Position numbers and translations under genes: made by a program. From positions 38,015-102,014 of the forward strand of contig JACPEK010000006.1 in assembly GCA_016183535.1 (NCBI GenBank): a stretch of 64,000 bases of DNA, written 5' to 3'. How positions within the stretch are numbered: the stretch's first letter is position 1; each line of letters opens with the position of its first letter. The notes under the pieces were generated by a model. That model worked only from the letters and a program-made list of their open reading frames with translations, was not told the origin of the DNA and did not search any database. Shown here in pieces: positions 1-64,000 of the stretch. This DNA is from Candidatus Brennerbacteria bacterium. GTDB taxonomy: Bacteria; Patescibacteriota; Minisyncoccia; UBA6257; GWB1-50-10.

Positions 1-870
1 CACCATGCGTCGCAACATCCTCCGTTTCGTCGCAGTGCGGAGTACGCGGTGGTCAGGGAAGTGAACCCAACCGAGGAAGTCCACGCCGGAAGCGAGGGTA
101 CAAATGGAAACTTTGTCGGGATGGAGGTCGAGTTTCAGCCGCTCCTTAAGAAAGGTGGTAAGTTCGGGAAGAATGTGCGCAAGCCGCGCACGGCCCTGCG
201 AAAGCACCGTAAAATCATCGGCGTAGCGGAGGTAATGTTTCACTTTGAGTTTGTGTTTTACGAATTGGTCAAATTCGTTCATGTATACGTTCACGAGAAG
301 CTGGGAGGTGAGGTTGCCGAGTGGCAGGCCTTTCCCCTCTGCGCCAGAGGAGAAACTTTCGATTATGCGCTTGAGAAACCACATAACGTTCTCGTCTTTA
401 ATACCTCTCTCAAGAATCTCGATGAGAATGGTGTGGTTAATACTCGCGAAGAATTTTCTCACGTCGCACTTGAGAACCCAACAGGTGCGGGTGTTGTTGC
501 TACTGACTTTGTATGCAAACGAGCGGAACCTATTTATAGCTCGGTGGGTTCCCTTCCCCACGCGGCATGAGAAAGAATCGGCGATGAACCTCCGGTCAAA
601 ATAAGGGTAGAGGACGCGGTAGGCGGCGTGGTGGAGGAGGCGGTCGCGGACGGTCGCTTTGTGGATGTTCCGCGGTTTGGGGTCAGTAATGTTGAAGGCG
701 CGGTAAGGCCCATGGCGATACCTGCCGCTCACGAGGTCGCGGTGGAGCGCGAAGATATTATCCATGAGTCGTAGACCGAACTCTTGCACGTCCGGCTTTC
801 CCCGTTTCCCGCGCAAAAATCCGCGCCACGCTTCGAGTAAGTTTTCGACGCTCGTGATATCCTCAAACAT
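1..870 (-). CDS. reverse transcriptase, DGR/retron-type; C-terminus runs off the window start (3'-partial)
   Basis: Minus-strand translation from ATG 870..868 gives MFEDITSVENLLEAWRGFLRGKRGKPDVQEFGLRLMDNIFALHRDLVSGRYRHGPYRAFNITDPKPRNIHKATVRDRLLHHAAYRVLYPYF... It continues through KCDVRKFFASINHTILIEIL, GLPLGNLTSQLLVNVYMNEFD, the catalytic LRYADDFTV (YADD codons at 214-228) and HPDKVSI..ASGVDFLGW, with no stop down to position 1. It is absent from the ORF track because it is open-ended. The plus-strand ORFs 49..570 and 245..604 are its antisense. Confidence 0.85.
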   Translation of the reverse strand, partial: MFEDITSVENLLEAWRGFLRGKRGKPDVQEFGLRLMDNIFALHRDLVSGRYRHGPYRAFNITDPKPRNIHKATVRDRLLHHAAYRVLYPYFDRRFIADSFSCRVGKGTHRAINRFRSFAYKVSSNNTRTCWVLKCDVRKFFASINHTILIEILERGIKDENVMWFLKRIIESFSSGAEGKGLPLGNLTSQLLVNVYMNEFDQFVKHKLKVKHYLRYADDFTVLSQGRARLAHILPELTTFLKERLKLDLHPDKVSICTLASGVDFLGWVHFPDHRVLRTATKRRMLRRMV

Positions 871-1254
871 ATGCAACCTATAACCCCCCCCCCCCGACGC
901 AATCAGCTGCCGGTAATCCAGAAACTGGTGGCGGCGTATAAACTGTGGCACGCGTTAGTACAAAATTTTCGCAGGACATCACGTTACACGCTCGGAGCAA
1001 AAATCGATTCCTTGCTTCTTGAGGTGATTGAAAACACCGTCGCCGCAAGTTACCTGCCTATCCATGAAAAATCATCCGTACTCGCGAAGTCAATCTCAAA
1101 ACTAGACTTCGTAAAGTTCTTTCTCGAGGTGGCGTGGGAAATAAAAGAATTGGACTCTAAGAAATACATCGCCGTTTCCGAAAAGCTTGATGAAGCGGGC
1201 CGCATGCTCGGCGGATGGAAAAAGGGCCTCGAAAAGAAAACTCTCGCTCAATAG
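871..1254 (+). CDS. avd: Avd-like accessory variability determinant (four-helix-bundle protein, TIGR02436-like)
   Basis: 127 aa. Resembles Bordetella-phage bAvd in pattern (e.g. ...KLDEAGRMLGGWKKG vs ...IAEVGRILGSWIARV). The start ATG directly abuts the divergent RT start (CATATG at 868-873). Contains a C12 homopolymer at 884-895 encoding TPPPR. Confidence 0.7.
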   Translation: MQPITPPPRRNQLPVIQKLVAAYKLWHALVQNFRRTSRYTLGAKIDSLLLEVIENTVAASYLPIHEKSSVLAKSISKLDFVKFFLEVAWEIKELDSKKYIAVSEKLDEAGRMLGGWKKGLEKKTLAQ

Positions 1255-1271
1255 GAGCGAGAGAAACAGTG

Positions 1272-1389
1272 AGTTTCGGGACCACGAGACGAAGCCTGCC
1301 CCCAGCGAACCACACGCTGCCGTCCTCAAGCCGGCGCACGCGCACCCTGAGCGCGCCGCCCGAGCGCACGAACACGTCAGCAACGAAGA
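1272..1389. repeat. DGR repeat copy A (118 bp), TR candidate; lies 18 nt after the avd stop
   Basis: Near-identical to 1709..1826: 115/118 identical. The differences are A1276 t / B1713 g, A1297 t / B1734 a, and A1345 c / B1782 a. Confidence 0.7.
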
Positions 1390-1620
1390 CAATATGTACG
1401 AGGAGCCGTCTGCGCCACCACCCGTCGAATGTTCTCCGGGTTGTATCGTATGCGGGACCTTGAAGTCCTCCAGCTCGCCGCACCAACTGGCTGTTTTTTG
1501 TTTTGAAAACCGCACCCACGCTTTTGCAAGACGTGTCCGGCAAAATTCTCGGATCCGATATTCAGCAACCGCCACTTGAAGCCGTAGCCGCAAGATAGTT
1601 CCGGATTGCACTTTTTACTG

Positions 1621-1662
1621 TACAAAAAATCCCTTAGATTCTCAAACGCGAGAGTCTAAGGG
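1621..1662 (-). terminator. hairpin plus T-run downstream of the candidate DGR target gene (possible DGR 3' hairpin/cruciform or rho-independent terminator)
   Basis: The plus strand reads cccttagattctc-aaacgc-gagagtctaaggg, a 13-bp stem with one G-U pair. On the minus strand it is followed by ATTTTTTGTA. Confidence 0.6.
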
Positions 1663-1701
1663 ATTAAAGAATTAAATAATCGATCACTAAAGCACAAAGC
1701 G

Positions 1702-2226
1702 TCAAGCCAGTTGCGGGACCACGAGACGAAGCCAGCCCCCAGCGAACCACACGCTGCCGTCCTCAAGCCGGCGCACGCGCAACCTGAGCGCGCCGCCCGA
1801 GCGCACGAACACGTCAGCAACGAAGAATTTCCCCTTCGATCGGAAGAGAAAAAACGTTCCGTAGCCGTCCGTGCGAAGCCAGCCGCGGTGCTTTCTGACA
1901 AAGTTCTTGATCTGGGACTGTGTGAGGCAGAGCTTGTTCAAATCGTTTGAAAGCGACCCGAACATTTGCGCGAACGTGGCATTCTGAACCATTTCGTAGA
2001 CGCTCGCGGGCGTCTCTCCCGTCGCAGAACCCGCCTCGTCGGCACCGTAGTTCACGAAATCGGAATCGATGTAGGTGAAAATGTCTGTTGCCTTCGCGAG
2101 CGTTTCCGATCCGTCAACGGCATCGAGAACGATCGAGGTACCGGCCGAAATCAGCTTCAGGAATGCGTGCTTCGCGCCGTTTGCAGCTGCCACCATGAGC
2201 TGGATCTCGTTCAATTTGCGTGCCAT
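1702..2226 (-). CDS. hypothetical protein, candidate DGR target (C-terminal ~38 aa encoded by repeat copy B)
   Basis: ORF 1702..2259 trimmed to M12 (MARKLNEIQLMVAAANG...), which is preceded by GGAGGTG 6 nt upstream. Codon usage is coherent. The C-terminus ...FVADVFVRSGGALRLRVRRLEDGSVWFAGGWLRLVVPQLA is encoded by the repeat. Confidence 0.55.
   Translation of the reverse strand: MARKLNEIQLMVAAANGAKHAFLKLISAGTSIVLDAVDGSETLAKATDIFTYIDSDFVNYGADEAGSATGETPASVYEMVQNATFAQMFGSLSNDLNKLCLTQSQIKNFVRKHRGWLRTDGYGTFFLFRSKGKFFVADVFVRSGGALRLRVRRLEDGSVWFAGGWLRLVVPQLA
1709..1826. repeat. DGR repeat copy B (118 bp), VR candidate; forms the 3' end of the minus-strand gene 1702..2226
   Basis: See copy A. The repeat ends about 5 nt before the stop codon of the 174-aa gene and is followed (on the minus strand) by a 13-bp hairpin. 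Confidence 0.7.
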
Positions 2227-2428
2227 GAGGCACCTCCATATATTTTGGCCACCCACCACTCCCTCGTTTGTTCGGGAGTATCGGGCTAGCCATTGTTAAT
2301 TTTGCTTTTCCATTATAGCACGCATCAATATAAAAGTCAAATTCCTGTCATGGTTCAATACCTTGTAATCACCTAGGGTATGAAGATGGCATATTCAACC
2401 AATCTTCCCTTTCCCCTTCCTCTGGCAC

Positions 2429-2464
2429 GGTGCTTCGATTAATCGAAGCACCTGTGGTATAATA
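2429..2464 (+). promoter_or_regulatory. 24-bp perfect palindrome (ggtgcttcgattaatcgaagcacc) abutting an extended -10 TGgTATAAT; putative operator/promoter of the yerC-like gene
   Basis: Perfect dyad at 2429-2452. TGGTATAAT is at 2455-2463, about 50 nt before the ATG at 2515. Confidence 0.5.
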
Positions 2465-2514
2465 AACAAGGTAACAAGGTTGATGGTACTACGAACAAAC
2501 CACAACATATAAAT

Positions 2515-2904
2515 ATGGTCCGGGTAAATAAAACCCAATTCCCCGTGAAGTTGAGGAGAGAGGCGCGGGAGCGTCTCCGACGCTTGCTCCACGGAACGGC
2601 TTCCGGCGAGGAACTTTTTCGCACTCTCGCGCAAATTCTCACGCCCATGGAGTTGCTCCTCATTGAGAAACGGCTCGCCATACCAATCCTTCTCGCGCGC
2701 GGCATGAGCTACCGCGAGATTGGGCGCACTATTGATGTGGGCCCTGCCGCCATCAGCTTCGTGAAACATCACCTCACGCGAAAGCCGAGGGTGCCGCGCC
2801 GTTACGACGCCCTCCCTCCGATTCGCAGGAGCAAGGAACACTGGATGGAAAAACAAAAGCGAGGCAAGAAACAATACTACATGGGCGTGAGAGTAGTTTG
2901 GTAA
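2515..2904 (+). CDS. TrpR-like / YerC-YecD family DNA-binding protein
   Basis: ...GEELFRTLAQILTPMELLLIEKRLAIPILLARGMSYREIGRTIDVGPAAISFVKHHL matches the TrpR/YerC helix-turn-helix pattern. Confidence 0.55.
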   Translation: MVRVNKTQFPVKLRREARERLRRLLHGTASGEELFRTLAQILTPMELLLIEKRLAIPILLARGMSYREIGRTIDVGPAAISFVKHHLTRKPRVPRRYDALPPIRRSKEHWMEKQKRGKKQYYMGVRVVW

Positions 2905-2930
2905 ATAGAGCAGATAAACCGCCATGTGCG

Positions 2931-2969
2931 AAACAAAAAACAAAGCGCTTCGATTAATCGAAGCGCTTT
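2931..2969 (-). terminator. rho-independent terminator of serS (28-bp perfect palindrome aaagcgcttcgattaatcgaagcgcttt followed by a T-run on the minus strand)
   Basis: It shares the 18-bp core gcttcgattaatcgaagc with the upstream palindrome at 2429-2452. Confidence 0.6.
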
Positions 2970-3005
2970 GTGCTGTCTCACCACTACCATTCCCCTTGCT
3001 TTTCC

Positions 3006-4262
3006 CTACTTTCCTATCTCCTTCTTCCCAAGATATGCTTGGAGCACTTTCGGGATCTTTACGGTGCCGTCCTTGGTTTGATTATTCTCAATGATCGCGA
3101 TTAAGGTGCGGCCGATCGCGAACGCGGTGCCGTTCAGCATGTGAGCGTACGCTTTCTCGCCGCTTTTTCTCTTCACTTTTACGTTCACCCCACGCGCCTG
3201 AAAATCGGTGGTGTTCGAGCACGACTGCGTCTCGCGATACGTTCCCTCGCTCGGAAACCACGTTTCGATGTCGAATTGACGCGCGTCGGTCCATCCCATG
3301 TCGCCTACGCAGATTTCGACAACGCGATACGGGAGTTCCAATTTCTGCATGAGTTCCTCCTGTCGATCGAGGAGGAAGCGGTGTTCTTTTTCCGACTCGG
3401 CGGGGTTGGCGAACGAAAACATCTCCACCTTGTCGAATTGGTGAACCCGCAAAATTCCTTTCGTATCTTTGCCGTAGCTCCCCGCCTCCCGCCGGAAGCA
3501 GGTAGAAAATCCGACGTATCGCCGCGGAAGCGATTGCTCGTCAAGCATCTCATCCATATGCAAGGGCCCCAAGGTGTGTTCCGCGCTCCCCACGAGGTAG
3601 AGATCATCCTTCGGAAGATAATACCGCTCTTCTTTCTGATCCGACGCGAGACGTCCCATGCCCATGAATACCTCGGGGCGTATCATTACCGGCGGCACCA
3701 CCGGCACAAAGCCGCGCGCGGTCAGAACCTCCATCGCGAGACGGACGAGCGCAAATTCGAGGAGCGCGCCGTCCCCCATGAGATACCCAAAGCGGCTTCC
3801 CGCGACCGTGGCGGCCCGCTTCACCTCGATCATCCCGAGCGGCTGGGCGATCGCAAGGTAGTCCTTCGGTTTGAAATCAAACCGCGGCTTTTCTCCGACT
3901 TCGCGAAGCGTCTTATTCCCCGACGCATCGAAACCGTCCAGCACGTCCGAAAACGGCGGATTCGGAAACTGTTCAAGAAGCACGGCCCGTTTTTTTTCGA
4001 CGTCCGCGAGCGACGCCGCCACCTCCGCGATGCGGTTCTTTAATATTTGCGCCTGCGAGAGAAGTTCCTCGCTTCTCGTCTCCGCGAGCGATTTCGACGC
4101 GGTCCTCTGTTCAGCCTGCAAAACATCAAGCGCCGCCCGTTTCGTGCGCCAGTTTTGGTCTACCCGCAGAAACTTTTCGACGAACTTCGGATCCACCCTC
4201 TTTCGTGCGAGGGCTCGCTTCGCGTCTTCCGGATTATCACGCAACCACTGAATATCAATCAT
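3006..4262 (-). CDS. serS: seryl-tRNA synthetase
   Basis: N-terminal coiled-coil plus the class II core; TCFRREAGSYGKDTKGILRVHQFDKVE motif. Confidence 0.95.
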   Translation of the reverse strand: MIDIQWLRDNPEDAKRALARKRVDPKFVEKFLRVDQNWRTKRAALDVLQAEQRTASKSLAETRSEELLSQAQILKNRIAEVAASLADVEKKRAVLLEQFPNPPFSDVLDGFDASGNKTLREVGEKPRFDFKPKDYLAIAQPLGMIEVKRAATVAGSRFGYLMGDGALLEFALVRLAMEVLTARGFVPVVPPVMIRPEVFMGMGRLASDQKEERYYLPKDDLYLVGSAEHTLGPLHMDEMLDEQSLPRRYVGFSTCFRREAGSYGKDTKGILRVHQFDKVEMFSFANPAESEKEHRFLLDRQEELMQKLELPYRVVEICVGDMGWTDARQFDIETWFPSEGTYRETQSCSNTTDFQARGVNVKVKRKSGEKAYAHMLNGTAFAIGRTLIAIIENNQTKDGTVKIPKVLQAYLGKKEIGK

Positions 4263-5706
4263 GTTTTTTACCTTCCGGCCTCATCAAAGGGAACAATGTG
4301 GTTTCACGGATCGGTTTGTCCATGAGGATTGCGAAGAGACGCTCGGAGAGACCGAAGCCCGCCGCGGGCGGCATGCCATACTCCAACGCTTCGATGAAAT
4401 CCTCGTCCATCCGCTGGGCTTCGCGATCTCCCGCCGCCCGCGCCTTCTCCTGTTCTTTAAAACGCGCGCGCTGATCTACGGGATCGTTCAGTTCCGAAAA
4501 TCCTTTCCCCAACTCCGTGCCACCCGCCACAATCTGAAAACGCGCGACGCGAGTTCGATCGTGCGACAGACGCTTCGCGAGCGGTTCCACCTCCACCGGC
4601 GGGTCCACGAGGAAACACGGCTGGGTCAGCTTTGGCCGCACGGTTTTTTTATAGATGAGATCAATAAGCCGCCCCTTCTTCGCGTTCGGCTCTGGTTTCG
4701 CGCCCACCCTCACCGCTTTTAACCTCAACTCCTTCTCGGTCGCCTTCGCAAGATCGAGACCCGTTGCTTTCTTGAACGCGTCGAAGTAGTCCACCCGCTT
4801 CCATTTCGCATTCCATTTAAGCGTCTCTTTCCCGAATTTGGTCGTCGTGCCGCCCGTCGTTTCTTTCACCACTTGTTTATAGAGCGCCTCTGTGAACCTC
4901 ATCATTCGCTCGTAATCCCAGTACGCGGCATAACACTCCATCTGCGTGTAATCCTGAAGATGTTCCCGGTCGATCCCTTCGTTCCGGAAGACGCGCCCGA
5001 TTTCGAATACCTTCTCGAATCCGCCGACCAAGAGGCGCTTCAAGGGAAGCTCCAAGGAGATGCGAAGGTAAAAATCGGCATCAAGCGCGTTAAGGTGCGT
5101 GACAAAGGGTTCCGCATCGGCGCCGCCGGGGACCGCTTCTAAAACCCCCGTTTCTACCTCATGAAATCCTTCAGCGATAAGCTCACGCCGGATCGTACTC
5201 CAAAACCGCTCTTTTTTGAGAAAGAGTTCTTTCGTCTCCGGGTGTACCAGTAAATCAAGATAGCGTTTCCGGAGGCGCGTCTCCACGTCCTCAAGTCCAT
5301 ACCAGTGCACGGGGAACGGACGCATGCTTTTCACCGCGATACGGAGCGCCGCCACCGCAAGACTTTTCGTTCCGCGCTTCGTCGTCGTGGGGATTCCTTT
5401 CGCTTCCACGAAATCGCCGACGTCCAATGTTTGCTTGAGAAACGCAAACCGTTTTGTGACGCCGTGCGCAAGCACTAATTGGATGGCGCCGCTCTCGTCC
5501 GCACAATTCGCAAACACGATTTTCCCCTGATCGCGGAGCGAGGTAACGCGGCCCACAAGCGTGAGGGAGGATTTTTTCTTTCTGCCGAATGAGCCGAGCG
5601 CTTCCGCGATATGCACATCGCGAACCACGCGCGCGGGATAGGAGTCGGCTTCGCGCTCGTACCGTTCCCGTTTCCTCGCCCGTTCCGCCAGAATATCTTC
5701 CAGCAT
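4255..5706 (-). CDS. lysS: lysyl-tRNA synthetase, class II
   Basis: OB-fold N-terminus; FEIGRVFRNEGIDREHLQDYTQMECY core motifs. Confidence 0.95.
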   Translation of the reverse strand: MLEDILAERARKRERYEREADSYPARVVRDVHIAEALGSFGRKKKSSLTLVGRVTSLRDQGKIVFANCADESGAIQLVLAHGVTKRFAFLKQTLDVGDFVEAKGIPTTTKRGTKSLAVAALRIAVKSMRPFPVHWYGLEDVETRLRKRYLDLLVHPETKELFLKKERFWSTIRRELIAEGFHEVETGVLEAVPGGADAEPFVTHLNALDADFYLRISLELPLKRLLVGGFEKVFEIGRVFRNEGIDREHLQDYTQMECYAAYWDYERMMRFTEALYKQVVKETTGGTTTKFGKETLKWNAKWKRVDYFDAFKKATGLDLAKATEKELRLKAVRVGAKPEPNAKKGRLIDLIYKKTVRPKLTQPCFLVDPPVEVEPLAKRLSHDRTRVARFQIVAGGTELGKGFSELNDPVDQRARFKEQEKARAAGDREAQRMDEDFIEALEYGMPPAAGFGLSERLFAILMDKPIRETTLFPLMRPEGKKHD

Positions 5707-5707
5707 G

Positions 5708-6178
5708 TTATTCGATCCTCACCACCTGATATGCGTTCATTCCTTTCGGCGTGGTAATGGTCACCGTATCACCCACCTTTTTTCCGAGAAGCGCGCAACC
5801 AAGGGGCGATTCGTTCGAGATAAACCCCTCGGCGGGTTTTGCTTCGTTTGAACCGACGATCGCGAACGTCGTTTCGCTAAAACCTTCGCCGAGCCGCGTT
5901 ACCGTCACCCTACCGCCAATTCGCACGGTGGAATTCCCGCCCGTTTTTTTGATGATGACGGAGTTGCGGAGAAGCTCTTCGAGTTCATGGATCCGTCCCT
6001 CGAGGCGGGATTGCTCTTCCCGCGCATCGTGGTAATCAAAATTCTCGGAGAGGTCTCCGAGGTCCTTGGCGTTCTTGAGGCGTTCCGCGACGCGCTTGCG
6101 ATCGTCCGTTTTCAGTTTGTGCACTTCCCGAACGATCTCGTCGTATCGTTCCTGGGTGAGGTAGGTGTGGGTGAGCAT
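5708..6178 (-). CDS. greA: transcription elongation factor GreA
   Basis: GDLSENFDYHDAREEQ signature; C-terminal FKBP-like domain. Confidence 0.9.
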   Translation of the reverse strand: MLTHTYLTQERYDEIVREVHKLKTDDRKRVAERLKNAKDLGDLSENFDYHDAREEQSRLEGRIHELEELLRNSVIIKKTGGNSTVRIGGRVTVTRLGEGFSETTFAIVGSNEAKPAEGFISNESPLGCALLGKKVGDTVTITTPKGMNAYQVVRIE

Positions 6179-6198
6179 GATGTTCGGTCGGCGTAACT

Positions 6199-8052
6199 TT
6201 ATTTTTTGATTCGGTGGTCATAGTACCATAGGAACGCGTCGCGTGCCACTGGTATCGTGTTGAGACTCCCCTCCCGCGCGTCTTCGACGAGGATGAGTAA
6301 CGCGAGTTCCGGGTCATCCGCGGGAGCATATCCCGCGAAAAACGCGTTGAGTTTGGCGTTGCCGCTCACCTGCGCGGTGCCGGTTTTTGCCGCAACCGCG
6401 AGGGGAAGATCCGCGAGCGAACGCGCCGTACCGTAGGGAGCCCGCACCACGTCGCGCATGCCCTCCCTCACCTCGGGGATCGCCTCCCCCGCGCGTGCCG
6501 AGAGGTCGGCGCGCACCTCCGACTCGTTCAATATTTTCGTTTCACCCTCTTTCTCCACCGCGCGCGCCACCTGCGGGCGCCAGAGCGTGCCGCCGTTCGC
6601 GATCGCCGCGATGGCATCAAGAAGTCCGAGGGGGGTGACTGTAAGATCGCCCTGCCCGATCGCCACATGATATGTATCCCCCACCCGCCACGGTTCGCCC
6701 CGCGCTGTTTCTTTCCAGGCAGGATCGGGAAGAAACCCTTTTTTTTCTCCGGGAAGATCGATACCCGTCGCTTCTCCCAGCCCGAACCGCTTCCACCACT
6801 CGTTGAGCGTTTCGATGCCGATACCCCGCTGACGCTCGAACCCTCCCGCCACTTCGTAGAAATAGATGTTCGACGATCGCGCGAGTGCGGAACGAATATC
6901 CACCCATCCGTGCGCCTGATTGTCGGGAAAGCGGGTTGGGCGCGAAGAATCGTAGGGGTTCGGCACCTCAATAAAACCGGCGGAAAAAATCCGATCTTCG
7001 GACCCGATTACGCCTTCGCTAAGCGCCGCGATGCCCACCACCGGTTTTATGGTCGAACCTGGATTGTAGGTTCCTTGGAGCGGACGGTTAAAAAGCGGGT
7101 TCCCGGAGGACGTGAGATATTTTGCAACCGCGGCCGGCTCGAAACTCGGAATGGAAACTAAAGCTCTCACTTCGCCGTTCCGGGGATCCATCGCGAGCGC
7201 CGCACCCGCGGTCCTGCCTAATTCGCGGAGGGCGCGCGCGAGACGATCGTAGAGAAATTCTTGAAATTCCCCGTCAATGAAGGTGCGCACCTCCGCGCCC
7301 GCGGTGGGCGCTTCATACCGCGTTTCCCCCTGCGGCTCTCCCCGCGCATTCCGATACGTAACGGTGCGTCCGTCCTTTCCGCGGAGCCACTCGTCGTACG
7401 AAGCCTCGAGCCCCGTACGGCCGATAACGCTCTCGGGACCCAAACGCTCATCGCGCGCGAGATCATCCGTTCCCACGCGACCGGTATATCCCAAAAGGTG
7501 CGCGTACGCGAAGGGATGCGCCGACACGCGCGCGAACGAACGTTCGACACGCACGCCGGGAATCGGGTCCGCGGCCAGCGCGATAAGCGTCTCTCGCGAA
7601 AGACCGTCCGCGAGCACGAGTCGCTCCGAAACATTCCAATCTTTCGCGGCGACGCGGGTTCGGAGATCCGCGGCATCTTCCCCGAAAAGCACGGCGAGAC
7701 GCGCGAGCGCGGCGTTCCGTTCGTCTGAACCGGCGGGAAAATCACGCAGTACGAGCGCCGCGCTCCACGAGGGAACGTTCGAGACAAGCGGCGCACCGAA
7801 CCGATCGCGAATGATACCGCGGGGAGCCGGCTCCACGCGCACATCTGTCATGTTTGCTTCCGCCCGCGCGCGGTAGAAATCGTACTTGAACCCCGCGAGC
7901 GCAAATACTTTGGCGCCCACCGCGACGGCAACCCCGACGGCAATCAAAAGAAAAACCTTGAACGCGCGGTCTCCGAGCGGCACATGGAGGAGCGCGTCCT
8001 GCGCCGCATAATCAGCGAGCACCTCTTCCCATTCAAAGCGCGTTTTTGTCAT
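6199..8052 (-). CDS. mrdA: penicillin-binding protein 2 / peptidoglycan D,D-transpeptidase (MrdA/FtsI family)
   Basis: N-terminal TM, dimerisation domain, STIKP (SxxK) and KTGTAQ (KTG) motifs. Lies immediately downstream of mreBCD. Confidence 0.85.
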   Translation of the reverse strand: MTKTRFEWEEVLADYAAQDALLHVPLGDRAFKVFLLIAVGVAVAVGAKVFALAGFKYDFYRARAEANMTDVRVEPAPRGIIRDRFGAPLVSNVPSWSAALVLRDFPAGSDERNAALARLAVLFGEDAADLRTRVAAKDWNVSERLVLADGLSRETLIALAADPIPGVRVERSFARVSAHPFAYAHLLGYTGRVGTDDLARDERLGPESVIGRTGLEASYDEWLRGKDGRTVTYRNARGEPQGETRYEAPTAGAEVRTFIDGEFQEFLYDRLARALRELGRTAGAALAMDPRNGEVRALVSIPSFEPAAVAKYLTSSGNPLFNRPLQGTYNPGSTIKPVVGIAALSEGVIGSEDRIFSAGFIEVPNPYDSSRPTRFPDNQAHGWVDIRSALARSSNIYFYEVAGGFERQRGIGIETLNEWWKRFGLGEATGIDLPGEKKGFLPDPAWKETARGEPWRVGDTYHVAIGQGDLTVTPLGLLDAIAAIANGGTLWRPQVARAVEKEGETKILNESEVRADLSARAGEAIPEVREGMRDVVRAPYGTARSLADLPLAVAAKTGTAQVSGNAKLNAFFAGYAPADDPELALLILVEDAREGSLNTIPVARDAFLWYYDHRIKK

Positions 8053-8552
8053 GTGCGAAACCGTTCACTCTGGAAGGCGGAGTGGAATCGGCCCGTAGAC
8101 AAACGCCGCCGCTCGAACAGGACAAACGCCGCGATCCCAACAACCATATTCATGACGAGCGAGAGTCCGATCGCTAAAAAATCAATTTCCCCTTTTCCGA
8201 GAAAACCGCCAGCGGCCGCCACAACAGTGCCGAGGGCAAGCAATATCGAAAAATCGGAAAGCCGGTTTCCGGTAAGGAGCGGCGCCGCCCATATGAGAAG
8301 AAGCCATATGAACCCCGCGGCGGCGGCCGTAAGCACCCAAAACGGCGCCATGAAAAACGCGAGGATGAATAGCGCGAACGCGAGAAACCCCGCGAACCAC
8401 CGCGCGCCGAAGAACGCGACAAGTAGCATAAGAATGAATGTCGCAAAAATTCCCGCGCCCCCCGCGCGGAACGCACCGGAGAGCTCCAAAAAAAACGCCA
8501 CGGCGAATCCGGCAGTGAGCCATGCGTAGTGATGGATCGGAACGTGCGGCAT
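8049..8552 (-). CDS. mreD: rod shape-determining protein MreD (polytopic membrane protein)
   Basis: 167-aa hydrophobic protein between mreC and pbp2, with 4-nt overlaps on both sides. Confidence 0.55.
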   Translation of the reverse strand: MPHVPIHHYAWLTAGFAVAFFLELSGAFRAGGAGIFATFILMLLVAFFGARWFAGFLAFALFILAFFMAPFWVLTAAAAGFIWLLLIWAAPLLTGNRLSDFSILLALGTVVAAAGGFLGKGEIDFLAIGLSLVMNMVVGIAAFVLFERRRLSTGRFHSAFQSERFRT

Positions 8553-8555
8553 ATC

Positions 8556-9254
8556 TTAAGGAAAATTAGTTACCACGAGCACCTCCCGAAGATCGGATTC
8601 CCGATATGTAAGTTCGAGGGGTGCCGTGCGCCACGGATCGTCCGTTTCGATCCCTTCGTCGCCCCCCCGCACGCCCATGAAAAGACCGTACGGAAACGAA
8701 GCATCCGCATTCACGACCCGTTCGGATTCAAAAAACGTTCCCTCGTTCGGAATAAGCGTGAGCTGTGGCGCCGAGCCTCCCTCGAGCAAAGCTTCCGCGC
8801 CGCTCTTCTCAAAACGCACCGTCGAGCGCCACGCGGGATTGAAAATGGTTCTTACCTCGCTCCTTGCGGGATCCACGCGAACCACCACCCCAAGCAAAGC
8901 GCCAGGCGCCGCGAGCACCGGAAGGCCTTCCCGGAGACCTTGATCGCTCCCCGCCGCAATCGTGAGGAGTCCCTCCGCGCCGTAGGGATAGCGCGAATAG
9001 ACCGATATTTTTTTCAGATCGGCGGAAAAAGGCGGGATGCCGGCTTCAAGGAGCGCGGCCCGTTCCGCGCGAAGCGCCGCGAGTTCGGTGCGAATCCGCG
9101 AGAGTTCCTCATAAGAAAACGAACGGTCGGCAAAACTTTTTACGAACGCGCGAAACGCGCCAACCGCGCGATATGCGGGATACTGAACCAACACCAGCGC
9201 GGCGATGAGCGCGAGCGCGGCGACAATGCTGATAGCGGCTTTAACGGAACGCAT
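8556..9254 (-). CDS. mreC: rod shape-determining protein MreC
   Basis: N-terminal TM plus coiled coil (ELAALRAERAALLEAG), then a beta-rich domain. Sits in the mreBCD context. Confidence 0.8.
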   Translation of the reverse strand: MRSVKAAISIVAALALIAALVLVQYPAYRAVGAFRAFVKSFADRSFSYEELSRIRTELAALRAERAALLEAGIPPFSADLKKISVYSRYPYGAEGLLTIAAGSDQGLREGLPVLAAPGALLGVVVRVDPARSEVRTIFNPAWRSTVRFEKSGAEALLEGGSAPQLTLIPNEGTFFESERVVNADASFPYGLFMGVRGGDEGIETDDPWRTAPLELTYRESDLREVLVVTNFP

Positions 9255-9277
9255 CCCAGATATGAAACTTCACACGC

Positions 9278-10309
9278 TCAATCCTTGACTTTCGGCCCGG
9301 GGAAATTATTAAGAAGGTGAGCGTACGCCGGAATATTCTCCGCCACGATCCCCACCCCGCGCACCACGCAAGTGAGCGGATCTTCGACAAGGAGCGCCCG
9401 CACGCCGATTTCTTTCATTAAAAGATCCGCAATGCCGCGGAGGAGCGCGGTGCCTCCGCAGAGATACATCCCGTTCTTGTAGATGTCTCCGGCGAGCTCG
9501 GGCGGCGCCGTTTCAATCATGTCTTTCAGCGCATCTACGATCGCTCTCATGGGCCTTGCAAGCCACAGACGCACCTGGGAATCTTTCACCGACGTTTCGC
9601 GCGGAAGGCCGCTTGCTATGTCGCGCCCGCGCACCACCACCTCGAGTCGTTCACCGGTCGCCATCACGGATCCGACCGCAAGTTTGATTTCCTCGGCGGT
9701 CGGCTCGCCGATCGCAAGTTTGAATTCATCACGCATCCCCCGCACGATTTCCGCATTCAAATAGTCTCCGCCGATCTTGAGGCGCCGCGACACCACGATG
9801 CCGGAGAGGGAGAGGATGGCGGCATCGGTCGTCCCCGCCCCCATGTCAATAATGAGAAACGCCGTCGGCTCGTCGATGGCGAGGCGGATTCCGAACGCCG
9901 CGGCGAGTGGCTGTTCCACGAGATGTACCGGCGAGGCGCCCGATTCCCGGAGAAGATCCTCCACTGATTTGCGTTCCACCTCGGTCAAACTCGTCGGCAC
10001 CGACACCACCGCCTCGGTCGTCCACGACCACGGAAGCTTCTCGCGCTTCAGGAAGCGCTCGAGCATCTCACGCGCCATGTCGAAGTCGGCGATGATGCCG
10101 TGGGTAATGGGGCGAAGTGCGGTAATGTGCGCGGGCGTACGGGCGAGCATTTTCTTCGCTTCGCTTCCCACCGCCACCACGCGGTTCGTGCGGTTGTTAA
10201 ACGCCACGATCGAAGGTTCATTCACCACAAGTCCCACGCCTTTGAGGTATACCCTCGTGAGGTCGGTCCCCAGATCGATGCCGAGCGCTTTTTTTAAATG
10301 GAATGTCAT
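9278..10309 (-). CDS. mreB: rod shape-determining actin homolog MreB
   Basis: The ORF 9278..10438 is trimmed to M44 (MTFHLKKALGIDLGTDLTRVY...), whose ATG overlaps the proS stop (ATGA). Actin-fold motifs GIDLGT and DMGAGTTD are present. Confidence 0.92.
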   Translation of the reverse strand: MTFHLKKALGIDLGTDLTRVYLKGVGLVVNEPSIVAFNNRTNRVVAVGSEAKKMLARTPAHITALRPITHGIIADFDMAREMLERFLKREKLPWSWTTEAVVSVPTSLTEVERKSVEDLLRESGASPVHLVEQPLAAAFGIRLAIDEPTAFLIIDMGAGTTDAAILSLSGIVVSRRLKIGGDYLNAEIVRGMRDEFKLAIGEPTAEEIKLAVGSVMATGERLEVVVRGRDIASGLPRETSVKDSQVRLWLARPMRAIVDALKDMIETAPPELAGDIYKNGMYLCGGTALLRGIADLLMKEIGVRALLVEDPLTCVVRGVGIVAENIPAYAHLLNNFPGPKVKD

Positions 10310-11565
10310 ACGGCGGTGGCTTGTTTGAGGAAAGCGGAGAGCTCCGAGATTTTTACGAGTGCGGCAAGGGCGGCGTCTCTCCGTTTTATTTCCACGGCGC
10401 CGGACGCGCGCGTCCGGTCGCTCGCGACGATTCGCCACGGAATGCCAAGAAGATCGGCGTCGGCAAATTTCTCTCCCGCGGAAACCCCCGCGCGATCGTC
10501 ATAGAGCGTCTCGACGCCTCTCTCGGTAAGTTCCCGATAGACATCGTCCGCGAACACGCGGACGGATTCGTCGCCGGCCTCGACGAGGAGAAGATGCGCG
10601 GAAAACGGCGCCACCGCATCCGGCCACACGAGCCCCCGCTCGTCATGGTGGATCTCGGCGATCGTGCCGATGAGACGCTCCACGCCGATGCCGTAGGAAG
10701 CCATAATAACGGGGTGCGACGCCCCCGTCGGATCCTTGAATACAAGACGGGCGGGTTCCGAGAACCGCGTCCCAAGCTTGAAAATATTGCCGACCTCGAT
10801 CGCCGCTATTCCCTCGAGCGCTCCCGTGCCGCACTTCGGGCACAGATTTCCTTGTTTTTCTTCGGCGATTTCCGCGTTCCGGGCGAACCCGCACCGTCGG
10901 CAAAGCAGGACGAAATCTTCGCCCGCGTCCGCCTCCACCATAAACTCGTGCGAATACTTCGAAAAATCACCCCCCGACGCTTCCGTCACGAGTGCCGTGA
11001 GTCCCGCGCGCTTGAAAATCGAGAGATAAGAATTCTTCACGCGCTCGTAGAATTCTTCAAGGGAAGCAGTGTCGGCATGAAAGCTGTAGAGATCTTTCAT
11101 GGTAAATTCGCGTCCGCGCAAAAGCCCCGATTTGGGACGTTCCTCGTCCCGGAACTTCGTTTGTATCTGATAAACGGCTTTCGGAAGATCCTGATAAGAA
11201 CCGATGACGAATCTTCCGATCTCCGCGACGACCTCCTCGTGCGTGGGTCCGAGTCCCACGTCGCGGCCGCCGTGATCCTTGAATTGATACATCACTTTGG
11301 AGAGCACGTCCCACCGTCCCGTCGCGTCCCACACCGCGCGCGGATGGAGCGCCGGCATGAGCATTTCGGCGCCAAGCTTGTCCATCTCTTCGCGAATGAT
11401 TGCCATCGCTTTCTCGCGCACACGGAACCCCAAGGGAAGCATGGTGTAAACTCCCGCCATGAGCTTATGGATAAAATTTGCGCGGAGAAGCAGTTTTGCA
11501 TTCACCGCCGTTTCATCCTTCGGCGCTTCGCGTTGGGTCTTTAAAAAAAGGGTTGATTGGCGCAT
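10306..11565 (-). CDS. proS: prolyl-tRNA synthetase, bacterial minimal type without the INS editing domain
   Basis: N-terminus LLLRANFIHKLMAGVYTMLPLGFRV; motif-2 region REFTMKDLYSFHAD; anticodon-binding C-terminus. Only 419 aa. Confidence 0.92.
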   Translation of the reverse strand: MRQSTLFLKTQREAPKDETAVNAKLLLRANFIHKLMAGVYTMLPLGFRVREKAMAIIREEMDKLGAEMLMPALHPRAVWDATGRWDVLSKVMYQFKDHGGRDVGLGPTHEEVVAEIGRFVIGSYQDLPKAVYQIQTKFRDEERPKSGLLRGREFTMKDLYSFHADTASLEEFYERVKNSYLSIFKRAGLTALVTEASGGDFSKYSHEFMVEADAGEDFVLLCRRCGFARNAEIAEEKQGNLCPKCGTGALEGIAAIEVGNIFKLGTRFSEPARLVFKDPTGASHPVIMASYGIGVERLIGTIAEIHHDERGLVWPDAVAPFSAHLLLVEAGDESVRVFADDVYRELTERGVETLYDDRAGVSAGEKFADADLLGIPWRIVASDRTRASGAVEIKRRDAALAALVKISELSAFLKQATAV

Positions 11566-11767
11566 GTGCCGGTTACGTACGAGTTTTCGAGTCTAAGGAC
11601 GAGGAAAACTCGTCTACGGAAACGAGCACTCCGCCTTCTATACCTGCCATTCTATCACCGACCATAAAACGGGGTAATGCTAAAAACATAATCAATGGTA
11701 GTATCCCATGCTTAGAGGGCGGGGTAAAGGTTTTGTAGCTCCTCCGTTCCTTCGGAGACAAAGCCCT

Positions 11768-12850
11768 TTACGGGATGAGGCGGCTGATATCGCGCACCGT
11801 AACCACCACCATAAGCAGGAGGAGCAACGCAAAACCGACGGCGTGCGTGGCGCGTTCCGCCCGCGGGGAAACAGGACTCCCTTTGAGCGCTTCGAGCGCG
11901 AGGAAAAAGAGCCGCCCTCCGTCGAGCGCGGGAATGGGGAGAATATTCAGAACCGCGAGTTGGAGCGAGATCAAAGCCATAAGATTCAAAAAAGGCGCCG
12001 CGCCGAATGCGACGCTTCCCGCCGCCACCGCCACAACCCCCACGGGACCCGTAACCGCTTCGAGCGCGCCCTTCCCCAAAACCAGCGCCCCAAAAAATTC
12101 CGCGAGACCGATCGTGATCATCTTGAGAAACACGACGGTCGCCTGCGCCCCTTTCGCAAAACTTTCAAGAAACGCGGTGCGAGGGGTGCCGGAATCGAAA
12201 AGCGCGATACCTAAGGCGCCTTCGCCGTCGGGAGGCGCCGCGCGCCCGGTTGCCTCGAAAACGAGTGTTTCCCCATCGCGCAAAATCGTGAGCACAACCG
12301 GCGTCTCCGCCACGGCGGCCTTTTCCACAAGAGATATAAACGCCTCGATCGAAATCGGCTCTTTGAGGAGCGGCGTCTCCGCGACACCGTCCCCCAAAAT
12401 GGTTCTTGCTTCAAAAATAATATCCCCCGCCGCAAGCCCCGCTTTTTCGGCCGGAGATCCCGCCACCACCTCCGATATACCAAGGTGCGAGGGGGCGCCG
12501 ATCATAAACACCGCGGAAAGGAGAAGCCACCCTGCCAAGACGTTCATGAGAACTCCGCCCGCGATTCCGAGCGCGCGCGCCGCGATCGTTTTCGAAGCGA
12601 ACGCGCGCGCCGCGTCGGGATGATCCGCGGCCGGCGGCGCGTCTTCGCCGAAAATCCGCACGAACCCTCCAAATGGGAGGAGGTTCAGGCTGTAGCGGGT
12701 TTCGCCTTTGACGAACGAAAACACCCGCGGAGGAAATCCGAATCCGAACTCATCCACGCGGATCCCAAAAAATTTTGCCGCGGCGAAATGGCCGAGCTCA
12801 TGGATCAACACAAGGAGAGAGAGAGCGATGATAACAAGTAAAATCGTCAT
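11768..12850 (-). CDS. rseP: site-2 protease RseP (M50 zinc metalloprotease with a PDZ domain)
   Basis: HELGH zinc motif in TM1; a central PDZ-like segment; C-terminal LDGG. Confidence 0.85.
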   Translation of the reverse strand: MTILLVIIALSLLVLIHELGHFAAAKFFGIRVDEFGFGFPPRVFSFVKGETRYSLNLLPFGGFVRIFGEDAPPAADHPDAARAFASKTIAARALGIAGGVLMNVLAGWLLLSAVFMIGAPSHLGISEVVAGSPAEKAGLAAGDIIFEARTILGDGVAETPLLKEPISIEAFISLVEKAAVAETPVVLTILRDGETLVFEATGRAAPPDGEGALGIALFDSGTPRTAFLESFAKGAQATVVFLKMITIGLAEFFGALVLGKGALEAVTGPVGVVAVAAGSVAFGAAPFLNLMALISLQLAVLNILPIPALDGGRLFFLALEALKGSPVSPRAERATHAVGFALLLLLMVVVTVRDISRLIP

Positions 12851-12861
12851 GAAAAAATCGC

Positions 12862-13416
12862 TTAGCCGCTGATCTCTTGTATTTTTGCTTTCACCGCTTT
12901 CTCCACGTTTTCATTCCACTCGTCGGTGATTTTCTGGATATCGTCTTTCAACCGAAACTTCTGGTCCTCCGTGAGCTCGCCGGCATCGAACGCTTTCTGC
13001 GCGCGCTTGTTCGCTTCGTCGCGAAGGTGCCGCATTTTGATCCGACGTTCCTCGGCAACCACCCCCGCATGCTTCACGAGTTCGCGACGACGCTCGTCCG
13101 AAAGCTCCGGAAGGAAAATACGGACGATATTCGCCTCCGCGCGCGCGGCAAGACCGAGCGGAGAACTCTCAATCGCTTTCGCGATCGCCGGCACCGCGCT
13201 TACATCCCACACCTCTATCCGTATCTCGCGCGGCGGCACCACGCCGACCGACCCGAGCTGGCGGACCGGAAAAACACCGCCGTAGTGGCTCACGGTAATG
13301 TTTTCCACAAGTCCGGCGTGCGGACGGTTCGTGCGAATAGCTCCTATCTCCGTCTTCATTTCTTCGAGGAGCTTCGCGAGATCCGCCTTGAACTCGTTCA
13401 GTAATTCCATAGGCAT
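12862..13416 (-). CDS. frr: ribosome recycling factor
   Basis: Full-length RRF-like sequence (184 aa). Confidence 0.93.
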   Translation of the reverse strand: MPMELLNEFKADLAKLLEEMKTEIGAIRTNRPHAGLVENITVSHYGGVFPVRQLGSVGVVPPREIRIEVWDVSAVPAIAKAIESSPLGLAARAEANIVRIFLPELSDERRRELVKHAGVVAEERRIKMRHLRDEANKRAQKAFDAGELTEDQKFRLKDDIQKITDEWNENVEKAVKAKIQEISG

Positions 13417-14303
13417 CAGGATGACATTATATATGAGACATATTTTTCCTGCAGGCGCGGGTTCAAGTTGAAACGGGATGCGGCCTCAAAACGAGAGAGG
13501 AGAGACGATAGCGTCGCCGATTCTCCCCGCACATTCTTTTCCCACCGCGCAAGGATAAGCGACTCTAGTTGCTCCGCAAGGGTCTCCTCGGTTCTTGTTT
13601 TTTCGTCGGGCCTCCGCGCTTTGTTTTTGGCCAAGGCGAGCGCATACCCCAATCTCCCGAACGCGCGCGCGGCGAGAGCGGATGCTTCCCGCGCGGACAC
13701 CTGGTGCATGCTTTCAAGAATATCGGCGAGGACGGCGCGGGAAAGCCGCGGGAAATAAACCTTCACGGTGCGGCTCGCGAGAGGGGCGGTAAGCACGCTC
13801 GGATCGCGCGCAATGAGAATTACGAGAGCGTGCGGCGGAGGGTCCTCGACGATCTTAAGGAGCGCGCTCTGCGCCTCCGCGGTGAGCCATTCGGCGTCGC
13901 GCACCACCACCGTGCGGCGGGGCGAAGCGAACGGCGTCGCGGAGAGAAATGTTCGTACCGCGCGCGCGGCATCGACGCCAATCGACGCACGGCCGGCCGC
14001 ACCATTCTCGCCGGAACGATCTTGCTTCGTCGCGCGCGAACGAGGTTCTTCGGCGTCGCGCGCGATGATGAGAAAGTCGGAAAGCGCCCGCTCATCCCGC
14101 ACGGACCACGCTCCCCCCTCCAGGAAATGTGCGAGGGCACAGGCGAAACGGAACTTACCTACCCCCTCATCGCCAAAAAAACAATACGCATGGCCGAGGA
14201 GGCCGTTCCCCGCGAGCTCCCGAAAGGCGCGAACGTGCGCTTCGTGTCCGAACCATTCGCCGTTGCCGACGGAGGTATGTGTGAGTCGCCGCGCCATAGT
14301 CAT
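13416..14303 (-). CDS. holB: DNA polymerase III delta-prime-like AAA+ clamp-loader subunit
   Basis: Degenerate P-loop GHAYCFFGDEGVGKF and sensor-like regions. A 1-nt overlap links it to the upstream gene frr. Confidence 0.55.
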   Translation of the reverse strand: MTMARRLTHTSVGNGEWFGHEAHVRAFRELAGNGLLGHAYCFFGDEGVGKFRFACALAHFLEGGAWSVRDERALSDFLIIARDAEEPRSRATKQDRSGENGAAGRASIGVDAARAVRTFLSATPFASPRRTVVVRDAEWLTAEAQSALLKIVEDPPPHALVILIARDPSVLTAPLASRTVKVYFPRLSRAVLADILESMHQVSAREASALAARAFGRLGYALALAKNKARRPDEKTRTEETLAEQLESLILARWEKNVRGESATLSSLLSRFEAASRFNLNPRLQEKYVSYIMSS

Positions 14304-14318
14304 AAACCGCGCGTCCGG

Positions 14319-15335
14319 CTACCGCCGGACGGGATGGAGCAGGGTGCGTTTATAAACGTCGAGATGGCCGAGAATGGTCGCCGTGCCCTTCGCCACACAG
14401 AGAATGGCATCCTCCGCAACGTACGCCGAGACGCCCAGCGTGCGCTTCAAAAATTCGGGAAGGTCGCGGAGTTGGGAGGACCCTCCGGAGAGGATAATGC
14501 CCTTCTCCATGATGTCGGCCGCGAGCTCGGGAGGAGTCACATTGAATACCGACTGAATGGCGTTCCCGATTTCCATGAGGTGGGGATTCACCGCCTCGGC
14601 GATCTCGTTCGAATTCACCACCAGATCGCGCGGGAGCCCCACGCGGAGATCGCGCCCGCGCACTTTCATCTCGAGCCGGTTGCGATTCGATACCGCCGTG
14701 CCGATGCCGATTTTGATGTTCTCGGCGCTCGTTTCCCCGATCGCAAGTCCGTATTTTTTCCTGATGTAGTCCATAATGGCGAGGTCAAAGCGGTTTCCCG
14801 CGACCCGCAAACTTTCCCACGCCACAATGCCGCCAAGCGAAATGACGGCCACTTCCGTGGTGCCCCCACCGATATTCACAATCATATTGCCCTCCGCGGA
14901 GTGGATGGGGATACCGGCGCCGAGGGACGCGAGGAGCGGCTCCTTCACGAGATATACCTCCTTCGCGCCCGCCTCGCGCGCGGCATTCATCACCGCGCGA
15001 TACTCGGTCGAGGTGATGCCCGCCGGCACCGAGATCACCACCTCGGGACGGATGAGGTTCCACGCCCCGATGCTTTTTGCGATGAAGTACTTGAGCATCG
15101 CGCGCGTCACGTAGTATTCCGCAATCACGCCGTCTTTGAGAGGCCGATAGGTCACAATGTCATCGGGCGTACGCCCCACCATTTCCTTCGCCTCCGCGCC
15201 GACCGCGAGCACTTCATGGCCCGGGTTTCGGAGCGCCACCACCGTCGGTTCGTTGATGACGATGCCTCGGTCGGGGAGAAAGACCAGCGTGTTCGTGGTG
15301 CCGAGGTCGATTCCGATTTTGCGGATAAACATCAT
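14319..15335 (-). CDS. mreB: second MreB/Mbl actin-like paralog
   Basis: ORF trimmed to MMFIRKIGIDLGTTNTLVF...; IVNIGGGTTEVAVISLGG phosphate-2 motif. Confidence 0.85.
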   Translation of the reverse strand: MMFIRKIGIDLGTTNTLVFLPDRGIVINEPTVVALRNPGHEVLAVGAEAKEMVGRTPDDIVTYRPLKDGVIAEYYVTRAMLKYFIAKSIGAWNLIRPEVVISVPAGITSTEYRAVMNAAREAGAKEVYLVKEPLLASLGAGIPIHSAEGNMIVNIGGGTTEVAVISLGGIVAWESLRVAGNRFDLAIMDYIRKKYGLAIGETSAENIKIGIGTAVSNRNRLEMKVRGRDLRVGLPRDLVVNSNEIAEAVNPHLMEIGNAIQSVFNVTPPELAADIMEKGIILSGGSSQLRDLPEFLKRTLGVSAYVAEDAILCVAKGTATILGHLDVYKRTLLHPVRR

Positions 15336-15389
15336 TCCTAACCTACCATGTTTTGCGGAAAAACGGAAAGCGCGATAAGGTGGAACGGT

Positions 15390-16724
15390 ATGCATCTCAC
15401 CACGCGACGCATCGTTTTTTACTCGCTCGTCGCTGTATTTTTCCTCGGAGCGGCTTACGCGCTCCTCACGGCGTTCGGCCTCTCGGTAGACCTCAAAGAG
15501 GGCCTCACGCGCACCGGTTCAATTTTCGTCGCGGGCGCGCCGCGTGACGCGACTCTCTTTCTCGACGGCGCGCCGGCGGAAGAAAGTCGCGGCATTATTT
15601 CTGGCGGAACGCTCGTGCGCAATCTTCTTCCGGGGAACTACGAGGTACGCTTCGAGCGCGAGGGCCGCGCGCCGTGGCGCGCGGAACTTCCGGTCATTTC
15701 CGGTCTCGTCACGCGCGCGACGGATCTTTTTCTCTGGCCGCTTGAAGCGAGCGCTTCACCCGTCGTCGCGGACGTCGAGTTGTTCTCGCTTTCCGCCGGC
15801 GCGCCCCTTGTCAAAAATTCCTCCGGCACGCTCATGCTCGGCGACCGCGCGATTCCGGGAAACGAGGTGGTGTATGCCACGAATGACTCGGGCCTGACGC
15901 TCACGCGGAGCGGCAACACAATCTATCTCACGGAGACCGCGCGGGCGCGGAGCGTCACAAACGTAACCGCGCTCTTTCAGTCCCTCAAAGAGCGCGAACT
16001 CGGACTCCCGGGCGCGGTACCCATCGTCAACGCGCGGCCCCATCCCTTCAGTCAGGGAAAACTTATTATTACAACGAAGACCTCGCTCTACCTCCTCGAT
16101 TTGCGGCGCATCTCGCTCGAGCGCCTTGTGACGGTGAGTGCAATCGCCGCGAGCGCATTCACTGGCGATGAGGTATTCCTCGCCGGAGCCGACGGCACGC
16201 TTACCGCGGTGGATCTCGTGTTCAAAACCACGCGCACCGCTCCCTTTACGTCAAGCGCCGTCGCGGCGCTCGCAATCGGCGCCGGCGGCGACATGGTGAT
16301 ATGGAAGACGCCCGAAGGAACGCTTTTTTCTTACGACCGCGTTACGGGCGACACTGTATCGGTCGCCGACAACGCGGGCGAGTTTTCCGTGAGTCCGGAC
16401 GGACTCCGCCTTGCGGCCGTGGAAAGAAACGCCGTCGCGATCATCGCGCTCGCGCCATACACCGCCGACGCCTTCGTCGCGCGAGGATATCGAACTCCGG
16501 TATGGGAAGGTTCATCGACGCCAAAAAAAATATCCTGGAACCCGACGCTCCCCCGCTACCTCTTTTTCCTCGCGGACAACCGGCTCATCGTAGCCGAGAT
16601 CGGCTTCTACGGCGAACGGAACTCCTACGCGCTCGCGGAAAACGTTATGGATTTCGCGCTCGCGGGCTACACTGCGTACGTTCTCAAAACCGACGGCGCG
16701 CTTATAACGCTTTCGCTCGAATAA
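15390..16724 (+). CDS. membrane-anchored hypothetical protein with a PEGA-like domain followed by a beta-propeller-like region
   Basis: Start set at MHLTTRR. One TM, then the PEGA-like segment FVAGAPRDATLFLDGAPAE...GNYEVRFEREG. Confidence 0.4.
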   Translation: MHLTTRRIVFYSLVAVFFLGAAYALLTAFGLSVDLKEGLTRTGSIFVAGAPRDATLFLDGAPAEESRGIISGGTLVRNLLPGNYEVRFEREGRAPWRAELPVISGLVTRATDLFLWPLEASASPVVADVELFSLSAGAPLVKNSSGTLMLGDRAIPGNEVVYATNDSGLTLTRSGNTIYLTETARARSVTNVTALFQSLKERELGLPGAVPIVNARPHPFSQGKLIITTKTSLYLLDLRRISLERLVTVSAIAASAFTGDEVFLAGADGTLTAVDLVFKTTRTAPFTSSAVAALAIGAGGDMVIWKTPEGTLFSYDRVTGDTVSVADNAGEFSVSPDGLRLAAVERNAVAIIALAPYTADAFVARGYRTPVWEGSSTPKKISWNPTLPRYLFFLADNRLIVAEIGFYGERNSYALAENVMDFALAGYTAYVLKTDGALITLSLE

Positions 16725-16727
16725 GAA

Positions 16728-16756
16728 AAATTCCCCTCGCGGGGAATTTTTCTATC
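16728..16756. terminator. bidirectional hairpin terminator between the PEGA gene and rpsI
   Basis: aaattcccc-tcgc-ggggaattt flanked by T-runs on both strands. Confidence 0.55.
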
Positions 16757-16759
16757 TCG

Positions 16760-17185
16760 TCATCTTTTTCTCCACTGTTGCGGTCTTCGCGCTTTTCGCA
16801 AACCTGGCTTTTTGCGCTCCACCATGCGGGGATCGCGTTTTAGAAACCCGAGAGTTTTCAAACGCGGGCGATATGCGGGATCATGCGCCACGAGCGCGCG
16901 CGCGATCGCAAGACGCACCGCCTCCGCCTGCGCCCGCACGCCACCGCCCGAGACGCGCACCGAAACCGCGGCGTCCTTCAGAGAAGCCGCCGCGAAAGGA
17001 GCGAGCGGCGCGTCTTGAAGCTTCTTTACGGAAAAATATTTCGCAAGCTCTCTTCCGTTCACGGTTATGTGAATTCCCTTTCCGCCCACCGTGACGCGCG
17101 CCCGCGCGGCCGCCGTTTTCCTCCTCCCCACCGTCGCGAGATACCGTTCAATCTTCTTCGTCTCTTTTGTTTTTATTTCTTTCAT
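16760..17185 (-). CDS. rpsI: 30S ribosomal protein S9
   Basis: GRRKTAAARARV... with the C-terminal basic tail. Confidence 0.93.
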   Translation of the reverse strand: MKEIKTKETKKIERYLATVGRRKTAAARARVTVGGKGIHITVNGRELAKYFSVKKLQDAPLAPFAAASLKDAAVSVRVSGGGVRAQAEAVRLAIARALVAHDPAYRPRLKTLGFLKRDPRMVERKKPGLRKARRPQQWRKR

Positions 17186-17538
17186 TGAATTGCCAATCGT
17201 TTCATGCGGCGGGCAAGCAGTTTATTCTTGGGCAACATGAGGCGCACCGCGTGCCGGAACACCCACGAAGGATCCTTCTCGAACGCATCTTCCAAAGAGC
17301 GCGTCTTGAGGTGTCCAAGTGGGCCGGTATGCCGATGGTAACGCTTCCCTTTGAGTTTGCGCTCCGAGAGCGCGAGTCCCCTTATGTTCGTCACCACGAT
17401 ACGATCCGTTCCTTCGAGGCGGGGTTCGTATGAAGCGGAATGCTTGCCCTGCAAGATACCCGCGACCTGCGAGGCGAGCCGCCCCAGCTTTTTCCCTTTT
17501 GCATCAATAGTGTATTCCATATCCGATACCTTATACAA
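17182..17538 (-). CDS. rplM: 50S ribosomal protein L13
   Basis: 118 aa with an L13-like sequence; 4-nt overlap with rpsI. Confidence 0.93.
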   Translation of the reverse strand: MYKVSDMEYTIDAKGKKLGRLASQVAGILQGKHSASYEPRLEGTDRIVVTNIRGLALSERKLKGKRYHRHTGPLGHLKTRSLEDAFEKDPSWVFRHAVRLMLPKNKLLARRMKRLAIQ

Positions 17539-17544
17539 AATACT

Positions 17545-17922
17545 TTATACGAATTCTATGGTCGCCATCTTCGCGCCGTCGCTCTTCCGCACGCGCGTTT
17601 TTTTCGTCACGCGGGTATAGCCCCCTTTGCGGGAGGCGTACCGGGGCGCGAGTTCGTGATATGCCTTATAAGCCGCCGCTTTCGGGAGTTTTTCCATGAG
17701 GCGGCGGAGTGCGGCGACGTTCTGGCGTTTACCGTGCGTGACCATGCGTTCCGCGATGGCGCGAAGTTCCTTCGCCCGCGCTTCAGTCGTCGTAATGCGC
17801 TCGCGCGCGATAAGCTGTCCGGCGAGGTTCCGGAGAAACGCTTTTCGCGGTCCACGCTCGCGGCCGAATTTTCTCCCCTTACTCCGATGTCTCACTCTTC
17901 CTTTTTTTCTTTTTCGACTCAC
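17545..17922 (-). CDS. rplQ: 50S ribosomal protein L17
   Basis: VRHRSKGRKFGR...FLRNLAG matches the L17 N-terminus. The true start is probably the GTG at 17895, which would avoid overlap with rpoA (rpoA's stop is at 17879). Confidence 0.88.
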   Translation of the reverse strand: MSRKRKKGRVRHRSKGRKFGRERGPRKAFLRNLAGQLIARERITTTEARAKELRAIAERMVTHGKRQNVAALRRLMEKLPKAAAYKAYHELAPRYASRKGGYTRVTKKTRVRKSDGAKMATIEFV

Positions 17923-18643
17923 CTTCAGTCGGCGCTTCCGCGAGAGGTTTTACCTCCACTGCCGCAATCTTTTCAAAATGATCCTTGAGGGCGTTCCCCG
18001 CCTTATGGAGCGCCTCGGAGGGCGAGAGGGAACCGTCCGTTTCCACCTCGAGTACCAGGCGGTTGAAATCGGTGCGATCGCCGACCCGCATGTTTTCCAC
18101 CGTCGCCGCCACGCGCACGACGGGAGAAAAAATTGCGTCAAGCACGATAGTCCCCACCGAGAGTCGCTCGAGACGGCGCGCCTCGGCGGGCACATAGCCC
18201 AATCCTTTTTCCACGGTGAGTTCCATATCGAGCTCGGAAGTTTTTTTCGTGAGGGTGGCAAGATGAAGCGAAGGATTCACCACCTTCGCGAAAGCCGTGG
18301 TTTCGATGTCGGCGGCCGTCACCTCCCGATCCCCCTTCACTTTCAACGTAAGCACTTGCGGCTCGTCCGCGAAAAAATGAAAACGCACCTTCTTAAGGTT
18401 CAAGGTAAACTCCACCACGTCTTCAAGCATTCCCGGCACCGTCGAGAACTCGTGATCAACTCCTTTTATTTTTACCTGCGTGATCGCGGCGCCCGGCAGG
18501 GAGGAAAGGAGCGCGCGGCGAAGTGAGGTTCCCACCGTGTGGCCGTACCCCGTGTAGAGACCTTCGACGTGAAATACGCCACTATTCCCCTCTTCCGAAA
18601 GGGTTTTCACCGACATAGTTTCACTTAAGTGAGAATATTTCAT
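17879..18643 (-). CDS. rpoA: DNA-directed RNA polymerase alpha subunit; N-terminal domain only, no recognisable alpha-CTD
   Basis: N-terminal domain motifs (GYGHTVGTSLRRALLSSLPG, insert domain). The protein ends after about 254 aa with a K-rich tail. Confidence 0.85.
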   Translation of the reverse strand: MKYSHLSETMSVKTLSEEGNSGVFHVEGLYTGYGHTVGTSLRRALLSSLPGAAITQVKIKGVDHEFSTVPGMLEDVVEFTLNLKKVRFHFFADEPQVLTLKVKGDREVTAADIETTAFAKVVNPSLHLATLTKKTSELDMELTVEKGLGYVPAEARRLERLSVGTIVLDAIFSPVVRVAATVENMRVGDRTDFNRLVLEVETDGSLSPSEALHKAGNALKDHFEKIAAVEVKPLAEAPTEGESKKKKRKSETSE

Positions 18644-18818
18644 TCCGTTTAGAGACAGGCCGCCTCAAGGCAACCATGGTGATACCACGACGCTTTTGTG
18701 CCAGATCCGGATATCGTATTGTCGATTCGGTAAGTTATGAACATGAAATGGGGTTGTCTCTCGCGGGATTTATATGAAAGACGCCTTATGCTAACAAAAA
18801 TAAGATCGAAAATCAATG

Positions 18819-19424
18819 TCATCGGGCGTAGAACTGGCTCGCGAGGGAAATCTCAAAAGGAAACTGGTGGTTGTCTTCACTTGGAAGTTTCACGCATGTT
18901 CCCTCCCGTTTCTCGGCGTCGAACGCGAGCCACCCCGGAACCTGATAGGTTTTCATCCGTTCCGCGAAATCCTCGAAAAGCTTGGCGCCGCGAGATTCCG
19001 GCCTGACGCCTATGACGTCGCCCGGCTTCACCATATAGGAGGGAATGGTAACCTTGCGGCCGTTCACGACAATGTGGCCGTGGGAAATGAGCTGACGGCC
19101 GATGCGCGGCGATTTCGCGAACCCAAGCGCGAACGCGACATGGTCAAGACGACGCTCGAGAAGGTTTGCGATCAGAACGGGGGAAGCCGCGGAGAAGTAC
19201 TTTTCCATCTGCCGGTTCGTGAGCCCGAAATATATCCGGATACGCTGTTTTTCCTGCAGTTGGCGTCCGTAATCAGAGAGTGTGCGGCGCGCGTTTTTGT
19301 GGGGCCCGGGCCGCTCCGGACGCCGCACGGTAACGCACTTCGGCGAGCTGCAACGATCGCCCTTCAGAAAGAGCTTGGCGCCCAACGAACGTTCCCTTTT
19401 TTCTTTTGCGTGGATGACTGCCAT
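18819..19424 (-). CDS. rpsD: 30S ribosomal protein S4
   Basis: ORF trimmed to MAVIHAKEKRERSLGAKLFLKGDRCSSPKC... (zinc-ribbon N-terminus plus S4 domain). The ATG sits at 19424..19422. Confidence 0.92.
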   Translation of the reverse strand: MAVIHAKEKRERSLGAKLFLKGDRCSSPKCVTVRRPERPGPHKNARRTLSDYGRQLQEKQRIRIYFGLTNRQMEKYFSAASPVLIANLLERRLDHVAFALGFAKSPRIGRQLISHGHIVVNGRKVTIPSYMVKPGDVIGVRPESRGAKLFEDFAERMKTYQVPGWLAFDAEKREGTCVKLPSEDNHQFPFEISLASQFYAR

Positions 19425-19444
19425 GAGAATTGAACTAATGATTA

Positions 19445-19897
19445 TTAAACTCTCCTCGTCTTTCTGGGTCGGGGACCGTTGTGAGGAATCGGGGTAATAT
19501 CCTTCACGCTCTCCACAACAAATCCTTTGGCGGCGAGCGTGCGAACCGCCGAATCTCTCCCTTTGCCGATGCCCCGCACGAAAATTTCCACGTTCAGAGG
19601 ACCCGACTTCCTCACTTTTTCCGCAATGGCCTCGGCAACCTTCGACGCCGCGAACGGCGTCGCCTTCTTCGGCCCCGAAAAACCAAGCGATCCCGAGGAC
19701 ATCCACGCAACCACTCCTCCCTTCTCGTCTGTTACGGTGATCATGGTGTTGTTATAAGAAGCATTCACGTAGATGCGCCCGTGAGACAGCCGGGTGGAAA
19801 CCGATTTCGCGGACTCTTTCGCGGCCGTCGCTTCGACCGCCTCGGATTCCTTGACGAGTTCTTCCTGGCTCTTTGCGGCTACTTTTTTCTTTCCCAT
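19445..19897 (-). CDS. rpsK: 30S ribosomal protein S11
   Basis: S11-like core (RIYVNASYNNTMITVTDEKGGVVAWMSSGSLGF...) with an N-terminal extension. Confidence 0.93.
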   Translation of the reverse strand: MGKKKVAAKSQEELVKESEAVEATAAKESAKSVSTRLSHGRIYVNASYNNTMITVTDEKGGVVAWMSSGSLGFSGPKKATPFAASKVAEAIAEKVRKSGPLNVEIFVRGIGKGRDSAVRTLAAKGFVVESVKDITPIPHNGPRPRKTRRV

Positions 19898-19914
19898 GCT
19901 GTTTCTATATAAAT

Positions 19915-20298
19915 TTATTTCAGCTCCACCTTCCGCTTTCCGCTCCCCGCGGTTTTCCGCACATTCCCGCGCACCGTGCGGGAATTTGTTTTCGTGCGCT
20001 GGCCTCGAACCGGAAGCTTTTTCATGTGACGGACGCCGCGATATGCCTTTATTTCCTTGAGGCGCGCGACGTTCTGTTTCACCACCTGTCGCAGTTCCCC
20101 CTCCGTCTTCACCGCGTGCGCGATAGCCGACTGGATACGGTTTACCTCTTCGAGCGAGAGGGTTTTTGCCCGCTTGTCCACATCAACGCGCGCCGCCGCG
20201 ACAATTTCCGCGGCGCGAACCCGCCCGATCCCGTAGATGTAAGTAAGGGCGATCATTATCTTCTTTTCGTCGGGAATGTTGACTCCTGAAACTCTCAT
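19915..20298 (-). CDS. rpsM: 30S ribosomal protein S13
   Basis: MRVSGVNIPDEKKIMIALTYIYGIG... S13-like N-terminus. Confidence 0.93.
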   Translation of the reverse strand: MRVSGVNIPDEKKIMIALTYIYGIGRVRAAEIVAAARVDVDKRAKTLSLEEVNRIQSAIAHAVKTEGELRQVVKQNVARLKEIKAYRGVRHMKKLPVRGQRTKTNSRTVRGNVRKTAGSGKRKVELK

Positions 20299-20349
20299 AA
20301 ATGTTATCTCTCAACGCTTTGCGTTGGGCGAACGGTGCAAGGCACCGTT

Positions 20350-20463
20350 TTAACCTTGCCTCTGTTTGTGTTTCTTATTCTCGCAAATGACCCGCACCCG
20401 ACCCTTGCGGCGGACGACTTTGCATTTCATGCAGATCTTTTTTACCGATGCGCGGACTTTCAT
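20350..20463 (-). CDS. rpmJ: 50S ribosomal protein L36
   Basis: Hand-translated as [37 protein letters not shown] (37 aa, CxxC..C..H zinc ribbon). Absent from the ORF track because it is shorter than 60 aa. Confidence 0.9.
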
Positions 20464-20557
20464 TGTATATGCGAAATGGCCACGAATACATAACCACGAA
20501 TTTCACTAATGGATTCGTGTCATTAGTGGCCCTATTCGTGAAATAGGTGAAACGATT

Positions 20558-20779
20558 TTACAGTCTCCGCACAATGCGCCCTCGCGTGAGATCGTGGGGG
20601 CTCATTTCCACCACCACGGTGTCGCCCGGAATCACGCGAATGCGATTGATCTTCATCTTACCGCCAAGGTGGGCAAGCACGGGCGCGCCCCCTTCCTTGA
20701 GCGCAACCCGGAACATGAGTCCCGGAAGAGTTTCCTCCACCACGCCTTCGGCTCGTATCGTGCTCGATGTTTCAGGCAT
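20558..20779 (-). CDS. infA: translation initiation factor IF-1
   Basis: S1-like OB fold; [32 protein letters not shown]. Confidence 0.93.
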
Positions 20780-20852
20780 TCCCTGTGATAGGTGTGCGGT
20801 TCAAATATAAGAAAAACCAAAAGAAGTGTCAATCCCGCCGCTTTCCCGCATT

Positions 20853-22319
20853 CTATTCCACTGTCACTTCTATCTTCGTCTCATCGGTCGGCACCGAGCG
20901 CACGAAAAACGGCGAGAGTGATACTTTGGCGGCCTCCACGCCCGGGACGGCGAGCACCGCCGCCTTAAGGTCCGCTTCGCCTTTCCCCGTGACGCTCGCG
21001 CGGAATGCGTCCGCGTTAAACGGCGCGGTAAAAACTCCCGCACCGTTCACGGGAAATGTGAGCGTCCGTTTCGCGAAATCGGGGGTGCTGGTGCCGACCG
21101 TATAGGAGAAATCCTTCGCGACGAGTTCTTTGGGGAGTGCGCGCGCCGCCGTTGCGACGAGCGCCTCCCGCAACATCGGATCCTCGAACACGATCTGTTC
21201 CATCACCGCCTCGCCGAAGAGATGAAAGGCATGCGGATCCTCCCCGTCCTGCGAAATATTTTCTTCGACAAGCGTTACCCGCCGGCTTCCCGGGAGCGCG
21301 GTGAAGCGATCCGAGAGGATAATGAGGAATTGGCTCTCAAGCGCGCCGGTCAGGGCTTCCATGAGTTTATTCCGCGCGTCCGCAAGTTCCGTCGTTGAAG
21401 GTTTCGCCCGCTCCCCGATAAAACCGCCTTTTATGCCCGATTTCGTTTCGGCGTAGAACCCGTCATAGCGCGGCGTGCTCCTGAAACCGGGGATGCGCCA
21501 TCCCGATGACGCGGGAAGGTTGTAGACCTCGCCCGCTTCCTCCGCCGTCACCGGCGCCTCGACGGACGAGGCGGTGATACGGCCGCCCTCCACTCTCGCG
21601 CCCGGCACCGTCACCTGCCGGTCGAGACGGAATATTTTTTTGTCGGGCGATTCAAACCGCGTGTTGCGCACCAACGTCTGCGGCGCGGAGCCGTACGAGT
21701 TATAGACGATGAGCACGCCGGTCGCTTTTGCCGACACCGTTTCCGTATCCCGCGCGGCGAAGGGAAGCGTGAGATTTGCGCGTGCTTCGAGAGCTTCGCC
21801 GGGTACCACCACCGCGGAGGGCGCGCTCACGGTACCGGGATCCGCGGCCGCGACGACGGTTTCTTTAAACGTCATGGGATATTTTTTCATCGTGAGCGTG
21901 ATCACCGCTTTCGGAAGCGTAAACCATGCGCCGGCCCCCGCCGCGATCAAGATGGCGAGTACCCCGACTCCTACGCGAAGCACGCGACGCCGGCCCCGAT
22001 ACCGTCCCGTGAATCCCGCCCGTCCGACCGGCGAATTTGCCGCTTGTGTCGCTTCCACTCCGGGAGCGGGCCCTCCATCAATCCGCATTTCACGAATCGG
22101 CGGGATAAGAAAAACTGGTTCTTCCTTCGGCTCCGGAGGCGCGCTTCTCTTTGTTTCGATGGGCTCCGATTCCTTCTTTTTTGGCGCTTTCCGCGCCGGC
22201 GAAATTTCCTTCCTTACTTCCCCGTCCAAACTTTGTTTGCTCGCCACGGCCTTGGCGGAGGAAGGACGACGGGGAACAATATCGGAAATCTTTCTTTTTA
22301 ACTCTACCATAAGAGCCAT
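20853..22319 (-). CDS. hypothetical membrane-anchored protein (488 aa), translationally coupled to the upstream ATPase (TAATG)
   Basis: ORF trimmed to MALMVELKRK.... K/P/E-rich cytoplasmic N-region, one TM (VLRVGVGVLAILIAAGAGAWF), then a large extracytoplasmic domain. Confidence 0.55.
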   Translation of the reverse strand: MALMVELKRKISDIVPRRPSSAKAVASKQSLDGEVRKEISPARKAPKKKESEPIETKRSAPPEPKEEPVFLIPPIREMRIDGGPAPGVEATQAANSPVGRAGFTGRYRGRRRVLRVGVGVLAILIAAGAGAWFTLPKAVITLTMKKYPMTFKETVVAAADPGTVSAPSAVVVPGEALEARANLTLPFAARDTETVSAKATGVLIVYNSYGSAPQTLVRNTRFESPDKKIFRLDRQVTVPGARVEGGRITASSVEAPVTAEEAGEVYNLPASSGWRIPGFRSTPRYDGFYAETKSGIKGGFIGERAKPSTTELADARNKLMEALTGALESQFLIILSDRFTALPGSRRVTLVEENISQDGEDPHAFHLFGEAVMEQIVFEDPMLREALVATAARALPKELVAKDFSYTVGTSTPDFAKRTLTFPVNGAGVFTAPFNADAFRASVTGKGEADLKAAVLAVPGVEAAKVSLSPFFVRSVPTDETKIEVTVE

Positions 22320-23650
22320 TATACCCCAGGACGCGGCGTCGCATACCGCGCGCGGGAGGATGCCACGATCGCGTCGCGGTGAGAACCTGCCGGCAGAGGC
22401 AACGCGCGGAGCGTCTCCGCGGAAAACGGATCGTAGGTCTCGCCGTCGATCGTCATTTTGATGTAGAACGAGCCGGTCCCGAGGTTGATCATGTCCTTTG
22501 CCTTGAACACGGGGGTCATTTCTTCCTCCAAGCGAACCGCATCGCCGCCGCTCGCGCGGAACACCACAACACACCCCATCGTGCCGAGAATCGCGGCTTG
22601 AAGGCGAGGAGTGAGTTGTTCGAGATATTGATGGGAAAGCGAAAGGCAGACGCCGTATTTTCGCGCTTCGGAGAGGAGATTCTCGAGTGTCTCCGTGGCG
22701 AGACCCTGAAACTCGTCGAGGTAGACGTAAAAATCTCTCCGCCTCGGATCCGCTCCGTTTGTCCGCATCATGCCGGCTTGCTTCAACTTCGCCACCACAA
22801 GTGCGCCGAGGAAATTCGCGTTGTGCTCCCCGAGATTGCCCCGCGCGAGATTCACCAAAACAATGTGCTCCTGCGCCATAAGCGATTTAAAATCAATCGT
22901 GTTCCTCCCCTGTTCAAACATGTTCCGCACAAGAGGATGGAGCGTGAACTGGCTTAATTTGGTGACAAGCGGAAGCACGGCATCGCCCTCGAAACGTCGG
23001 GACCATTCCGGAAACTCGTCCGCCCAAAAACGCCGCACGAATTCGTCTTGCACTTCTTTCACCACCGCCGCGCGATACGCGCCATCGGTGAGAAGCGACA
23101 CAAATCCTCCCATGGTGGCATGCGGGTAATCGAGGAGCGCAAGACAGGCAAACCGGAAGACGTGTTCAAGGCGGGGCGTCCAGTTCACGCCGAACTGTTT
23201 TTCCATAATCTCGATCAAACTCTGCGCGAACGTATGCGTGAGTTCGCGCGGAACGTCGGCGAGCGGGTTCCAGCCGACGGGAAATGCCGTGTCCGACGGA
23301 TCAATCACACACACCTGCCCGATCCGTTCCTTCGGTATCGAATCGAGGAGCGCGCCCACGAGATCCCCGTGAAAATCGACCGCACAAAACCCGTACCCGT
23401 GGGCGGCATCCTGGCGCGCGAGCAATTCAAAAAACTTCGATTTTCCCGCTCCGCTTTTCCCCACCGCATAGAGGTGGCGGCGGCGGTCAGCACGTTGAAT
23501 GCCAAAAACAAACCGCTTCTCCTCGATACCCGTCACATAGTTCGTGCGGCCGACGAACGAGCACTCCTCGGGGCGCACTTTCCCGAGCACGGGAAGCTCG
23601 GGCGGCGGCGGCGCCGTTTTTACGAATTGAATTCTCTCGGTCGCCGGCAT
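22319..23650 (-). CDS. P-loop ATPase of the VirD4/TraD/TraG type IV coupling-protein family (FtsK-HerA superfamily), soluble form without TM segments
   Basis: Walker A LYAVGKSGAGKSKF; Walker B FYVYLDEFQ; downstream EARKYGVCLSLSHQYLEQL, which resembles the T4CP Q/S motif region. Confidence 0.7.
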   Translation of the reverse strand: MPATERIQFVKTAPPPPELPVLGKVRPEECSFVGRTNYVTGIEEKRFVFGIQRADRRRHLYAVGKSGAGKSKFFELLARQDAAHGYGFCAVDFHGDLVGALLDSIPKERIGQVCVIDPSDTAFPVGWNPLADVPRELTHTFAQSLIEIMEKQFGVNWTPRLEHVFRFACLALLDYPHATMGGFVSLLTDGAYRAAVVKEVQDEFVRRFWADEFPEWSRRFEGDAVLPLVTKLSQFTLHPLVRNMFEQGRNTIDFKSLMAQEHIVLVNLARGNLGEHNANFLGALVVAKLKQAGMMRTNGADPRRRDFYVYLDEFQGLATETLENLLSEARKYGVCLSLSHQYLEQLTPRLQAAILGTMGCVVVFRASGGDAVRLEEEMTPVFKAKDMINLGTGSFYIKMTIDGETYDPFSAETLRALPLPAGSHRDAIVASSRARYATPRPGV

Positions 23651-23659
23651 ATCGTCGCA

Positions 23660-24196
23660 CTAAGAAGGGAGCGCGCCAAGCTCTCGCAAGAAGGACTCAT
23701 AGATTTTGAGCGCTTCTTCGGCGGCGTTCGCGTCAATACCGAAATCCGGCGCGTGGACCAGTTCGTTCCGCATGCGGTGCGCCCGCCACAAACGGTCAAG
23801 CCCAGGATAGTCGGCCGCATCCAGTTGTTCCAAGCGGTCGGCCATGTGCTCGCCCGAAAAACCCATTTGCTTCAAGGCATCGTCCACGCATTTGTCGGCT
23901 TCAATGACGGCGACGGTGTAGGATTGGGGAGGCGCGGCGGCGGCGCGGCCGACAATACGCGCCCACCGCTCGCGAAACGCTTTCTGATCAAGAGAGGGTC
24001 GACGAGAAAGCGCGGCGGCGGCGCGCATAAAAGGAGGGCGAAACTCCGACGCCTTTCTTATAAGCCACACGAGGCCCGCGAGAAGTGCAATATCAAGAAC
24101 GATAAACACGATCCGGACAACGAAAAGTGCGTCCGCCCACGGCGCGTGAACGATAAGTCGCGCGAGATTTTCGAGATTTTTGATAAGCGCGTCCAT
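23660..24196 (-). CDS. small membrane protein (178 aa), hypothetical
   Basis: One or two TM helices (IVFIVLDIALLAGLVWLI) plus a soluble C-terminal domain. The stop overlaps the upstream gene. Confidence 0.45.
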   Translation of the reverse strand: MDALIKNLENLARLIVHAPWADALFVVRIVFIVLDIALLAGLVWLIRKASEFRPPFMRAAAALSRRPSLDQKAFRERWARIVGRAAAAPPQSYTVAVIEADKCVDDALKQMGFSGEHMADRLEQLDAADYPGLDRLWRAHRMRNELVHAPDFGIDANAAEEALKIYESFLRELGALPS

Positions 24197-24198
24197 GG

Positions 24199-25587
24199 CT
24201 ACTGAAACTTTTCAATTTCTTCCTCCTCGCCGAAGATGGCGAGGCCCGCGGGCGGCCCTGCGCGCCGGCTTTCGGTGCGCCGGAGGTGCGGCGCCGTCAA
24301 CACCACCGCGGTCGGCGGATGGAACACCGTCGCGATCCCCTTCACCGACATGAAAAACCGTTCCGATTTAAAGTTCGAGTGGTAACGGTGCGAAGTTATG
24401 AATTTCCCCGCCCACGTTTCGGGCGGCACTTCCCGCATCCGGTAATTCCACAGGAGCCGCTCCTGGCGATAGCGGAGACGCGTTTTCGGAAACACATACG
24501 GCTTCACCCACGGATCGGTTTTGGTGGCGGTGGGCTTGTTCGCCTTGAAATTGTTCAGGTCGAGCGCGGTGAATTGGTTGAACGCCCCGAGCGCGCCGCG
24601 CGCCGGCGGCCCCTTCGGCGCGGATTCGGGCATAAAGTGAATAATCCTGACAAGGGTGAGGAACGCCGGTTTCGAAAGGTTTTCTTCCACCGCTTTCAGT
24701 ATGTCGGTGTGGCCCGGAGAACGCGCGACCGTCACTTCCTTACTCCCTCCTTCCTCCTCGACGGCGATAGTGGTCGGAGTCTTGAGTTTTTCGAGAAAAT
24801 CCTTGAATCCGTCTCTCCAGTCGGCCGCCGCGGGCGCGAGAAGCAACTGCACACCCACCGTTTCGTCCTTCGGCACTTTCCCCAACACCTCAAGGAACGT
24901 GGAAATGGGATCGAATTGTTTTTCTTCGGCGATGTTTTCAAACCGATCGTAGGTTCTGATCGGGTAGGCGGCTTCCCGCGCGAGCACCATCTCGGTTCCC
25001 CACACCTTCATGCGACGGTGTGCGAGCTCTTCCTGATTTTTCGGGAGCCCGCCGACGTAGTCCTCCACCTCCCTCACCTCCAAATCGGGGTAGAAAGAAT
25101 AGAGCGCCGCCTCGACCACACCCCGCATGCCGGCGTTCATGCGGATGAAAAATCGCGCCTCACCGCCGAAGCTCACGAGTTCGAGCGCGAAAATTCTCGT
25201 GATTTCCCCGTCGAGATATTTTTCTTTGAACGTGCCCGGCGCATTGCGGAGCGCGTGCACCGCCATGAGCACCTCCTCCATCGCCTGCGGACTCTTTTTC
25301 ACCTCTCGCGGGATGCGAAGTTCGAGCAATACGTATTCCTCTTTCCGCTTGAACCGCTCCTGCCGCACAAACAACCAAAACGATTCGAAGATGCCGAAGA
25401 GAAAGAAAAAAAGGATAAGAGGCCACGCATAGAGGAAAAAATTCCGAAGGATGATCCGGACGGCGTCAAAAAATGCGTAGACGATCCACGCCCCGACGCC
25501 GACGAAAAATAGAAAAACCCACACCTCCTCCTTCCCGAAAAACTCGGCGAGGAATTCTATGACGTGGTTGAAAGTTTCCTTGATCAT
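24199..25587 (-). CDS. polytopic membrane protein (462 aa) with a large soluble domain, hypothetical
   Basis: Three N-terminal TM helices, then a roughly 350-aa domain. It is the first gene of the 4-gene module ending with the T4CP-like ATPase. Confidence 0.55.
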   Translation of the reverse strand: MIKETFNHVIEFLAEFFGKEEVWVFLFFVGVGAWIVYAFFDAVRIILRNFFLYAWPLILFFFLFGIFESFWLFVRQERFKRKEEYVLLELRIPREVKKSPQAMEEVLMAVHALRNAPGTFKEKYLDGEITRIFALELVSFGGEARFFIRMNAGMRGVVEAALYSFYPDLEVREVEDYVGGLPKNQEELAHRRMKVWGTEMVLAREAAYPIRTYDRFENIAEEKQFDPISTFLEVLGKVPKDETVGVQLLLAPAAADWRDGFKDFLEKLKTPTTIAVEEEGGSKEVTVARSPGHTDILKAVEENLSKPAFLTLVRIIHFMPESAPKGPPARGALGAFNQFTALDLNNFKANKPTATKTDPWVKPYVFPKTRLRYRQERLLWNYRMREVPPETWAGKFITSHRYHSNFKSERFFMSVKGIATVFHPPTAVVLTAPHLRRTESRRAGPPAGLAIFGEEEEIEKFQ

Positions 25588-25667
25588 TGCAAATCATCTT
25601 CATTGTAGCGCATGCAATCGGCAAAACCCAACGAAAAAGCCCCGACGTTTCGTCGGGGCTTTTCCCG

Positions 25668-26696
25668 CTACGCTTCTTTGACGCGATACCGCCCGTCGTC
25701 AAGCCGCGCGAAATGCTTGCGGTTTTGGAGCGCAAGAAGCACGGTGTTTTCTTTCAAAAACCGCTGTTCGTTCACGAGTCCCAATACGCGCTTTGCGTCC
25801 ATGGGGCCGTTCCGTTTTAAAAGCTTGGCGATCACCTCGCGCACCGTACCAGATTCATAGCCGTGTTCCCCGAGGCCATAGATGCCGCGACCCACAAGGA
25901 CGAACCGCGGATCTTTGATAAGCTCGTTGTGCACGGTCTGCATGTGGGTCGGGTGCGCCGAGAGGCGGTGTTTTGCGATGTGTTTCGCGATGTCGCGGAA
26001 GTGGAGCGGCGTGCCGTGTTTGCGAAGCACGAGGTACGCGCGGTCGCGCACGGTTTTAGGCTCGATCTCCGGCCACTCGCGAAGCCCCACATCGCCGAAC
26101 ACGTTCATGCCGATATGTTTCGGAATCGAGAGCCAGTGACACGCCACCATGTCCTTGCAAAACGCGAGGTGGGCCTTTTCATCGATTACCTTTTTGGTTC
26201 CGGCTTTCTCGAAAAACTCGGTGATTTTCTCGACGAAGTTCAAAAACTTCTTCTCCGTTGCCATACTCGAAACCCAATATGCGTGCATGAGGTCGGTCTC
26301 CGGCACATACCGCGGCTCACCCGCCACGCGGAGAATAAAGCGGATCTTCTCGGGGAGATTTTTCGCGTTCCGGTCATTTTTGAGAAAAGCTTCGCGAAGA
26401 TCCTCAATGAAGCGGTCGTCGCGTCGCGCGCCGCCCACGCTCTCAAGGTGCCGCTTCACGCTTTCAATAAAAAACTTCGCCTGATCCCGCACAAGCGGCG
26501 CGAGTTTTTTCACGGTCTGCGCTTCGATCTGGCGCACCCGTTCGCGCGTGAGATTGAGCTCGTCGCCTATTTCCTGAAGCGTCGCTTTGCTCCCCCCTTT
26601 GAGGGCGTATCTCCCCGCGACAATTCTGCGCGGCTTGGGCGCGAGCGTGGAGAGAACGTTTTCGAGAACCGATTCGATGGATTGCATGATTTTCAT
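25668..26696 (-). CDS. sigma-70 region-4 HTH plus HARE-HTH-like domain protein (putative transcription factor)
   Basis: TLQEIGDELNLTRERVRQIEAQTVKKL resembles sigma region 4.2. The C-terminal half resembles HARE-HTH (HFRDIAKHIAKH...PRFVLVGRGIYGL), with a second winged-helix-like unit after it. Confidence 0.55.
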   Translation of the reverse strand: MKIMQSIESVLENVLSTLAPKPRRIVAGRYALKGGSKATLQEIGDELNLTRERVRQIEAQTVKKLAPLVRDQAKFFIESVKRHLESVGGARRDDRFIEDLREAFLKNDRNAKNLPEKIRFILRVAGEPRYVPETDLMHAYWVSSMATEKKFLNFVEKITEFFEKAGTKKVIDEKAHLAFCKDMVACHWLSIPKHIGMNVFGDVGLREWPEIEPKTVRDRAYLVLRKHGTPLHFRDIAKHIAKHRLSAHPTHMQTVHNELIKDPRFVLVGRGIYGLGEHGYESGTVREVIAKLLKRNGPMDAKRVLGLVNEQRFLKENTVLLALQNRKHFARLDDGRYRVKEA

Positions 26697-26747
26697 CGTA
26701 CCATAGAGAATGAATGGCGTCAATTACCCTTATCCCCATGCGGCGAG

Positions 26748-27689
26748 TTACGCCCCGCGCGCCCGCCGCCCAAGAAGGTAAAGAAGCGGACTCGCCACGA
26801 AAATGGACGAGTAGGTGCCGACGACGGTGCCGACGAGAATGACGAGTGTGAAGTAAAAAAGCGAGGAGGGGCCGGCGATGATGAGCGCGAAGAGTACCAC
26901 AACCAGCGTGAGCGAGGTGTTCACCGAGCGCGTGAAAGTCTCCCGCACACTCGCGTTGATCACTTCCGCAAAATCCGCTCCGCTTTGCTTGCCCGCCCCG
27001 CCGCTATCGACTCGCCTGCCGGCACGCAGATTGAGAAGATTCTCGCGGATACGATCGAACACCACGATCGTATCATGGACGGAGAAGCCCATCACGACGA
27101 GGAGCGCCACGATGAAGTTGGTATCAATCTCAATTCCTTTCCATGCACCGAGCGCCGCGAGGAGCCCTGTCGGGATTGCAACGTCGTGAAAAAGCGTCGC
27201 GAGCGTTACCGCGCCATATTTCCATGATTTGACCGGCGCCGAAACTTTCCGAAACGCCCACGCAATGTAGAGGGAGATGCCGAGGAGCACGAAGAGCACC
27301 GCGTAGACGGCCTTGCGTCGAAGCTCCGCGCCGACCGTGGAGCCGATGGAGGAGAAATTCAATTCGCTCACCTCGCCAAGCGCGCCGAGCGCCGTTTGAT
27401 AGGCGGCGTGGAGGGGCTCGTCTATCGGGCCGAGACGGATAGTAACGACCCCCTCTTCATTTATGGTTGCGGCGGCTCCCGCCTGCGCGGACGAGTCTGC
27501 GCCGGCGGCTTTCAATATTTCGACAACCGCGGATGCGCTCACATTTTGCGCAAACTTCACCTGCCAGCGCGTGCCGCCCGTGAGATCGGCACCGGGCACA
27601 AGGCCGAAGGCGAGGAGCGCGGCGGCGCTCACCGCGACCAGCGCGCCCGAGAACCCAAGAAAAATATTTTTATATTTGATGAGATTCAT
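26748..27689 (-). CDS. secF: protein-export membrane protein SecF
   Basis: SecD/SecF family topology and conserved C-terminal TM bundle. Confidence 0.88.
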   Translation of the reverse strand: MNLIKYKNIFLGFSGALVAVSAAALLAFGLVPGADLTGGTRWQVKFAQNVSASAVVEILKAAGADSSAQAGAAATINEEGVVTIRLGPIDEPLHAAYQTALGALGEVSELNFSSIGSTVGAELRRKAVYAVLFVLLGISLYIAWAFRKVSAPVKSWKYGAVTLATLFHDVAIPTGLLAALGAWKGIEIDTNFIVALLVVMGFSVHDTIVVFDRIRENLLNLRAGRRVDSGGAGKQSGADFAEVINASVRETFTRSVNTSLTLVVVLFALIIAGPSSLFYFTLVILVGTVVGTYSSIFVASPLLYLLGRRARGA

Positions 27690-27755
27690 AATGAACGATA
27701 TTGAATAATTGAAGGATTGAAGGATCTATTATTCAAATTTTCAATATTTCAATTT

Positions 27756-29039
27756 TCAATCACGCACGAACGTGCGCATGAGCGTGCGGGTAACGGTAAT
27801 AGCCGAAAACATCGAGACGACGACGCCTATGAAAAGCGCGAGCGCGAACCCCTGAACGAAGCTCGACGTGAAGGTGTAGAGCACCGCGGCGGTAATCATG
27901 GTGGAAATATTGGAATCGCGGATGGAGGTCCAGGCGCGTTTGAATCCTTCTTCGATGGCGTCGACGCGAGCGAGCCCGCGACGCAATTCCTCTTTTGTGC
28001 GCTCGAAGACGAGAATGTTCGCGTCAACCGCCATGCCGATCGAGAGTATGAAGCCGGCGATGCCCGCCAAGGTCATCGTAACCGGCACGAGCTTGAACAC
28101 CGCGAGCGTGAGCGCGACGTACATGAGGAGCGCCACGGCGGCGAACACTCCAAAGCCACGGTAGTAGACCAACATGAAAAGCACGACCGCGAGCGTGCCG
28201 AGCGCGCCGGCGAAAACGGCTTTTGCAAGCGAATCCGCGCCGAAATCGGGACTTATCGTTTCTTGGTGGATGAGAGAGATAGGTGCGGGAAGCGCGCCCG
28301 CGTTAAAGCGTTCCACGAACGCGCGAGCCTCTTCGAGTGTGTAGCTCCCCGTGATCACCGCCGTCCCTCCGGGAATCTTTCCCTGCACGGTCGGGGCTTC
28401 CAAAAGTTCGCCGTCGAGAAAAATACCGAGCGGACGCCCGATATTCGCCTCGGTCAGTCGCTCGAAAAGCGCCGCGCCTTCGTCATTGAACTGCAGATTG
28501 ATCTGCGGCGTACGCACGCCCGCGGCGGCGAAACCAACCTGCGCCGCTTTCACGTAGCGGCCGTTCAAGGGCGTTGCCACGAACGCCGCGGTGGTCGTGC
28601 CATTTCCCGCGCCCGAAGGACCGACGTCGTCCGGTCGGGCGGGTTCCGTTTCTTTCAACTCGCGGAATTCGAGGAACGGGGTTGCGCCGATCTCCCGCGC
28701 CGCCGCGCCGACGTCTTTCGCGCCCGCAAGCTCCACCACGAGCCGGTCTTCTCCTCCCGCGCGCGCGAGATACACGCGCGGTTCCTGCACGCCGAAAAGA
28801 TTGACCCGCCGCTCAATCACGTCCCGCAGGCCCTCGACCACCGACGCGCGATCCGGCGCGCTCACATTCGACAGGTCAATCGCGTACGTAAGCACGGTGC
28901 CGCCCGAAAGATCGAGCCCAAGCGCCCACGGACGGAATCCGCTCACCTTGTTCCAGAGCGGCTCATACGAAAAAATCCCCGCGAGAACCGAGAGTACGAT
29001 GAGAAGCGCCAAAACGCCTATGAGTCGCGGTCGTGCCAT
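27756..29039 (-). CDS. secD: protein-export membrane protein SecD
   Basis: ORF trimmed to MARPRLIGVLALLIV.... Periplasmic domain plus six C-terminal TMs. Confidence 0.88.
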   Translation of the reverse strand: MARPRLIGVLALLIVLSVLAGIFSYEPLWNKVSGFRPWALGLDLSGGTVLTYAIDLSNVSAPDRASVVEGLRDVIERRVNLFGVQEPRVYLARAGGEDRLVVELAGAKDVGAAAREIGATPFLEFRELKETEPARPDDVGPSGAGNGTTTAAFVATPLNGRYVKAAQVGFAAAGVRTPQINLQFNDEGAALFERLTEANIGRPLGIFLDGELLEAPTVQGKIPGGTAVITGSYTLEEARAFVERFNAGALPAPISLIHQETISPDFGADSLAKAVFAGALGTLAVVLFMLVYYRGFGVFAAVALLMYVALTLAVFKLVPVTMTLAGIAGFILSIGMAVDANILVFERTKEELRRGLARVDAIEEGFKRAWTSIRDSNISTMITAAVLYTFTSSFVQGFALALFIGVVVSMFSAITVTRTLMRTFVRD

Positions 29040-29100
29040 GAGGAAATGGAAAGCGACTTCAGTGTACTCAAAACATTCCCCTTGCACAACCAATGAAAAC

Positions 29101-31800
29101 TTACCAAGAAAATTTCCGCCGCAGGGAGAGGCGCACCTCGTCCACCAACACCACCGTGAGACCCACGAGAAGCACAAGTCCCCATTCGAGTAGGGAAATC
29201 GGCACGGTGTGAAACACCTCGTTGAGGAATGGAAGCTCGAGCACCGCGACCTGGAGAATCACGACGAGCGCGGTTGCCCCAATGAGAAACGGATTGGTGC
29301 CGGGGTGAATAGTGGCAAGCGAGTGTGTGTCTGAACGCATGGTCCATGCGCGAAACCACTGGAACACCGCAAGCGTGGTGAGCGCCATGGTCTGCGCTTT
29401 TATAAGATCTCCGCCCTCAAGATACCGCGAGAATATGAGGAACGTCCCTATCATCATGAAAAGTCCCATAGCGATGCTCTCCGCCGCCATCCGCCCGTCC
29501 ACAAGCGCGCGCTTGGGCCACCGGGAGGGTCCCGAAAGGAGGTCCCGTTCCTTCGGTTCCATCGCGAGCGCCGCTACGAGAAAAGTGTCAGTCACAAAAT
29601 TGAGCCAGATGATCTGCGAAGGAAGAAGCGGAAGCGCGAACCCCGCGAAGATGGAAAAAACAATAAGGAACACCTCGCTCATATTCGTAGAAAGAAGATA
29701 CTGGAGCACCTTGCGGAGCGTGCGGTAGATATTTCTCCCCTCCTCCACCGCGGAGACGATGCTCCCGAAGTTGTCGTCGAGGAGCACGATATCCGCCGCT
29801 TCCTTTGCCACCTCGGTACCTGAACGCCCCATCGCCACCCCGAGATCGGCCGCGACGAGCGGCGGGGCGTCATTCACGCCGTCCCCCGTCATGGCAATGA
29901 TTTCGCCGCGCGCACGGAACGCTTCGATGATGCGAAGTTTGTGCGCCGGCGTCACGCGCGCGAATACGTCCGTCTCACCGAGCGCGTTCGCCATTTGTTC
30001 GTTCGTCATCGCTTCAATATCCTCACCAGTGAGAACTTTCCCGTTCTTTTTTAATATCCCCGCCTCGCGCGCAATGACCTCCGCGGTGAGTTTATGGTCG
30101 CCCGTGACCATCACGACCCGCAGGCCGGCGGCTTCCGCGCGCCGCAACGCCTCGGGCACCTCGGCCCGAAGCGTATCTTTCATGCCGATGAATCCACCAA
30201 AGGTAAGCGGCGGGAGGGTGTCGGCGGAGAGCTTTTTTGGAACCTTTGTGGAATATCCGAACGCGAGAACCCGGAACCCACGCCGCAACATCGCGTGGAG
30301 CAGTTCGGTGATGCGTTCCTTCTCGCGCGCGGTGAAGTGCGCCACGGTGCGCGGTGAGGACAAAAAGGTTTTTGCCCGCACCATGATGATCTCTGGAGCT
30401 CCCATCGCAAAAAGCGTGTCTTTCCCTCGGTCGTCTTTTCGTACCACGGCGCGAAACTTATGTATATAACTAAATGGCACCTCATTGAGAAGCGGGTGCG
30501 CGGTGTCCCACGCCCCATCGCGAAACCCGGCCTTTTTTGCGAACACAAGAAGCGCCGCCTCGGTGGGGTCGCCCCCTACCCGCCACTGTTTCATATTCTC
30601 GTCATAGGAAAGGCGCGCGGTCGCGGTGAACGCCGCGGCGTGGAGTGCGGGCATGAGCGCGCGGTTGTGGAGAGGCTCCACCGCCTCTCTTTTTTCGCCA
30701 AAGAACGCACCCACCGGCTCATACCCTTCCCCGGTGATGTGGAACCTCGTTCCACACGACACTACCTCGGTCACGACGAGCTCATTTCTCGTAAGGGTGC
30801 CGGTTTTGTCGACTGCAATGATACGGGCCTGCCCGAGCGCTTCCACCGCATGGAGTTTTTTTATGAGCGCGTTCTGACCGGCCATGCGCCACACGCCGGT
30901 CGCAAGAATAAGCGTGAGCGCCACCGGAAGCCCCTCGGGTATGAAAGAGACCGCAAGCGCCACGCCGAGTGTGAACATGTGGACATACGAGTAGTCATAA
31001 AAGAACACCCCCGCCAAAAAAAGAAGGAGGAGGAAAACGACGGTGCTGGAGGTGAGTACGCGCGCAAGGGTACGGAGGTTTCCTTTGAGTGGAATTTCGG
31101 TATCGAGCCCGACGATCGCCTCGGATATTTTCCCGAGCTCGGTACTGCTTCCGGTCGCGACCGCTACCCCAAGACCATTTCCCCCGACAATAGTCGTACC
31201 GCGGAAGACTATATTTTCTTGAGCGGAGAGTGGGCGTGGTAAGGCATCCTTTCCGTCGGGTGGGAGCGCCACGTCCGTCTTATGAACCGGCTCCGACTCG
31301 CCGGTGAGGGCGGATTCATTCACGCGAAGATCGTGCGCGAGAACCACGCGGAGGTCCGCCGGCACCTTCTCGCCCTCGACTAAAACCACCACATCGCCCA
31401 GCGCCACTTCGCGGTCGGAGATGGTTCGCTCGCGCCCGGCACGCACCACGGTTGCTTTTGTTGCTACGAATTTTTGGAGTGCCCGAAGGGTGTTTTGTGC
31501 GCGCCCTTCCTGTATCGCGCCGATGACGGCATTGATAAGGAGCACACCACCGACAATCGCGCCATCAGTGAAATCACCGAGGAATACGAGAATGGCGCCC
31601 GCGGCGAGAAGAAGATAGATGAGCGGACTTTTAAATTGGTCGACAAAAATGGCGAGTGGCCCGCGCGAGCGAGGTTGCGGCAACACATTGGGCCCCGCCA
31701 CCCCGAGGCGCCTTACCGCCTCTTCTTCCGAAAGCCCGCCTGCCGCGCTCCCCACATGGGACCACACGGCGGGAACGGTTTCTTCATACCAACGTCTCAT
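29101..31800 (-). CDS. P-type cation-transporting ATPase (P2-type, Ca2+-ATPase-like)
   Basis: DKTGTLT phosphorylation site, PEGLP in M4, hinge MTGDGVNDAPPL, N-terminal cation-ATPase domain. Confidence 0.9.
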   Translation of the reverse strand: MRRWYEETVPAVWSHVGSAAGGLSEEEAVRRLGVAGPNVLPQPRSRGPLAIFVDQFKSPLIYLLLAAGAILVFLGDFTDGAIVGGVLLINAVIGAIQEGRAQNTLRALQKFVATKATVVRAGRERTISDREVALGDVVVLVEGEKVPADLRVVLAHDLRVNESALTGESEPVHKTDVALPPDGKDALPRPLSAQENIVFRGTTIVGGNGLGVAVATGSSTELGKISEAIVGLDTEIPLKGNLRTLARVLTSSTVVFLLLLFLAGVFFYDYSYVHMFTLGVALAVSFIPEGLPVALTLILATGVWRMAGQNALIKKLHAVEALGQARIIAVDKTGTLTRNELVVTEVVSCGTRFHITGEGYEPVGAFFGEKREAVEPLHNRALMPALHAAAFTATARLSYDENMKQWRVGGDPTEAALLVFAKKAGFRDGAWDTAHPLLNEVPFSYIHKFRAVVRKDDRGKDTLFAMGAPEIIMVRAKTFLSSPRTVAHFTAREKERITELLHAMLRRGFRVLAFGYSTKVPKKLSADTLPPLTFGGFIGMKDTLRAEVPEALRRAEAAGLRVVMVTGDHKLTAEVIAREAGILKKNGKVLTGEDIEAMTNEQMANALGETDVFARVTPAHKLRIIEAFRARGEIIAMTGDGVNDAPPLVAADLGVAMGRSGTEVAKEAADIVLLDDNFGSIVSAVEEGRNIYRTLRKVLQYLLSTNMSEVFLIVFSIFAGFALPLLPSQIIWLNFVTDTFLVAALAMEPKERDLLSGPSRWPKRALVDGRMAAESIAMGLFMMIGTFLIFSRYLEGGDLIKAQTMALTTLAVFQWFRAWTMRSDTHSLATIHPGTNPFLIGATALVVILQVAVLELPFLNEVFHTVPISLLEWGLVLLVGLTVVLVDEVRLSLRRKFSW

Positions 31801-31803
31801 TGT

Positions 31804-33435
31804 TTATCCACGCTTCATGTGTGCGAGCGCATAGTTTATGTCCGAACCTACCTTCTTTCCCGGATTGAAAATGCCGAGTGGGTCAAAAATCTTTTTCACC
31901 TCTTCGAAGCGCGCGTAAATTTCCTCGCCGAACATCCGCGGAAGGTAAGGAGTCCTCACGATCCCGTCGTTGTGTTCGCCGGTGATCGACCCGTCATACC
32001 GGAGCACGAGGTCGTACACCTCTTCCATGGCGGGCCTGATTTTCGCGCGCTCCCGCTCGTCCGCGAGCCGCATGAGCGGAATGACATGGAAATTCCCCTC
32101 TCCGACGTGCCCCGCGACCGTCGCGAGAAATCCGTAGCGTTCGAGAATGGCATAAAGCGCGGGGAGAAATTTCGGCAAATGCTCCGGCCGCACCACAACG
32201 TCGTCAATGAAAGGCGCGGTCTGGAGACCTTTTACTTTGTGCCGCAAGAGATTGAAGCTCTCCCGCCGGATGATCCAGAATTTTTTCGCCGCGCGCGCAT
32301 TCGGCAAAATCCGGAGCGTGCCGCGGAAAGGCGGAAGCGCGTTTTTTAAACTCATAATTTTTTCGAGAACCGCGGCGGCGGTCGCTTCTTCAAACTCCGC
32401 CATAACGATAAACGCGGGTGTGCCGCGGAAGAGCACCGTGAGCGCCTCGGGGACGAACGCGAGGAGCAACGAGAAAGGATTCCGCGCGAATAATTTGAAA
32501 AATCCCCAAAAGTGTTTGAGCGCGAGACGGAAGGTATGCCGGTCGAACGATTCCACGCTCGCGGGTTTCAAGGGAAGGACGGCGTTCACGATGCCGGCAA
32601 GCGGCGCGAGATCCTCAAGAAAGATGACCGCCATCCCCGAATGCCGCTCCGGTTTTACGAGCCGGAAGACAACCTCCGTCGTGATACCCAGCGTGCCCTG
32701 TGAACCCGTGAAGAGTTTCGTGATATCGAACGTTTTCCGATCCCACACATCCCAGAGGTTGTACCCCGCGGAGTTCTTCGCGACATTCGGCTTCGCGGCT
32801 TTTACGACATCATAGTGCGCCTCAAGGAGCGCGTGGAGCTTTCGATACACTTCTCCCTCAAATGTCGGAAGCGTTTCCTTCGCCGCAAGTTCCGCGGCGG
32901 TGAGCGCTTTCAATTCATACTCGTTCCCGTCCGCGAGCACAACCTTCATTTTTGTCACAAAGTCGTGCACCTTCCCGTACTTCAGCGTTTTCTCACCCGC
33001 CGCGTCATTTCCCACCATGCCGCCTAAGGCGCACATCTCGCGCGAAGCGGGGTAGGCGGGCATAAGCAAACCGTTCGCAAGCGTCGCTTTTTCGAAATCG
33101 CGATAGTAACAGCCGGGCTCCGCCATTGCGTATCCGTCGCCCACCTCAAGCACGTGGTTCATGTGCCGCGTGAAATCGAGCACCACCGATTCGGACAAGG
33201 GGCCGCCCGTCATGTCGCTCCCGCCGCCGCGGGCGGTGAGTGAAATATCCGCCCCCGCCTTCTTTTTCTCTGTAGCGAACCGCACGAACGTTTTCACCTC
33301 CTCCGCGCTCCTTGGATACGCCGCCGCCTCGGGCGTGACCTCGAACAAGCTTGCGTCGCGCGCATACCGCGCGCGGGACGCTTCGTCGTCAACGACTTCG
33401 AGATTTAAATTTTTCAATTCCTCCGCGATTCGCAT
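31804..33435 (-). CDS. FAD-linked oxidoreductase (GlcD / D-lactate dehydrogenase family)
   Basis: FAD-binding PCMH domain (GGGSDMTGG, GNDAAGEKTLKYG) plus the C-terminal FAD-oxidase domain. Confidence 0.8.
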   Translation of the reverse strand: MRIAEELKNLNLEVVDDEASRARYARDASLFEVTPEAAAYPRSAEEVKTFVRFATEKKKAGADISLTARGGGSDMTGGPLSESVVLDFTRHMNHVLEVGDGYAMAEPGCYYRDFEKATLANGLLMPAYPASREMCALGGMVGNDAAGEKTLKYGKVHDFVTKMKVVLADGNEYELKALTAAELAAKETLPTFEGEVYRKLHALLEAHYDVVKAAKPNVAKNSAGYNLWDVWDRKTFDITKLFTGSQGTLGITTEVVFRLVKPERHSGMAVIFLEDLAPLAGIVNAVLPLKPASVESFDRHTFRLALKHFWGFFKLFARNPFSLLLAFVPEALTVLFRGTPAFIVMAEFEEATAAAVLEKIMSLKNALPPFRGTLRILPNARAAKKFWIIRRESFNLLRHKVKGLQTAPFIDDVVVRPEHLPKFLPALYAILERYGFLATVAGHVGEGNFHVIPLMRLADERERAKIRPAMEEVYDLVLRYDGSITGEHNDGIVRTPYLPRMFGEEIYARFEEVKKIFDPLGIFNPGKKVGSDINYALAHMKRG

Positions 33436-33444
33436 GTTCTTATT

Positions 33445-34743
33445 CTACCCCATCCGGAACGCGCGGCCACGGAGCCGTATATGATACGATCGCGCGAAAC
33501 GGTGTGCCTCGTCGCGCACGCGGACAAGCGTCTGGAGCGAAACCCCCTCCGGCGCCTCGCCCACCACATCGGTTTTTTTTCTCGTCGGCCCTTTCGCGAG
33601 CCCCACAACCGGAATCACAAAACCCGCATCCTCCAACGCCGTCCGCGCCGCGTTCACCTGTCCCTTCCCGCCGTCTATGAGAATGAGATCCGGAAGAGGC
33701 CATCCGCCAGCCGGCGAAGTTCTTTTGAACCGCCGCGCCAGAACCTCGCGGAGCATACCCACATCGTTTGGCGCGTTGAGCGTGTGAATCTTGAAGAGCC
33801 GGTACTCCTCCTTTGCGGGGCGATCGCCGCGGAAAACCACCATCGAACCGGTCGCCGAGGTGCCGGAAATATTCGAGACGTCATACCCCTCTATCCGCAT
33901 TCGCTCTTGAAAATGGGAAACTTGCCCGTCCGGCAGGCGGGTCGGAAATTGGAAATGATCGTTGTCTTTGACGAGCGCAACATCCTGAATATGCCGCAGG
34001 GCGAAAATTTGCCGGCGGGAGACCGCGGCTTTTTCAAATTCCTCGCGCGCCGCCGCCGTGTTCATCGCGCGCGCGAGCTCATAGAGAATCGTTTTCCGCT
34101 TCCCTTGAAAAAACTGTTTCAGGCGGCGGATGTTCGCGCCGTACTCTTTTTCGTCCGCCGCGCCTATGCAAGTGCCCGGGCAAAGCCCCAGCTCGTATTC
34201 CACACACGCCCTCTTGAACGCGCCGATCTCCGCGGGGCGGTGCGCGCTCCACGGAAATATCTTCCGCAATATGCGGAGTGCCTCGCGAATGCTCGCGCCT
34301 TGCACGAACGGTCCGAACGCCGCGCCGCCGAGTTCCCCCGCTTCTCTTCTCCGCGCGAGCATGACGCGCGGAAACCTCTCCTTGGTAACCACGACATAAA
34401 GAAAACTCGTATCGTCCTTCTCGCGCACATTGTAAGGCGGCTGGTGTTTCTTGATGAGGGCAGCCTCTAAAATAAGCGCTTCGAGCGCGGACGCGGTGCG
34501 TTTGAAATCTATTTTTGTCACGAGACTCGCCATTTTCCGTATTCTCGGATCGGTTTCCATTCGTGTTATTCGGTTTCCATTCGTGTTATTCGTGGAATGC
34601 CGAAAATAGCTCTGCGCGCGGCGCCGCAAGTTCACCGCCTTGCCCACATAGAGGAGGCGTCCCCGCGCGCCGCGCATGAGGTACACACCGGGTGTTTCCG
34701 GTAATTTTCGCCAAAGTTCATTTTTGTGGGGCGTTTTTGGCAT
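33445..34743 (-). CDS. uvrC: excinuclease ABC subunit C, short form (432 aa, no C-terminal HhH2)
   Basis: GIY-YIG motifs (GVYLMRGARGRLLYVGKA, ..YN) and the UvrBC-interaction / RNase-H-like region (PDLILIDGGKGQVNAA). Confidence 0.85.
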   Translation of the reverse strand: MPKTPHKNELWRKLPETPGVYLMRGARGRLLYVGKAVNLRRRAQSYFRHSTNNTNGNRITRMETDPRIRKMASLVTKIDFKRTASALEALILEAALIKKHQPPYNVREKDDTSFLYVVVTKERFPRVMLARRREAGELGGAAFGPFVQGASIREALRILRKIFPWSAHRPAEIGAFKRACVEYELGLCPGTCIGAADEKEYGANIRRLKQFFQGKRKTILYELARAMNTAAAREEFEKAAVSRRQIFALRHIQDVALVKDNDHFQFPTRLPDGQVSHFQERMRIEGYDVSNISGTSATGSMVVFRGDRPAKEEYRLFKIHTLNAPNDVGMLREVLARRFKRTSPAGGWPLPDLILIDGGKGQVNAARTALEDAGFVIPVVGLAKGPTRKKTDVVGEAPEGVSLQTLVRVRDEAHRFARSYHIRLRGRAFRMG

Positions 34744-34785
34744 ATGGCGCGTTGATTATAGTACGCGCCGCGAAAGTTGACAAAA

Positions 34786-34815
34786 CTCAATATATAATAT
34801 ATAAAGAAAAAAGCA
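34786..34815 (+). promoter_or_regulatory. candidate sigma70 promoter (TTGACA, 17-bp spacer, TATAAA) for the small membrane-protein gene
   Basis: ttgacaaaactcaatatataatatataaa lies in an AT-rich island upstream of the RBS aggagg and the ATG at 34846. Confidence 0.4.
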
Positions 34816-34845
34816 TCAACAACATTAACAACATAGGAGGCGCAA

Positions 34846-35286
34846 ATGAAAACGAAATTTTTCCTTTCCTCCTTCAGCTTCTTCATGATAATTATCTTCG
34901 TATCATTCGGGGTAATTATCGTTCCTTCTATCGTTTCCGTTTCTCCCTACCATTTCTATCCGGCGGCGGCGGTAGGCGTCGCGTCGGTCGTAACATTCTT
35001 CACGACCGACATTTTTGACTTTGAGAACGGGCGTATTTCCATCCTCTCAAAGCGAGGGTGGAAGTTCATTCTGTGGTTCGCGATTCTCGTTTCATTCGGA
35101 ACACTCGCCACGACCGGCAACGTTACCGATCGCCTCACGGCGCACGCTGCGTGGATATTCACCGTGATAATCTCAATAATATTTGGGATTTTCACGGGCG
35201 CTTTCCTCCGCGGCATTTTAGAGGCAATCCTTTGGGCCGCAAGGCTCGTAGGGATCGTCAAGCATCAGGACGATCGCCCCTCATAG
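34846..35286 (+). CDS. small polytopic membrane protein, hypothetical; low GC relative to its surroundings
   Basis: Strong RBS (aggaggcgcaaATG), four hydrophobic helices, A/T-rich codons, followed by a textbook terminator. Confidence 0.5.
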   Translation: MKTKFFLSSFSFFMIIIFVSFGVIIVPSIVSVSPYHFYPAAAVGVASVVTFFTTDIFDFENGRISILSKRGWKFILWFAILVSFGTLATTGNVTDRLTAHAAWIFTVIISIIFGIFTGAFLRGILEAILWAARLVGIVKHQDDRPS

Positions 35287-35292
35287 ATATTT

Positions 35293-35324
35293 AAGCCCGA
35301 CGCATTTGTGCGTCGGGCTTTTTC
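35293..35324 (+). terminator. rho-independent terminator
   Basis: aagcccgacgca-tttg-tgcgtcgggctt followed by ttttc. Confidence 0.75.
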
Positions 35325-35366
35325 GTGCCGGAAAGGTATTTATTTGCTCCTCTTGCGTTCCGGCAC

Positions 35367-35397
35367 GAAAAACAAAAGCATCGCTTGCGCGATGCTT
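35367..35397 (-). terminator. rho-independent terminator on the minus strand, downstream of the tRNA-like element
   Basis: aagcatcgc-ttgc-gcgatgctt; on the minus strand it is followed by TTTTGTTTTT. Confidence 0.55.
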
Positions 35398-35405
35398 AAT
35401 GATAG

Positions 35406-35546
35406 TGCCGGAAGGGGGATTCGAACCCCCGATTCCGGGAAAGCTTTAGAATGCGGAACGCAAAGGTGTTACCCCTCGCGTTCCTCCCTCATAGGCCCCA
35501 GATCCACCGGGCGACTGCAGGACCGCCGCAGGCGCCGCTTTCCGGC
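35406..35546 (-). ncRNA. atypical tRNA-like element: canonical T-arm (GGGGG-TTCGAAT-CCCCC), acceptor 3' strand TTCCGGC plus discriminator A; the only matching 5' strand (GCCGGAA) lies 141 nt upstream
   Basis: No 75-90 nt cloverleaf can be drawn. CCGGAA directly 5' of the T-stem also pairs with TTCCGG, giving a minihelix. Extra copies of the acceptor segment occur at 35327-35336 and 35361-35370. The class (intron-containing tRNA, tRNA remnant/att site, or other tRNA-like RNA) is unresolved. Confidence 0.3.
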
Positions 35547-35552
35547 GAAAAA

Positions 35553-35783
35553 CTACAATATAAAACTGAACAAACCAGGACCTTGGGCAGGACCTTGGGA
35601 TCGAGAAGACTTTCTTGCTGTCGGCTTCTTTTTTAAGATGCCGACAACTTCAAGATTGGTGCTGCCGCATTTGGGGCATCTTTGCTCATGCGTGTCGGCA
35701 TCTATCGCCTCATGAGCGGTTCCCATCCACGCGAGTCCGGGAGGAAAGCAGTCCCGGCACCGCAATTTTAAACCTCTAGACAT
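35553..35783 (-). CDS. small zinc-ribbon protein (CRDC...CPKC)
   Basis: 76 aa. Two CxxC pairs 28 residues apart; basic C-terminal tail. Confidence 0.4.
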   Translation of the reverse strand: MSRGLKLRCRDCFPPGLAWMGTAHEAIDADTHEQRCPKCGSTNLEVVGILKKKPTARKSSRSQGPAQGPGLFSFIL

Positions 35784-35893
35784 TTGAGACCCCTTTTTGT
35801 TTTGAAATGAACGTTTCTGTGAGAGACATTATCACACTTTCAGAAAAAGTCAAATCAAAACCCCGCAGAAATTCCGCGGGGCAAAACACCGGA

Positions 35894-36082
35894 TTATACA
35901 CGAGCTTGGCAAAATACTGGTCTTCGCAGTTGCGCGGCGGAGAACATTCTAGCCGCTTTCTTCGCGTTCGCACGCTTCGTAAGTGGGGTAAGCGTGTCGA
36001 TGCGCGAGCAATTGGGACAACTGTGGTTCTCGGTTTGATAGCCGGGCACCACAAACCCGCACTCGGTACAGCCGTATTTCAT
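35894..36082 (-). CDS. small zinc-ribbon protein (CTEC...CPNC)
   Basis: ORF trimmed to MKYGCTECGFVVPGYQTENHSCPNCSRID..., preceded by an AGGAGGG RBS. 62 aa. Confidence 0.5.
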   Translation of the reverse strand: MKYGCTECGFVVPGYQTENHSCPNCSRIDTLTPLTKRANAKKAARMFSAAQLRRPVFCQARV

Positions 36083-36373
36083 ACGGCTCCCTCCTTTTTG
36101 GTTTGAAAATTCCTGCCCCCGACAGGTACCGCGGGAAAAGATAACACGCGGCGCCGGAAATGGCAATTTTTATTTCCCTCTTTGCTAAAATGGCGGAAGC
36201 CCGACAAAATGTCGGGCTTCCACTCGCGGCGCGGAGACGCCTCACTCACCCCCACGCGAAAGGGCACCGTTTCCGATGCTCTTCGTTTTCTATTGTATCA
36301 AATCGGCTCCTCCCCGCCACTCGACACTTATCCACAAGAAAATTTCTCCTCGATCAGGCTACCCGCCTGAAAA

Positions 36374-37897
36374 TTAGCGGCACGTTTGAACAGTTGTATT
36401 GACTCCATATCTTCCGATAAGACCAACATTGCAATCAACGTCGCCATTATAAAATCTCCATCCCGTAGGGGCAACCACAAGAGGTCCTGGAAACGAATTT
36501 CCGCACGCCACGGCATTTGCGTCAAACGTACCGCCGATATTTTCCGACGGGCAATAGAGGAAACCGACGTTTGGCGAGCACGACCCGCCATCACTTTGTT
36601 TTCCGGTAGTGCCGAATGGAGTAGTTGAAAGACTTGCCGTGCAATAATAGTTGGTCGCGGTTTCGGATTTTGTGGCAACGCTGTCACAGTTATAATCGAA
36701 ACTTCCGTCGCCGCGGTTCGTGCTGTAATAGGCGGTCTGCCCGGGTTTCGCGTTCGCGTTCGAATCGTAGCAATCGTTCGTGTTAATGATGCTCCCCTGC
36801 GCAATCTGGTTATAACTGCCGCTTGAGTTCTTGTAGTAGGTGCGGCCGCTCACCGTGGTCACACTCCCCACGCACGCACTCGCCGCGCCAGACATCGAAT
36901 AGCCGTCCTGATCGCCGTCGGTCGCGACCGACTGATTTTGGTAGATATTGGCGTTTGCGTCGCTACAATCCCCGCCTGTCGTCACATAAGGCGAACCCGC
37001 GCCGACCGACACGCACGCAATCGTCGCGCTTCCATACCCGTCACCGTCGTTGTCTACATACCGGTCAGCGGCCACGCTCGCATTCGTATCATTGCAGTCG
37101 TACACGTTCCCGATCGCAGTGAAAGTGAGACGCTGACTCCAGGTAAGCAGATAGTTTCCGCCTTTTATTCGGTAATAAGTTCTCCCGCCCGCATACGAGG
37201 GAGCGCCGACACACACCGATCCCACAGGGGAAGCACTTGGCGTATAGGTGTAACCGTCCTGATCCTCGTCCCAATCCCATTCGACTGGTACGTTTTGATA
37301 GACCGAGGAGGAAGTATCGTCGCAATCGGTTCCGGACGAAGAAGCGGAATATCCCGAGGGGAGCGAGGAGCCGGAACACACGGACTGGGCCGATCCCGTG
37401 GTGTACGCGTCACCGTCCCCGTCGGGGTAGCCAGTAAGGTACTGCCACGTCGAAGCGCTCGAGTCATTACAGTCGCCCGCCTCGCTCCGGGTGCTCCTCC
37501 TCTGATAGGAGCTTGGCTGGGCATCCTGTGCCAGCATGTCGGTGCTATTTAGCGAGTACCCATCGTTATCCGCGTCTTTAATCCAAAGATTTGTCTGCTT
37601 GAGCTGGGCACCGCTCGCGGAAAGCGCGATCGTGCCGTTCACCGTGATGCTCTTTCCGGCATTCCATGCGATGGTCTGGTTCGCGTTTACGGTGAGCGTT
37701 ACGCCGGCGTTCACGGTGATGTTGCCGTTGTCCACACCATTCACCGAACCGGTAAACGCGCAGTTCGAGTTGACGATGTGATCCCCCCCAAGCGAGGGAG
37801 AACAATTCGCGAAGGCGCGCGGCGCAACGGAAAACCCCGCAAGCAAGATTGCTCCAAATATCCAAAATCTTAATGACGAATTAAAAACTGTAGACAT
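36374..37897 (-). CDS. secreted Cys-rich repeat protein with about 5 MopE-like putative metal-binding repeats (DC[ND]D...DxDGDGY...C)
   Basis: Signal peptide present. Repeats include GDCNDSSAS...PDGDGDAY..C, TDCDDTSSS...DEDQDGYTY..C, YDCNDTNAS...DNDGDGYGS..C and GDCSDANAN...DGDQDGYSM..C. Confidence 0.55.
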   Translation of the reverse strand: MSTVFNSSLRFWIFGAILLAGFSVAPRAFANCSPSLGGDHIVNSNCAFTGSVNGVDNGNITVNAGVTLTVNANQTIAWNAGKSITVNGTIALSASGAQLKQTNLWIKDADNDGYSLNSTDMLAQDAQPSSYQRRSTRSEAGDCNDSSASTWQYLTGYPDGDGDAYTTGSAQSVCSGSSLPSGYSASSSGTDCDDTSSSVYQNVPVEWDWDEDQDGYTYTPSASPVGSVCVGAPSYAGGRTYYRIKGGNYLLTWSQRLTFTAIGNVYDCNDTNASVAADRYVDNDGDGYGSATIACVSVGAGSPYVTTGGDCSDANANIYQNQSVATDGDQDGYSMSGAASACVGSVTTVSGRTYYKNSSGSYNQIAQGSIINTNDCYDSNANAKPGQTAYYSTNRGDGSFDYNCDSVATKSETATNYYCTASLSTTPFGTTGKQSDGGSCSPNVGFLYCPSENIGGTFDANAVACGNSFPGPLVVAPTGWRFYNGDVDCNVGLIGRYGVNTTVQTCR

Positions 37898-37899
37898 AA

Positions 37900-38388
37900 T
37901 TAAAATGCCGGCTGGAAACTAAGCACCACTCGCGACGCCTCGCCCCCGTCCGTTTTTTCAGCTGACGAACCTTTTGCCTCAATCGCAGCTTGATAAACCC
38001 TCTCCCGCGTGTCCGCGACCGTCCACGATCCCTCCCACACGCCGTCCGCGGCACTCCCCTCCTTCAAGGCGAGCGGAAATGGATGTTCACCCCCATCCAT
38101 AATCATGGTAACCTGCACCGATTCCACGAACCCCGCGTATCTCACCTTCACGCGCACACGCTGTTCCACTCCTTCCGCCACGCTCCCCAACGGATCAAAG
38201 CTCGCTTCGTAAATCTCGGGACCGGATTGATTACCACTCACGAAATAGGTATCGCGCTCCGGAAGCGGCGGAGCGGCGTTTCGTTCAGACAAAACCGGCG
38301 ACGTACCGCCGCGTCCGAAAAGAAAGATCGCCGCGCCGAGCGCAAGCGCGATAACGACCAAAATAATATTCTTCCGATCCACGTTCAT
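37900..38388 (-). CDS. small N-terminally anchored secreted protein, hypothetical
   Basis: One TM (IILVVIALALGAAIFLF), then about 130 aa of soluble sequence. Overlaps the neighbouring genes by 4 nt. Confidence 0.45.
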   Translation of the reverse strand: MNVDRKNIILVVIALALGAAIFLFGRGGTSPVLSERNAAPPLPERDTYFVSGNQSGPEIYEASFDPLGSVAEGVEQRVRVKVRYAGFVESVQVTMIMDGGEHPFPLALKEGSAADGVWEGSWTVADTRERVYQAAIEAKGSSAEKTDGGEASRVVLSFQPAF

Positions 38389-39542
38389 CGCTTCAAGAGC
38401 GTATCAAGGTTAAACCCTTCATGCGCGCCCGCCGCCGCGTTCGTCCACTCGCGCCAATCGAAGCGCGGGGCGGTCAGGCGGTAGCTCACTTCCAGCGAGC
38501 AATTTTCAATTTTCAATTTACAATTTTCAAAAAGAGAGGCGTAGATGGCGATGGTTTTGTTTTTATAATCTTTCTCATACCACGTCTTGCCGTCGAAGTT
38601 CGGCGTAAGAAGCACGGCAAGATTTGCAAATCCTTCTCCTTCAAGATTCGCCGCTTTCGCAAAAAGCCACAAGTCGGAACCCTCTTCGGCGGTTTTGAAA
38701 TCAAGAACGGCGGTTGGTAGTTGGTCGTTGGTCGTTGGTAGTTTAATAACGCCGGTGGTTTCTTCCTTCACCCCCGTCATGCCGGACACATAGGTGGCGT
38801 AGCGCTCTCCGCCGATCGTGTAAACCGGGTCAATCGTGCCCGCGTCGATTTTCCCCGACCCGCCGCCGAAGACCGCAACCAAGCTCGTCGTCGTGTTCCC
38901 CACGGACAAGAGGGCGGTTGGCGTCGAGGTTGCGATCCCGATCCTCCCCGTCGACGTGGCGATGGTGAGATAATCCGTCGAGCCGCTCCGCCGGATCACG
39001 AAGTTATTGACGTCGTTCGGGCCGTAGAACCATTGCTCGGTGCCGGAGGTGTCCTTCACGACGAGACCGCGATAATTTGTTGAGAGTCCCGAGAGGGTAA
39101 CAAGAGGGCCGGATGATCCGTCATACACATGGAACCGCGTGGCGGGACTCGCGGTGCCGACGCCGGCGCGCGCGTTCGTCGCGTCCACAAAGAGCACCGT
39201 GTTGGTGTTCCCCGATTCCTGAAACGTGTAGTTGCCCTTCCCCGCGATGGAGCCGAACACGCCCGCGGACACCTGGCCCGCCGAAACCGATGAGGCGCCC
39301 GCGCTCGTCTGGGAGGTGCCGTCCCCGAACTTCAGCGTACTATCCACATAGAGCACCCCCGCCGCCTGCGGCGTCGTGGTGCCGACCGAAAGACCGCCTA
39401 AAACGGTGGTGGTCGAGGCGTTCTGGATGCGGTAGGTGCCGCCGAAATCAAAATCGTTCTGCACACTGATCGCGTATACGAAAGACGCGAGTCCGAGGAA
39501 GAGTACAAGTGCGGCCGCGGCGAGATAGATTTTCGAGGTCAT
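38385..39542 (-). CDS. surface repeat protein, paralog of 42505..45450 (shared [RN]xG[IV][GA]T[ST]xP repeats and a conserved C-terminal domain ending RFDWREW)
   Basis: ORF trimmed to MTSKIYLAAAALVLF. The C-terminal roughly 130 aa, IDPVYTIGGERYATYVSG...YRLTAPRFDWREWT, aligns with the C-terminus of the 981-aa protein. Confidence 0.55.
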   Translation of the reverse strand: MTSKIYLAAAALVLFLGLASFVYAISVQNDFDFGGTYRIQNASTTTVLGGLSVGTTTPQAAGVLYVDSTLKFGDGTSQTSAGASSVSAGQVSAGVFGSIAGKGNYTFQESGNTNTVLFVDATNARAGVGTASPATRFHVYDGSSGPLVTLSGLSTNYRGLVVKDTSGTEQWFYGPNDVNNFVIRRSGSTDYLTIATSTGRIGIATSTPTALLSVGNTTTSLVAVFGGGSGKIDAGTIDPVYTIGGERYATYVSGMTGVKEETTGVIKLPTTNDQLPTAVLDFKTAEEGSDLWLFAKAANLEGEGFANLAVLLTPNFDGKTWYEKDYKNKTIAIYASLFENCKLKIENCSLEVSYRLTAPRFDWREWTNAAAGAHEGFNLDTLLKR

Positions 39543-39592
39543 AGGTTGCTTGGTGGTATTATACCATTCCCTTCTTTCCTTCTTTTTTATTT

Positions 39593-40210
39593 TTACCGAT
39601 TCACCACGAGCTTGCCGGCATCGCCCTTGCCGCATCCCTCAACACATTCAAACGCATACTCGCCGTAGGGATACGCCTGGAACTGGAAAACCGCCGTTTC
39701 ACCGCGCTTGACGCTTCGGTAGACGCCGAAGTCGGGAAAGCGGATCGCGTAGTCGCGGTCGGCCGCGGTAAAGGAAAAATCCACCACGTCGAGCTCGTTC
39801 ACCGCAACTAAGGACGGCGAGAGGTTGCCATCTTCACCGCGGAATGCGAACTTCCGAAGCATGACGTCTCCCACCTTCTGCACGGCGAACGGCACCGCGA
39901 TTTCGGAAGGTGCGGCGACTCTCGCCGTGGCATTCACGTCGGTAACAAACGCCGAGGTTTTGATCTTCTCCCGCGTGCCGCCCTCCACCGTCTTTAAGGC
40001 GTTCGCGTTGCCCGGGCGGAACACATCCTCGCCGCGCGCTTCGCCCGTCGGGCCGAATTCGCCCCTCCGCGGCCCGCTCGTGTTGTAGAAAGAAATTGCG
40101 ATGGCCGCGAGCGCCACCACGGCCGCAACGCCGCCCACCCATTTTATCTTGCCGCCCCGTTTTTCCGACGCGGGCGTTTCTTGCTCCATCACTCCGTCCA
40201 TGGTTGTCAT
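39593..40210 (-). CDS. membrane-anchored cupredoxin-like domain protein (paralog 1 of 3)
   Basis: N-terminal TM plus C-terminal GEYAFECVEGCGKGDAGKLVV, which fits the cupredoxin_1 / EfeO-N-like G-Y-F-C...G-h-V pattern. Confidence 0.5.
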   Translation of the reverse strand: MTTMDGVMEQETPASEKRGGKIKWVGGVAAVVALAAIAISFYNTSGPRRGEFGPTGEARGEDVFRPGNANALKTVEGGTREKIKTSAFVTDVNATARVAAPSEIAVPFAVQKVGDVMLRKFAFRGEDGNLSPSLVAVNELDVVDFSFTAADRDYAIRFPDFGVYRSVKRGETAVFQFQAYPYGEYAFECVEGCGKGDAGKLVVNR

Positions 40211-40232
40211 TGTACCACACCGCGCATACCGA

Positions 40233-41750
40233 TTATTGGGGTTTCACCTTCATTTGGATGTTGATGCGATCGAGGAACGGCGAATACCCGTCGGGACCCG
40301 CGGGATCGATTCGCGCCTTCCAGAAAAGCTTGACGCCCGCGGGATCCCGAAACTCGACTTCGCGCCCAACCTCGGCGCGCACCCACGCCGCGCCGTCGTT
40401 TGAAAGATAAAGCTCAACCACGCCGCCTTCTCGCGCCGCTTCAAACTCCGCAATAGTCGCGCGGCGCACCTCCGCGTCATAAGTGTTCAGGTTCTTCGAG
40501 ACAATCTCGCGCGGCGCGTCTTTTGAAAACCCGAGATCGCGGAATTCTTTCCATTCGGTTTCCCCGCCTGCGGTCGCAATCTTGAGGACAAGTCGCCCGC
40601 CCCCTTCCTGCCCGAGCGAGCCGCGGCGCGCACCCACGGGGAACGCCGCGCGGGTGAGGTCGAGCGCACCGGAAACATTGCCGGTGCCGTTCTCAAAAAG
40701 TTTTATAAGCTTCGGCTTGCCGTCTGTGAGACTCCATACATACCATCCGCTCTTCGCCCGCAACACGACCGGCTGAAAACCGCCCTCCATGGCGCGGATG
40801 CCGAAAAATCGAGAAACATTCTCCGCGCCGCTTCCGCGAATATGGTATGCGGTGCCTTCATAGCTCCCGTAGATTGCGATCCAGTCATTGTCGGTGCCGC
40901 CAAAACCGAGCGTGCCTCGGTAGGGAGACTGGAAGGGCGCACTCATGGGATCGAGCGCGTCCTCGAATTTCGCGCCGTCGAACGTAAACACCCTCCCCTC
41001 GTATGCGCCGTTTTTTTCGATCACTACGCCGACGAGCCACACCGTCTCGAGACCGCCGATCGAAACGGAGGATATTTTTTCTCCTGCGACCGCGGCGGGA
41101 AGCGGCGCGCGGTACCGTTCCTCCGCATAGGCGCTCCGCGCCGAGAACGGAGTGAAGGAGAGAGTGTTGCCTCGCTCGACGAGACAGTCGTTCCACAAGC
41201 ACACCGCGTCGCTCCCGTCCGCGCCGCGCTCGCGAAGCTCCGCGGCGGGGGGTACGGCGTTCTCGAGCGCGAAGCGCGGCGGGAAAGTGAACGCCGTCAC
41301 CGCCTCGTCGTGCGCAAGTGTTGTTTTCCCTTCATCGAGCCATGCAAAACTTGAGAAAAGATCGGAGAAGCTCGAGACGGTGAGCGCCTCGGGCGCGGTC
41401 GGCGGTGCGGATGAACCCTCTCCCCCGCCGCCTCCCACCACGCGGTAGAGCCGCTGGGGCAAACTCTCCCCCTCCGCCTCGAGCGCCTCAACGGTGCGGC
41501 GAATCGCTTCGGACGGCGCGGCCTCCCGCGACGAGCGAAGCGTTTCGACAAGCGAAGTTTTGATACTGCGCTCGAGGTACCAACGAAGCGCTTCGAGACT
41601 CGCGAGAAAAAGCGTCAGTCCCGCCGCGACGGCAACGAGCGTGATGAGCGCCACGACCGCGCGGGGAAGCCGCTCCCGCGCGCGCCGCGCCAGGCGAAAT
41701 ACGCGCTTGAGCATGCGGAACGAAAAAAATCTATACAATAAACTTTTCAT
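40233..41750 (-). CDS. membrane-anchored hypothetical protein (505 aa)
   Basis: One N-terminal TM (AVVALITLVAVAAGLTLFLA), then a large extracytoplasmic domain. Confidence 0.45.
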   Translation of the reverse strand: MKSLLYRFFSFRMLKRVFRLARRARERLPRAVVALITLVAVAAGLTLFLASLEALRWYLERSIKTSLVETLRSSREAAPSEAIRRTVEALEAEGESLPQRLYRVVGGGGGEGSSAPPTAPEALTVSSFSDLFSSFAWLDEGKTTLAHDEAVTAFTFPPRFALENAVPPAAELRERGADGSDAVCLWNDCLVERGNTLSFTPFSARSAYAEERYRAPLPAAVAGEKISSVSIGGLETVWLVGVVIEKNGAYEGRVFTFDGAKFEDALDPMSAPFQSPYRGTLGFGGTDNDWIAIYGSYEGTAYHIRGSGAENVSRFFGIRAMEGGFQPVVLRAKSGWYVWSLTDGKPKLIKLFENGTGNVSGALDLTRAAFPVGARRGSLGQEGGGRLVLKIATAGGETEWKEFRDLGFSKDAPREIVSKNLNTYDAEVRRATIAEFEAAREGGVVELYLSNDGAAWVRAEVGREVEFRDPAGVKLFWKARIDPAGPDGYSPFLDRINIQMKVKPQ

Positions 41751-41867
41751 TTATGACTTCAGTTCTCCATATGACATATGAGTCCTAGAGAACTTATCGG
41801 TCTTATTATAGAGAAACCCGCGGCGCGGCGCGGGTTTTTTTCGCGGTCTTCCATGACTTATTTAGTC

Positions 41868-42452
41868 TTACTCCACGATCATCGTCCCCGTTTCGCCGCG
41901 GGTCGCGTGGCCGGGTACGTTGCAGTAAAATTGGTATTCGCCGCGCGCCGAAGGCGCGTTGAAGGCGGTTACGCGGGTTTCCCCGGGCGCCAAGCCGACC
42001 GCCACCGCCGAAAGCGAAGAGTCTTCAAACGCGAAGACGTGCGTCTGGTTGTCCGTCGCGGTAAGGGTGAGCGTCACCACCTCGCCCCGCTTCACGCGGA
42101 ACGTCGAAGGCGCGATGCCCTCCGCGGACATCGAAATCTTGATCGAGTTGGTGGGCGCGTCGCGGAGCGCAATGGGGTCCGACTGCTGGGGTGCGTCGGG
42201 CGAACCCGGCGTTACGTCGAGCTTCACCGGCGCGCCGGTATTCTTGTTGACGACCTGCCCCTCCTTGGACACCGGACTCAAACCCGGCGCGGCAACAATG
42301 CCCTGCGACGTCGCGGTCGCGAGCGGCCCGGTTTCTTCCGCTGTCCGAACCCCCGAAGGAATTTTTATCGCGCCGCTGATCGCGAGGTAGATGATGACGA
42401 TACCTACAATCGCGCCGCCCACGATCCACCACGCCAATTTATTTCCGTTCAT
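41868..42452 (-). CDS. membrane-anchored cupredoxin-like domain protein (paralog 2 of 3)
   Basis: TM plus GEYQFYCNVPGHATRGETGTMIVE. Confidence 0.5.
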   Translation of the reverse strand: MNGNKLAWWIVGGAIVGIVIIYLAISGAIKIPSGVRTAEETGPLATATSQGIVAAPGLSPVSKEGQVVNKNTGAPVKLDVTPGSPDAPQQSDPIALRDAPTNSIKISMSAEGIAPSTFRVKRGEVVTLTLTATDNQTHVFAFEDSSLSAVAVGLAPGETRVTAFNAPSARGEYQFYCNVPGHATRGETGTMIVE

Positions 42453-42504
42453 GATGTTATTATAGCAAACCGATCTTGCGCCCTTTAGATGATTGGTCTT
42501 TTGT

Positions 42505-45450
42505 TTATTTGATGATGAGCGAAGGCCGCTCCGTTTGATCGGGCGCCAACGTCGGCCACTCTCGCCAGTCGAAGCGATTGCCGACGAGGCGATAGCTGAA
42601 CTCGATAGAATCAGTGGTTGGTGGTTGGTGGTTGGTGGTTGGTTGGGAACGGAAGATTATTTTGTTTCCGGAAATTTCGTAGGCGATGGAAACGGGGACG
42701 CCGTAGGGAGTGGCAAGCACTTGAACGGTGTCGCGGCTGAAGTCAACGGTCTTCCGCCACACCCACAAATCTGAACCGCTTTTTATCTTGTCGAAGTCGA
42801 TGACATACTCGTAGGTCGGTTCGGTAAACTCGAAACCTTTTGAATTTTGAGATTTCGGATTTGTTTCGGATTTCGGATTTCGGATTTCGGATTTGCGGAC
42901 GAGCGTAGCGCGGCCGACATATTCTTCCTTCACCCCTCCCGCGATGGCAGAAGCGTAGGTCGCGTATTTTTTCCCTCCGATCTCATAGAGCGGGTCGATG
43001 GTGGTGACCGTAAGCTTGTTCACGCCGGTGATGTTTTTCGAGTTCGCGTTGAGGTTGGTAACAAGCGCGCCGCCGAAGGAGAGGTTGCCATTCAAGGTGG
43101 AGGTGCCGGAGACGGTGAGCGTGGTGAAGCTCCCCGCGCCGCCGCCGCCCGTCACCGCGGAGTCCACGTAATCCTTCGTCGCCGCATGGGAAGCTTGTGT
43201 CGGCGTCCCCACGATCACCGGCTGGGAGAAGTAGCCGGTACCCGCGACGGTCAGGGCGTAGCCCGGCGTGGTCGAGGCGATACCGAAATTGTTGCCGGTG
43301 TTGAGGTAGCTCGCGCCGTTCGTGTCGAAGGTGATTTCGACACCTCCGTTCTCGAAAAGTTGGAAGTAGCCCGGGTCGCTCCCTCCCGCTTCTGCGAATT
43401 TTGCATACACATTCCCTTGATTTCCTGTAAGTTGAAGGTCGGGGTTGCCGCCGCCATTTTTGATATACACTCCTCCGGTCGGGGTCGCGCCTCCTTGAAT
43501 TTCGAGTTTGTACCCCGGACTCGCCGTCCCGATGCCGACCGAATCGCCGGAGGTCGTGAGAGAGACGTTCGCGCCGCTGTCGGTCCAACCGCTCCCGCTC
43601 GTTACCGTGGAGTCCACATAACTTTTCGTCGCGGCGTGGGAATTCGCGGTCGGGGTGCCGACAATCACCGGCTGGGAGAAGTAGCCGGCACCGACGGTCG
43701 TTAAAACATAGCCGGGAGACGAAGACGCGATGCCGATGTTGCCGGTCGCATTGATATGAAATCTCACGTCCGTGGTATTGCCGGTCGCAATCGAAAACAA
43801 GTCCTGTGATTTGATTACCAAGTCGTTCGGCCCACCGCCACCCTGCAAACCGATATCGTCATTTGCGGCAATCTGTCCCGCCAGTGTCGTATCCGCTCCG
43901 TCGTAGATATCAATCCGGTTGCCGAAGCGGGTCGCGCCTTTCACGTGGAGTTTCTGTTGGGGGTTCGTCGTTCCGATGCCGACGTTCCAACTTGTGGAAG
44001 ACGCGTAGAGATTTGAGCCGGAAAGCAACCACACGCCGCTCGAGCCGGAAGCGACGGAGTCCACATACGACTTCGTCGCCGCGCTCGTGCCTGTCGTCGG
44101 TGTGGGAACGGTAAGCTGACCCGTAAATCTCCCCGTGCCCACCACGTCGAGCGTATAGGCGGGAGTGGTGGTGGCGATCCCGACGTTGCCCGAGCTATCC
44201 ATCACCAAACTGTTCGCCGTTCCGGCGGTATTGATAGTAAATTTGTCGGCGCTGTGGCTATAGATAATCCTCCCGCGATACGCCTGATCGCCGGTCGTCC
44301 CGTCGGCGAAAAGTATGGAGCCGTCGCCCGCGCTGTAGATGGTAAGTCCTTGCGAACCGGCGCCGGAGCCCACTACGAGCTGATTCGCCGATGAGTCGAG
44401 TGAGGACGCGGGCGCGGTACCTACGGAAACCAAGCCGTTCACCTGCAAAGCGCTTGCGGGAGTGGTGGTCCCGATACCGACGTTGCCGGCTCCCGTAAGA
44501 GTCATGACTGTCTTTCCCCCAATAGTACTTGCGGCATCTCCCTGTTTCCACAAAGAGAAAATTATTTTGTTTCCGCCCGCAACCCCAGAATCATGTTCTG
44601 TGGTTATCATATGGGCATAATCGGTAGTGCCGTTATATCCGAAAACAATCTGCCGACCTCCCTGACTGCCGGTATTATCCATTCCCGACCTCAAAATAAG
44701 CGCATTAGTTGAGATTGTTGAAACAACATCAAGCTTTCCACTCGGACTCGTCGTCCCGATACCGACGTTGCCTTTGACATACAAACCCTCGGTGGGAAGC
44801 CCGCCCGTCGTCGTGGTCCCCACCGCGAGCGAAGCGGGAAACGCGAAATTCCCGTTTCCCTGCAAGCTCCCGAAGACGCCGGACGAGACATTCGCCGCGG
44901 AAAGCCCGCCCGAGAGCGTACCCACAAAAGCGCCGGTTGTCTGCACATTCCCTCCGACGAAAAGACGCGCGACGCCGCCCGTCGAGGTCGCTTTCTGCCC
45001 GATCGCCACATCACCGTACTGGTTCACGTCGAGCACCACATAGCCCGGAAGCGTGGCCGACTCGCGGTAGAGCTGGAGGTTGCCGAAGTTTCGCGACGAC
45101 CACACATAGGTGTTCCCCGACGTGAGGTTTTTGAGAGAAAGTCCGGGGTTCGTGGTCGAGGCCACCGTGAACACATACCCGAAGGTGGAGGGCCCGCTCT
45201 CGGTCGAGGTCGAGTTGAAAGTCGAAACCGGCGTCGAGGACGAGGCGCCGAAACCGATGTTCCGGTTCGCGTCCACCTGGAAGAGCCCGCCGCCCGAGCC
45301 GGGGGTTTGACCCGCAGACGGCCCGATAAAAGCGAATGCTATAGGCGCAACCGATATTTCAAATATCAAACACCACAAGAAAAACAGCCCAGTTTTTGAA
45401 AAGGAAAGATAGTTTTTAATTTTTAATTTTTGAATTTTATAAATAAACAC
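42505..45450 (-). CDS. large secreted fibre/adhesin-like repeat protein (981 aa) with at least 7 NVGIGTTxP...L[DE]V.G repeats, a conserved C-terminal domain, and two in-frame heptanucleotide repeat tracts
   Basis: Signal peptide present. Repeats include NVGIGTTSPSGKLDV, NVGIGTTTPASALQV, NVGIATTTPAYTLDVVG, NVGIGTTNPQQKLHVKG, NIGIASSSPGYVLTTVG and SVGIGTASPGYKLEIQG. The C-terminus ...IDPLYEIGGKKYATYASA...YRLVGNRFDWREWPT is shared with the 416-aa paralog. Confidence 0.6.
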   Translation of the reverse strand: MFIYKIQKLKIKNYLSFSKTGLFFLWCLIFEISVAPIAFAFIGPSAGQTPGSGGGLFQVDANRNIGFGASSSTPVSTFNSTSTESGPSTFGYVFTVASTTNPGLSLKNLTSGNTYVWSSRNFGNLQLYRESATLPGYVVLDVNQYGDVAIGQKATSTGGVARLFVGGNVQTTGAFVGTLSGGLSAANVSSGVFGSLQGNGNFAFPASLAVGTTTTGGLPTEGLYVKGNVGIGTTSPSGKLDVVSTISTNALILRSGMDNTGSQGGRQIVFGYNGTTDYAHMITTEHDSGVAGGNKIIFSLWKQGDAASTIGGKTVMTLTGAGNVGIGTTTPASALQVNGLVSVGTAPASSLDSSANQLVVGSGAGSQGLTIYSAGDGSILFADGTTGDQAYRGRIIYSHSADKFTINTAGTANSLVMDSSGNVGIATTTPAYTLDVVGTGRFTGQLTVPTPTTGTSAATKSYVDSVASGSSGVWLLSGSNLYASSTSWNVGIGTTNPQQKLHVKGATRFGNRIDIYDGADTTLAGQIAANDDIGLQGGGGPNDLVIKSQDLFSIATGNTTDVRFHINATGNIGIASSSPGYVLTTVGAGYFSQPVIVGTPTANSHAATKSYVDSTVTSGSGWTDSGANVSLTTSGDSVGIGTASPGYKLEIQGGATPTGGVYIKNGGGNPDLQLTGNQGNVYAKFAEAGGSDPGYFQLFENGGVEITFDTNGASYLNTGNNFGIASTTPGYALTVAGTGYFSQPVIVGTPTQASHAATKDYVDSAVTGGGGAGSFTTLTVSGTSTLNGNLSFGGALVTNLNANSKNITGVNKLTVTTIDPLYEIGGKKYATYASAIAGGVKEEYVGRATLVRKSEIRNPKSETNPKSQNSKGFEFTEPTYEYVIDFDKIKSGSDLWVWRKTVDFSRDTVQVLATPYGVPVSIAYEISGNKIIFRSQPTTNHQPPTTDSIEFSYRLVGNRFDWREWPTLAPDQTERPSLIIK
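42615..42642. repeat. (TGGTTGG)x4 perfect heptanucleotide tandem repeat inside the coding sequence (encodes QPTTNHQPPTT)
   Basis: Read directly from the sequence; an imperfect homolog lies at 38713..38740 in the paralog. Confidence 0.9.
42864..42891. repeat. (TTTCGGA)x4 heptanucleotide tandem repeat, plus degenerate flanking copies, inside the coding sequence (encodes KSEIRNPKSETNPKS)
   Basis: Read directly from the sequence. Confidence 0.9.
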
Positions 45451-45853
45451 TTAGAATTTTTAAACACTGCAGTTTTTGGAAATTTTAGCGAAGATTAACG
45501 TCAATTCGTGCGCTTCTTTCCAAAGATTTTTGCATTCTTCCTTTCTAACCTGATTAGCCGCCGCAATCATACGGAGCCAGTGTTTCGTTTCATTCGATTC
45601 TTTTTGTGAAATTCTTATTTTATTCCTAAAATCTTTCTTTGAGCTCGCCTGATTCGCTTCCATATAGTTAGCCCCGATGCTCGTAGCGGATCTCACGACT
45701 TGATCTATAAGCGACCTGTTTATGGAATTGCCGGGTAATTCTTTTGCGAAGTTTATCACATTCTCCCCAAATCTAGCCGATCTTTCCTCCAGGTCGTAAT
45801 TCATCAGGTTTAGAAATTAAAACATTAAAATTTATTTATAAAATTCAAAAATT
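45425..45853. mobile_element. AT-rich island bounded by a 23-bp perfect inverted repeat (aatttttgaattttataaataaa) carrying a four-helix-bundle protein gene
   Basis: Left arm 45425-45447, right arm 45831-45853 (reverse complement). The cargo ORF is 45460..45804. Confidence 0.5.
45460..45804 (-). CDS. four-helix-bundle protein (TIGR02436 / 23S rRNA intervening-sequence protein family; Avd homolog)
   Basis: ERSARFGENVINFAKELP...IDQVVRSATSIGANYMEANQASSKKDFRNKIRISQKESNETKHWLRM follows the family pattern. The gene is AT-rich. Confidence 0.7.
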   Translation of the reverse strand: MNYDLEERSARFGENVINFAKELPGNSINRSLIDQVVRSATSIGANYMEANQASSKKDFRNKIRISQKESNETKHWLRMIAAANQVRKEECKNLWKEAHELTLIFAKISKNCSV

Positions 45854-45864
45854 GGAAATTCACT

Positions 45865-46389
45865 TTACGGCAACACAATAAGTTGTCCCATTATCTTCGC
45901 TCCGGCCGGGCAAGAGTCGCGACACTCAAACCGGTACGTTCCCGCGGCGGTGGTCTGAAAACTCACCTGCTTCGTCTCCCCTTTCACCACTTTCTGGTAG
46001 AGCCCGCTCCATGGCATCGAGAAATCGTAGTCGCCGTCCTCTGCGGTGAGGCGAATCTGCACAAGATTGCCGAGCTTCACCGTCAAGGTCGAGGGGGCAA
46101 AGCCGTTGCGCGACACCGTCATTTCGAAGATGCCGAGCGTTTCCTCCCTCCCGGGCGCCGCGGGCGCCTCGATGGCGGGGGGTGTTTCCACCGCGTTTTC
46201 AGGCACCTCGGAGGTATACGCGGACGTTTCGAGTGAAACTGCCCCGCTCCCTTCCGTTTCCTCCTCCGCGCTCCCCGCCGGCCCCGCGCCTTCCGGCCCC
46301 GCGTCCCGCCCGGAAAACGCCCCGATGATCGCAACGAGCGCGATAAAACCCCCGAGTGCCGCGAGAATAATAAGTTGTTTGCGCGTCAT
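45865..46389 (-). CDS. membrane-anchored cupredoxin-like domain protein (paralog 3 of 3)
   Basis: TM plus GTYRFECRDSCPAGAKIMGQLIVLP. Confidence 0.5.
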   Translation of the reverse strand: MTRKQLIILAALGGFIALVAIIGAFSGRDAGPEGAGPAGSAEEETEGSGAVSLETSAYTSEVPENAVETPPAIEAPAAPGREETLGIFEMTVSRNGFAPSTLTVKLGNLVQIRLTAEDGDYDFSMPWSGLYQKVVKGETKQVSFQTTAAGTYRFECRDSCPAGAKIMGQLIVLP

Positions 46390-46484
46390 TCAAATAATTA
46401 TAGCAAGTTTAAACGGCTCATGGGTCGAATAAGTCCCATGGGCCGTATGGGACTTATAAGCCGAGGTGATATAAAATAAGAGAG

Positions 46485-47444
46485 ATGCGAGGAATAAAAA
46501 TTGCTTTCTGGATCCTTATTGCGATTGTCCTTTCCCTCACGGCATTTGCCGCGCTCCGCGCCGGCGCCGCGACGAATGTTTCCTCCGCCTCAAACGAGCG
46601 CCTCGCGTGGGACGATGAGAATGGCTGGTGGGACTTCTACAGTACAAACACAGTAACAATCTACGGCACGCGCCTCGAGGGCTACGCCTCGTCCACAGTC
46701 GGCGATCTTTCGCTCGATTGCGCCACGACCGCTTCCGGCAACGTTTGCGCCTCGTCGAACTACGGCGTCTGCAATGGGCCGGGGCCGCATGCGACGGACG
46801 GCGCCTGCGCGTCGGGCGACGCCTCGGGCGATCTCACGGGGTACGCGTGGAACGACGCCATGGGATGGGTGAGCTTTAATTGCAACCAATCCTCGCACGG
46901 CGGCGCGAATAACTGTGTATCGTCGAACTATAAAGTTTCGATCGACGCGAACGGCAACTTCTCGGGCTACGCATGGAACGATGTCGCGGGATGGTTAAGT
47001 TTTAACTGCGCGGACGCGGGCGGAAGCTCGTGCGGCGACTCTAACTACAAGGTAATCACCTCATGGCGGGCCACTTCCACTTTCGCCTATCTCGAATCGT
47101 CGGTCTTCGACACGGAGCGGAGTGAGGGCGGCGCACTCCAGAGCATCGTCTGGCAAGGTTCGCAACCTTCCGGCGCCTCGGTGGATTTCCAGATCGCGAC
47201 TTCGAGCTCCTCTTCCGGGCCGTGGACGTTCTACGGCCCCGGCGGAAGCTCCGTCGCATATTATGGAGCGGAGTGTCCGCTCTCGGGTATTGCATCGCCC
47301 GGCGCGGGTCCCGACAAAGCGATTTGCGTGGATAAAAATGCGGGCGCGGCGCGCTATCTGCGGTATAAAATACGACTGCGGTCGAATCTGCTTCAGACAC
47401 AAACGCCGAGCGTTGATGACGTCATTCTCATTTGGACGAGATAG
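46485..47444 (+). CDS. secreted repeat protein (three G[YW]AWND..GW[VL]SFNC repeats), hypothetical
   Basis: Signal peptide present. Repeats at GWWDFYS, GYAWNDAMGWVSFNCNQ and GYAWNDVAGWLSFNCAD. Confidence 0.5.
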   Translation: MRGIKIAFWILIAIVLSLTAFAALRAGAATNVSSASNERLAWDDENGWWDFYSTNTVTIYGTRLEGYASSTVGDLSLDCATTASGNVCASSNYGVCNGPGPHATDGACASGDASGDLTGYAWNDAMGWVSFNCNQSSHGGANNCVSSNYKVSIDANGNFSGYAWNDVAGWLSFNCADAGGSSCGDSNYKVITSWRATSTFAYLESSVFDTERSEGGALQSIVWQGSQPSGASVDFQIATSSSSSGPWTFYGPGGSSVAYYGAECPLSGIASPGAGPDKAICVDKNAGAARYLRYKIRLRSNLLQTQTPSVDDVILIWTR

Positions 47445-47493
47445 GATTAGTTGATTAGTTACGCTACGCTTTAGTTGATTAGTTTCCAAAAAA

Positions 47494-47865
47494 ATGCCAA
47501 CCGGACTGGAAAATCTCAAAATTTATCAACTAGCAAAAGAGCTCGAGCTTGAGATTCATCAAGCCACCAAAAAATTCCCAATAGAAGAAAGATGGAGAAG
47601 TGTCGATCAGCTGAACCGCTCGGCCGCAGCCGTTTCAAACAATATCGCGGAGGCATATCATAAACTTTCAGTCATCCAGAGGGAGCACATATTACGAAAC
47701 ATCGCTATCGGGGAAGCTGAAGAAACAAAACGAAATATTGAACGTTGTTCAATGAAAACGTTTATTTCCAAAACAACTGCTGATGATATTGCTAATCGCT
47801 ATACAAGTCTTATTAAAGGCGTATATGGTTATATTCGATTTCTCAAAAACCAATCAACTAATTAA
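47494..47865 (+). CDS. four-helix-bundle protein (TIGR02436-like; Avd homolog), second copy
   Basis: LKIYQLAKELELEIHQATKKFPIEERWRSVDQLNRSAAAVSNNIAEAY. AT-rich. Flanked by imperfect inverted repeats (attagttgattagtt at 47446-47460 and 47471-47484; aaccaatcaactaatt at 47849-47864). Confidence 0.7.
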   Translation: MPTGLENLKIYQLAKELELEIHQATKKFPIEERWRSVDQLNRSAAAVSNNIAEAYHKLSVIQREHILRNIAIGEAEETKRNIERCSMKTFISKTTADDIANRYTSLIKGVYGYIRFLKNQSTN

Positions 47866-47867
47866 CT

Positions 47868-49322
47868 ATGCTCAAACTCTACAACACCCTGACTCGCAAA
47901 AAAGAAATCTTCCGGCCGCTCGTGAAAGGTAAGGTTGGGCTCTACACCTGCGGGCCTACCGTCTACCATTACGCGCACATCGGAAACCTGCGCACCTATA
48001 TTTTTGAGGATATCCTTGAGCGCGCGCTCACCCGAAACGGCTACGAGGTAAAGCGCGTGATGAACGTGACGGACGTGGGACACCTCACCTCGGACGCCGA
48101 CCTTGGCGAAGACAAACTGGAAAAGGGGGCAAAGCGCGAGAAGAAATCACCGTGGGACACCGCGAAATTTTATACCAAGGCGTTCCTCGCAGATCTGAAA
48201 AAACTCAACATCAAAAAACCGGAGTGCGTCGCGCCCGCCACGAAATACGTTTCGGAACAGATTGGGTTGATCGAGCGTCTCTTCGCGCGGGGCTACGCGT
48301 ACGAAACGCCGCAGGCGGTGTATTTCGATATAAGCAAGTTTGCAAATTATGGCAAACTGTCAAACACGAATTATGCGAATAGAAAAGCGCGAATGAACAC
48401 GAGTGGAAGGCATGGAAGAGCCGAGGTGGTGGAGGATCCGAAAAAACGGCATCGCGAGGACTTCGCACTGTGGTTCAAGCGCGTGGAACGCTTCAAACAC
48501 CACATCATGCACTGGAGCTCACCCTGGGGCTTGGGGTTCCCGGGGTGGCACATTGAGTGCTCGGCGATTTCTTCCGCGCTTCTGGGTCAGCCGTTCGACA
48601 TCCACACGGGAGGCGTGGACCATATCGCGGTGCACCACACGAACGAGATCGCACAATCCGAAGGCGCCTATGGAAAACCGCTCGCGCGTTACTGGATGCA
48701 CGGCGAGTTTTTGAACATGAGCGGCGGCAAAATGGCAAAATCATCCGGCGCGTTCGTCACGCTCGCCGACATGGAGAAAAAGAGATTCGATCCACTCGCC
48801 TACCGCTACTTCGTCCTCGGCGCGCATTACCGCACCCCGCTTACGTTCACGTGGACCGCGCTCCACGGCGCGGCGAACGCGCTCGAAAAACTGAAACGCA
48901 TAGTGGCAACGCTCAAAGCGACGCCACAAATCAACGCGAATAAAAAAACGCGGACTAGCACGGATAAAATTTACCGATCTTATATGAAACGGTTCAATGA
49001 GGCGATCGCGGACGATTTGAACACCCCACGGGCACTCGCGGCGCTCTGGAGCGCGGCGAATGACGCCAAGCTCACGTCGAAAGAAAAACTCGCACTCCTC
49101 CTCTCTTACGACGAAGTGCTGGGGTTTGGTTTCAAAGAGGTGAGGAAGTCTGCCCCCGTTCCACCCTCCATTCTCAAACTCGTCGAGGAGCGGGAGTTAT
49201 ACCGGCGTAATAAACAGTTTGATAAGGCAGACACCTTGCGGGCGCGCGTCGACGGGTTAGGATACACGATAGCAGACGCCCCTTCCGGGCCAGAAGTCCG
49301 AAAGGAAAATTCTAAATCCTAA
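47868..49322 (+). CDS. cysS: cysteinyl-tRNA synthetase
   Basis: HIGN (HYAHIGNLRTY) and KMAKSSG (KMSKS) class I motifs; zinc-binding Cys; DALR-type C-terminus. Confidence 0.93.
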   Translation: MLKLYNTLTRKKEIFRPLVKGKVGLYTCGPTVYHYAHIGNLRTYIFEDILERALTRNGYEVKRVMNVTDVGHLTSDADLGEDKLEKGAKREKKSPWDTAKFYTKAFLADLKKLNIKKPECVAPATKYVSEQIGLIERLFARGYAYETPQAVYFDISKFANYGKLSNTNYANRKARMNTSGRHGRAEVVEDPKKRHREDFALWFKRVERFKHHIMHWSSPWGLGFPGWHIECSAISSALLGQPFDIHTGGVDHIAVHHTNEIAQSEGAYGKPLARYWMHGEFLNMSGGKMAKSSGAFVTLADMEKKRFDPLAYRYFVLGAHYRTPLTFTWTALHGAANALEKLKRIVATLKATPQINANKKTRTSTDKIYRSYMKRFNEAIADDLNTPRALAALWSAANDAKLTSKEKLALLLSYDEVLGFGFKEVRKSAPVPPSILKLVEERELYRRNKQFDKADTLRARVDGLGYTIADAPSGPEVRKENSKS

Positions 49323-49488
49323 TATCTAAATCCTAAATACCGATTTTATCGAGTATCCTCGACGCAGTCGGGACAAATTCGAAATCCAAAATCCGAATGT
49401 TCCAAACGTTTCGGGTTTAGTATTTTGAACATTGGGATTTGTTTATGGTTTAGGATTTCGGATTTAGAGTTTAGAGTTTTATTTTTCT

Positions 49489-50838
49489 ATGCCTCCCAAA
49501 ACACCAAAACTTCCCCCGCAGGACCTTGAAGCCGAACGCTCGGTGCTCGGCGCCTTGATGCTCGACAAAACCGCAATTGTGAAAATCGCGGACACGCTCG
49601 CGCCGGACGATTTCTACCACCCGGGACATCAAAAAATCTACGCGAGCATCCTGGGACTCTTCGAGCGGGGCAACCCCATTGATCTTCTCACCGTTTCACA
49701 CGACCTCAAGGAGAAAAAACTTGTGCAGGCGGCGGGCGGCGCGGACTATCTCACCGAGCTCGTCGAGAAGGTGCCAACCGCGGCGCACGTGGAACGGTAC
49801 GCGGAGATGGTGAAGGAAAAACGCGTGCGGCGCGACCTTATTGAAGCGTCGTCGGTCGTGAATGAGCTCGCCGTGGACGGCGACGACTTCGAAACGCTCC
49901 TCGACAAGGTGGAATCGAAAGTGTTCGGCATTTCGGAACGGTCGCGCCCGCAGAAATTCGTGCCGGTGCAGTCCGAGCTTCCCGCGGCCTACGAGCGGCT
50001 CGAAAATCTGCACCGCGGCGGGCACGGCGGCTACCGCGGGGTTCCCACGGGATTCATGGGCCTCGACAACATCCTCTCGGGTCTCCAGCGATCCGACCTT
50101 ATTATCGTGGGCGCGCGCCCCTCATACGGGAAAACGACGCTCGCCCTCGATGTCGCGCGGCAGATTGCGCTCCAAGGGAAATCCGTCGGCATATTTTCCC
50201 TCGAAATGTCGAAAGATCAGATCGTGGATCGCCTGATCGCTTCGCAGGCGCAAATTCCCCTCTGGCGGCTCCGCACCGGCAAACTCTCGGATGATCTCGA
50301 ATTCGCGCTCGTCCAGCAAGCCCTGGACGAGCTCTCGAAAGCAAAGATTTTTATCGACGACACTCCCTCGCCCACCGTGCTCCAGATGCGCTCCATGGCA
50401 CGGCGCCTTCAGATTGAACACGGACTCGACCTCATAATCGTGGACTATCTCCAGCTCGTTCAGTCGCGCATAAATTCCGACAGCATGGTTCAGCAGGTAA
50501 CGGAAATTTCACGTGGGTTGAAGGCGCTCGCGCGGGAACTCGTGATTCCCGTGATCGCGGTGTCCCAGCTCTCGCGCGCGGTGGATCAGCGCGAAGTGAA
50601 AATTCCGCGCCTCTCCGATCTCCGCGAATCAGGATCGCTCGAGCAAGACGCCGACGTGGTGCTTTTCATTTACCGCAAAGATCGAGAGCGGAACGATCTT
50701 CCGCCCGAGGAGCAGAACCGCGTCGAGGTGATTATCGCAAAACACCGGAACGGCCCCCTCGGATCCGTCGAACTCCGCTTCGACCCCGAGAAGGTGAGTT
50801 TTAGGAATGTGGACACCCGCCATAGTGATGGCGAGTAA
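49489..50838 (+). CDS. dnaB: replicative DNA helicase DnaB
   Basis: N-terminal DnaB domain; Walker A GARPSYGKTTLALD; RecA-like C-terminal domain. Confidence 0.93.
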   Translation: MPPKTPKLPPQDLEAERSVLGALMLDKTAIVKIADTLAPDDFYHPGHQKIYASILGLFERGNPIDLLTVSHDLKEKKLVQAAGGADYLTELVEKVPTAAHVERYAEMVKEKRVRRDLIEASSVVNELAVDGDDFETLLDKVESKVFGISERSRPQKFVPVQSELPAAYERLENLHRGGHGGYRGVPTGFMGLDNILSGLQRSDLIIVGARPSYGKTTLALDVARQIALQGKSVGIFSLEMSKDQIVDRLIASQAQIPLWRLRTGKLSDDLEFALVQQALDELSKAKIFIDDTPSPTVLQMRSMARRLQIEHGLDLIIVDYLQLVQSRINSDSMVQQVTEISRGLKALARELVIPVIAVSQLSRAVDQREVKIPRLSDLRESGSLEQDADVVLFIYRKDRERNDLPPEEQNRVEVIIAKHRNGPLGSVELRFDPEKVSFRNVDTRHSDGE

Positions 50839-50911
50839 ATTATTCTAATTGCCCTAATTAACCTTTTGATGAGAGTAATGAGAATAATGAGAAATTAGAC
50901 ATTTTTACTTC

Positions 50912-51511
50912 ATGATTCCCGACGCCATACAAAAATTCATCGCCGTGTTCGAAAAACTCCCGCCGTTCGGCCCCCGAACCGCGACCCGTCTCGCGTTCCA
51001 CCTCACAAGCCTCGACCGGAGCACGCTCGAAACTCTCATCGCGGGGCTCTCGGGCCTCAAGGAAATTGACCGGTGCCCGCGATGTTTCTTTCTTAAGGAG
51101 CGGCGGGCGCGGACATGCGCGATCTGCGCCGCGCCGGCGCGGAACCCCCGCGCGATCGCGCTCGTTGAAAAAGACACCGACATCATCTCACTCGAGCGCA
51201 CCGGCCGCTGGAAGGGACACTATCTCGTCTTCGGCGAACTGCCGGAGCACGGCGTTCTTGAAACTTCCCACCGGCTCCGCCTCGCCACGCTCGCGAAGCG
51301 CATCGCGGACGAGCTCGGAGGAAAAGCAGACGAACTGGTGCTGGCCCTGAACCCCACCGCGTTCGGCGACTTCGCGGCGGATCTCATCGCGCGGGAATTC
51401 TCGGACAAAGCCATTAAAATATCCCGCCTCGGGCGCGGAATCCCGACCGGTGGCGAGATTGAATTCGCGGACGAAGAAACGCTCGGTCAAGCATTGGAAC
51501 GCAGAACTTAG
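50912..51511 (+). CDS. recR: recombination protein RecR
   Basis: HhH N-terminus; C4 zinc finger CPRCFFL...CAICA; Toprim domain. Confidence 0.9.
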   Translation: MIPDAIQKFIAVFEKLPPFGPRTATRLAFHLTSLDRSTLETLIAGLSGLKEIDRCPRCFFLKERRARTCAICAAPARNPRAIALVEKDTDIISLERTGRWKGHYLVFGELPEHGVLETSHRLRLATLAKRIADELGGKADELVLALNPTAFGDFAADLIAREFSDKAIKISRLGRGIPTGGEIEFADEETLGQALERRT

Positions 51512-51584
51512 GCACTAGACATGAGGCTCTAGGCACTAGCAAATAAAAAGCGAGCGCTAACGCCCAAAGCTTAGCGCCTAAAGC

Positions 51585-51896
51585 CTAGATTTTAGTAATT
51601 TCCACCTTCGTGTACTTCTGCCGATGCGTTTTAAGCTTGCGGTAGCGGGTTTTCGAGTGGTACCGAAAAACAATCTTCCGCTCCCCCCTTTCCTCGTCCA
51701 CCACCTTGCCTTCCACATGCGCGCCTTTTATGTACGGCGCACCCATCTCCACCCGCTCTCCGTCGGCAACGAGGAGCACGCGGTCGAATTTCAGCGCACT
51801 TCCTTTTGTTTCCGGGAGTTTCTCCACAGTAAGCGCCGTACCCGGCGCTACCTTGTATTGCTTGCCGCCAGTTTCGATAATTGCAAATTTTGACAT
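51585..51896 (-). CDS. rplU: 50S ribosomal protein L21
   Basis: MSKFAIIETGGKQYKV... L21-like sequence. Confidence 0.93.
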   Translation of the reverse strand: MSKFAIIETGGKQYKVAPGTALTVEKLPETKGSALKFDRVLLVADGERVEMGAPYIKGAHVEGKVVDEERGERKIVFRYHSKTRYRKLKTHRQKYTKVEITKI

Positions 51897-51982
51897 AGCC
51901 GTTCCATCTTACTAAAACCGCGGGGAATGTCAAAACAAAAATCCCCCGGAGGGGATTTTTGTGGTTTTGTTCTCGCGGAAAC

Positions 51983-52666
51983 CTACCGCTGTTCGGTGTG
52001 TTCGCGGAGCCGATTCACGAGCGACGCGGCGTAATCTTTCCCGCCCAAGCCAAACGCGATGCCGCCGGCGAGCGCAAGCATAGCGACGAATCCCGTCACG
52101 ATGGAGTTCACGATCGCCACCGCAATCCCCAACTGGGAGAGCGCCGCGAGAAACCCGAACACCGTTACCGCCCACCACGTGAGCGAACCCAGGAAATTCG
52201 AGGCGTGGAGCTGGGCGCCCTTCACGGATGCACGCACGAGATGCCGAAGCGTATTCGCGATCACCACCGCGGCGAGCATGATCAATACCGCCACGATGAC
52301 GTTCGGAATGTACAGAAGCACTTCCCGGAGGAAAGTGGAAAGCGAGTAGAAGCCCAAAATGTCGCTTGCCGCAAGCAGGAACACGATCACGAGGAACCAA
52401 TACACGAGCTTTCCGAAGAACCGCGCGCTATTGAGCTGGATCCCCGCCCGGTCGAAGTGCTGTTTAACCCCCAAACTCGCGAGACCGCGATCGAGCTTCA
52501 CCAAAGCGATTACCCGCTCGACAAGCGTCCCGAGACCCGACGCCACGATGAGTCCGATGATCAAAATGATCAAAGCGCCCACAATGTTCGCCATCACGCC
52601 CAAAGTGCCGGCCCACAGGCTCTGGAGGGAACCCACGATAACCGACGTCCAATCTTGAAGAATCAT
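51983..52666 (-). CDS. membrane protein with conserved-TM-helix repeats (MscS-N-terminal-like), hypothetical
   Basis: ORF trimmed to MILQDW.... Repeated amphipathic TM helices. Confidence 0.45.
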   Translation of the reverse strand: MILQDWTSVIVGSLQSLWAGTLGVMANIVGALIILIIGLIVASGLGTLVERVIALVKLDRGLASLGVKQHFDRAGIQLNSARFFGKLVYWFLVIVFLLAASDILGFYSLSTFLREVLLYIPNVIVAVLIMLAAVVIANTLRHLVRASVKGAQLHASNFLGSLTWWAVTVFGFLAALSQLGIAVAIVNSIVTGFVAMLALAGGIAFGLGGKDYAASLVNRLREHTEQR

Positions 52667-52728
52667 TGGTATGTGATAAATTTGAATTCGATTCGACCTT
52701 TGAAGCCTTACGGGAATCATTATATCAA

Positions 52729-53169
52729 ATGTCGCGCGGCACACCCACCCTGGTTATCCTCACCTTCCTCGTTCTCACGATGAACCATCTCGCGTCCGTT
52801 TTCGGTTGGTATACCGAGCTTCCGTGGTTCGATATGGTGATGCACGCGCTTGGAGGGGCGTGGATCGCCGCAATCGCCATCGTGGTCGGCGCACGGCGTT
52901 TCCCGAACTTTTTTGGCGTTCCGTTTCCTAAAAACTTGCTCCGCGTAGTGATCGCTGTGTTGGCGGCGGGAGCGCTCTGGGAGGTCTACGAGCTGGGGTT
53001 CGCGGCGTGGGCCACCGCCGCCCACGGCGACCTCGGATTTTATCAACCATGGACCGATACCGCGTCGGATTTCTTTTTCGACGCGGCGGGCGCGGCGTTC
53101 GCCGGCACATTGCTCCTCAACTTTTCCCGCGGTGGTGATTTGCGAGCACCGCGAGATCGCGCGCTTTGA
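52729..53169 (+). CDS. hypothetical polytopic membrane protein
   Basis: ORF 52666..53169 trimmed to MSRGTPTLVIL.... Weakly supported; it overlaps the start of the antiporter gene. Confidence 0.3.
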   Translation: MSRGTPTLVILTFLVLTMNHLASVFGWYTELPWFDMVMHALGGAWIAAIAIVVGARRFPNFFGVPFPKNLLRVVIAVLAAGALWEVYELGFAAWATAAHGDLGFYQPWTDTASDFFFDAAGAAFAGTLLLNFSRGGDLRAPRDRAL

Positions 53170-54817
53170 GCTCTTCCAATACTTTCATTTCCGGATCAAG
53201 GCCAAGCGTGCGGCCAAAATATTGCCCCGCGGTAAAGTGCGGGAGAAGCACGTAGTCGGCGGAGTGCGCGTAGAGTATGCGCGCTTCGTCCTCCGTTTCC
53301 GCGCGCATCACGAGCTTGGGACGTATTGGACGTTTCGAAAATCCTTCGAGAAGCGTCAGGTTGTCTTCGAGTTCCGGACTGGTGGAAATAAGAAGGCGCG
53401 CCTCGCCCGCATTCGCCGTTTCCACGATCTCGCGGTCGCGCGCGTCGCCGAAGAGGCACACGAACCCGCGCGCAGTCATGCGTCGAATAACTTCCGGGTC
53501 AAAGTCCACCACGAGCACCTTCTCGCGCGGCAAGCTCATGGCAATCACTTCTCCGGTTCGGTGGCATCCCACGAGCACGATGGGTTTATGAAACCCCTCC
53601 TGCGGCACTTCAATCTCTTTCGTATGCCGCTTCTCGAAAATCGAGAGGAGGGGGGCGAGACGCCGATAGATTTCGTCCGCGCGGGTAATCATATAAACCG
53701 AGAACGCGATGGTGATGACGCCGACCGCGGTCGTCGTGGCAACTACGTCTCCGCCTACGTGCCCCGCGGCCGCTCCCATCGCGACGAGAATGAAGCTGAA
53801 TTCCGAGATTTGGGCGGTTGTGATGCCAGAGAAAAAACTCGTCCGCCTCCGGTATCCCATAAGTCCCATCACGACGAGGACGATCAGGGGGTTTCCGACG
53901 AGTACAAAGAGCGAAAGCGCCGCCACGGGAACGGCGACCGGCAAAACACTCGAGAACGACACCGATGCGCCGAGGATCACAAAGAAAACGAGAATGAAAA
54001 AGTCGCGCAAAGGCGCAATGCGGCTCGCAATCTGAAAACGCTCGGATGAATTCGCGAGGGCGAGACCCGCCATGAAGCCCGCGATCTCTATCGAAAACCC
54101 AAGTTTGGAAACCGCGACCACCACCGAAAAAAGCCACGCAAGCGAGATGAGGAAGAGGAGCTCTTCCGAGCGCGCCACGCGGTCGAAAAGCGGCGGAAGC
54201 GCCTTCCTGCCGAGCCATAACATAATCAAAAAAAGCGCGATCCCCCCCGCAATGGTTACTGCCGAAGCGAGAATCGGATGCACCGCAATGCCCCACCAAT
54301 TAAGTTCCGCGCCCGCGCCGGAAAGAAAAAGAAGAATGAGGATGGCGACCGCGTCCTGCACGAGGAGAAAACCGACGCTGATCCTCCCGTACAAACTCTG
54401 GAGATCCTTCCGATCGGAGAGAAGTTTTACGACGATGATAGTCGACGAGAAAGTCAGAGCCACCGCAAGGTAAAGCGCGGGGAGAGTTTCAAATCCGAGA
54501 AGCAACGAAAGTCCATACCCCAAGGCGGCGGTAAAAACAATCTGCCCGAGTCCCACCAACACGGACGCTTTTCCCACGAGCCGGAGCGACGCGTAGTTTA
54601 CCTCGAGCCCCACCAGAAAGAGAAGGAACATGATGCCGAGACTCGAGAAGAGGCGGAAAGTTTCCTGCGCGATGAGGTCAGTGAAGCCAAGCGCGCCGAT
54701 AAGGATGCCGGTCACGAGGTACGCGAGAATAACCGGCTGGCGAAACATCTTGGCGACAACGCCGAGCGCCGCCGCAATCAGGACTACCGCCGCAAGTTCA
54801 ATTATGCCTTCTGCCAT
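53117..54817 (-). CDS. monovalent cation:proton antiporter-2 (Kef-type) with a C-terminal RCK/TrkA-N domain
   Basis: Na+/H+ exchanger TM core plus IVLVGCHRTGEVI Rossmann-like RCK. Confidence 0.85.
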   Translation of the reverse strand: MAEGIIELAAVVLIAAALGVVAKMFRQPVILAYLVTGILIGALGFTDLIAQETFRLFSSLGIMFLLFLVGLEVNYASLRLVGKASVLVGLGQIVFTAALGYGLSLLLGFETLPALYLAVALTFSSTIIVVKLLSDRKDLQSLYGRISVGFLLVQDAVAILILLFLSGAGAELNWWGIAVHPILASAVTIAGGIALFLIMLWLGRKALPPLFDRVARSEELLFLISLAWLFSVVVAVSKLGFSIEIAGFMAGLALANSSERFQIASRIAPLRDFFILVFFVILGASVSFSSVLPVAVPVAALSLFVLVGNPLIVLVVMGLMGYRRRTSFFSGITTAQISEFSFILVAMGAAAGHVGGDVVATTTAVGVITIAFSVYMITRADEIYRRLAPLLSIFEKRHTKEIEVPQEGFHKPIVLVGCHRTGEVIAMSLPREKVLVVDFDPEVIRRMTARGFVCLFGDARDREIVETANAGEARLLISTSPELEDNLTLLEGFSKRPIRPKLVMRAETEDEARILYAHSADYVLLPHFTAGQYFGRTLGLDPEMKVLEELKARDLAVLANHHRGKS

Positions 54818-55069
54818 GGTACGGTTTTATTGTACAAAAACGATTCGATAATTCCGACTTTATTTGGAACATCTGCTAAAAAGCGCGGAGAGGGGTGGCG
54901 CTCAAGATATTCTGTACGTCTTCCCATCCCGTCGGAAATGCAAAGTTATAACGTGCCGGTACCGCAAATACATAGCGCGCATTACGACCCAGTTCGCTGG
55001 AGTTGACCGGAGCGGCGCCGATATGGAATCAGGAGTGGTTTCAACTAAATCACTTTCTCCCGCACAAAG

Positions 55070-55156
55070 CGGAAGGGGCGAGATTCGAACTCGCGAGAGG
55101 ATTTCTCCCCTACAGTCTTTCCAGGACTGCGCCTTAGACCACTCGGCCACCCTTCC
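55070..55156 (-). tRNA. tRNA-Ser (anticodon GGA), class II with a long variable arm; CCA not encoded
   Basis: Folded by hand: acceptor GGAAGGG/CCCTTCC, D-arm GCCGAGTGGTCTAAGGC, anticodon loop CTGGAAA, variable arm TAGGGGAGAAATCCTCT, T-arm GCGAG-TTCGAAT-CTCGC, discriminator G. Confidence 0.85.
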
Positions 55157-55396
55157 GCTTTGTGCGGGATTGCGTTTTATAACCTCGCTTTACTTCAGAC
55201 AAAACCGGAACAAGCATGCATACTAAACCACCATACGATCCTTCCACACAAAAGAAAATAAAAATTGTCGAGGATCATCGATTTTACCGCCCCCACGGGC
55301 AGGCTGAAATTGCGACAGAACTTCCGCTTCGACCGCTCGCGTACCCTTCCCTGCACACCACTGCCATTGTAGACAACTTACACAAACTTTCAAACA

Positions 55397-55445
55397 CCAT
55401 GGTATCACACTTAATCGCGATAGCATATTAAGTGTGATACCATGG
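55397..55445. promoter_or_regulatory. 49-bp palindrome (19-bp perfect arms ccatggtatcacacttaat / attaagtgtgataccatgg) immediately upstream of the Cas2-like gene
   Basis: Read directly; a related palindrome lies at 56057..56097. Confidence 0.6.
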
Positions 55446-55449
55446 TGGC

Positions 55450-56031
55450 GTGACTATGAGGCACGCGGGAATAAGAAAAGGATCAAAACCTCACCACATC
55501 CTCAAAACGGTTCTCGCGTGCGGAGGAATTTTGCTCCTCGGTTCCATTTCCCCCGCGAGCGGGGCGGTTCTCGCGCGAAATCTTTTGCAACTGTACTTTC
55601 GAAACAAAAGAATGGGGAAGGAGAGATTTCTCCAGGATCTCAAACGGCTCCAAAACCGAAAACTTATCGATTATATCCACCTGCCGGATGGAAAGGTGAA
55701 AATCACTCTCACCGCGCGCGGGAAAAATAAGGTTCTCATGTATAACTTCGACGAGATGCGCTTAAAAACGCATGGGTGGGATGGGAAGTGGCGCATGATC
55801 ATCTTCGACATCCCCGATAGACAAAAACGAGCACGGGAAGCGTTGCGGCAAAAAATGAGGGAGATGGATTTCTATCCACTTCAAAAGAGCGTGTTCATTA
55901 CTCCCTATCCATGCGAGGACGAGATTGACTTCATTTGCGGTATTTTTGAGATAAATCGGAATAATGTTTTACTGCTCGAAATTAGCCGCTTTGAAGGATC
56001 AGAAAAACTGAAACGCCATTTCCGCCTCTAA
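55450..56031 (+). CDS. Cas2/VapD-like ferredoxin-fold domain protein with an N-terminal winged-helix-like region (no CRISPR array nearby)
   Basis: KWRMIIFDIPDRQKRAREALRQKMREMDFYPLQKSVFI matches the Cas2-type [LI]vyDI..(K/R)R.k....L...G.R.Q.SVF pattern. Confidence 0.45.
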   Translation: MTMRHAGIRKGSKPHHILKTVLACGGILLLGSISPASGAVLARNLLQLYFRNKRMGKERFLQDLKRLQNRKLIDYIHLPDGKVKITLTARGKNKVLMYNFDEMRLKTHGWDGKWRMIIFDIPDRQKRAREALRQKMREMDFYPLQKSVFITPYPCEDEIDFICGIFEINRNNVLLLEISRFEGSEKLKRHFRL

Positions 56032-56056
56032 AAATAGTTACCCCTCCCAAGAACAG

Positions 56057-56097
56057 AATATCACACTTATCTGCGATAGCATGTTAAATGTGATATA
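56057..56097. promoter_or_regulatory. imperfect palindrome (tatcacacttatctgcgatagcatgttaaatgtgata) related to the one at 55397, downstream of the Cas2-like gene
   Basis: The arms share the tgtgata/tatcaca core and a gcgatagcat spacer. Confidence 0.5.
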
Positions 56098-56133
56098 CCT
56101 CGTTCCCTTTGAAACACCGATTATTTAAAAAAT

Positions 56134-57012
56134 CTACCACCGCCCGGAGGCGCCACCGCCGCCCGAGTGGCCGCCGCCGAAGCCGCCAAATCCCCCGCCG
56201 CCCCATCCGCCGCGTCCGCCGTGCGGCCCACCGCCGATCCACCACGGGAAATGCCCGGTGATTTTCCCCCGCCCATACGCCCGCGACACGAGAAAATCAA
56301 AGAGCAGGCCAAGCGGCGTAAGCACCGCGACGGCGACAAAACCGCTCCACAAAAATCCGAAGATAAATCCCAACACAACGCCCGCAACGCCGCCCACAAC
56401 GCCACCCGCCCACCACGATTTTGAGCGCCCAAGAATGCTTGCGAGCCAGACCGGAACAAAGAAGACAAGCCAGAACCAATCGAAATCAACGGGCATGCGC
56501 GTGGTCGGTGGCACATATTCGCCGCCGATCGCTTCGATCATCGCATCCACCGCCGCGCCAATGCCGACGGCATACTCCCCGTCGCGGAACGCGGGGACGA
56601 TGATATTATTTATAACCGCCGCGCTTTCAAGGTCGGTCAGCTCCGGTTCCAAACCATACCCCACCTCGATCCGCACCGCGCGTTCGTCCCGCGCGATGAG
56701 AAGGAGCGCCCCGTTGTCCTGTGGCTCCTTTCCTATCCCCCATTCTTCGAAGAGTCGTACCGCATAGTCCTCGACGGTATCGCCGCCAAGCGAAGAAATG
56801 GCAACCACCGCAATTTCGTTCCCGCTTGATTGCGCGTATGTGGAAAGTTTCGATTCTAACCCCTCGATTCCGCTCGGATCAAACATCCCCGCGAAATCAT
56901 TTACAAACCCGCGCGGCGCACCCGGACTCATATATGCAAAAACCGTAAGGGGCGCGAGGAGCGCGAGGAGCGCGGTGCGTGCAAGATTTTTCAGTTTTAA
57001 TATCCCCGCCAT
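56134..57012 (-). CDS. TPM-domain protein (YgcG/TLP18.3 family) with a C-terminal TM and Gly-rich tail
   Basis: GFVNDFAGMFDPSGIEGLESKL...EIAVVAISSLGGDTVEDYAVRLFEEWGIGK...GALLLIARDERAVRIEVGYGLE. Confidence 0.8.
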   Translation of the reverse strand: MAGILKLKNLARTALLALLAPLTVFAYMSPGAPRGFVNDFAGMFDPSGIEGLESKLSTYAQSSGNEIAVVAISSLGGDTVEDYAVRLFEEWGIGKEPQDNGALLLIARDERAVRIEVGYGLEPELTDLESAAVINNIIVPAFRDGEYAVGIGAAVDAMIEAIGGEYVPPTTRMPVDFDWFWLVFFVPVWLASILGRSKSWWAGGVVGGVAGVVLGFIFGFLWSGFVAVAVLTPLGLLFDFLVSRAYGRGKITGHFPWWIGGGPHGGRGGWGGGGFGGFGGGHSGGGGASGRW

Positions 57013-57083
57013 ATCAAATCAATCGCGGCGAGGGTACTATACTTAAGCATAGTACCCTCGTTGCTTACCTCGTTTCTGCGACA

Positions 57084-57644
57084 CTAGAGTTCCACCCGCG
57101 GAGCGTTTTCAGCGCCCTCCGCCGCTTCGAAGTAGGCGCGCTCGCCAAAATCAAACATGCCCGCGACCACGTTTCCCGGAAAGCGCTTCACCACCACATT
57201 GAGGTCACGCACGGCATCGTTGAAGCGACGCCGTTCCACCGACACGCGGTTTTCCGTTCCCTCAAGCTCCGTCATGAGATTTGTAACGCTTTCTGTAGAT
57301 CGGAGTTGCGGGTAGTTCTCCATGACCACAAGAAGACGCGCCAAGGCGCTTTCCACTCCGGTCGCGGCCGCGGCCTTTTCATCCACCGTCGCGGCGCCCG
57401 CGTATCGCGTGCGCGCCTCGGCTAAAACGCCGAACACTTCCTGCTCCTGCGCCATAATCCCCTTCACTGATTCGACGAGATTCGGGATGAGATCGAACCT
57501 GCGTTGATACGCGGTCTCGACCTGCGCCCACTGGTTGTCGACCGCCTCATTCTTCCCCACAAACCCGTTATACGCGCTCCACCCGTAGAAGAGCGCCACC
57601 GCCACGATGCCGACCGCAATCCACCATTTCTTGTTCATGTCCAT
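57084..57644 (-). CDS. lemA: LemA family protein
   Basis: ORF trimmed to MDMNKKWW.... N-terminal TM plus a LemA domain (NQWAQVETAYQRRFDLIPNLV). Confidence 0.8.
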   Translation of the reverse strand: MDMNKKWWIAVGIVAVALFYGWSAYNGFVGKNEAVDNQWAQVETAYQRRFDLIPNLVESVKGIMAQEQEVFGVLAEARTRYAGAATVDEKAAAATGVESALARLLVVMENYPQLRSTESVTNLMTELEGTENRVSVERRRFNDAVRDLNVVVKRFPGNVVAGMFDFGERAYFEAAEGAENAPRVEL

Positions 57645-57748
57645 ATAAAAAATTTTCCGAACGTATGACCTTTGCCGCCGCATTATATCATAAAACGTAA
57701 AAAAGAAATCCCGCGCTTTTCCTATAAAAAAGCGCGGGGTCAAGACTA

Positions 57749-59506
57749 TCAGCCGGTCGCAACCTTTCGGACACTTTCCTCCGGTTCCCCATAAGGAATT
57801 CCTTTCGAGGTCCGGGCAAAAAGGTATGCGGGCGTGCGGTCGGCGCGGGCAATTTCTCTCCAGAAATAATAAGCCTTCCGGAGATGCGCATCCATTTGGA
57901 GCGCCACCTGCCGCACTTCGTGATTGACCGAGAATTTACTCCTCTGCCAGATCACGAATTCCCATTGAGCGAGGTTCCCGCCCATCTGAAACCCCACCAT
58001 GTTGCCGAGCGCGAACGCGTATTGGCATATTTCATGTGGAACGTCCGCGTTCCGCATGTCATGGTAGAGCTTTCGGTTCAGGGCATGCACCCAGGTAAAA
58101 TCCTGGTGCAACCACTGGGGCGCCGGTTTGTCGTATCGGTAGAACCCTATCTCCGGCGTGAGGTACGTGCGGAAATGGGTGCAGAACCCGTGCCGCTCTA
58201 AATCCCGCCAACCGCGGAAACTCATGATGCCGCGGAAGAAACCGGAGAAATACTCGAATTGGTTCGGAAGCTTATCGTGCGGTTCGCGACGTGCGGCGCT
58301 CCGATAAACACCGTCTTCTCCTCCGAAATCGCGGACGGCGACCCGCATCCTCGAGAAAAGGTGCAAATCTTCTTCTCCAACCCAATTCAAAATTTTCGGC
58401 CCCATAAGCCCGCTCGGATTGGAGAAAAAAAACCGCGCAACCGAAAGATACCGCCAATCTTCCCGCTTCGCGGAGGTAATTTCCACGTGCCGCAGGAACT
58501 GGTCACCGCCAATCTTCTCGGATTCTTCCATGATAAGCTCGGCGAGTGCGATATTTTCCGGAGTGTTATCGAGAAGAAGATGTTTAATGAGCTCCGGGAA
58601 CGCTTCGCCGCTTACCGACACCCCGAGTGAGGTTAGGGTCGCGGCCGGCAGAAGATTGCCGAGTAGATCGCATGCTTCTCCTTTTACCGCGGCGGCAAGT
58701 TCACGCTCTGGCGTTTTTTCCGCATGCGCTTCGCGGAAAAACGCCTCAAGATTTCCTTTACTCATCCTCATCTGGTATTGCGCGAGGATGGCACGCGTCT
58801 CGCGCTCCACACGCGCCGCAAAATCGCCGTGGAGACGAGAATCGAGATCTTCCCAGAAGGGGTAGAGTTGCGCCTTATCCATCCGCACGAAGCGGGTGGA
58901 AAGCTCAATGTAGCCGGCCCCGGGACGACCCCATTCGAACGATTTCGCGGCAAGAATGGAGATTCCCTCCACGCCGAAGGTGAGCGTCGCGCCGCGCGCG
59001 ATCGAATTATGTCCGTACTTATCGAGAAAGAGCGCCATAAACCATCTGAAACGCGGTGATGACGCGAGCTTCCTGAAATATACGGGGTCCGCAGATGCGC
59101 GGATGAATTTGCCGAAGAGCGTTCGATGCTCCTCGGAAAACGATACGAACGCTTCGAGCGAGGTGAGGTGATGCTCTCTGATAAATTTCTGCATCGCCTC
59201 CACCAAAAACTTAAGCTCCGCGGCGCTTGCGGGCTCTGACTTAAACCTCTCCGAGAAGCTCAAGAGAATGAGCGGGAGAAGATTATCCACGAAATGTCCG
59301 CGGATGCCCCGCGCGTTCTCCATCCGCGAATACATGGAAAGAAGCGCGGCGAGAACGGAAGGCGGGAAACTGAAGATGAAGAACACCCGCTTAGCCGCAT
59401 TCGTGAAAAACGGGCGAAGCGCGCGGGCTTCAAGCGGGGTGAATGTATACTCTGCCGCGGTGCGTACCCATCGGCGCGCGCCGGAAAAACCAGCTATACG
59501 TGGCAT
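57749..59506 (-). CDS. hypothetical protein (585 aa) with weak ThyX-like resemblance (degenerate RHR motif)
   Basis: HNSIARGATLTFGVEGISILAAKSFEWGRPGAGYIELSTRF loosely parallels ThyX [39 protein letters not shown]. Confidence 0.35.
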   Translation of the reverse strand: MPRIAGFSGARRWVRTAAEYTFTPLEARALRPFFTNAAKRVFFIFSFPPSVLAALLSMYSRMENARGIRGHFVDNLLPLILLSFSERFKSEPASAAELKFLVEAMQKFIREHHLTSLEAFVSFSEEHRTLFGKFIRASADPVYFRKLASSPRFRWFMALFLDKYGHNSIARGATLTFGVEGISILAAKSFEWGRPGAGYIELSTRFVRMDKAQLYPFWEDLDSRLHGDFAARVERETRAILAQYQMRMSKGNLEAFFREAHAEKTPERELAAAVKGEACDLLGNLLPAATLTSLGVSVSGEAFPELIKHLLLDNTPENIALAELIMEESEKIGGDQFLRHVEITSAKREDWRYLSVARFFFSNPSGLMGPKILNWVGEEDLHLFSRMRVAVRDFGGEDGVYRSAARREPHDKLPNQFEYFSGFFRGIMSFRGWRDLERHGFCTHFRTYLTPEIGFYRYDKPAPQWLHQDFTWVHALNRKLYHDMRNADVPHEICQYAFALGNMVGFQMGGNLAQWEFVIWQRSKFSVNHEVRQVALQMDAHLRKAYYFWREIARADRTPAYLFARTSKGIPYGEPEESVRKVATG

Positions 59507-59555
59507 ATATATACCCTCCTTATATTGTGAATGTTCTTTTGGAACTGTCCGGACT

Positions 59556-59598
59556 CTAAAACAAAAGCCGCCCTCGTGGCAAGGGCGGCTTTTGTTTA
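59556..59598 (-). terminator. rho-independent terminator of groEL
   Basis: aaaagccgccct-cgtggca-agggcggctttt, with T-runs on both strands. Confidence 0.7.
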
Positions 59599-59609
59599 TA
59601 GGCCTTCAC

Positions 59610-61250
59610 TTAGTAATCCATCCCCCCCGGCATGCCACCCGCGGGCGGCGCTTCTTTCTTCGGAATATCCGAGACTGCGGCGCCGATCGTGAGGTATGTC
59701 GAGGCAACCGAGACCGCGTTCTGGAGTGCTGTCTTCGTTACCTTCAAGGGATCAATGATGCCGGCTTCCTTGAGATCACCGATCTCGTTTGAGATCGCAT
59801 TGAACCCAAGCCACACCTTTCCTCCTTTCGCCTTCTGGTTCTTCAATTCCGCGATGATGCGCATGGGCGTCTCGCCGCTATTCGCCACGATTGCGGAAAT
59901 GGGCGTCTCGAGCGCACGCTCAAGAATAGCATGCGCCGTCGCCGCAACCGGATTTTTCTTTTCTGAATTCGCGGACTCGAGCGCGACGTTCATGAGCGCG
60001 ATACCGCCGCCCGGCACGATTCCCTCCTCCATCGCCGCGCGCGTCGCCGCAACTGCGTCCTCCACCCGCTGTTTCAATTCCTTCTGCGCGGATTCGGTCG
60101 GCGCACCCACCTTGATGACCGCAACGCCGCCCGCGAGCTTACCCAGCCGCTCGTTCAATTTTTCCCTATCGTAGTCGGAGTCCGTGCGCTTCACCTGTTC
60201 GCGAATCTGCCTCACGCGTTCCTCGATCGTTTTTTTGTCGCCCTTCCCGTCCACGATCGTTGTTTTGTCCTTGTCCGCCACCACGCGGTGCGCATGGCCG
60301 AGTTCTTCAAGTCCCACGTTCTCGAGTTTTTTCCCAAGATCTTCGGACACGAGCGAGGCTCCCGTTACGGTAGCGATATCCTGCAACATCTCTTTTTTCC
60401 GGTCGCCGAAACCGGGGGCTTTGACCGCGAGCACGTTGAAAATGCCACGGATTTTGTTCACCACGAGCGTGGCGAGCGCTTCGCCCTCCACTTCCTCGGC
60501 GACAATTACCAATTCCTTCTTCCCGCTCTGCACCGCCTTCTCGAGGAGCGGCAGGAGTTCCTGAATAGAGGAAATCTTCCGGTCGGTTACGAGAATCGCG
60601 GGGTCTTCGATCGCGGACTCCATACGCTCCTGGTTCGTCACCATGTAGGGCGAGATGTAGCCGCGGTCGAATTGCATACCCTCCACCATTTCGTACGAAT
60701 TGCCGATAGTGTTCGAGTCCTCGATCGTAACCACGCCCTCACGGCCCACTTTCCCCATGACCTCGGCGATCAAGGCGCCGATCGTGGCGTCCTTCGCGGA
60801 GAGTGTTGCGACTTCCTCAACTTTCTTCGGGTCGTTGATGGGCTCTTTCTGCGCCTCAAGACTCTTTACAATCATCTCGCTTCCTTTCTTCAGCTCCTCC
60901 GCAAGTTGGATCACGTTGAACCCCTTCTCTCGGATCGCCTTCTCCCCTTCCTCGATCATCGCGTGCGCCAAAACCACCGAAGTCGTGGTGCCGTCGCCCA
61001 CGTTGTCGTTCGTCTTGTCCGCCGCTTGCTTCAGAAACTCGGCGCCGAGGTTTTCATATTTGTCCTCGAGCTCGATTTCCTTCGCGACCGTCACGCCGTC
61101 GAAAGTAACCTGCGGCGCGCCGAATGATTTCTCGAGCACCACCGCGCGGCCACGCGGACCCAAGGTCATCCGTACGGACTCCGCGAGCTTGTCGATGCCC
61201 TTCTTCATCGCCGCACGCGCTTCTTCGTTGAATTTGATTTGTTTCGCCAT
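59610..61250 (-). CDS. groL: chaperonin GroEL
   Basis: ORF trimmed to MAKQIKFNEEAR.... Full GroEL sequence ending with a GGM repeat tail (GGMPGGMDY). Confidence 0.96.
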   Translation of the reverse strand: MAKQIKFNEEARAAMKKGIDKLAESVRMTLGPRGRAVVLEKSFGAPQVTFDGVTVAKEIELEDKYENLGAEFLKQAADKTNDNVGDGTTTSVVLAHAMIEEGEKAIREKGFNVIQLAEELKKGSEMIVKSLEAQKEPINDPKKVEEVATLSAKDATIGALIAEVMGKVGREGVVTIEDSNTIGNSYEMVEGMQFDRGYISPYMVTNQERMESAIEDPAILVTDRKISSIQELLPLLEKAVQSGKKELVIVAEEVEGEALATLVVNKIRGIFNVLAVKAPGFGDRKKEMLQDIATVTGASLVSEDLGKKLENVGLEELGHAHRVVADKDKTTIVDGKGDKKTIEERVRQIREQVKRTDSDYDREKLNERLGKLAGGVAVIKVGAPTESAQKELKQRVEDAVAATRAAMEEGIVPGGGIALMNVALESANSEKKNPVAATAHAILERALETPISAIVANSGETPMRIIAELKNQKAKGGKVWLGFNAISNEIGDLKEAGIIDPLKVTKTALQNAVSVASTYLTIGAAVSDIPKKEAPPAGGMPGGMDY

Positions 61251-61337
61251 ATTTTTTTTACGAATAAACACGAATGTTTACGTGGATATCATGAATCGTC
61301 TCGGTTTCTCTCCGTGAAAATTCGTCCACGTTCGCGC

Positions 61338-61637
61338 TCATTCAATAATCCCTAAAATGTCGTCCTCCTCCACGAGGTAGAACTTTGTTCCGTTCTCCTC
61401 GAACTTGTGATCGTCCGACCACGGTTCCTTGAAGAGCACGCTGTCACCGACCTTGACCGAGAGCGGGAGTCGCTCTCCCTTCTCTGAAAGTTTCCCGGGA
61501 CCTACCGCCGTTACCTTCCCCCGCACCTGCTTCTTTCTGTCCGCCGTATCGGGGAGCACAATGCCGGACTTCGTCGTTTTTGCGTCGTCCGCGATCGCCT
61601 CCACCAGCACGTGATTTGAGAGTGGTTTGAATTTCAT
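61338..61637 (-). CDS. groS: co-chaperonin GroES
   Basis: 99-aa GroES-like protein (MKFKPLSNHVLVEA...). Confidence 0.95.
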   Translation of the reverse strand: MKFKPLSNHVLVEAIADDAKTTKSGIVLPDTADRKKQVRGKVTAVGPGKLSEKGERLPLSVKVGDSVLFKEPWSDDHKFEENGTKFYLVEEDDILGIIE

Positions 61638-61666
61638 CGTTCAGCACACTCCGCCGTTTAATTTAA

Positions 61667-61693
61667 TTGGCAGTAACGACCTTTTACTGCTAA
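61667..61693. promoter_or_regulatory. CIRCE-like inverted repeat (TTGGCAGTA-N9-TACTGCTAA) 30 nt upstream of the groES start codon
   Basis: 9-bp arms with a 9-nt spacer, the same architecture as CIRCE TTAGCACTC-N9-GAGTGCTAA. Confidence 0.45.
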
Positions 61694-61778
61694 TGGCAAA
61701 AACCATTCTAGCCGCGCCAATAAACCTGTCAACCCCGGCCGTTGCGAAATCGCCGGCGCACGGACTAAGATAAGCGCA

Positions 61779-63539
61779 ATGGCGTTCCTCGAACGATACG
61801 GAAGCGAGGGCCTCGTGCAAAAAGCGCGCCGATTTGCCGAGACCGCGCACCAAGGAGCATTCCGCGTCTCCGGCGATCCGTATATCACCCACTGTCTTGC
61901 GGTCGCGGAAACCGTCGCGGAGTGGGGACTTGATGAACCCTCCGTGGCGGCGGCGCTCCTCCACGATGTGGCGGAGGATACCTCGCACACGCTCGCCGAC
62001 CTTGAGCGCGTGTTCGGCGCCGAAGTAAAATTTCTCGTCGAGGGACTCACAAAACTGAAAACAATCCCCTCGAACGAGGGGGAAGAAAAAGCCGAGAACC
62101 TCCGCAAGTTCATCGTTTCATTCGCGGAAGACATACGGGTTTTAATCATCAAACTTGCCGACCGTCTCCACAACATGAAAACGCTCGCCGCACTGCCCCC
62201 GGACGATCGGAAGAGGATTGCCGATGAAACAATCGAAATCTACGCCCCGCTCGCCTACCGACTCGGCATGCAAAAACTCTCCGGAGAACTTGAGGATCTC
62301 GCGTTCCCCCACGCGCTCCCCGAAGAATTCGCGTGGCTCGCACGCGCCATCCAAGATCCTTACGAAGAGCGGCTCGCGTACGCGGAGCTCCTCATATCGA
62401 AAATTCGCAGCCTCTTCGCCACACACCGCATTGAACCGGTCGCGCTCGACGCCCGCGCCAAGCGCCACTACAGTCTCTACAAAAAACTCATCCGCCACGA
62501 CATGGACGTTACGAAAATTTATGACCTCGTCGCGGTGAGAATCGTAATGCCAACGGTCGCCGATTGCTACGCCGCACTCGGCGCGATCCACCAGGAATGG
62601 CCGCCGCTCCCCGGGCGATTCAAAGACTATATCGCCCGCCCCAAGCCGAACGGCTATCGGAGTCTCCACACCACCGTGTTTTGCGTGGATCATAAGATCA
62701 CCGAATTTCAGATACGCACACTCGAAATGCACGAGGAAGCGGAGCTCGGCATCGCCGCCCACTGGGCATACCAACAAGCGCGAAACAATCCCGAGGGAAC
62801 GGCGCGCTGGGAAGGCATGCGCGATCGCAAGGAACTCCGCTGGGTGGAACAGCTCCGTAATTGGCAAAATGCGCTCGGCAACCAAGAGGAATTCGTTCAG
62901 AGTCTCAAAGCGGATTTCTTCAAGGATCGCATCTTCGTGCTCACGCCGGCGAACGACGTGATTGATCTCCCCGCCGGAGCATCGCCTGTGGATTTCGCCT
63001 ACCGCATCCATTCAGACCTCGGTGCGAGCTGTGTGGGGGCGAAAGTGAACGGAAAAATGACCCCGCTCGACGCGGAGCTTCGTTCCGGAGATATAGTCGA
63101 GATCATATCCCAACGCGGAAAAAAACCCTCGGAGGACTGGCTCCGTTTCGTGAAAACCGCCCAAGCGAAGCAAAAAATACGCGGCGCCATCCGGAACTCC
63201 GACCGCCGCTTTAAAGAGCGCGCAGAAAGCCGCGTCATCTCATTCCACGTTACGAATGAAGATCGGCCGGGGTATCTCAAAGACGTAACGGCGATTTTCG
63301 GAAACGCCAGGGTGAACATCCTGCGGCTCGCAAGCAACACCGATCCGCGACGCGCGTTTGCGAGCGTGCTCGTCGAGTGCGCGGAACCGTCCAAAGACGC
63401 CGTCGAAAAACTTCTCGTCAAACTCAAGGCGCTCCCCGGCACGCGCGAGGTTCATTGCACCCACCACGACGCCGCTAGGCCTCTTCGCCGAGGAGGCGGT
63501 CGCGGAGACCGCGGTATTCCTCGTCGGAATAAAAAATAA
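61779..63539 (+). CDS. rel: bifunctional (p)ppGpp synthetase/hydrolase Rel, short form
   Basis: HD domain (HDVAEDT), RelA/SpoT synthetase domain (RIVMPTVADCYAALGAIH, YRSLHTTV), TGS and ACT-like C-terminus. Confidence 0.9.
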   Translation: MAFLERYGSEGLVQKARRFAETAHQGAFRVSGDPYITHCLAVAETVAEWGLDEPSVAAALLHDVAEDTSHTLADLERVFGAEVKFLVEGLTKLKTIPSNEGEEKAENLRKFIVSFAEDIRVLIIKLADRLHNMKTLAALPPDDRKRIADETIEIYAPLAYRLGMQKLSGELEDLAFPHALPEEFAWLARAIQDPYEERLAYAELLISKIRSLFATHRIEPVALDARAKRHYSLYKKLIRHDMDVTKIYDLVAVRIVMPTVADCYAALGAIHQEWPPLPGRFKDYIARPKPNGYRSLHTTVFCVDHKITEFQIRTLEMHEEAELGIAAHWAYQQARNNPEGTARWEGMRDRKELRWVEQLRNWQNALGNQEEFVQSLKADFFKDRIFVLTPANDVIDLPAGASPVDFAYRIHSDLGASCVGAKVNGKMTPLDAELRSGDIVEIISQRGKKPSEDWLRFVKTAQAKQKIRGAIRNSDRRFKERAESRVISFHVTNEDRPGYLKDVTAIFGNARVNILRLASNTDPRRAFASVLVECAEPSKDAVEKLLVKLKALPGTREVHCTHHDAARPLRRGGGRGDRGIPRRNKK

Positions 63540-64000
63540 TCTCAATCGTTCCTTCCGCGCCTCTACGTGTCACCTTCACCGGCGCCCCGAGTTTTTCCTC
63601 GAGCGCCCGCGCCGTCGCGACGTCTTCCGGAGAAACAATGTGCACGGCGGCTTTTCTGCGGGGCCGCGTACCGCTACGCCCCGAGAAAAATTTAACAAAA
63701 AGCGCGCGGCGAGCCGCAGGTTCCGCAACGGAAAGGAGCACGCGGGCGTGAGATTCGGTGATCGTTCCCGACGCGAGCGCCTCGAGTTCCTCCGCAGAAA
63801 GCTGGAGAAGCCGGAGCGTGTTCGCCACCGTCTCGCGACTCTTTCCCATCCGCGCGCCGATCTCGCGCTGGGTCAAACCGAATTCTTCCTGAAGCCGCGC
63901 ATAGGCGCGAGCCGCCTCAAGGGGAGAGAGGTTGCTCCGCTGGATATTCTCGATGAGCGCTATTTCGAGCTTCGCACGATGCGAATCGAGCGCCTTCACT
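63475..64000 (-). CDS. parB: chromosome partitioning protein ParB/Spo0J, 5'-partial (N-terminus beyond the window end)
   Basis: ParB HTH region IENIQRSNLSPLEAARAYARLQEEFGLTQREIGARMGKSRETVANTLRLL; the ORF reaches the window edge. Confidence 0.8.
   Translation of the reverse strand, partial: VKALDSHRAKLEIALIENIQRSNLSPLEAARAYARLQEEFGLTQREIGARMGKSRETVANTLRLLQLSAEELEALASGTITESHARVLLSVAEPAARRALFVKFFSGRSGTRPRRKAAVHIVSPEDVATARALEEKLGAPVKVTRRGAEGTIEIIFYSDEEYRGLRDRLLGEEA

Follow-up and report, generated by a model that had tools for sequence, protein, structure and literature searches.

A conserved poly-C tract in avd as a candidate switch of DGR mutagenesis in CPR bacteria

A poly-C tract, conserved in its presence and variable in its length, lies near the 5' end of the avd gene in CPR-type DGRs, and the balance of the sequence evidence leans slightly to the view that this tract is hypermutable and gates Avd and hence DGR mutagenesis. 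It was recognised in a Candidatus Brennerbacteria genome, where the window (the whole stretch of DNA analysed, 64 kb in length) carries inside avd, at 884–895 on the plus strand, twelve C residues that direct sequence reading confirmed to be uninterrupted. The tract belongs to a cassette at the beginning of the window with the following features.

1–870, minus strand: DGR reverse transcriptase (RT), N-terminal 290 codons, RVT_1, continuing beyond the window edge
871–1254, plus strand: avd, 127 aa, matched by PF22296 and NF033474 and modelled as a four-helix bundle
884–895, plus strand: C12 homopolymer, the slippery tract, in avd codons 5–9
914–916, plus strand: TAA that ends the ATG-871 frame after 14 codons at C11, by sequence reading of the assemblies L001 and L002
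928–930, plus strand: GTG, codon 20, the gene-caller start of a 108-aa Avd in the C11 assemblies
1241–1263, minus strand: terminator-like hairpin with a T-run, right after the template repeat and overlapping the avd stop codon
1272–1389, minus strand: template repeat (TR), 18 nt past the avd stop, sense on the minus strand
1702–2226, minus strand: DGR target gene, 174 aa, with ATG at 2226 and the Shine-Dalgarno sequence GGAGGTG
1709–1826, minus strand: variable repeat (VR), at the 3' end of the target gene
2312–2340, minus strand: strong sigma-70-like promoter TTGACT-17-TATAAT upstream of the target gene, with 11/12 matches and a TG extension

The tract and the DGR cassette of the window

The open reading frame at 871–1254 (plus strand), the translation of which begins MQPITPPPRRNQLPVIQKL, is a genuine Avd according to both its profile matches and its predicted fold. 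It matches Pfam PF22296 (bAvd) over residues 17–119 with 51 bits, above the gathering cut-off of 40, and NCBIfam NF033474 (DivGenRetAVD) from residue 13 with E = 7e-19 and 68 bits, which is below the curated cut-off of 80, while the AlphaFold model is a four-helix bundle with pLDDT 90 in which helix 1 comprises residues 14–30. The protein is a 100% match to the NCBI “four helix bundle protein” of a Candidatus Brennerbacteria MAG. Residues 1–13 are modelled as low-confidence coil and lie outside the family profile, which places the tract in the coding sequence of a disordered N-terminal tail.

The C12 run covers positions 2-3 of codon 5 (ACC), the three CCC codons 6–8, and position 1 of codon 9 (CGA), the five codons together reading TPPPR, and on the RT/TR strand it appears as G12. 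It is the sole homopolymer longer than 8 nt in the 64 kb, the next longest C run being 7, and only about 0.03 C/G runs of at least 12 nt are expected in the window under an independent-base model, which argues against a chance origin. The original prediction, which placed such a tract inside avd and the avd start next to that of RT, is borne out on both points, as the RT ATG (870–868, minus strand) directly adjoins the avd ATG (871–873, plus strand) and the two genes diverge from a shared CAT/ATG (868–873). Its further statement that a change of one C would frameshift Avd also holds: avd is in frame from ATG 871 only with C12 or 12 plus or minus 3, and at C11 the frame closes at TAA 914–916 after 14 codons. 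A start at GTG 928 would cost Avd 6 residues of helix 1, as judged from the AlphaFold helix boundaries.

The RT gene, which is 318 aa long in L001, matches RVT_1 at E = 2e-25. DGR reverse transcriptases carry an [I/L/V]GxxxSQ motif, and the RT translation contains this motif within GLPLGNLTSQ. Since avd and RT stand head to head, the upstream region of each gene lies inside the other, and a promoter scan identified no promoter for avd or RT. In many relatives, among them L010 and L013 (at about 3950–3990), the avd and RT reading frames overlap antisense by 21 nt (ATGnnnCAATTGnnnnnnCAT).

The TR and VR form a 118-nt repeat pair, and in the window they differ at 3 positions, of which 2 are TR adenines. 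The avd-adjacent copy is identified as the TR, with its sense on the minus strand, because in relatives that share the layout TR adenines, which are T on the plus strand, account for 17/19, 20/24, 22/23, and 19/22 mismatches. The opposite assignment, with the copy at 1709 as a TR on the plus strand, where 2/2 core mismatches are at A, was ruled out by the same relatives. No Pfam or NCBIfam match was obtained for the target gene. The hairpin at 1241–1263 could stop the TR transcript before its antisense passage through avd. The whole cassette has the order target-VR ... TR-(avd)-RT, where the VR ends the target reading frame and avd is inverted between TR and RT, which corresponds to architecture B3. 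This TR-(avd)-RT architecture makes up 90% of the CPR DGR set (Wu et al. 2018, PMC5758913).

The TR of this genome is poor in adenine, with 9 A (8%) and 1 AAC compared with 22–27% A and 7–10 AAC in the TRs of relatives, and it encodes VR-like residues where those of relatives encode Asn. Judging by its sequence, it looks as if it had been overwritten by VR-type sequence (gene conversion or self-homing) or had itself been mutagenised, which would leave a nearly frozen DGR. With 9 adenines and 3 VR mismatches there is little left to diversify even when Avd is ON, and the gating of Avd may have little phenotypic effect in this particular genome.

Tract length and reading frame among relatives

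The locus set comprised Avd relatives at 44–63% identity from GTDB genomes and JGI metagenomes, that is, 151 loci made up of 150 relatives and the window. A pure C run of 8–14 nt is present at the homologous site in 125 of the 151, with counts of 10, 43, 45, 15, 8, 2, and 2 for C8 to C14, respectively. The tract-bearing loci have a median GC content of 44% (minimum 32%), and elsewhere in 813 kb of loci just 5 other G/C runs of at least 8 nt and just 10 A/T runs of at least 9 nt occur. A G12 followed by G7 at the extreme contig end of L110 (3311–3330) is typical of a poly-G read-end artefact of two-colour sequencing chemistry and not of a biological tract. In the rest of RT and avd CCC makes up just 22% of proline codons, so that the selection or maintenance of the homopolymer must act on its nucleotides. 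Relatives without the tract have no PPP motif in the Avd tail, which makes the prolines look like a dispensable by-product of the tract.

On the avd strand the run consists of C in every case. In most loci 32–34 nt separate its end from Avd codon 20 downstream, while its distance to the RT ATG is 13 nt in the window, 10–31 nt in most relatives, and 51, 53, and 131 nt in outliers; this spacing, fixed to Avd and variable to RT, assigns the tract to avd and not to RT. Among 77 distant avd loci from viral contigs (24–40% identity, mostly with same-strand avd-TR-RT) no C run longer than 5 was found. A conserved TAA before the tract was considered and rejected, since the base profile gives a weak A/T preference only, and no conserved alternative in-frame start was found between the tract and helix 1, where the Leu codon varies among CTG, CTA, TTA, and TTG.

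For the analysis of reading frame a locus was designated as ON when an ATG within 80 nt upstream, open to the tract, was in frame with the Avd body. This was the case in 36 of the 125 loci with a tract of at least 8 (29%; 95% CI 21–38%), while in 87 the ATG was out of frame and in 2 there was no ATG; in the 18 loci with a run of at most 6 and an upstream ATG, 17 were in frame and 1 was out (Fisher p = 1e-7 for the in-frame share). The share of 36/125 is indistinguishable from one third, and all three phases are populated, about 49 of the out-of-frame loci needing -1 and about 35 needing +1. Runs of C7 are mostly out of frame already (1 ON, 4 OFF), and 57% of the C8–C9 tracts are out of frame, which makes sequencing error insufficient as an explanation at such short lengths. 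The Avd body is uninterrupted, at 119–143 codons, in each of the 86 complete OFF loci; therefore the OFF state is not gene decay or pseudogenisation. The original prediction had proposed a comparison of homologous avd genes, in which conservation of the tract as fixed proline codons would speak against a switch; relatives do carry the tract, and they carry it at lengths of 8–14 in three phases with about 70% out of frame.

Length differences are also seen between closely related sequences. A homologue search returned a 99%-identical Avd annotated at only 108 aa in two Logan assemblies (SRR12113420 and SRR12113422), the contigs of which, L001 and L002, both have C11 and are identical to the window over 1327 nt and 1389 nt, respectively, save for C12/C11 and one base inside the TR. 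That base, at window position 1345, is C in the window and A in L002, and the VR copy also has A there; it may reflect a TR polymorphism, or else the assembly graph crossed from one repeat copy to the other. The base was rejected as evidence of TR/VR variation, as the contig ends at the repeat and the two copies are identical for more than 30 nt around 1345, a stretch that a k = 31 graph can cross. The window RT protein was found only in these two contigs in the identical-RT search, the tract flanks of the window strain had no match at any tract length in JGI metagenome contigs, and the exact 127-aa Avd was absent from the contig index searched. At 11-12 nt a homopolymer is in the range where Illumina reads and de Bruijn assemblers are least to be trusted, and the C11/C12 difference could have been made by the assembler. 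To this extent the original prediction's suggestion of a sequencing or assembly hotspot may apply, but it cannot explain the family-wide pattern.

The tract lengths are 13, 14, 9, and 9 within one clade and 11, 9, 10, and 9 within another. The loci L009 (C9) and L014 (C10) have identical flanks and 1138 nt of identical RT, with the caveat that several identical-flank pairs may be one dataset. Both are MAG contigs with the isolate label “H43,” and after the identical RT they show 37 differences in 300 nt of avd, a pattern that suggests recombination or chimeric assembly at the RT/avd boundary. The loci L146 and L150, from two metagenomes, have 13 differences over 2332 nt: tract C9 versus C8, 11 VR positions (11/11 at TR adenines), and 1 SNP. 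According to this pattern the VR and the tract are two fast-evolving sites, and the DGR family is active. In addition, L146 contains at about 730–830 a MITE-like insertion of about 100 nt with 11-nt terminal inverted repeats (ACCCTGTTAGA ... TCTAACAGGGT), located between the avd/RT start region and the tract, which is absent from L150 and adds a new in-frame ATG.

Groups of loci with identical RT were uniform in their tract state. Group P0146 has C9 and is ON in all 9 assemblies, P0154 has C9 and is OFF at all 4 places (15 contigs), and P0203 is without the tract; the members of a group match one another at 100%, also in the VR, and are hence silent on DGR activity. The uniform C9 in two clonal aquifer groups indicates that switching of the C9 consensus is not rapid and that one lineage is apparently stably OFF. 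The heterogeneity of tract length to which the original prediction pointed is seen between the C12 and C11 assemblies of the same strain, but not within the two C9 clonal groups; the same-strain comparison and that of homologous avd genes both favour a contingency-type tract.

A different homopolymer was noticed in L076, where a G11 (3397–3407, minus strand) lies in the RT gene just before KGLPIGNxTSQ and the RT frame breaks, so that +1 G is needed. The avd gene of this locus has no poly-C tract. The contig coverage is about 1.3x, so the G11 may be an error, although as a single case it may also represent an independent homopolymer gate on RT.

Proposed mechanism and alternative explanations

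In the favoured reading C12 would be this genome's copy of a conserved hypermutable tract in the disordered Avd tail of the CPR-type DGR family, where slipped-strand mispairing would add or remove C residues and thereby shift the Avd body into or out of the frame of the ATG. In the window genome C12 would be the ON state (127 aa) and C11 the OFF state (a 14-codon peptide). Mutagenic retrohoming in Bordetella phage requires Avd-RT association (PMC5758913), and because Avd is an obligatory RT partner in that model, the tract would gate hypermutation. Adenine-directed hypermutation of the target gene would then be gated stochastically, with most lineages OFF and keeping their current variant and with revertants resuming diversification. 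On this scheme replication slippage would alter the tract length in living cells, an OFF locus would yield no functional Avd, and this CPR-type DGR would need Avd. The broader proposition, that most CPR/Patescibacteria DGRs are phase-variable via a selected avd poly-C and that their populations are mosaics of “diversifying” and “frozen” cells, is judged to be evenly poised between true and false.

It may be supposed instead that expression does not depend on the frame, since slippage of RNA polymerase or of the ribosome on poly-C/PPP would give some full-length Avd at any DNA length; the tract would then set a low Avd dose and not an ON/OFF state, and its DNA length would drift neutrally. A CCC-C site favours +1 frameshifting and ribosomes stall at PPP, and the about equal population of the three phases would fit such an explanation, but in known programmed shifts the frame relationship is fixed across orthologues, whereas here 0, -1, and +1 all occur (phases of about 36/49/35). 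Also, no stimulatory RNA structure was found by the tract in four loci that were folded (z of +0.8 to +1.7, tract unpaired). The best documented sites of transcriptional slippage are A/U runs, and such runs could evolve much more readily in these AT-rich genomes, while G/C runs are the classic DNA-level contingency tracts. The intact Avd body in every OFF locus and the OFF C9 allele that is stable across 15 contigs and several samples agree with neutral drift of length; however, differences in DNA length are seen directly between near-identical genomes. Taking these points together, frame-independent expression is considered unlikely.

The tract might also act on the other strand, where the G run would serve RT as a promoter spacer, a 5'-UTR or ribosome-binding element, or a part of the DGR RNA, the avd prolines and frameshifts being by-products. 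Its short distance from the RT ATG (13 nt here, 10–31 nt in most relatives), the head-to-head position of avd and RT, and the constant orientation of the run can be read in this way, but the spacing is fixed to Avd helix 1 (32–34 nt) and varies up to 131 nt to the RT ATG, L146 tolerates an insertion of about 100 nt between the tract and the RT start, and tract-less relatives keep the same RT arrangement. Moreover, no promoter-like hexamer pair spans 884–895 in the promoter scan, folding gave no RNA structure on either strand, and the contrast in ATG frame between runs of at most 6 (17/18) and tract-bearing loci (29%) is left unexplained, which makes a role for RT highly improbable. Hardly more credible is a pure artefact, in which C11/C12 would be a sequencing or assembly error and the true state a fixed in-frame polyproline tail: short reads are prone to error in homopolymers of 11-12 nt, the three assemblies may come from overlapping data, and C9 alleles are uniform across assemblies, but both Logan assemblies agree on C11, the family-wide pattern with 57% of reliably sequenced C8–C9 tracts out of frame is not accounted for, and homopolymer purity is maintained though CCC is 22% of proline codons elsewhere.

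Significance and comparison with known systems

CPR bacteria are the richest DGR reservoir; to our knowledge, no CPR DGR has been studied functionally. Unrestrained DGR activity would destroy adapted variants, and the avd tract offers a concrete, testable regulatory mechanism for DGRs. If this is true, a mutable switch placed on a mutator would represent a second-order evolvability device and a general answer to the question of DGR restraint, and the range of homopolymer contingency loci would come to include ultra-small bacteria that are uncultured and non-pathogenic. On the practical side, the out-of-frame ATG causes annotation to truncate or overlook about 70% of these avd genes, and the tract phase could be used as a state marker in metagenomic reads, which may be correlated with VR diversity in time series. 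In the literature searched, including Wu et al. 2018, no poly-C tract or avd phase variation is described, although an earlier mention in relation to CPR DGRs is possible. The homopolymer contingency locus and the DGR are each known, and their combination, conserved across CPR DGRs, appears to be new.

Homopolymeric contingency loci include the poly-G/C tracts of Campylobacter jejuni, Neisseria, Haemophilus, and Helicobacter and the poly-C frameshift of bvgS in Bordetella pertussis. Like these loci, avd has a G/C run of 8–14 nt near the 5' end of the reading frame, where a change of one nt toggles the frame. The parallel extends to a tract that is conserved at varying length, to the occurrence of both ON and OFF alleles in closely related sequences, and to the scarcity of homopolymers in the rest of the genome. 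The avd tract differs from them in that the gated gene is a hypermutation accessory factor and not a surface antigen or restriction-modification gene, and in that the hosts are uncultured CPR/Patescibacteria and not host-adapted pathogens.

The promoter-spacer homopolymer switches of Bordetella fim and Neisseria porA/opc are a less suitable parallel, as no hexamer pair spans 884–895 and the distance to the RT ATG varies over 10–131 nt. Programmed slippage or frameshifting at homopolymers is known from IS element transposases, dnaX, and poly(A) rescue in endosymbionts, and these systems share with avd a homopolymer between the start codon and an intact, out-of-frame main reading frame; unlike them, avd has no conserved frame relationship and no stimulatory structure was found, and its run is of C instead of A/T. 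In phasevarions, which are based on phase-variable DNA methyltransferases, a simple-repeat switch likewise stands upstream of a system generating phenotypic heterogeneity, but the downstream effect there is epigenetic regulation of many genes, whereas the avd tract would permit retroelement-driven recoding of one target gene.

As regards the DGR itself, the closest comparison is that of Bordetella phage BPP-1 (mtd-avd-TR-brt), with which the present cassette shares an LGxxxSQ-type RT, an Avd that forms a four-helix bundle, and a TR/VR pair, the differences of which are specific to adenines in relatives. In contrast to BPP-1, avd is inverted between TR and RT (B3) and the start codons are head to head, and the poly-C tract is absent from distant phage-type avd genes.

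Follow-up and report, generated by a model that had tools for sequence, protein, structure and literature searches.

A three-gene locus conserved among Parcubacteria-type bacteria is proposed to encode a membrane-tethered variant of the type IV coupling protein

A locus on the chromosome of Candidatus Brennerbacteria (Patescibacteria) carries three adjacent genes, here called A, B and C, whose products are best explained as a three-subunit, membrane-tethered variant of the type IV coupling protein (T4CP), a substrate receptor and translocase that would feed a conduit encoded elsewhere. We put the probability of this reading at roughly 0.5. That A and C form one machine is very likely; that the machine serves a T4SS has a little less than an even chance. 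The locus lies in a 64-kb stretch of DNA (the window), in which it is followed by a fourth gene, D, and preceded by a gene called S (Table 1).

Table 1. Features of the locus, with coordinates in the window
Feature	Coordinates	Strand	Remarks
S, upstream neighbour, 351 aa	25668..26723	-	sigma-70 region 4 (residues 23-74) and HARE-HTH (224-284)
Intrinsic-terminator-like hairpin	25633..25665	-	15-bp stem and T run; between S and A
A, putative DUF8128 membrane subunit, 462 aa	24199..25587	-	ORF list
B, small single-pass membrane protein, 178 aa	23660..24196	-	ORF list
C, soluble T4CP-class P-loop ATPase (predicted), 443 aa	22319..23650	-	ORF list
D, type II single-pass protein, 488 or 485 aa	20853..22319	-	
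Near-consensus sigma-70-type promoter	20804..20832	-	TTGACA-17-TATATT, 11/12 matches; between D and infA
infA	20558..20779		after D
rpmJ	20350..20463		after infA

All four of A, B, C and D are real genes, and each has strong homologues; C has 2098 matches and D 33, and A has 331 in a word-indexed search and 2726 cluster representatives in an exhaustive one. The genes are on the minus strand, with gaps of 2 nt between A and B and 9 nt between B and C. The C-D junction reads ATAATGG, so the TAA stop of C and the ATG of D overlap by one base; the NCBI annotation starts D at M4, giving the shorter of its two lengths. The ORF coordinates confirm the first-pass annotation as to the four genes, their sizes, common direction and tight junctions, and as to the series infA, rpmJ, rpsM, rpsK, rpsD, rpoA and rplQ directly after the block. 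The same annotation held that secY-adk-map normally follow infA, which has the direction wrong: in the usual gene order they precede it. Of the window ORFs of at least 400 aa that were scanned, none is SecY-like. The hairpin between S and A is the predicted 5' boundary of an A-B-C-D transcription unit, and the promoter behind D is the predicted start of an infA-rpmJ-rpsM unit. From this terminator and promoter, A-B-C is predicted to have its own transcription unit; no terminator was found between D and infA.

The gene order in relatives, all apparently Parcubacteria-type, separates D from the rest. A is upstream of C in 41 of 50 related loci, B adjoins C in 31 of 50, and S is present in 35 of 46; D adjoins C in only 1 of 48 non-redundant loci. 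Elsewhere 1-5 kb of other genes, or 12 genes, lie between D and C, and D always abuts infA. In most relatives the place beside C is taken instead by one to four full-length tandem genes for treble-clef zinc-finger proteins, and a zinc-finger gene comes first after C in 18/48 loci. Only the three genes A, B and C thus appear to be a conserved set in these ultra-small bacteria, although B is missing from some lineages that retain A and C; of the expected co-conservation of the ATPase with its neighbours, the part concerning A and B holds and the part concerning D does not. The order secD-secF-S-A-B-C is kept in Brenner-, Jorgensen-, Giovannoni-, Sung- and Paceibacteria-type genomes. Because it is shared across several candidate phyla, the block represents ancestral synteny and not, as had been proposed, an insertion upstream of infA. 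S is syntenic with A-B-C, yet the terminator-like hairpin stands between them.

D itself is probably a surface protein located between the A-B-C operon and infA in the Brennerbacteria lineage, and not a conserved partner. It has a single transmembrane (TM) segment at about 113-135 and, by fold and profile similarity, an extracytoplasmic beta-rich domain with GlxA/Baseplate_J-like barrels. The K/P/E-rich part is predicted to be cytoplasmic, since it precedes the sequence RYRGRRR and the TM segment. The single TM segment and the cytoplasmic K/P/E-rich part had been recognized in the first pass, but the latter had been taken for a tail; it is the disordered N-terminal 110 residues.

C has an intact P-loop domain of the FtsK/HerA superfamily and lacks any hydrophobic or TM segment by hydropathy. 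The earlier reading of its motifs holds throughout: Walker A is GKSGAGKS (G64-K65-S66...K70) and Walker B YVYLDEFQ (D312-E313), and the T4CP-like ARKYG...SHQYLEQL is present, with H340-Q341 and R365 downstream of Walker B. In an alignment of the family (n=45) G64, K65, S66, K70, D312 and E313 are invariant and the mean column identity is 76%. On profile evidence C can be assigned to the VirD4/TrwB class, as had been suggested. The Pfam models TrwB_AAD_bind (PF10412; 33.4 bits, cut-off 20.5) and TraG-D_C (PF12696; 24.1 bits, cut-off 22) score above threshold, PF02534 scores 16.6 bits, under its cut-off of 20.1, and a profile search places TrwB closest among the solved structures (E 0.0085). The best NCBIfam matches are VirD4-like CD1115 and TraD, all far under the equivalog cut-offs. 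Assignment to FtsK is ruled out by these T4CP models and by the absence of a match to FtsK_SpoIIIE (PF01580) at E up to 0.1; a Pfam scan found no gamma-type DNA-recognition domain in C. A VirB4-class ATPase is ruled out as well, as C does not match CagE_TrbE_VirB, AAA_10 or TraC_F_IV; a VirB4 from Embleya, used as a control, matches AAA_10, TraC_F_IV and P-loop_TraG.

The membrane anchor that C lacks is very probably supplied in trans by A, as the first-pass annotation had supposed of a neighbour: the two are co-conserved, A-like and C-like sequences occur fused, and A has a suggestive fold. Hydropathy gives A two TM-like segments (22-40 and about 50-74) with an amphipathic helix ahead of them, and not the three TM segments first counted; the AF2 model has three helices, at 2-18, 20-38 and 40-82. 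The cytoplasmic domain that follows, about 380 aa, is modelled with a fold like the VirB4 N-terminal domain (NTD), so that the whole of A would fold like VirB3 plus the VirB4 NTD, a likeness that the first-pass annotation did not note. In R388, VirB3 wraps the VirB4 NTD and is built of three helices, of which two are TM (PMC9259494); the model of A reproduces this order of elements within one chain. Despite the likeness in fold, A is only 8% identical to VirB4, and it has no match among PDB sequences. A search of a local Pfam copy gave no match of A to DUF8128 (PF26449); a database entry 100% identical to A (P0121) and nearly all homologues of A carry a precomputed PF26449 match. Given this fold, A and C together would have the order VirB3, VirB4 NTD, ATPase.

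Single-chain proteins with an A-like and a C-like part occur on a Parcubacteria contig, in phages of the SPO1 type and on a conjugative plasmid from an actinobacterium, so that A and C together resemble a "long" coupling protein split in two. The Parcubacteria ORF (L029, 12938-14737) aligns collinearly with A along residues 1-358 (clean A HMM, E 5.5e-24); from residue 385 onward it aligns in the same way with C (blastp, E 1e-22). The phage family phrog_5156, which includes SPO1 gp27.4 and phage G gp156, matches A at profile positions 76-202 (E 1.5e-5) and C at 396-770 (E 1e-46); SPO1 gp27.4 has no TM segment. The plasmid T4CP of Embleya (812 aa) is 32% identical to C across 97% of the length of C, and its neighbours are genes for a VirB4-class ATPase and a PrgI/VirB3 protein, together with a relaxase-like gene and one of the NlpC/P60 type. 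In the Embleya and SPO1 proteins the A-like matches, N-terminal to Walker A, are collinear and weak (16-17 bits; hhalign probability 1-2%).

B, first described as a small membrane protein, is one, with a single TM segment at about 25-43 by hydropathy. Its cytoplasmic domain is predicted to be all-helical, is about 105 aa long, and is a putative four-helix HEPN-like domain. Eight residues (W78, D101, G115, R121, H140, R143, N144 and H148) are invariant among 26 homologues, and the motif R143-N144-E-L-V-H148 (RNxxxH) fits the Rx4-6H pattern that marks the last helix of four-helix HEPN domains. Pfam searches with the same 26 gave HEPN_Swt1 in nine (best E 8.2e-5), Hypoth_Ymh in five and HEPN_RiboL-PSP in five; in the ten members with a bit score, the one with the best E not among them, the matches reach 15-18 bits, below the gathering cut-offs of 25-27.5, and the B of the window has no Pfam match. 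On these scores the HEPN assignment is sub-threshold, and the domain is called HEPN-like here.

We infer a physical assembly of A, B and C in which C would be a hexamer-forming VirD4/TrwB-class motor. A would give the motor its missing parts, a membrane-embedded helical hairpin of the VirB3 kind and a cytoplasmic platform resembling the VirB4 NTD, a role filled in the related "long" coupling proteins by the N-terminal half of one polypeptide. B, a single-pass accessory subunit, would hold its HEPN-like domain, possibly an RNase, at the same membrane face. Most probably the assembly acts at the cytoplasmic membrane, where it would receive substrates and translocate them at the expense of ATP; the cargo, protein or nucleoprotein, would pass on to a conduit encoded elsewhere, the likeliest candidate being the relaxase-less, monoderm-type T4SS carried by most Patescibacteria. 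The first-pass proposal of a minimal, self-contained translocation apparatus is not supported, as an A+B pair has three TM helices in total and the gene set includes no polytopic channel protein.

Against the proposed link to a T4SS, no VirB4, VirB6 or relaxase was found among the scanned ORFs of the window, nor a relaxase or VirB4-type T4SS in the fetched flanks of relatives. Patescibacteria have 5713 VirD4-type homologues in 2918 of 3035 genomes, only 148 of them near virB4, and T4CP-like genes in 96% of genomes versus VirB4 in 80%; the authors of that survey could not exclude exaptation (PMC12102498). A C gene away from T4SS genes is typical of the group (148/5713). Also against the link, in S. 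epibionticum the T4CP homologue is reported to be non-essential and the T4SS genes essential. The column identity of C and its housekeeping neighbourhood would suit a core cellular role better than that of a conjugation-derived accessory.

It is rather unlikely that A-B-C is a T4SS-independent housekeeping motor for the transport of nucleic acids, DNA or RNA, at or across the membrane, with the HEPN domain of B cutting the substrate; it might for example scavenge nucleotides through uptake together with ComEC, or have an FtsK-like segregation role. Such a motor would accord with the membership of T4CPs in the FtsK/HerA superfamily of DNA pumps (PMC12857230), the extreme conservation of C in a fixed housekeeping neighbourhood, the wider occurrence of T4CP-like genes than of VirB4 and the invariant RNxxxH motif of B, but C has neither an FtsK_SpoIIIE match nor a gamma-type domain, and the HEPN assignment is sub-threshold. 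NCBIfam does match C to the archaeal DNA-translocating ATPase CedD, but over the P-loop region only and at 20.8 bits against a cut-off of 600; the ATPase two genes from ComEC in one relative (L005) is a paralogue and not C, and S. epibionticum tolerates ComEC loss. Still less likely is a Patescibacteria-wide, or at least Parcubacteria-wide, T4SS-independent housekeeping translocon in which the VirD4-like motor on its VirB3/VirB4-NTD-like anchor draws RNA or DNA of host origin to the face of the membrane, where B, as a tethered HEPN nuclease, processes it. If true, this would be a new type of import and processing machine that feeds nucleotide scavenging in organisms unable to make nucleotides.

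A minimal secretion or uptake apparatus made of A, B, C and D together is improbable. The tight packing, the C/D overlap and the lack of a terminator before infA would fit it, as would the large external domain of D and the identical four-gene order in the closest relative (L001), but the model is largely refuted by synteny: D stays with infA, a zinc-finger gene follows C in 18 of the 48 loci instead, the D family is small beside that of C, and a polytopic channel is lacking. Just as improbable is a conflict or defence system with C as NTPase sensor or motor, B as HEPN RNase effector and A as membrane partner. HEPN domains often serve as effectors of abortive infection, the PADLOC model mad8 matches C (E 6.9e-10) and related fused proteins occur in phages; against this, A-B-C is near-universal among the sampled Parcubacteria-type loci, holds a fixed place between secDF and the ribosomal-protein genes and has no island-like composition, C is highly conserved, and B can be missing where A and C are retained. 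That a conjugative element once landed upstream of infA and decayed is barely credible. C-like proteins are found on plasmids of Actinomycetota, Bacillota and haloarchaea, but no integrase, relaxase or VirB4 was found among the scanned ORFs of the window, the G+C of the block (0.57-0.62) equals that of the flanks, more than one candidate phylum shares the synteny (there are several), and none of the catalytic residues varies.

The proposed coupling-protein variant can be compared with several known systems. With the T4CPs VirD4, TrwB and TraD, C shares the nucleotide-binding domain with an inserted helical domain, Walker A, Walker B and the downstream HQ motif; it differs in lacking an N-terminal TM anchor and a nearby relaxase or T4SS. 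Unlike plasmid T4CPs it is encoded on the chromosome, is housekeeping-like and shows far higher conservation, and unlike in TrwB-type proteins the proposed anchor, A, is a separate protein, with a large domain that they do not have. VirB3-VirB4 (TrwM-TrwK) resembles A in the model, where three N-terminal helices (two TM) and the VirB4-NTD fold form one chain, but has no sequence similarity to it, and the partner ATPase C is VirD4-class rather than VirB4-class. A precedent for a VirB4-NTD-like protein encoded separately, directly upstream of the ATPase, is TrsD/TrsE of pGO1/pSK41 (MPF-FATA; PMC12102498); A has no detectable sequence similarity to TrsD, and TrsE, unlike C, is of the VirB4 class. 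EccE-EccC of the type VII (ESX) system gives a structural score far under that for VirB4, and no other ESX components are present. B resembles the HEPN proteins (Swt1-like, Hypoth_Ymh/Abi-like, RiboL-PSP) in its predicted helical domain and invariant R-N-x3-H; no paper found in the literature search describes a T4CP-like ATPase whose partner is a HEPN protein anchored in the membrane. In the "long" coupling proteins, that of Embleya being located in a conjugative T4SS cluster, a single polypeptide holds an A-like N-terminal half and, after it, a C-like ATPase, whereas in the window the two halves are separate genes with B in between.

The best-supported model for the genes A, B and C is a three-subunit, membrane-tethered motor of the coupling-protein type (probability about 0.8). 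The DUF8128 membrane protein A would be its anchor and platform, C, of the type IV coupling protein (T4CP) class, its ATPase, and the small HEPN-like membrane protein B an accessory subunit.

These three genes and D, which encodes a surface protein, are co-directional on the minus strand of the window, part of a Candidatus Brennerbacteria MAG (Patescibacteria). The four open reading frames and the ATPase motifs reported in the first-pass annotation are present, and so is the ribosomal cluster downstream of D (infA, rpmJ, rpsM, rpsK, rpsD, rpoA, rplQ). A and B are separated by 2 nt and B and C by 9 nt. The stop/start overlap proposed for C and the gene downstream also holds: at the junction, ATAATGG, the TAA stop of C and the ATG of D have one base in common. 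Apart from small corrections the original observation stands, and its interpretation holds in part. The block had been taken for a module inserted upstream of infA. Instead, it is ancestral synteny: its G+C content is that of the flanks, and the gene order secD-secF-S-A-B-C, where S is a 351-aa gene, is repeated across the sampled lineages. On composition and synteny, the readings of the block as recently inserted or as mobile were rejected. In 35 of 46 loci S keeps its place immediately upstream of A, from which a strong terminator hairpin parts it; it may be a Patescibacteria-specific transcription factor.

Coordinates of features in the window and in related loci (L numbers)
Feature	Position	Strand	Details
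S	25668-26723	-	351 aa; sigma-70 region 4 (residues 23-74), HARE-HTH (224-284)
Terminator-like hairpin	25665-25633	-	15-bp stem; between S and A
A	25587..24199	-	462 aa
B	24196..23660	-	178 aa
C	23650..22319	-	443 aa
D	22319..20853	-	488 aa; NCBI annotation: Met4 start, 485 aa
Sigma-70-type promoter	20832-20804	-	11/12 matches; between D and infA
rpmJ	20463..20350	-	
PBP2-type transpeptidase	6199-8052	-	
MreB	9278-10438	-	Pfam MreB_Mbl
Second ORF, read as MreB	14319-15395	-	from own sequence and MreB_Mbl annotation of L001 counterpart
Six-ORF block	36374-45450	-	507, 162, 416, 205, 505, 981 aa
Thy1 ORF	57749-59506	-	585 aa; two Thy1 (ThyX) matches
C homologue	L065:6935-8122		395 aa, 37.5% identity; Sulfitobacter mediterraneus plasmid
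Fused ORF	L029:12938-14737		TM segment, A-like (DUF8128-like) domain, C-like ATPase; cut by contig end
SPO1 gp27.4	L067:2744-5464		phrog_5156
Zinc-finger proteins	L003:9873-11534; L005:9454-11211; L008:10190-16933; L016:9900-16982; L029:6896-10379		PF13451 + PF23477; many other loci too
Second soluble ATPase paralogue	L005:13552-15231; L053:11504-13666		

Elsewhere in the window the genes are housekeeping ones: aminoacyl-tRNA synthetases, two copies of MreB, PBP2, DnaB, GroEL, RelA/SpoT and UvrC. In this small genome the two MreB ORFs and the PBP2-type transpeptidase lie together in a single 10-kb segment. The Thy1 ORF may encode a flavin-dependent thymidylate synthase that has been duplicated or fused. 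Six further co-directional ORFs each have one N-terminal hydrophobic segment, the four largest (416-981 aa) have no Pfam match, and the block looks like a set of secreted or surface-anchored proteins.

C is, on its sequence, a member of the coupling-protein class, as the first-pass annotation had supposed. In Pfam, TrwB_AAD_bind (33.4 bits, cut-off 20.5) and TraG-D_C (24.1 bits, cut-off 22) match above their cut-offs and T4SS-DNA_transf and DUF87 below theirs; there is no FtsK_SpoIIIE match, and neither FtsK nor another housekeeping family scores best. The best NCBIfam matches, VirD4-like CD1115 and TraD, all fall far under the equivalog cut-offs. A family profile search of solved structures gave TrwB as the best relative (E 0.0085) and did not find VirB4; a single-sequence search against PDB chains gave no match. 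The hhalign comparison was non-discriminating, the C profile matching both TrsK (VirD4 class) and TrsE (VirB4 class) of pSK41 around Walker B. Hydropathy agrees with the earlier observation that C has no TM segment of its own. More than 2000 homologues were found; the best 120, at 57-69% identity, belong to Brenner-, Jorgensen-, Lipton- and Paceibacteria-type MAGs. In a 45-sequence alignment the mean column identity is 76%, and Walker A, Walker B, H340-Q341 and R365 are invariant. The homologue on the Sulfitobacter plasmid, an alphaproteobacterial replicon, stands alone among transposases and has no A-like neighbor, which suggests that the ATPase by itself has spread horizontally.

A precomputed PF26449 (DUF8128) match exists on the entry identical to A and on nearly all its homologues; a literature search found no paper on DUF8128. 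An exhaustive profile search (E up to 1e-3) yielded 2726 relatives as 50%-identity cluster representatives, and a scan of viral contigs none. Previously described as a three-TM protein, A has by hydropathy an amphipathic helix and, after it, only two hydrophobic segments; the AlphaFold2 model (pLDDT 83) does contain three N-terminal helices (2-18, 20-38 and 40-82), followed by an alpha/beta domain of ~380 residues. In the structural comparison VirB4 is the one P-loop ATPase listed, so the resemblance must lie in its non-ATPase N-terminal domain. Independently, Foldseek puts eleven TrwK chains at the top (probability 0.96-1.0). A sequence search with the A profile gave only a chance match among PDB chains, and hhalign gave probabilities of <=2% against the Embleya T4CP, SPO1 gp27.4 and TrsD.

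Co-conservation, fusions and the fission point argue that A and C each form half of a single machine. Among 59 non-redundant related loci, 50 have enough upstream DNA; in 41 of these A shares the strand of C and precedes it, and in 36 the two are no more than 1 kb apart. A Parcubacteria contig carries, 6 kb downstream of a split A-B-C set, an ORF that combines an A part with a C part. Its residues 1-358 are collinear with A (clean A HMM E 5.5e-24; blastp 3e-7) and it aligns with C from residue 385 (1e-22). By direct reading of the sequences, the fission point falls at the fused protein's single AAPPANL...G linker, to which A's tail (GPPAGLAIFG) and C's head (APPPPELPVLG) both align. PHROG family 5156 (824 positions), whose members include SPO1 gp27.4, phage G gp156 and CP-51, matches A at profile positions 76-202 (E 1.5e-5) and C at profile positions 396-770 (E 1e-46). 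In SPO1-like and other large Bacillus phages these proteins run to about 900 aa, the N-terminal half being A-like and followed by a C-like ATPase; SPO1 gp27.4 lacks a TM segment. An 812-aa "T4CP" encoded on an Embleya plasmid shares 32% identity with C across 97% of C's length and has weak collinear A-HMM matches upstream of its own Walker A. On one side of it a VirB4-class ATPase is encoded and on the other lies a relaxase-like gene; PrgI/VirB3 and NlpC/P60 genes are close by. For the A-C link the analysis relied on the fused Parcubacteria ORF, the PHROG profile and targeted hmmsearch rather than on hhalign.

B crosses the membrane once, and the positively charged stretch after its TM segment places its C-terminal domain in the cytoplasm. 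W78, D101, G115, R121, H140, R143, N144 and H148 are invariant in 26 homologues, and the family motif AHRxRNxLVH is of the canonical HEPN R-N-x3-H form. Scanned singly against Pfam, members matched HEPN_Swt1 (9/26, best E 8.2e-5), Hypoth_Ymh (5/26) and RiboL-PSP-HEPN (5/26); the HEPN matches in ten individually scanned members were all under the gathering scores and lay over the motif-bearing C-terminal helix. On sequence grounds, B is likely, but not proven, to be a HEPN domain protein. B adjoins C in 31 of 50 loci; in some lineages, Sungbacteria-type genomes among them, it is missing and A directly abuts C.

The expectation that the neighbors are conserved along with the ATPase is borne out for A and B and fails for D. 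Only 33 D homologues are detectable, and D adjoins C in one of 48 non-redundant loci, that of the closest relative. In the other nine D-bearing loci, 1-5 kb of other genes intervene and D always abuts infA; in another Brennerbacteria MAG D is, by locus tags, 12 genes from C. It is therefore a lineage-specific neighbor. Hydropathy upholds its single TM segment and puts the disordered K/P/E-rich part at the N-terminus, ahead of that segment. A 573-aa GTG-started ORF was rejected as the real D, since the homologues begin at an internal Met.

Relatives carry other genes near C. Proteins of 550-600 aa that bear treble-clef zinc fingers at both termini (PF13451, PF23477) occur in 29 of 48 loci, directly downstream of C in 18, as one to four full-length tandem copies and in some loci as partial ORFs too. 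The family has no PDB or NCBIfam relatives and is absent from the window; its members could be cargo or adaptors of the C-type ATPase. In 21 loci a second soluble T4CP-like paralogue, longer (530-765 aa) and also absent from the window, is encoded a few kb away from C. It has a CxxC-x17-CxxC treble-clef domain in a C-terminal extension, and in L005 its gene is two genes upstream of ComEC.

What the motor would serve is less certain. Quinonero-Coronel et al. 2025 (PMC12102498) counted 5713 VirD4-type homologues in 2918 of 3035 Patescibacteria genomes, about two per genome and almost never beside a type IV secretion system (T4SS), with only 148 near virB4, itself present in 2417 genomes; the role was left open. 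The homologue in S. epibionticum was non-essential, and the authors considered exaptation possible (PMC12102498). The motor's substrate and conduit can only be inferred; service to a Patescibacteria T4SS has somewhat less than an even chance. It is favored because the nearest fused homologue lies in a conjugative T4SS context and relaxase-less T4SS are widespread in Patescibacteria. The main rival, a nucleic-acid role independent of any T4SS, would fit the greater prevalence of T4CP-like genes compared with VirB4, the fact that C is as conserved as a housekeeping protein, and B's HEPN motif; we consider it clearly less probable.

Other explanations are unlikely. The autonomous four-gene apparatus of the first-pass annotation would have D as a member, at odds with its rarity beside C. 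A remnant of an integrated conjugative element would sit poorly with the ancestral gene order; the scan of window ORFs turned up neither VirB4 nor VirB6, and neither a relaxase nor an integrase. A defense system is suggested by the PADLOC match of C to mad8; a literature search on the MADS mad8 protein gave no relevant paper.

With the three-subunit motor as the preferred model, one orphan Patescibacteria T4CP gains a proposed architecture, in which the motor is separate from its VirB3/VirB4-NTD-like anchor, the hitherto uncharacterized DUF8128, and is joined by a HEPN-like partner and, in most relatives, by zinc-finger proteins in tandem. No paper found describes the split architecture, the DUF8128 partner or the HEPN-like subunit. 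The orphan T4CP thus becomes a set of testable hypotheses on complex formation, cargo identity and nuclease activity. Furthermore, "long" coupling proteins with a VirB4-like N-terminal half would form a class spanning actinobacterial plasmids, SPO1-like phages and CPR, which bears on the divergence of VirB4 and VirD4. In the R388 structure (PMC9259494), the N-terminal domain of VirB4 (residues 15-400) is wrapped by VirB3, a protein of three helices of which two are TM. Although A has no detectable sequence similarity to VirB3-VirB4, its elements follow the same order as in a VirB3-VirB4-NTD fusion.

Follow-up and report, generated by a model that had tools for sequence, protein, structure and literature searches.

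A 141-nt tRNA-like element lies directly behind the gene for a small zinc-ribbon protein, ZnR1, in the 64,000-nt stretch of DNA analysed here (the window), and comparison with a sister Parcubacteria species points to purifying selection on its acceptor stem and T-arm. The reading that we favor, and to which we give about an even chance, is that of a gene for a non-decoding tRNA-like RNA which derives from a tRNA-Thr and in which selection keeps only the acceptor/T-arm top half. An earlier note on this DNA had named three candidates, namely a tRNA containing an intron or insertion, a tRNA 3'-half left as an att-site scar, and a novel tRNA-like RNA. The last of these is the best supported, in the modest form of a tRNA-Thr-derived pseudo-tRNA or tRNA-like RNA.

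Anatomy of the Element

The features of the locus are listed below.

35828..35853, minus strand: promoter-like site TTGACT ... TGTGATAAT upstream of ZnR1, read from the sequence and conserved in the sister species (locus L010)
35553..35783, minus strand: ORF of ZnR1, a 76-aa orphan zinc-ribbon protein, upstream cistron of the predicted transcription unit
35406..35546, minus strand: tRNA-like element of 141 nt with acceptor stem, two expanded arms, T-arm and discriminator A (sequence and fold)
35540..35546, minus strand: acceptor 5' strand GCCGGAA, beginning 6 nt past the ZnR1 stop codon
35510..35536, minus strand: 5' arm at the D-arm position, a 3-bp stem GGC/GCC around the hairpin CUGCGG-CGGUC-CUGCAG (predicted fold)
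35431..35504, minus strand: central arm at the anticodon-arm position, stem CUGGG/CCCGG around a 57-nt window-specific insertion (predicted fold)
35484-35455, minus strand: 12-bp hairpin inside the 57-nt insertion (predicted fold)
35414..35430, minus strand: T-arm GGGGG-UUCGAAU-CCCCC with G53-C61 and the T54..A58 pattern kept (sequence)
35413-35407 and 35406, minus strand: acceptor 3' strand TTCCGGC and discriminator A (sequence)
35366..35397, minus strand: intrinsic terminator AAGCAUCGC-GCAA-GCGAUGCUU with U-run, directly 3' of the element (hairpin 35397-35376)
35319..35372, minus strand: window-specific 54-nt palindrome (UUUUUCGUGCCGGAA, 24 nt, UUCCGGCACGAAAAA) with perfect 15-nt arms
35293..35320, bidirectional: terminator hairpin shared with the convergent membrane-protein gene
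34846-35286, plus strand: convergent membrane-protein gene, 146 aa
33445-34743: UvrC gene, whose product puts the window among Patescibacteria/Parcubacteria, close to Jorgensenbacteria and Brennerbacteria

The earlier note had described a T-arm GGGGG-TTCGAAT-CCCCC followed by TTCCGGC-A on the minus strand, and the sequence carries both at 35430-35406. The 5' partner GCCGGAA likewise lies where it had been placed, 6 nt past the stop codon of the zinc-ribbon ORF (TAG at 35555-35553, then TTTTTC), which leaves a 6-nt leader, UUUUUC, between ZnR1 and the element. The two acceptor strands (35546-35540 with 35413-35407) form the 7-bp stem GCCGGAA/UUCCGGC with ensemble pairing probabilities of 0.79-1.00, and 109 nt separate GCCGGAA from the T-arm. 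The minimum free energy structure of the window element is a four-way junction of -73.2 kcal/mol (z=-3.6 when compared to shuffles), in which the arm at the D position consists of a 3-bp stem with a 6-bp hairpin inside it. The 57-nt insertion occurs a single time within the window. No CCA is encoded at the 3' end of the element; the bona fide tRNA-Ser of the window likewise lacks an encoded CCA.

With regard to canonical tRNA features, the window element has the 7-bp acceptor stem with discriminator, and both it and L010 have a T-arm with a 5-bp stem, a 7-nt UUCRANY loop and G53-C61. A D-arm with a 7-11-nt loop carrying G18-G19 is not found in the window element, the D position being occupied by a 27-nt stem-hairpin without a GG loop, and an anticodon arm with a 5-bp stem, a 7-nt loop, U33 and purine 37 is missing as well, since 57 nt lie between CUGGG and CCCGG. 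Over the whole window, ARAGORN called only a tRNA-Ser(GGA) at 55069-55156 and neither a tRNA nor a tmRNA at the element. The same tRNA-Ser (55070-55156) was the sole match to Rfam at gathering score in the window, and at E<=10 no other tRNA match appeared. At the locus itself, no tRNA or tmRNA reached gathering score; sub-threshold matches to beta_tmRNA (12.2 bits) and tmRNA_permuted (10.4 bits) cover only the T-arm part, and the thresholds amount to 47-84 bits for tmRNA models and to 29 bits for canonical tRNA (RF00005). Both of these checks had been suggested in the earlier note, and neither finds a normal tRNA at the locus; together with the missing D-arm and anticodon-arm features, they bear out its view that no canonical cloverleaf can be drawn.

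A further proposal, that CCGGAA immediately 5' of the T-stem pairs with the acceptor 3' strand to form a local minihelix, is not supported. The hexamer at 35437-35432 does complement the 3' strand, yet its pairing probability is 0.00 in the ensemble; the local minihelix is still not formed when the first 10 nt are blocked, and it is imperfect in the orthologue.

How often such an arrangement arises by chance was estimated with a descriptor, a T-arm plus a 7-bp acceptor partner 40-175 nt upstream, which was counted in shuffled windows and occurred 0.175 times per shuffled window. By itself, the pattern in a single window is therefore only suggestive of more than chance. It is because an orthologous locus was found in L010 that the tRNA-like element can be considered more than a chance pattern.

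The Orthologous Locus and Selection on the Core

The orthologue, 102 nt at positions 8760-8861 of L010, belongs to the sister Parcubacteria species and starts 10 nt after the ZnR1 stop codon, compared to 6 nt in the window. A second locus, L011, is a strain variant of L010 (99.3% identical). L010 and L011 have the gene order of the window, that is a 509-aa protein, ZnR2, a terminator, the promoter, ZnR1, the element and a terminator, followed beyond this terminator by the convergent membrane protein and then uvrC. The L010 organism is the closest relative, its UvrC being 70% identical to that of the window. For ZnR1, exactly one homologue was encountered among 5.8e9 proteins (P0122, 60% identity, on L010), and an exhaustive ZnR1 profile search of 1.84e9 representatives gave no further family members. 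In the N-terminal 44 residues of ZnR1, 41/44 are identical between window and L010, yet fourfold degenerate sites are only 28% identical.

Seven further relatives, with UvrC at 63-70% identity, keep the synteny of uvrC, FAD-oxidase, SecDF and sigma factor, yet at their uvrC loci there are no ZnR genes, no element and no tRNA. The element and a tRNA are equally absent from three loci that encode homologues of the 507-aa protein found next to the module. The module of ZnR genes and element is therefore confined to a small lineage. Among the genome contigs scanned (GCCGGAA, 97-127 nt, T-arm plus acceptor), only ordinary tRNA-Thr(CGU) and tRNA-Leu(CAA) genes with a chance upstream GCCGGAA were found; metagenome contigs scanned for the local-minihelix signature gave one chance match, inside a coding region, and scans of viral contigs gave no homologue. 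These contigs did contain a non-canonical phage tRNA that has this acceptor but is unrelated to the element.

Between the window and L010, fourfold degenerate sites are saturated, with 68/189 identical (36%), and the proteins of the locus are 26-63% identical. The acceptor strands are identical at 14/14 positions and the T-arm at 13/17; for the whole core of acceptor, T-arm and discriminator the count is 27/32 (binomial P=2.5e-8 against 36% neutral identity). GCCGGAA is the same in the window, L010 and L011. The T-arm of L010 reads GCGGG-UUCGAGC-CCCGC, so that one T-stem pair, 50:64, has changed from G-C to C-G in a compensatory manner, and the T54-A58 pattern is kept. The discriminator is A in the window and G in L010, which argues against a conserved aminoacylation identity. 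In the interior, defined as the part between the 5' acceptor strand and the T-arm, the similarity of window and L010 is at shuffle level, being equalled or exceeded in 332/1000 shuffles with global and in 663/1000 with local alignment. Given a conserved core and an interior that behaves like shuffles, selection would act on the acceptor/T-arm half only, and it is purifying selection on the core that this comparison of sequences indicates.

Folded separately, the copies of the two species arrive at a four-way junction of the same layout, with an acceptor pairing probability of about 1.0; for L010, the stability of the fold does not significantly exceed that of shuffles (z=-1.2). The covariation comes from two species and three sequences and comprises one compensatory T-stem pair as well as D-stem changes, the latter aligned by hand, and a MAFFT/RNAalifold result for the three sequences was left out as the 5' acceptor strand had been misaligned. 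A ThrRS mimic, suggested by motifs of the interior (UGGAUCU, CGGCRGUCCYG and a Thr-like NGU in the pentaloop), was considered and rejected, the interior not being above shuffles; the CGGCRGTCCYG motif is expected by chance.

The alternative that survives best, though we consider it unlikely, is a non-functional tRNA-Thr pseudogene decaying by insertions, the likeness of its top half being due to gene conversion or to slow decay of GC-rich stems. Such a relic would agree with the absence of a canonical cloverleaf, the randomised interior, the differing discriminator, the junk-like extra duplication in the window copy (see below) and the very narrow distribution, with uvrC loci of relatives at 63-70% UvrC identity devoid of the element. 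Gene conversion by the genuine tRNA-Thr gene of each genome could in principle conserve the top half, but in each of the two lineages it would have to act on two separate short tracts, one of 7 nt and one of 25 nt. Moreover, with neutral sites saturated (36% identity), 27/32 positions of the core are kept, the distal 5' strand of 7 nt among them, one T-stem pair has changed on both sides, and the location directly after the ZnR1 stop and inside a promoter-terminator unit is conserved as well.

Descent From tRNA-Thr

The L010 copy is the more informative about the origin of the element. Its 5' part reads GCCGGAA UA ACUC AAUGG(27-nt hairpin)GUA GAGC G CUGGG GAUCGGUU UCCAG and its 3' part, after UCCAG, AAGGUU GCGGG UUCGAGC CCCGC UUCCGGC G. 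The phage-database matches that cover this copy best are annotated as tRNA-Thr. Without the 27-nt D-loop insert, it aligns end to end with the tRNA-Thr(UGU) of phage D3 and also, over the full length, with proteobacterial tRNA-Thr(CGU), in which the acceptor GCCGGAA/UUCCGGC recurs. Like canonical bacterial tRNA-Thr, the element has a canonical T-arm, and the L010 copy can be aligned with it over the full length in its U8-A9, D-stem, AAGGUU variable loop and overall order. In contrast to it, the D-loop holds a 27-nt hairpin in L010 or is replaced by a hairpin in the window, the anticodon loop is degenerate with 8 nt in L010 or amounts to 57 nt in the window, and the copies stay below every detector threshold; against the Rfam tRNA model the L010 copy scores 15.8 bits in a wrong register, below the required 29, and ARAGORN finds no tRNA in it.

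At the D position of L010, a 3-bp stem CUC/GAG surrounds a 10-bp hairpin with the loop CAGUC, and a C-to-U variant in L011 restores the A10-U25 pair of the D-stem. The anticodon loop of L010 consists of the 8 nt GAUCGGUU closed by CUGGG/UCCAG, or of 6 nt if the stem is drawn longer, and the positions of the Thr anticodon are no longer present. Judged from these alignments, the element descends from a tRNA-Thr gene that gained insertions, and the window copy is more derived than the L010 copy, the inserts differing between the species in position and in size (27 nt in L010 and 57 nt in the window).

That the element is instead a true tRNA that decodes, whether it keeps unusual expansions or has its inserts removed after transcription by some unknown route, strikes us as improbable. 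Deletion of the 27-nt D-loop hairpin turns L010 into a 75-nt, near-canonical tRNA-Thr-like cloverleaf, the acceptor, T-arm, U8-A9 and variable loop are tRNA-like, and a missing CCA is shared with the bona fide tRNA-Ser. However, after this in-silico excision L010 still retains an anticodon loop of 8 nt (GAUCGGUU) or 6 nt, and ARAGORN leaves the anticodon undefined. The window copy would need at least two excisions; among about 7000 single deletions examined with ARAGORN none was convincing, and the calls that it did make show stems with mismatches and arbitrary anticodons. Also, inserts at different positions and of different sizes in the two species, as well as an Rfam search that at gathering score detects only the tRNA-Ser in the window, speak against decoding, and we know of no bacterial enzyme that excises short tRNA inserts. 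The working tRNA with intron or insertion that the earlier note had considered is thus not supported, with no single deletion giving a credible cloverleaf and with a degenerate anticodon loop in both species. An intron of the group I or bulge-helix-bulge type was rejected, the inserts measuring 27 and 57 nt and Rfam returning at the locus only weak, sub-threshold matches to unrelated families. The element, we infer, has lost its decoding function.

Predicted Transcription and Processing

A predicted promoter and a predicted terminator bracket ZnR1 and the element. Conservation of the promoter-like site was assessed in the alignment of the window with L010 (columns 604-630), and the closest terminator upstream of the element is at 35882-35860, after ZnR2. 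The earlier note had placed terminators on both sides of the element; both hairpins concerned (35397-35376 and 35320-35293) lie 3' of it. Since the conserved promoter-like site and the terminator enclose ZnR1 together with the element, the two are probably co-transcribed, and on this basis the element is predicted to be expressed as a tRNA-like RNA.

Under the mechanism that we propose for such a non-decoding RNA, constraint on the D and anticodon regions would have been lifted and insertions would have accumulated there, giving rise to the D-loop hairpin in both species and to the further 57 nt that replace the anticodon loop in the window. The ZnR1 promoter would drive the element as the 3' part of the ZnR1 transcript, which would end at the intrinsic terminator. 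RNase P would cut 6 nt after the ZnR1 stop codon, RNase Z would trim the 3' end after A35406, and the CCA-adding enzyme would add CCA. As an outcome, a stable, tRNA-shaped but non-decoding RNA would be freed and the ZnR1 mRNA would be stripped of its terminator hairpin. We infer this processing because the acceptor/T-arm minihelix is the recognition unit of these enzymes; RNase P, RNase Z and the CCA-adding enzyme recognise a 7-bp acceptor stem stacked on the T-arm. An acceptor stem of 7 bp counts among the main determinants of RNase P cleavage, and one tRNA-like Y RNA has been found to be cut by RNase P and to acquire CCA (PMC4201824). The recruitment of pseudo-tRNAs to non-translational roles is also known (PMC3399842).

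Downstream of processing, the element might control the stability of the ZnR1 mRNA or act in trans as a minihelix RNA. A more far-reaching idea, which we put forward as doubtful, is that element and ZnR1 constitute an undescribed bacterial module in which the tRNA top half alone is functional, whether it controls the ZnR1 mRNA as a tRNA-like 3' tail or a processing signal, or is set free as a minihelix RNA and acts with ZnR1. In the released-minihelix variant, the RNA would form an RNP with ZnR1 or would serve as a CCA-tailed or aminoacylated carrier outside translation. If expressed and processed, the element would be a natural case of selection on the acceptor/T-arm minihelix at a time when the decoding half drifts and expands. 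If true, this would have implications for the 'two-halves' view of tRNA origin and for the recruitment of pseudo-tRNAs to new roles, and the candidate phyla radiation, which has been little studied, would provide a candidate for a bacterial mRNA that ends in a tRNA-like module. Genes of this kind escape the standard tRNA finders. As a relic only, the element would be a minor curiosity of one Parcubacteria lineage.

It is also conceivable, with a low probability in our estimation, that the element is not released but acts in cis in the 3'-UTR, with RNase Z and CCA addition creating a tRNA-like 3' terminus on the ZnR1 mRNA, by analogy with the tRNA-like structures of plant viruses, through which the stability or translation of this mRNA would be controlled. 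In its favor, U is the usual base at position -1 of RNase P substrates, and the element has C or G there, not U; its 5' strand begins only 6-10 nt past the stop codon in both species, and it is situated between ORF and terminator. To our knowledge, a tRNA-tailed mRNA has no bacterial precedent. Against retention on the mRNA, a 7-bp acceptor stem next to a single-stranded, U-rich leader should be a good RNase P substrate (principle: PMC4201824).

Comparison With Known tRNA-Like RNAs

With the tRNA-like domain of tmRNA, the element shares acceptor and T-arm and a long helix instead of an anticodon arm. tmRNA carries the alanine identity pair G3-U70. A tmRNA was rejected here, as the element has C3-G70 rather than G3-U70, lacks a tag reading frame and pseudoknots, comprises only 141 nt, and is negative in ARAGORN and Rfam. 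tRNA-like processing signals are represented by mitochondrial tRNA punctuation, the mascRNA of MALAT1 and the 3' tRNA-like structures of plant viruses. As in these cases, a tRNA-shaped module directly follows a coding or long transcript, where end-processing enzymes could set the ends; unlike them, which are eukaryotic, organellar or viral, the present element is bacterial and its processing is a prediction. We know of no established bacterial mRNA 3' module of this type, and a literature search on tRNA-like RNAs in Patescibacteria gave no papers.

A pseudo-tRNA recruited to a non-translational role, as in the case of tRNA-Other of Bacillus cereus, is the nearest concept in the literature (PMC3399842). 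Like the element, tRNA-Other is tRNA-derived, misses canonical features, is unlikely to function in translation and is located next to variable genome regions, but it retains a cloverleaf, and its anticodon serves in T-box regulation (PMC3399842), whereas in our element the anticodon region is unconserved, conservation is limited to the acceptor/T half, and co-transcription after a protein gene is predicted. [quoted passage not shown] In contrast, YrlA is linked to rsr (PMC4201824), the ends of the element form the acceptor stem, and no family of the Ro/TROVE type (rsr) was found among the neighbours scanned. Identity with YrlA was rejected, the topology being different, with termini that pair as an acceptor stem, and Rfam showing nothing YrlA-like at the locus at E<=10.

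Extra Acceptor Copies and the Palindrome

Extra copies of the acceptor segment had been reported in the earlier note and do exist, at coordinates shifted by 3 nt, namely cgtgccggaa at 35367-35358 and ttccggcacg at 35333-35324. They are the inner parts of the palindrome arms (35372-35358 and 35333-35319). The palindrome repeats the 5' flank of the element with its 5' strand, GUUUUUCG(UG)CCGGAA, and also its 3' end, CCYUUCCGGCAC, and TTCCGGCAC occurs twice in the window, 80 nt apart.

tRNA-Thr 3' ends are classic phage attachment sites, and the copies might be taken for an att-site scar or recombination hotspot, in which a mobile element that brought the ZnR and membrane-protein genes next to uvrC duplicated a tRNA 3' end. 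The block of ZnR2, ZnR1, element and membrane protein is missing upstream of uvrC in other relatives, TTCCGGCAC is repeated at a distance of 80 nt, and tRNA-Thr matches exist in temperate Pseudomonas phages; nevertheless, we regard a scar, which the earlier note had listed, as very unlikely, given that it would retain the 3' part only and here the 5' strand is present and conserved, that the repeats are missing in L010 and L011, that on the uvrC side the genes belong to the core genome and show synteny with relatives, that no integrase, phage or defence family was found among the neighbours examined, and that purifying selection (core 27/32 against 36% neutral identity) is not expected of it. 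Comparisons of the neighbouring proteins with Pfam, NCBIfam, PHROGs and PADLOC yielded generic zinc-ribbon noise only.

The idea that the 57-nt insert is a mobile palindrome was likewise discarded; the insert has a 13-nt match with 2 mismatches to the palindrome loop, which by rough estimate is about what chance would give. The palindrome is absent in L010 and L011, and a functional relevance of the duplicated acceptor segments is not supported, these copies being specific to the window. Judged from its sequence, the palindrome is probably an internally collapsed second copy that arose by tandem duplication in the window lineage and has no conserved function.

A conserved structured RNA upstream of ZnR2

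Comparison of the window with L010, the orthologous locus in a sister Parcubacteria species, revealed conserved elements on the minus strand at and upstream of the second zinc-ribbon gene, ZnR2.

36187-36285, minus strand (L010 7958-8062): structured RNA of about 100 nt
~36105-36127, minus strand (L010 ~8155-8175): second conserved hairpin (ACCUGUCGGGGGCAGG), with a U-run 3' of it
35894-36082, minus strand (L010 8204-8398): ZnR2, a 62-aa CxxC...CPNC zinc-ribbon ORF

The structured RNA is preceded by a conserved -10 box, TGnTACAAT (36297-36292), and contains three hairpins, the last of which is a terminator with a U-run. Its 63-nt core (sequence UGCCCUUUCGCGUGGGGGUGAGUGAGGCGUCYCCGCGCCGCGAGUGGRAGCCC) is near-identical in the two species, between which neutral sites are saturated, and the two-species comparison showed compensatory changes in hairpins 1 and 3. 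Fold z-scores of -4.7 and -4.4 were obtained, and no matching family was found in Rfam. We consider this RNA a candidate for a new sRNA or leader, and it may be under stronger constraint than the tRNA-like element that follows ZnR1. The separate hairpin at ~36105-36127, with its U-run, lies directly 5' of the ZnR2 ribosome-binding site and could be an attenuator.

Zinc-ribbon genes near uvrC

ZnR2 has a strong ribosome-binding site (AGGAGG) and was missed by gene callers in public assemblies; at locus L004, a 99-aa ORF on the opposite strand was called in its place. In another relative, whose UvrC is 63% identical, a different 82-aa zinc-ribbon ORF (CxxC...CPEC; L018 699-947) is found between uvrC and the gene for the small membrane protein. 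This variable spot seems to host small zinc-ribbon genes repeatedly.

ZnR1 (35553-35783) is an extreme orphan: among 5.8e9 proteins a single cluster is homologous to it, and 1.84e9 representatives searched exhaustively yielded no further homologues. Its N-terminal 44 residues are highly conserved between the window species and the L010 species (41/44 identical). The 3' part of the coding region carries a perfect tandem duplication:

35576-35599, plus strand: 12-nt sequence CAGGACCTTGGG, present twice

In the protein, this duplication accounts for the repeat QGPAQGP in the C-terminal tail. The tail is variable and terminates in GP-x-LFS, a motif also kept in the homologue.

A phage tRNA-like gene with the same acceptor

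Two IMG/VR phage contigs carry, within a large tRNA array (accompanied by a tmRNA in L021), a 91-nt tRNA-like gene (L020 4733-4823; L021 6802-6892) that is overlooked by ARAGORN. The gene scores only 21 bits against Rfam tRNA-Sec. Its anticodon loop reads CUUAUAA, its variable arm is long, and the CCA is encoded. Its acceptor, GCCGGAA/UUCCGGC, is shared with the tRNA-like element that follows ZnR1. The interior of the phage gene is unrelated to that element.
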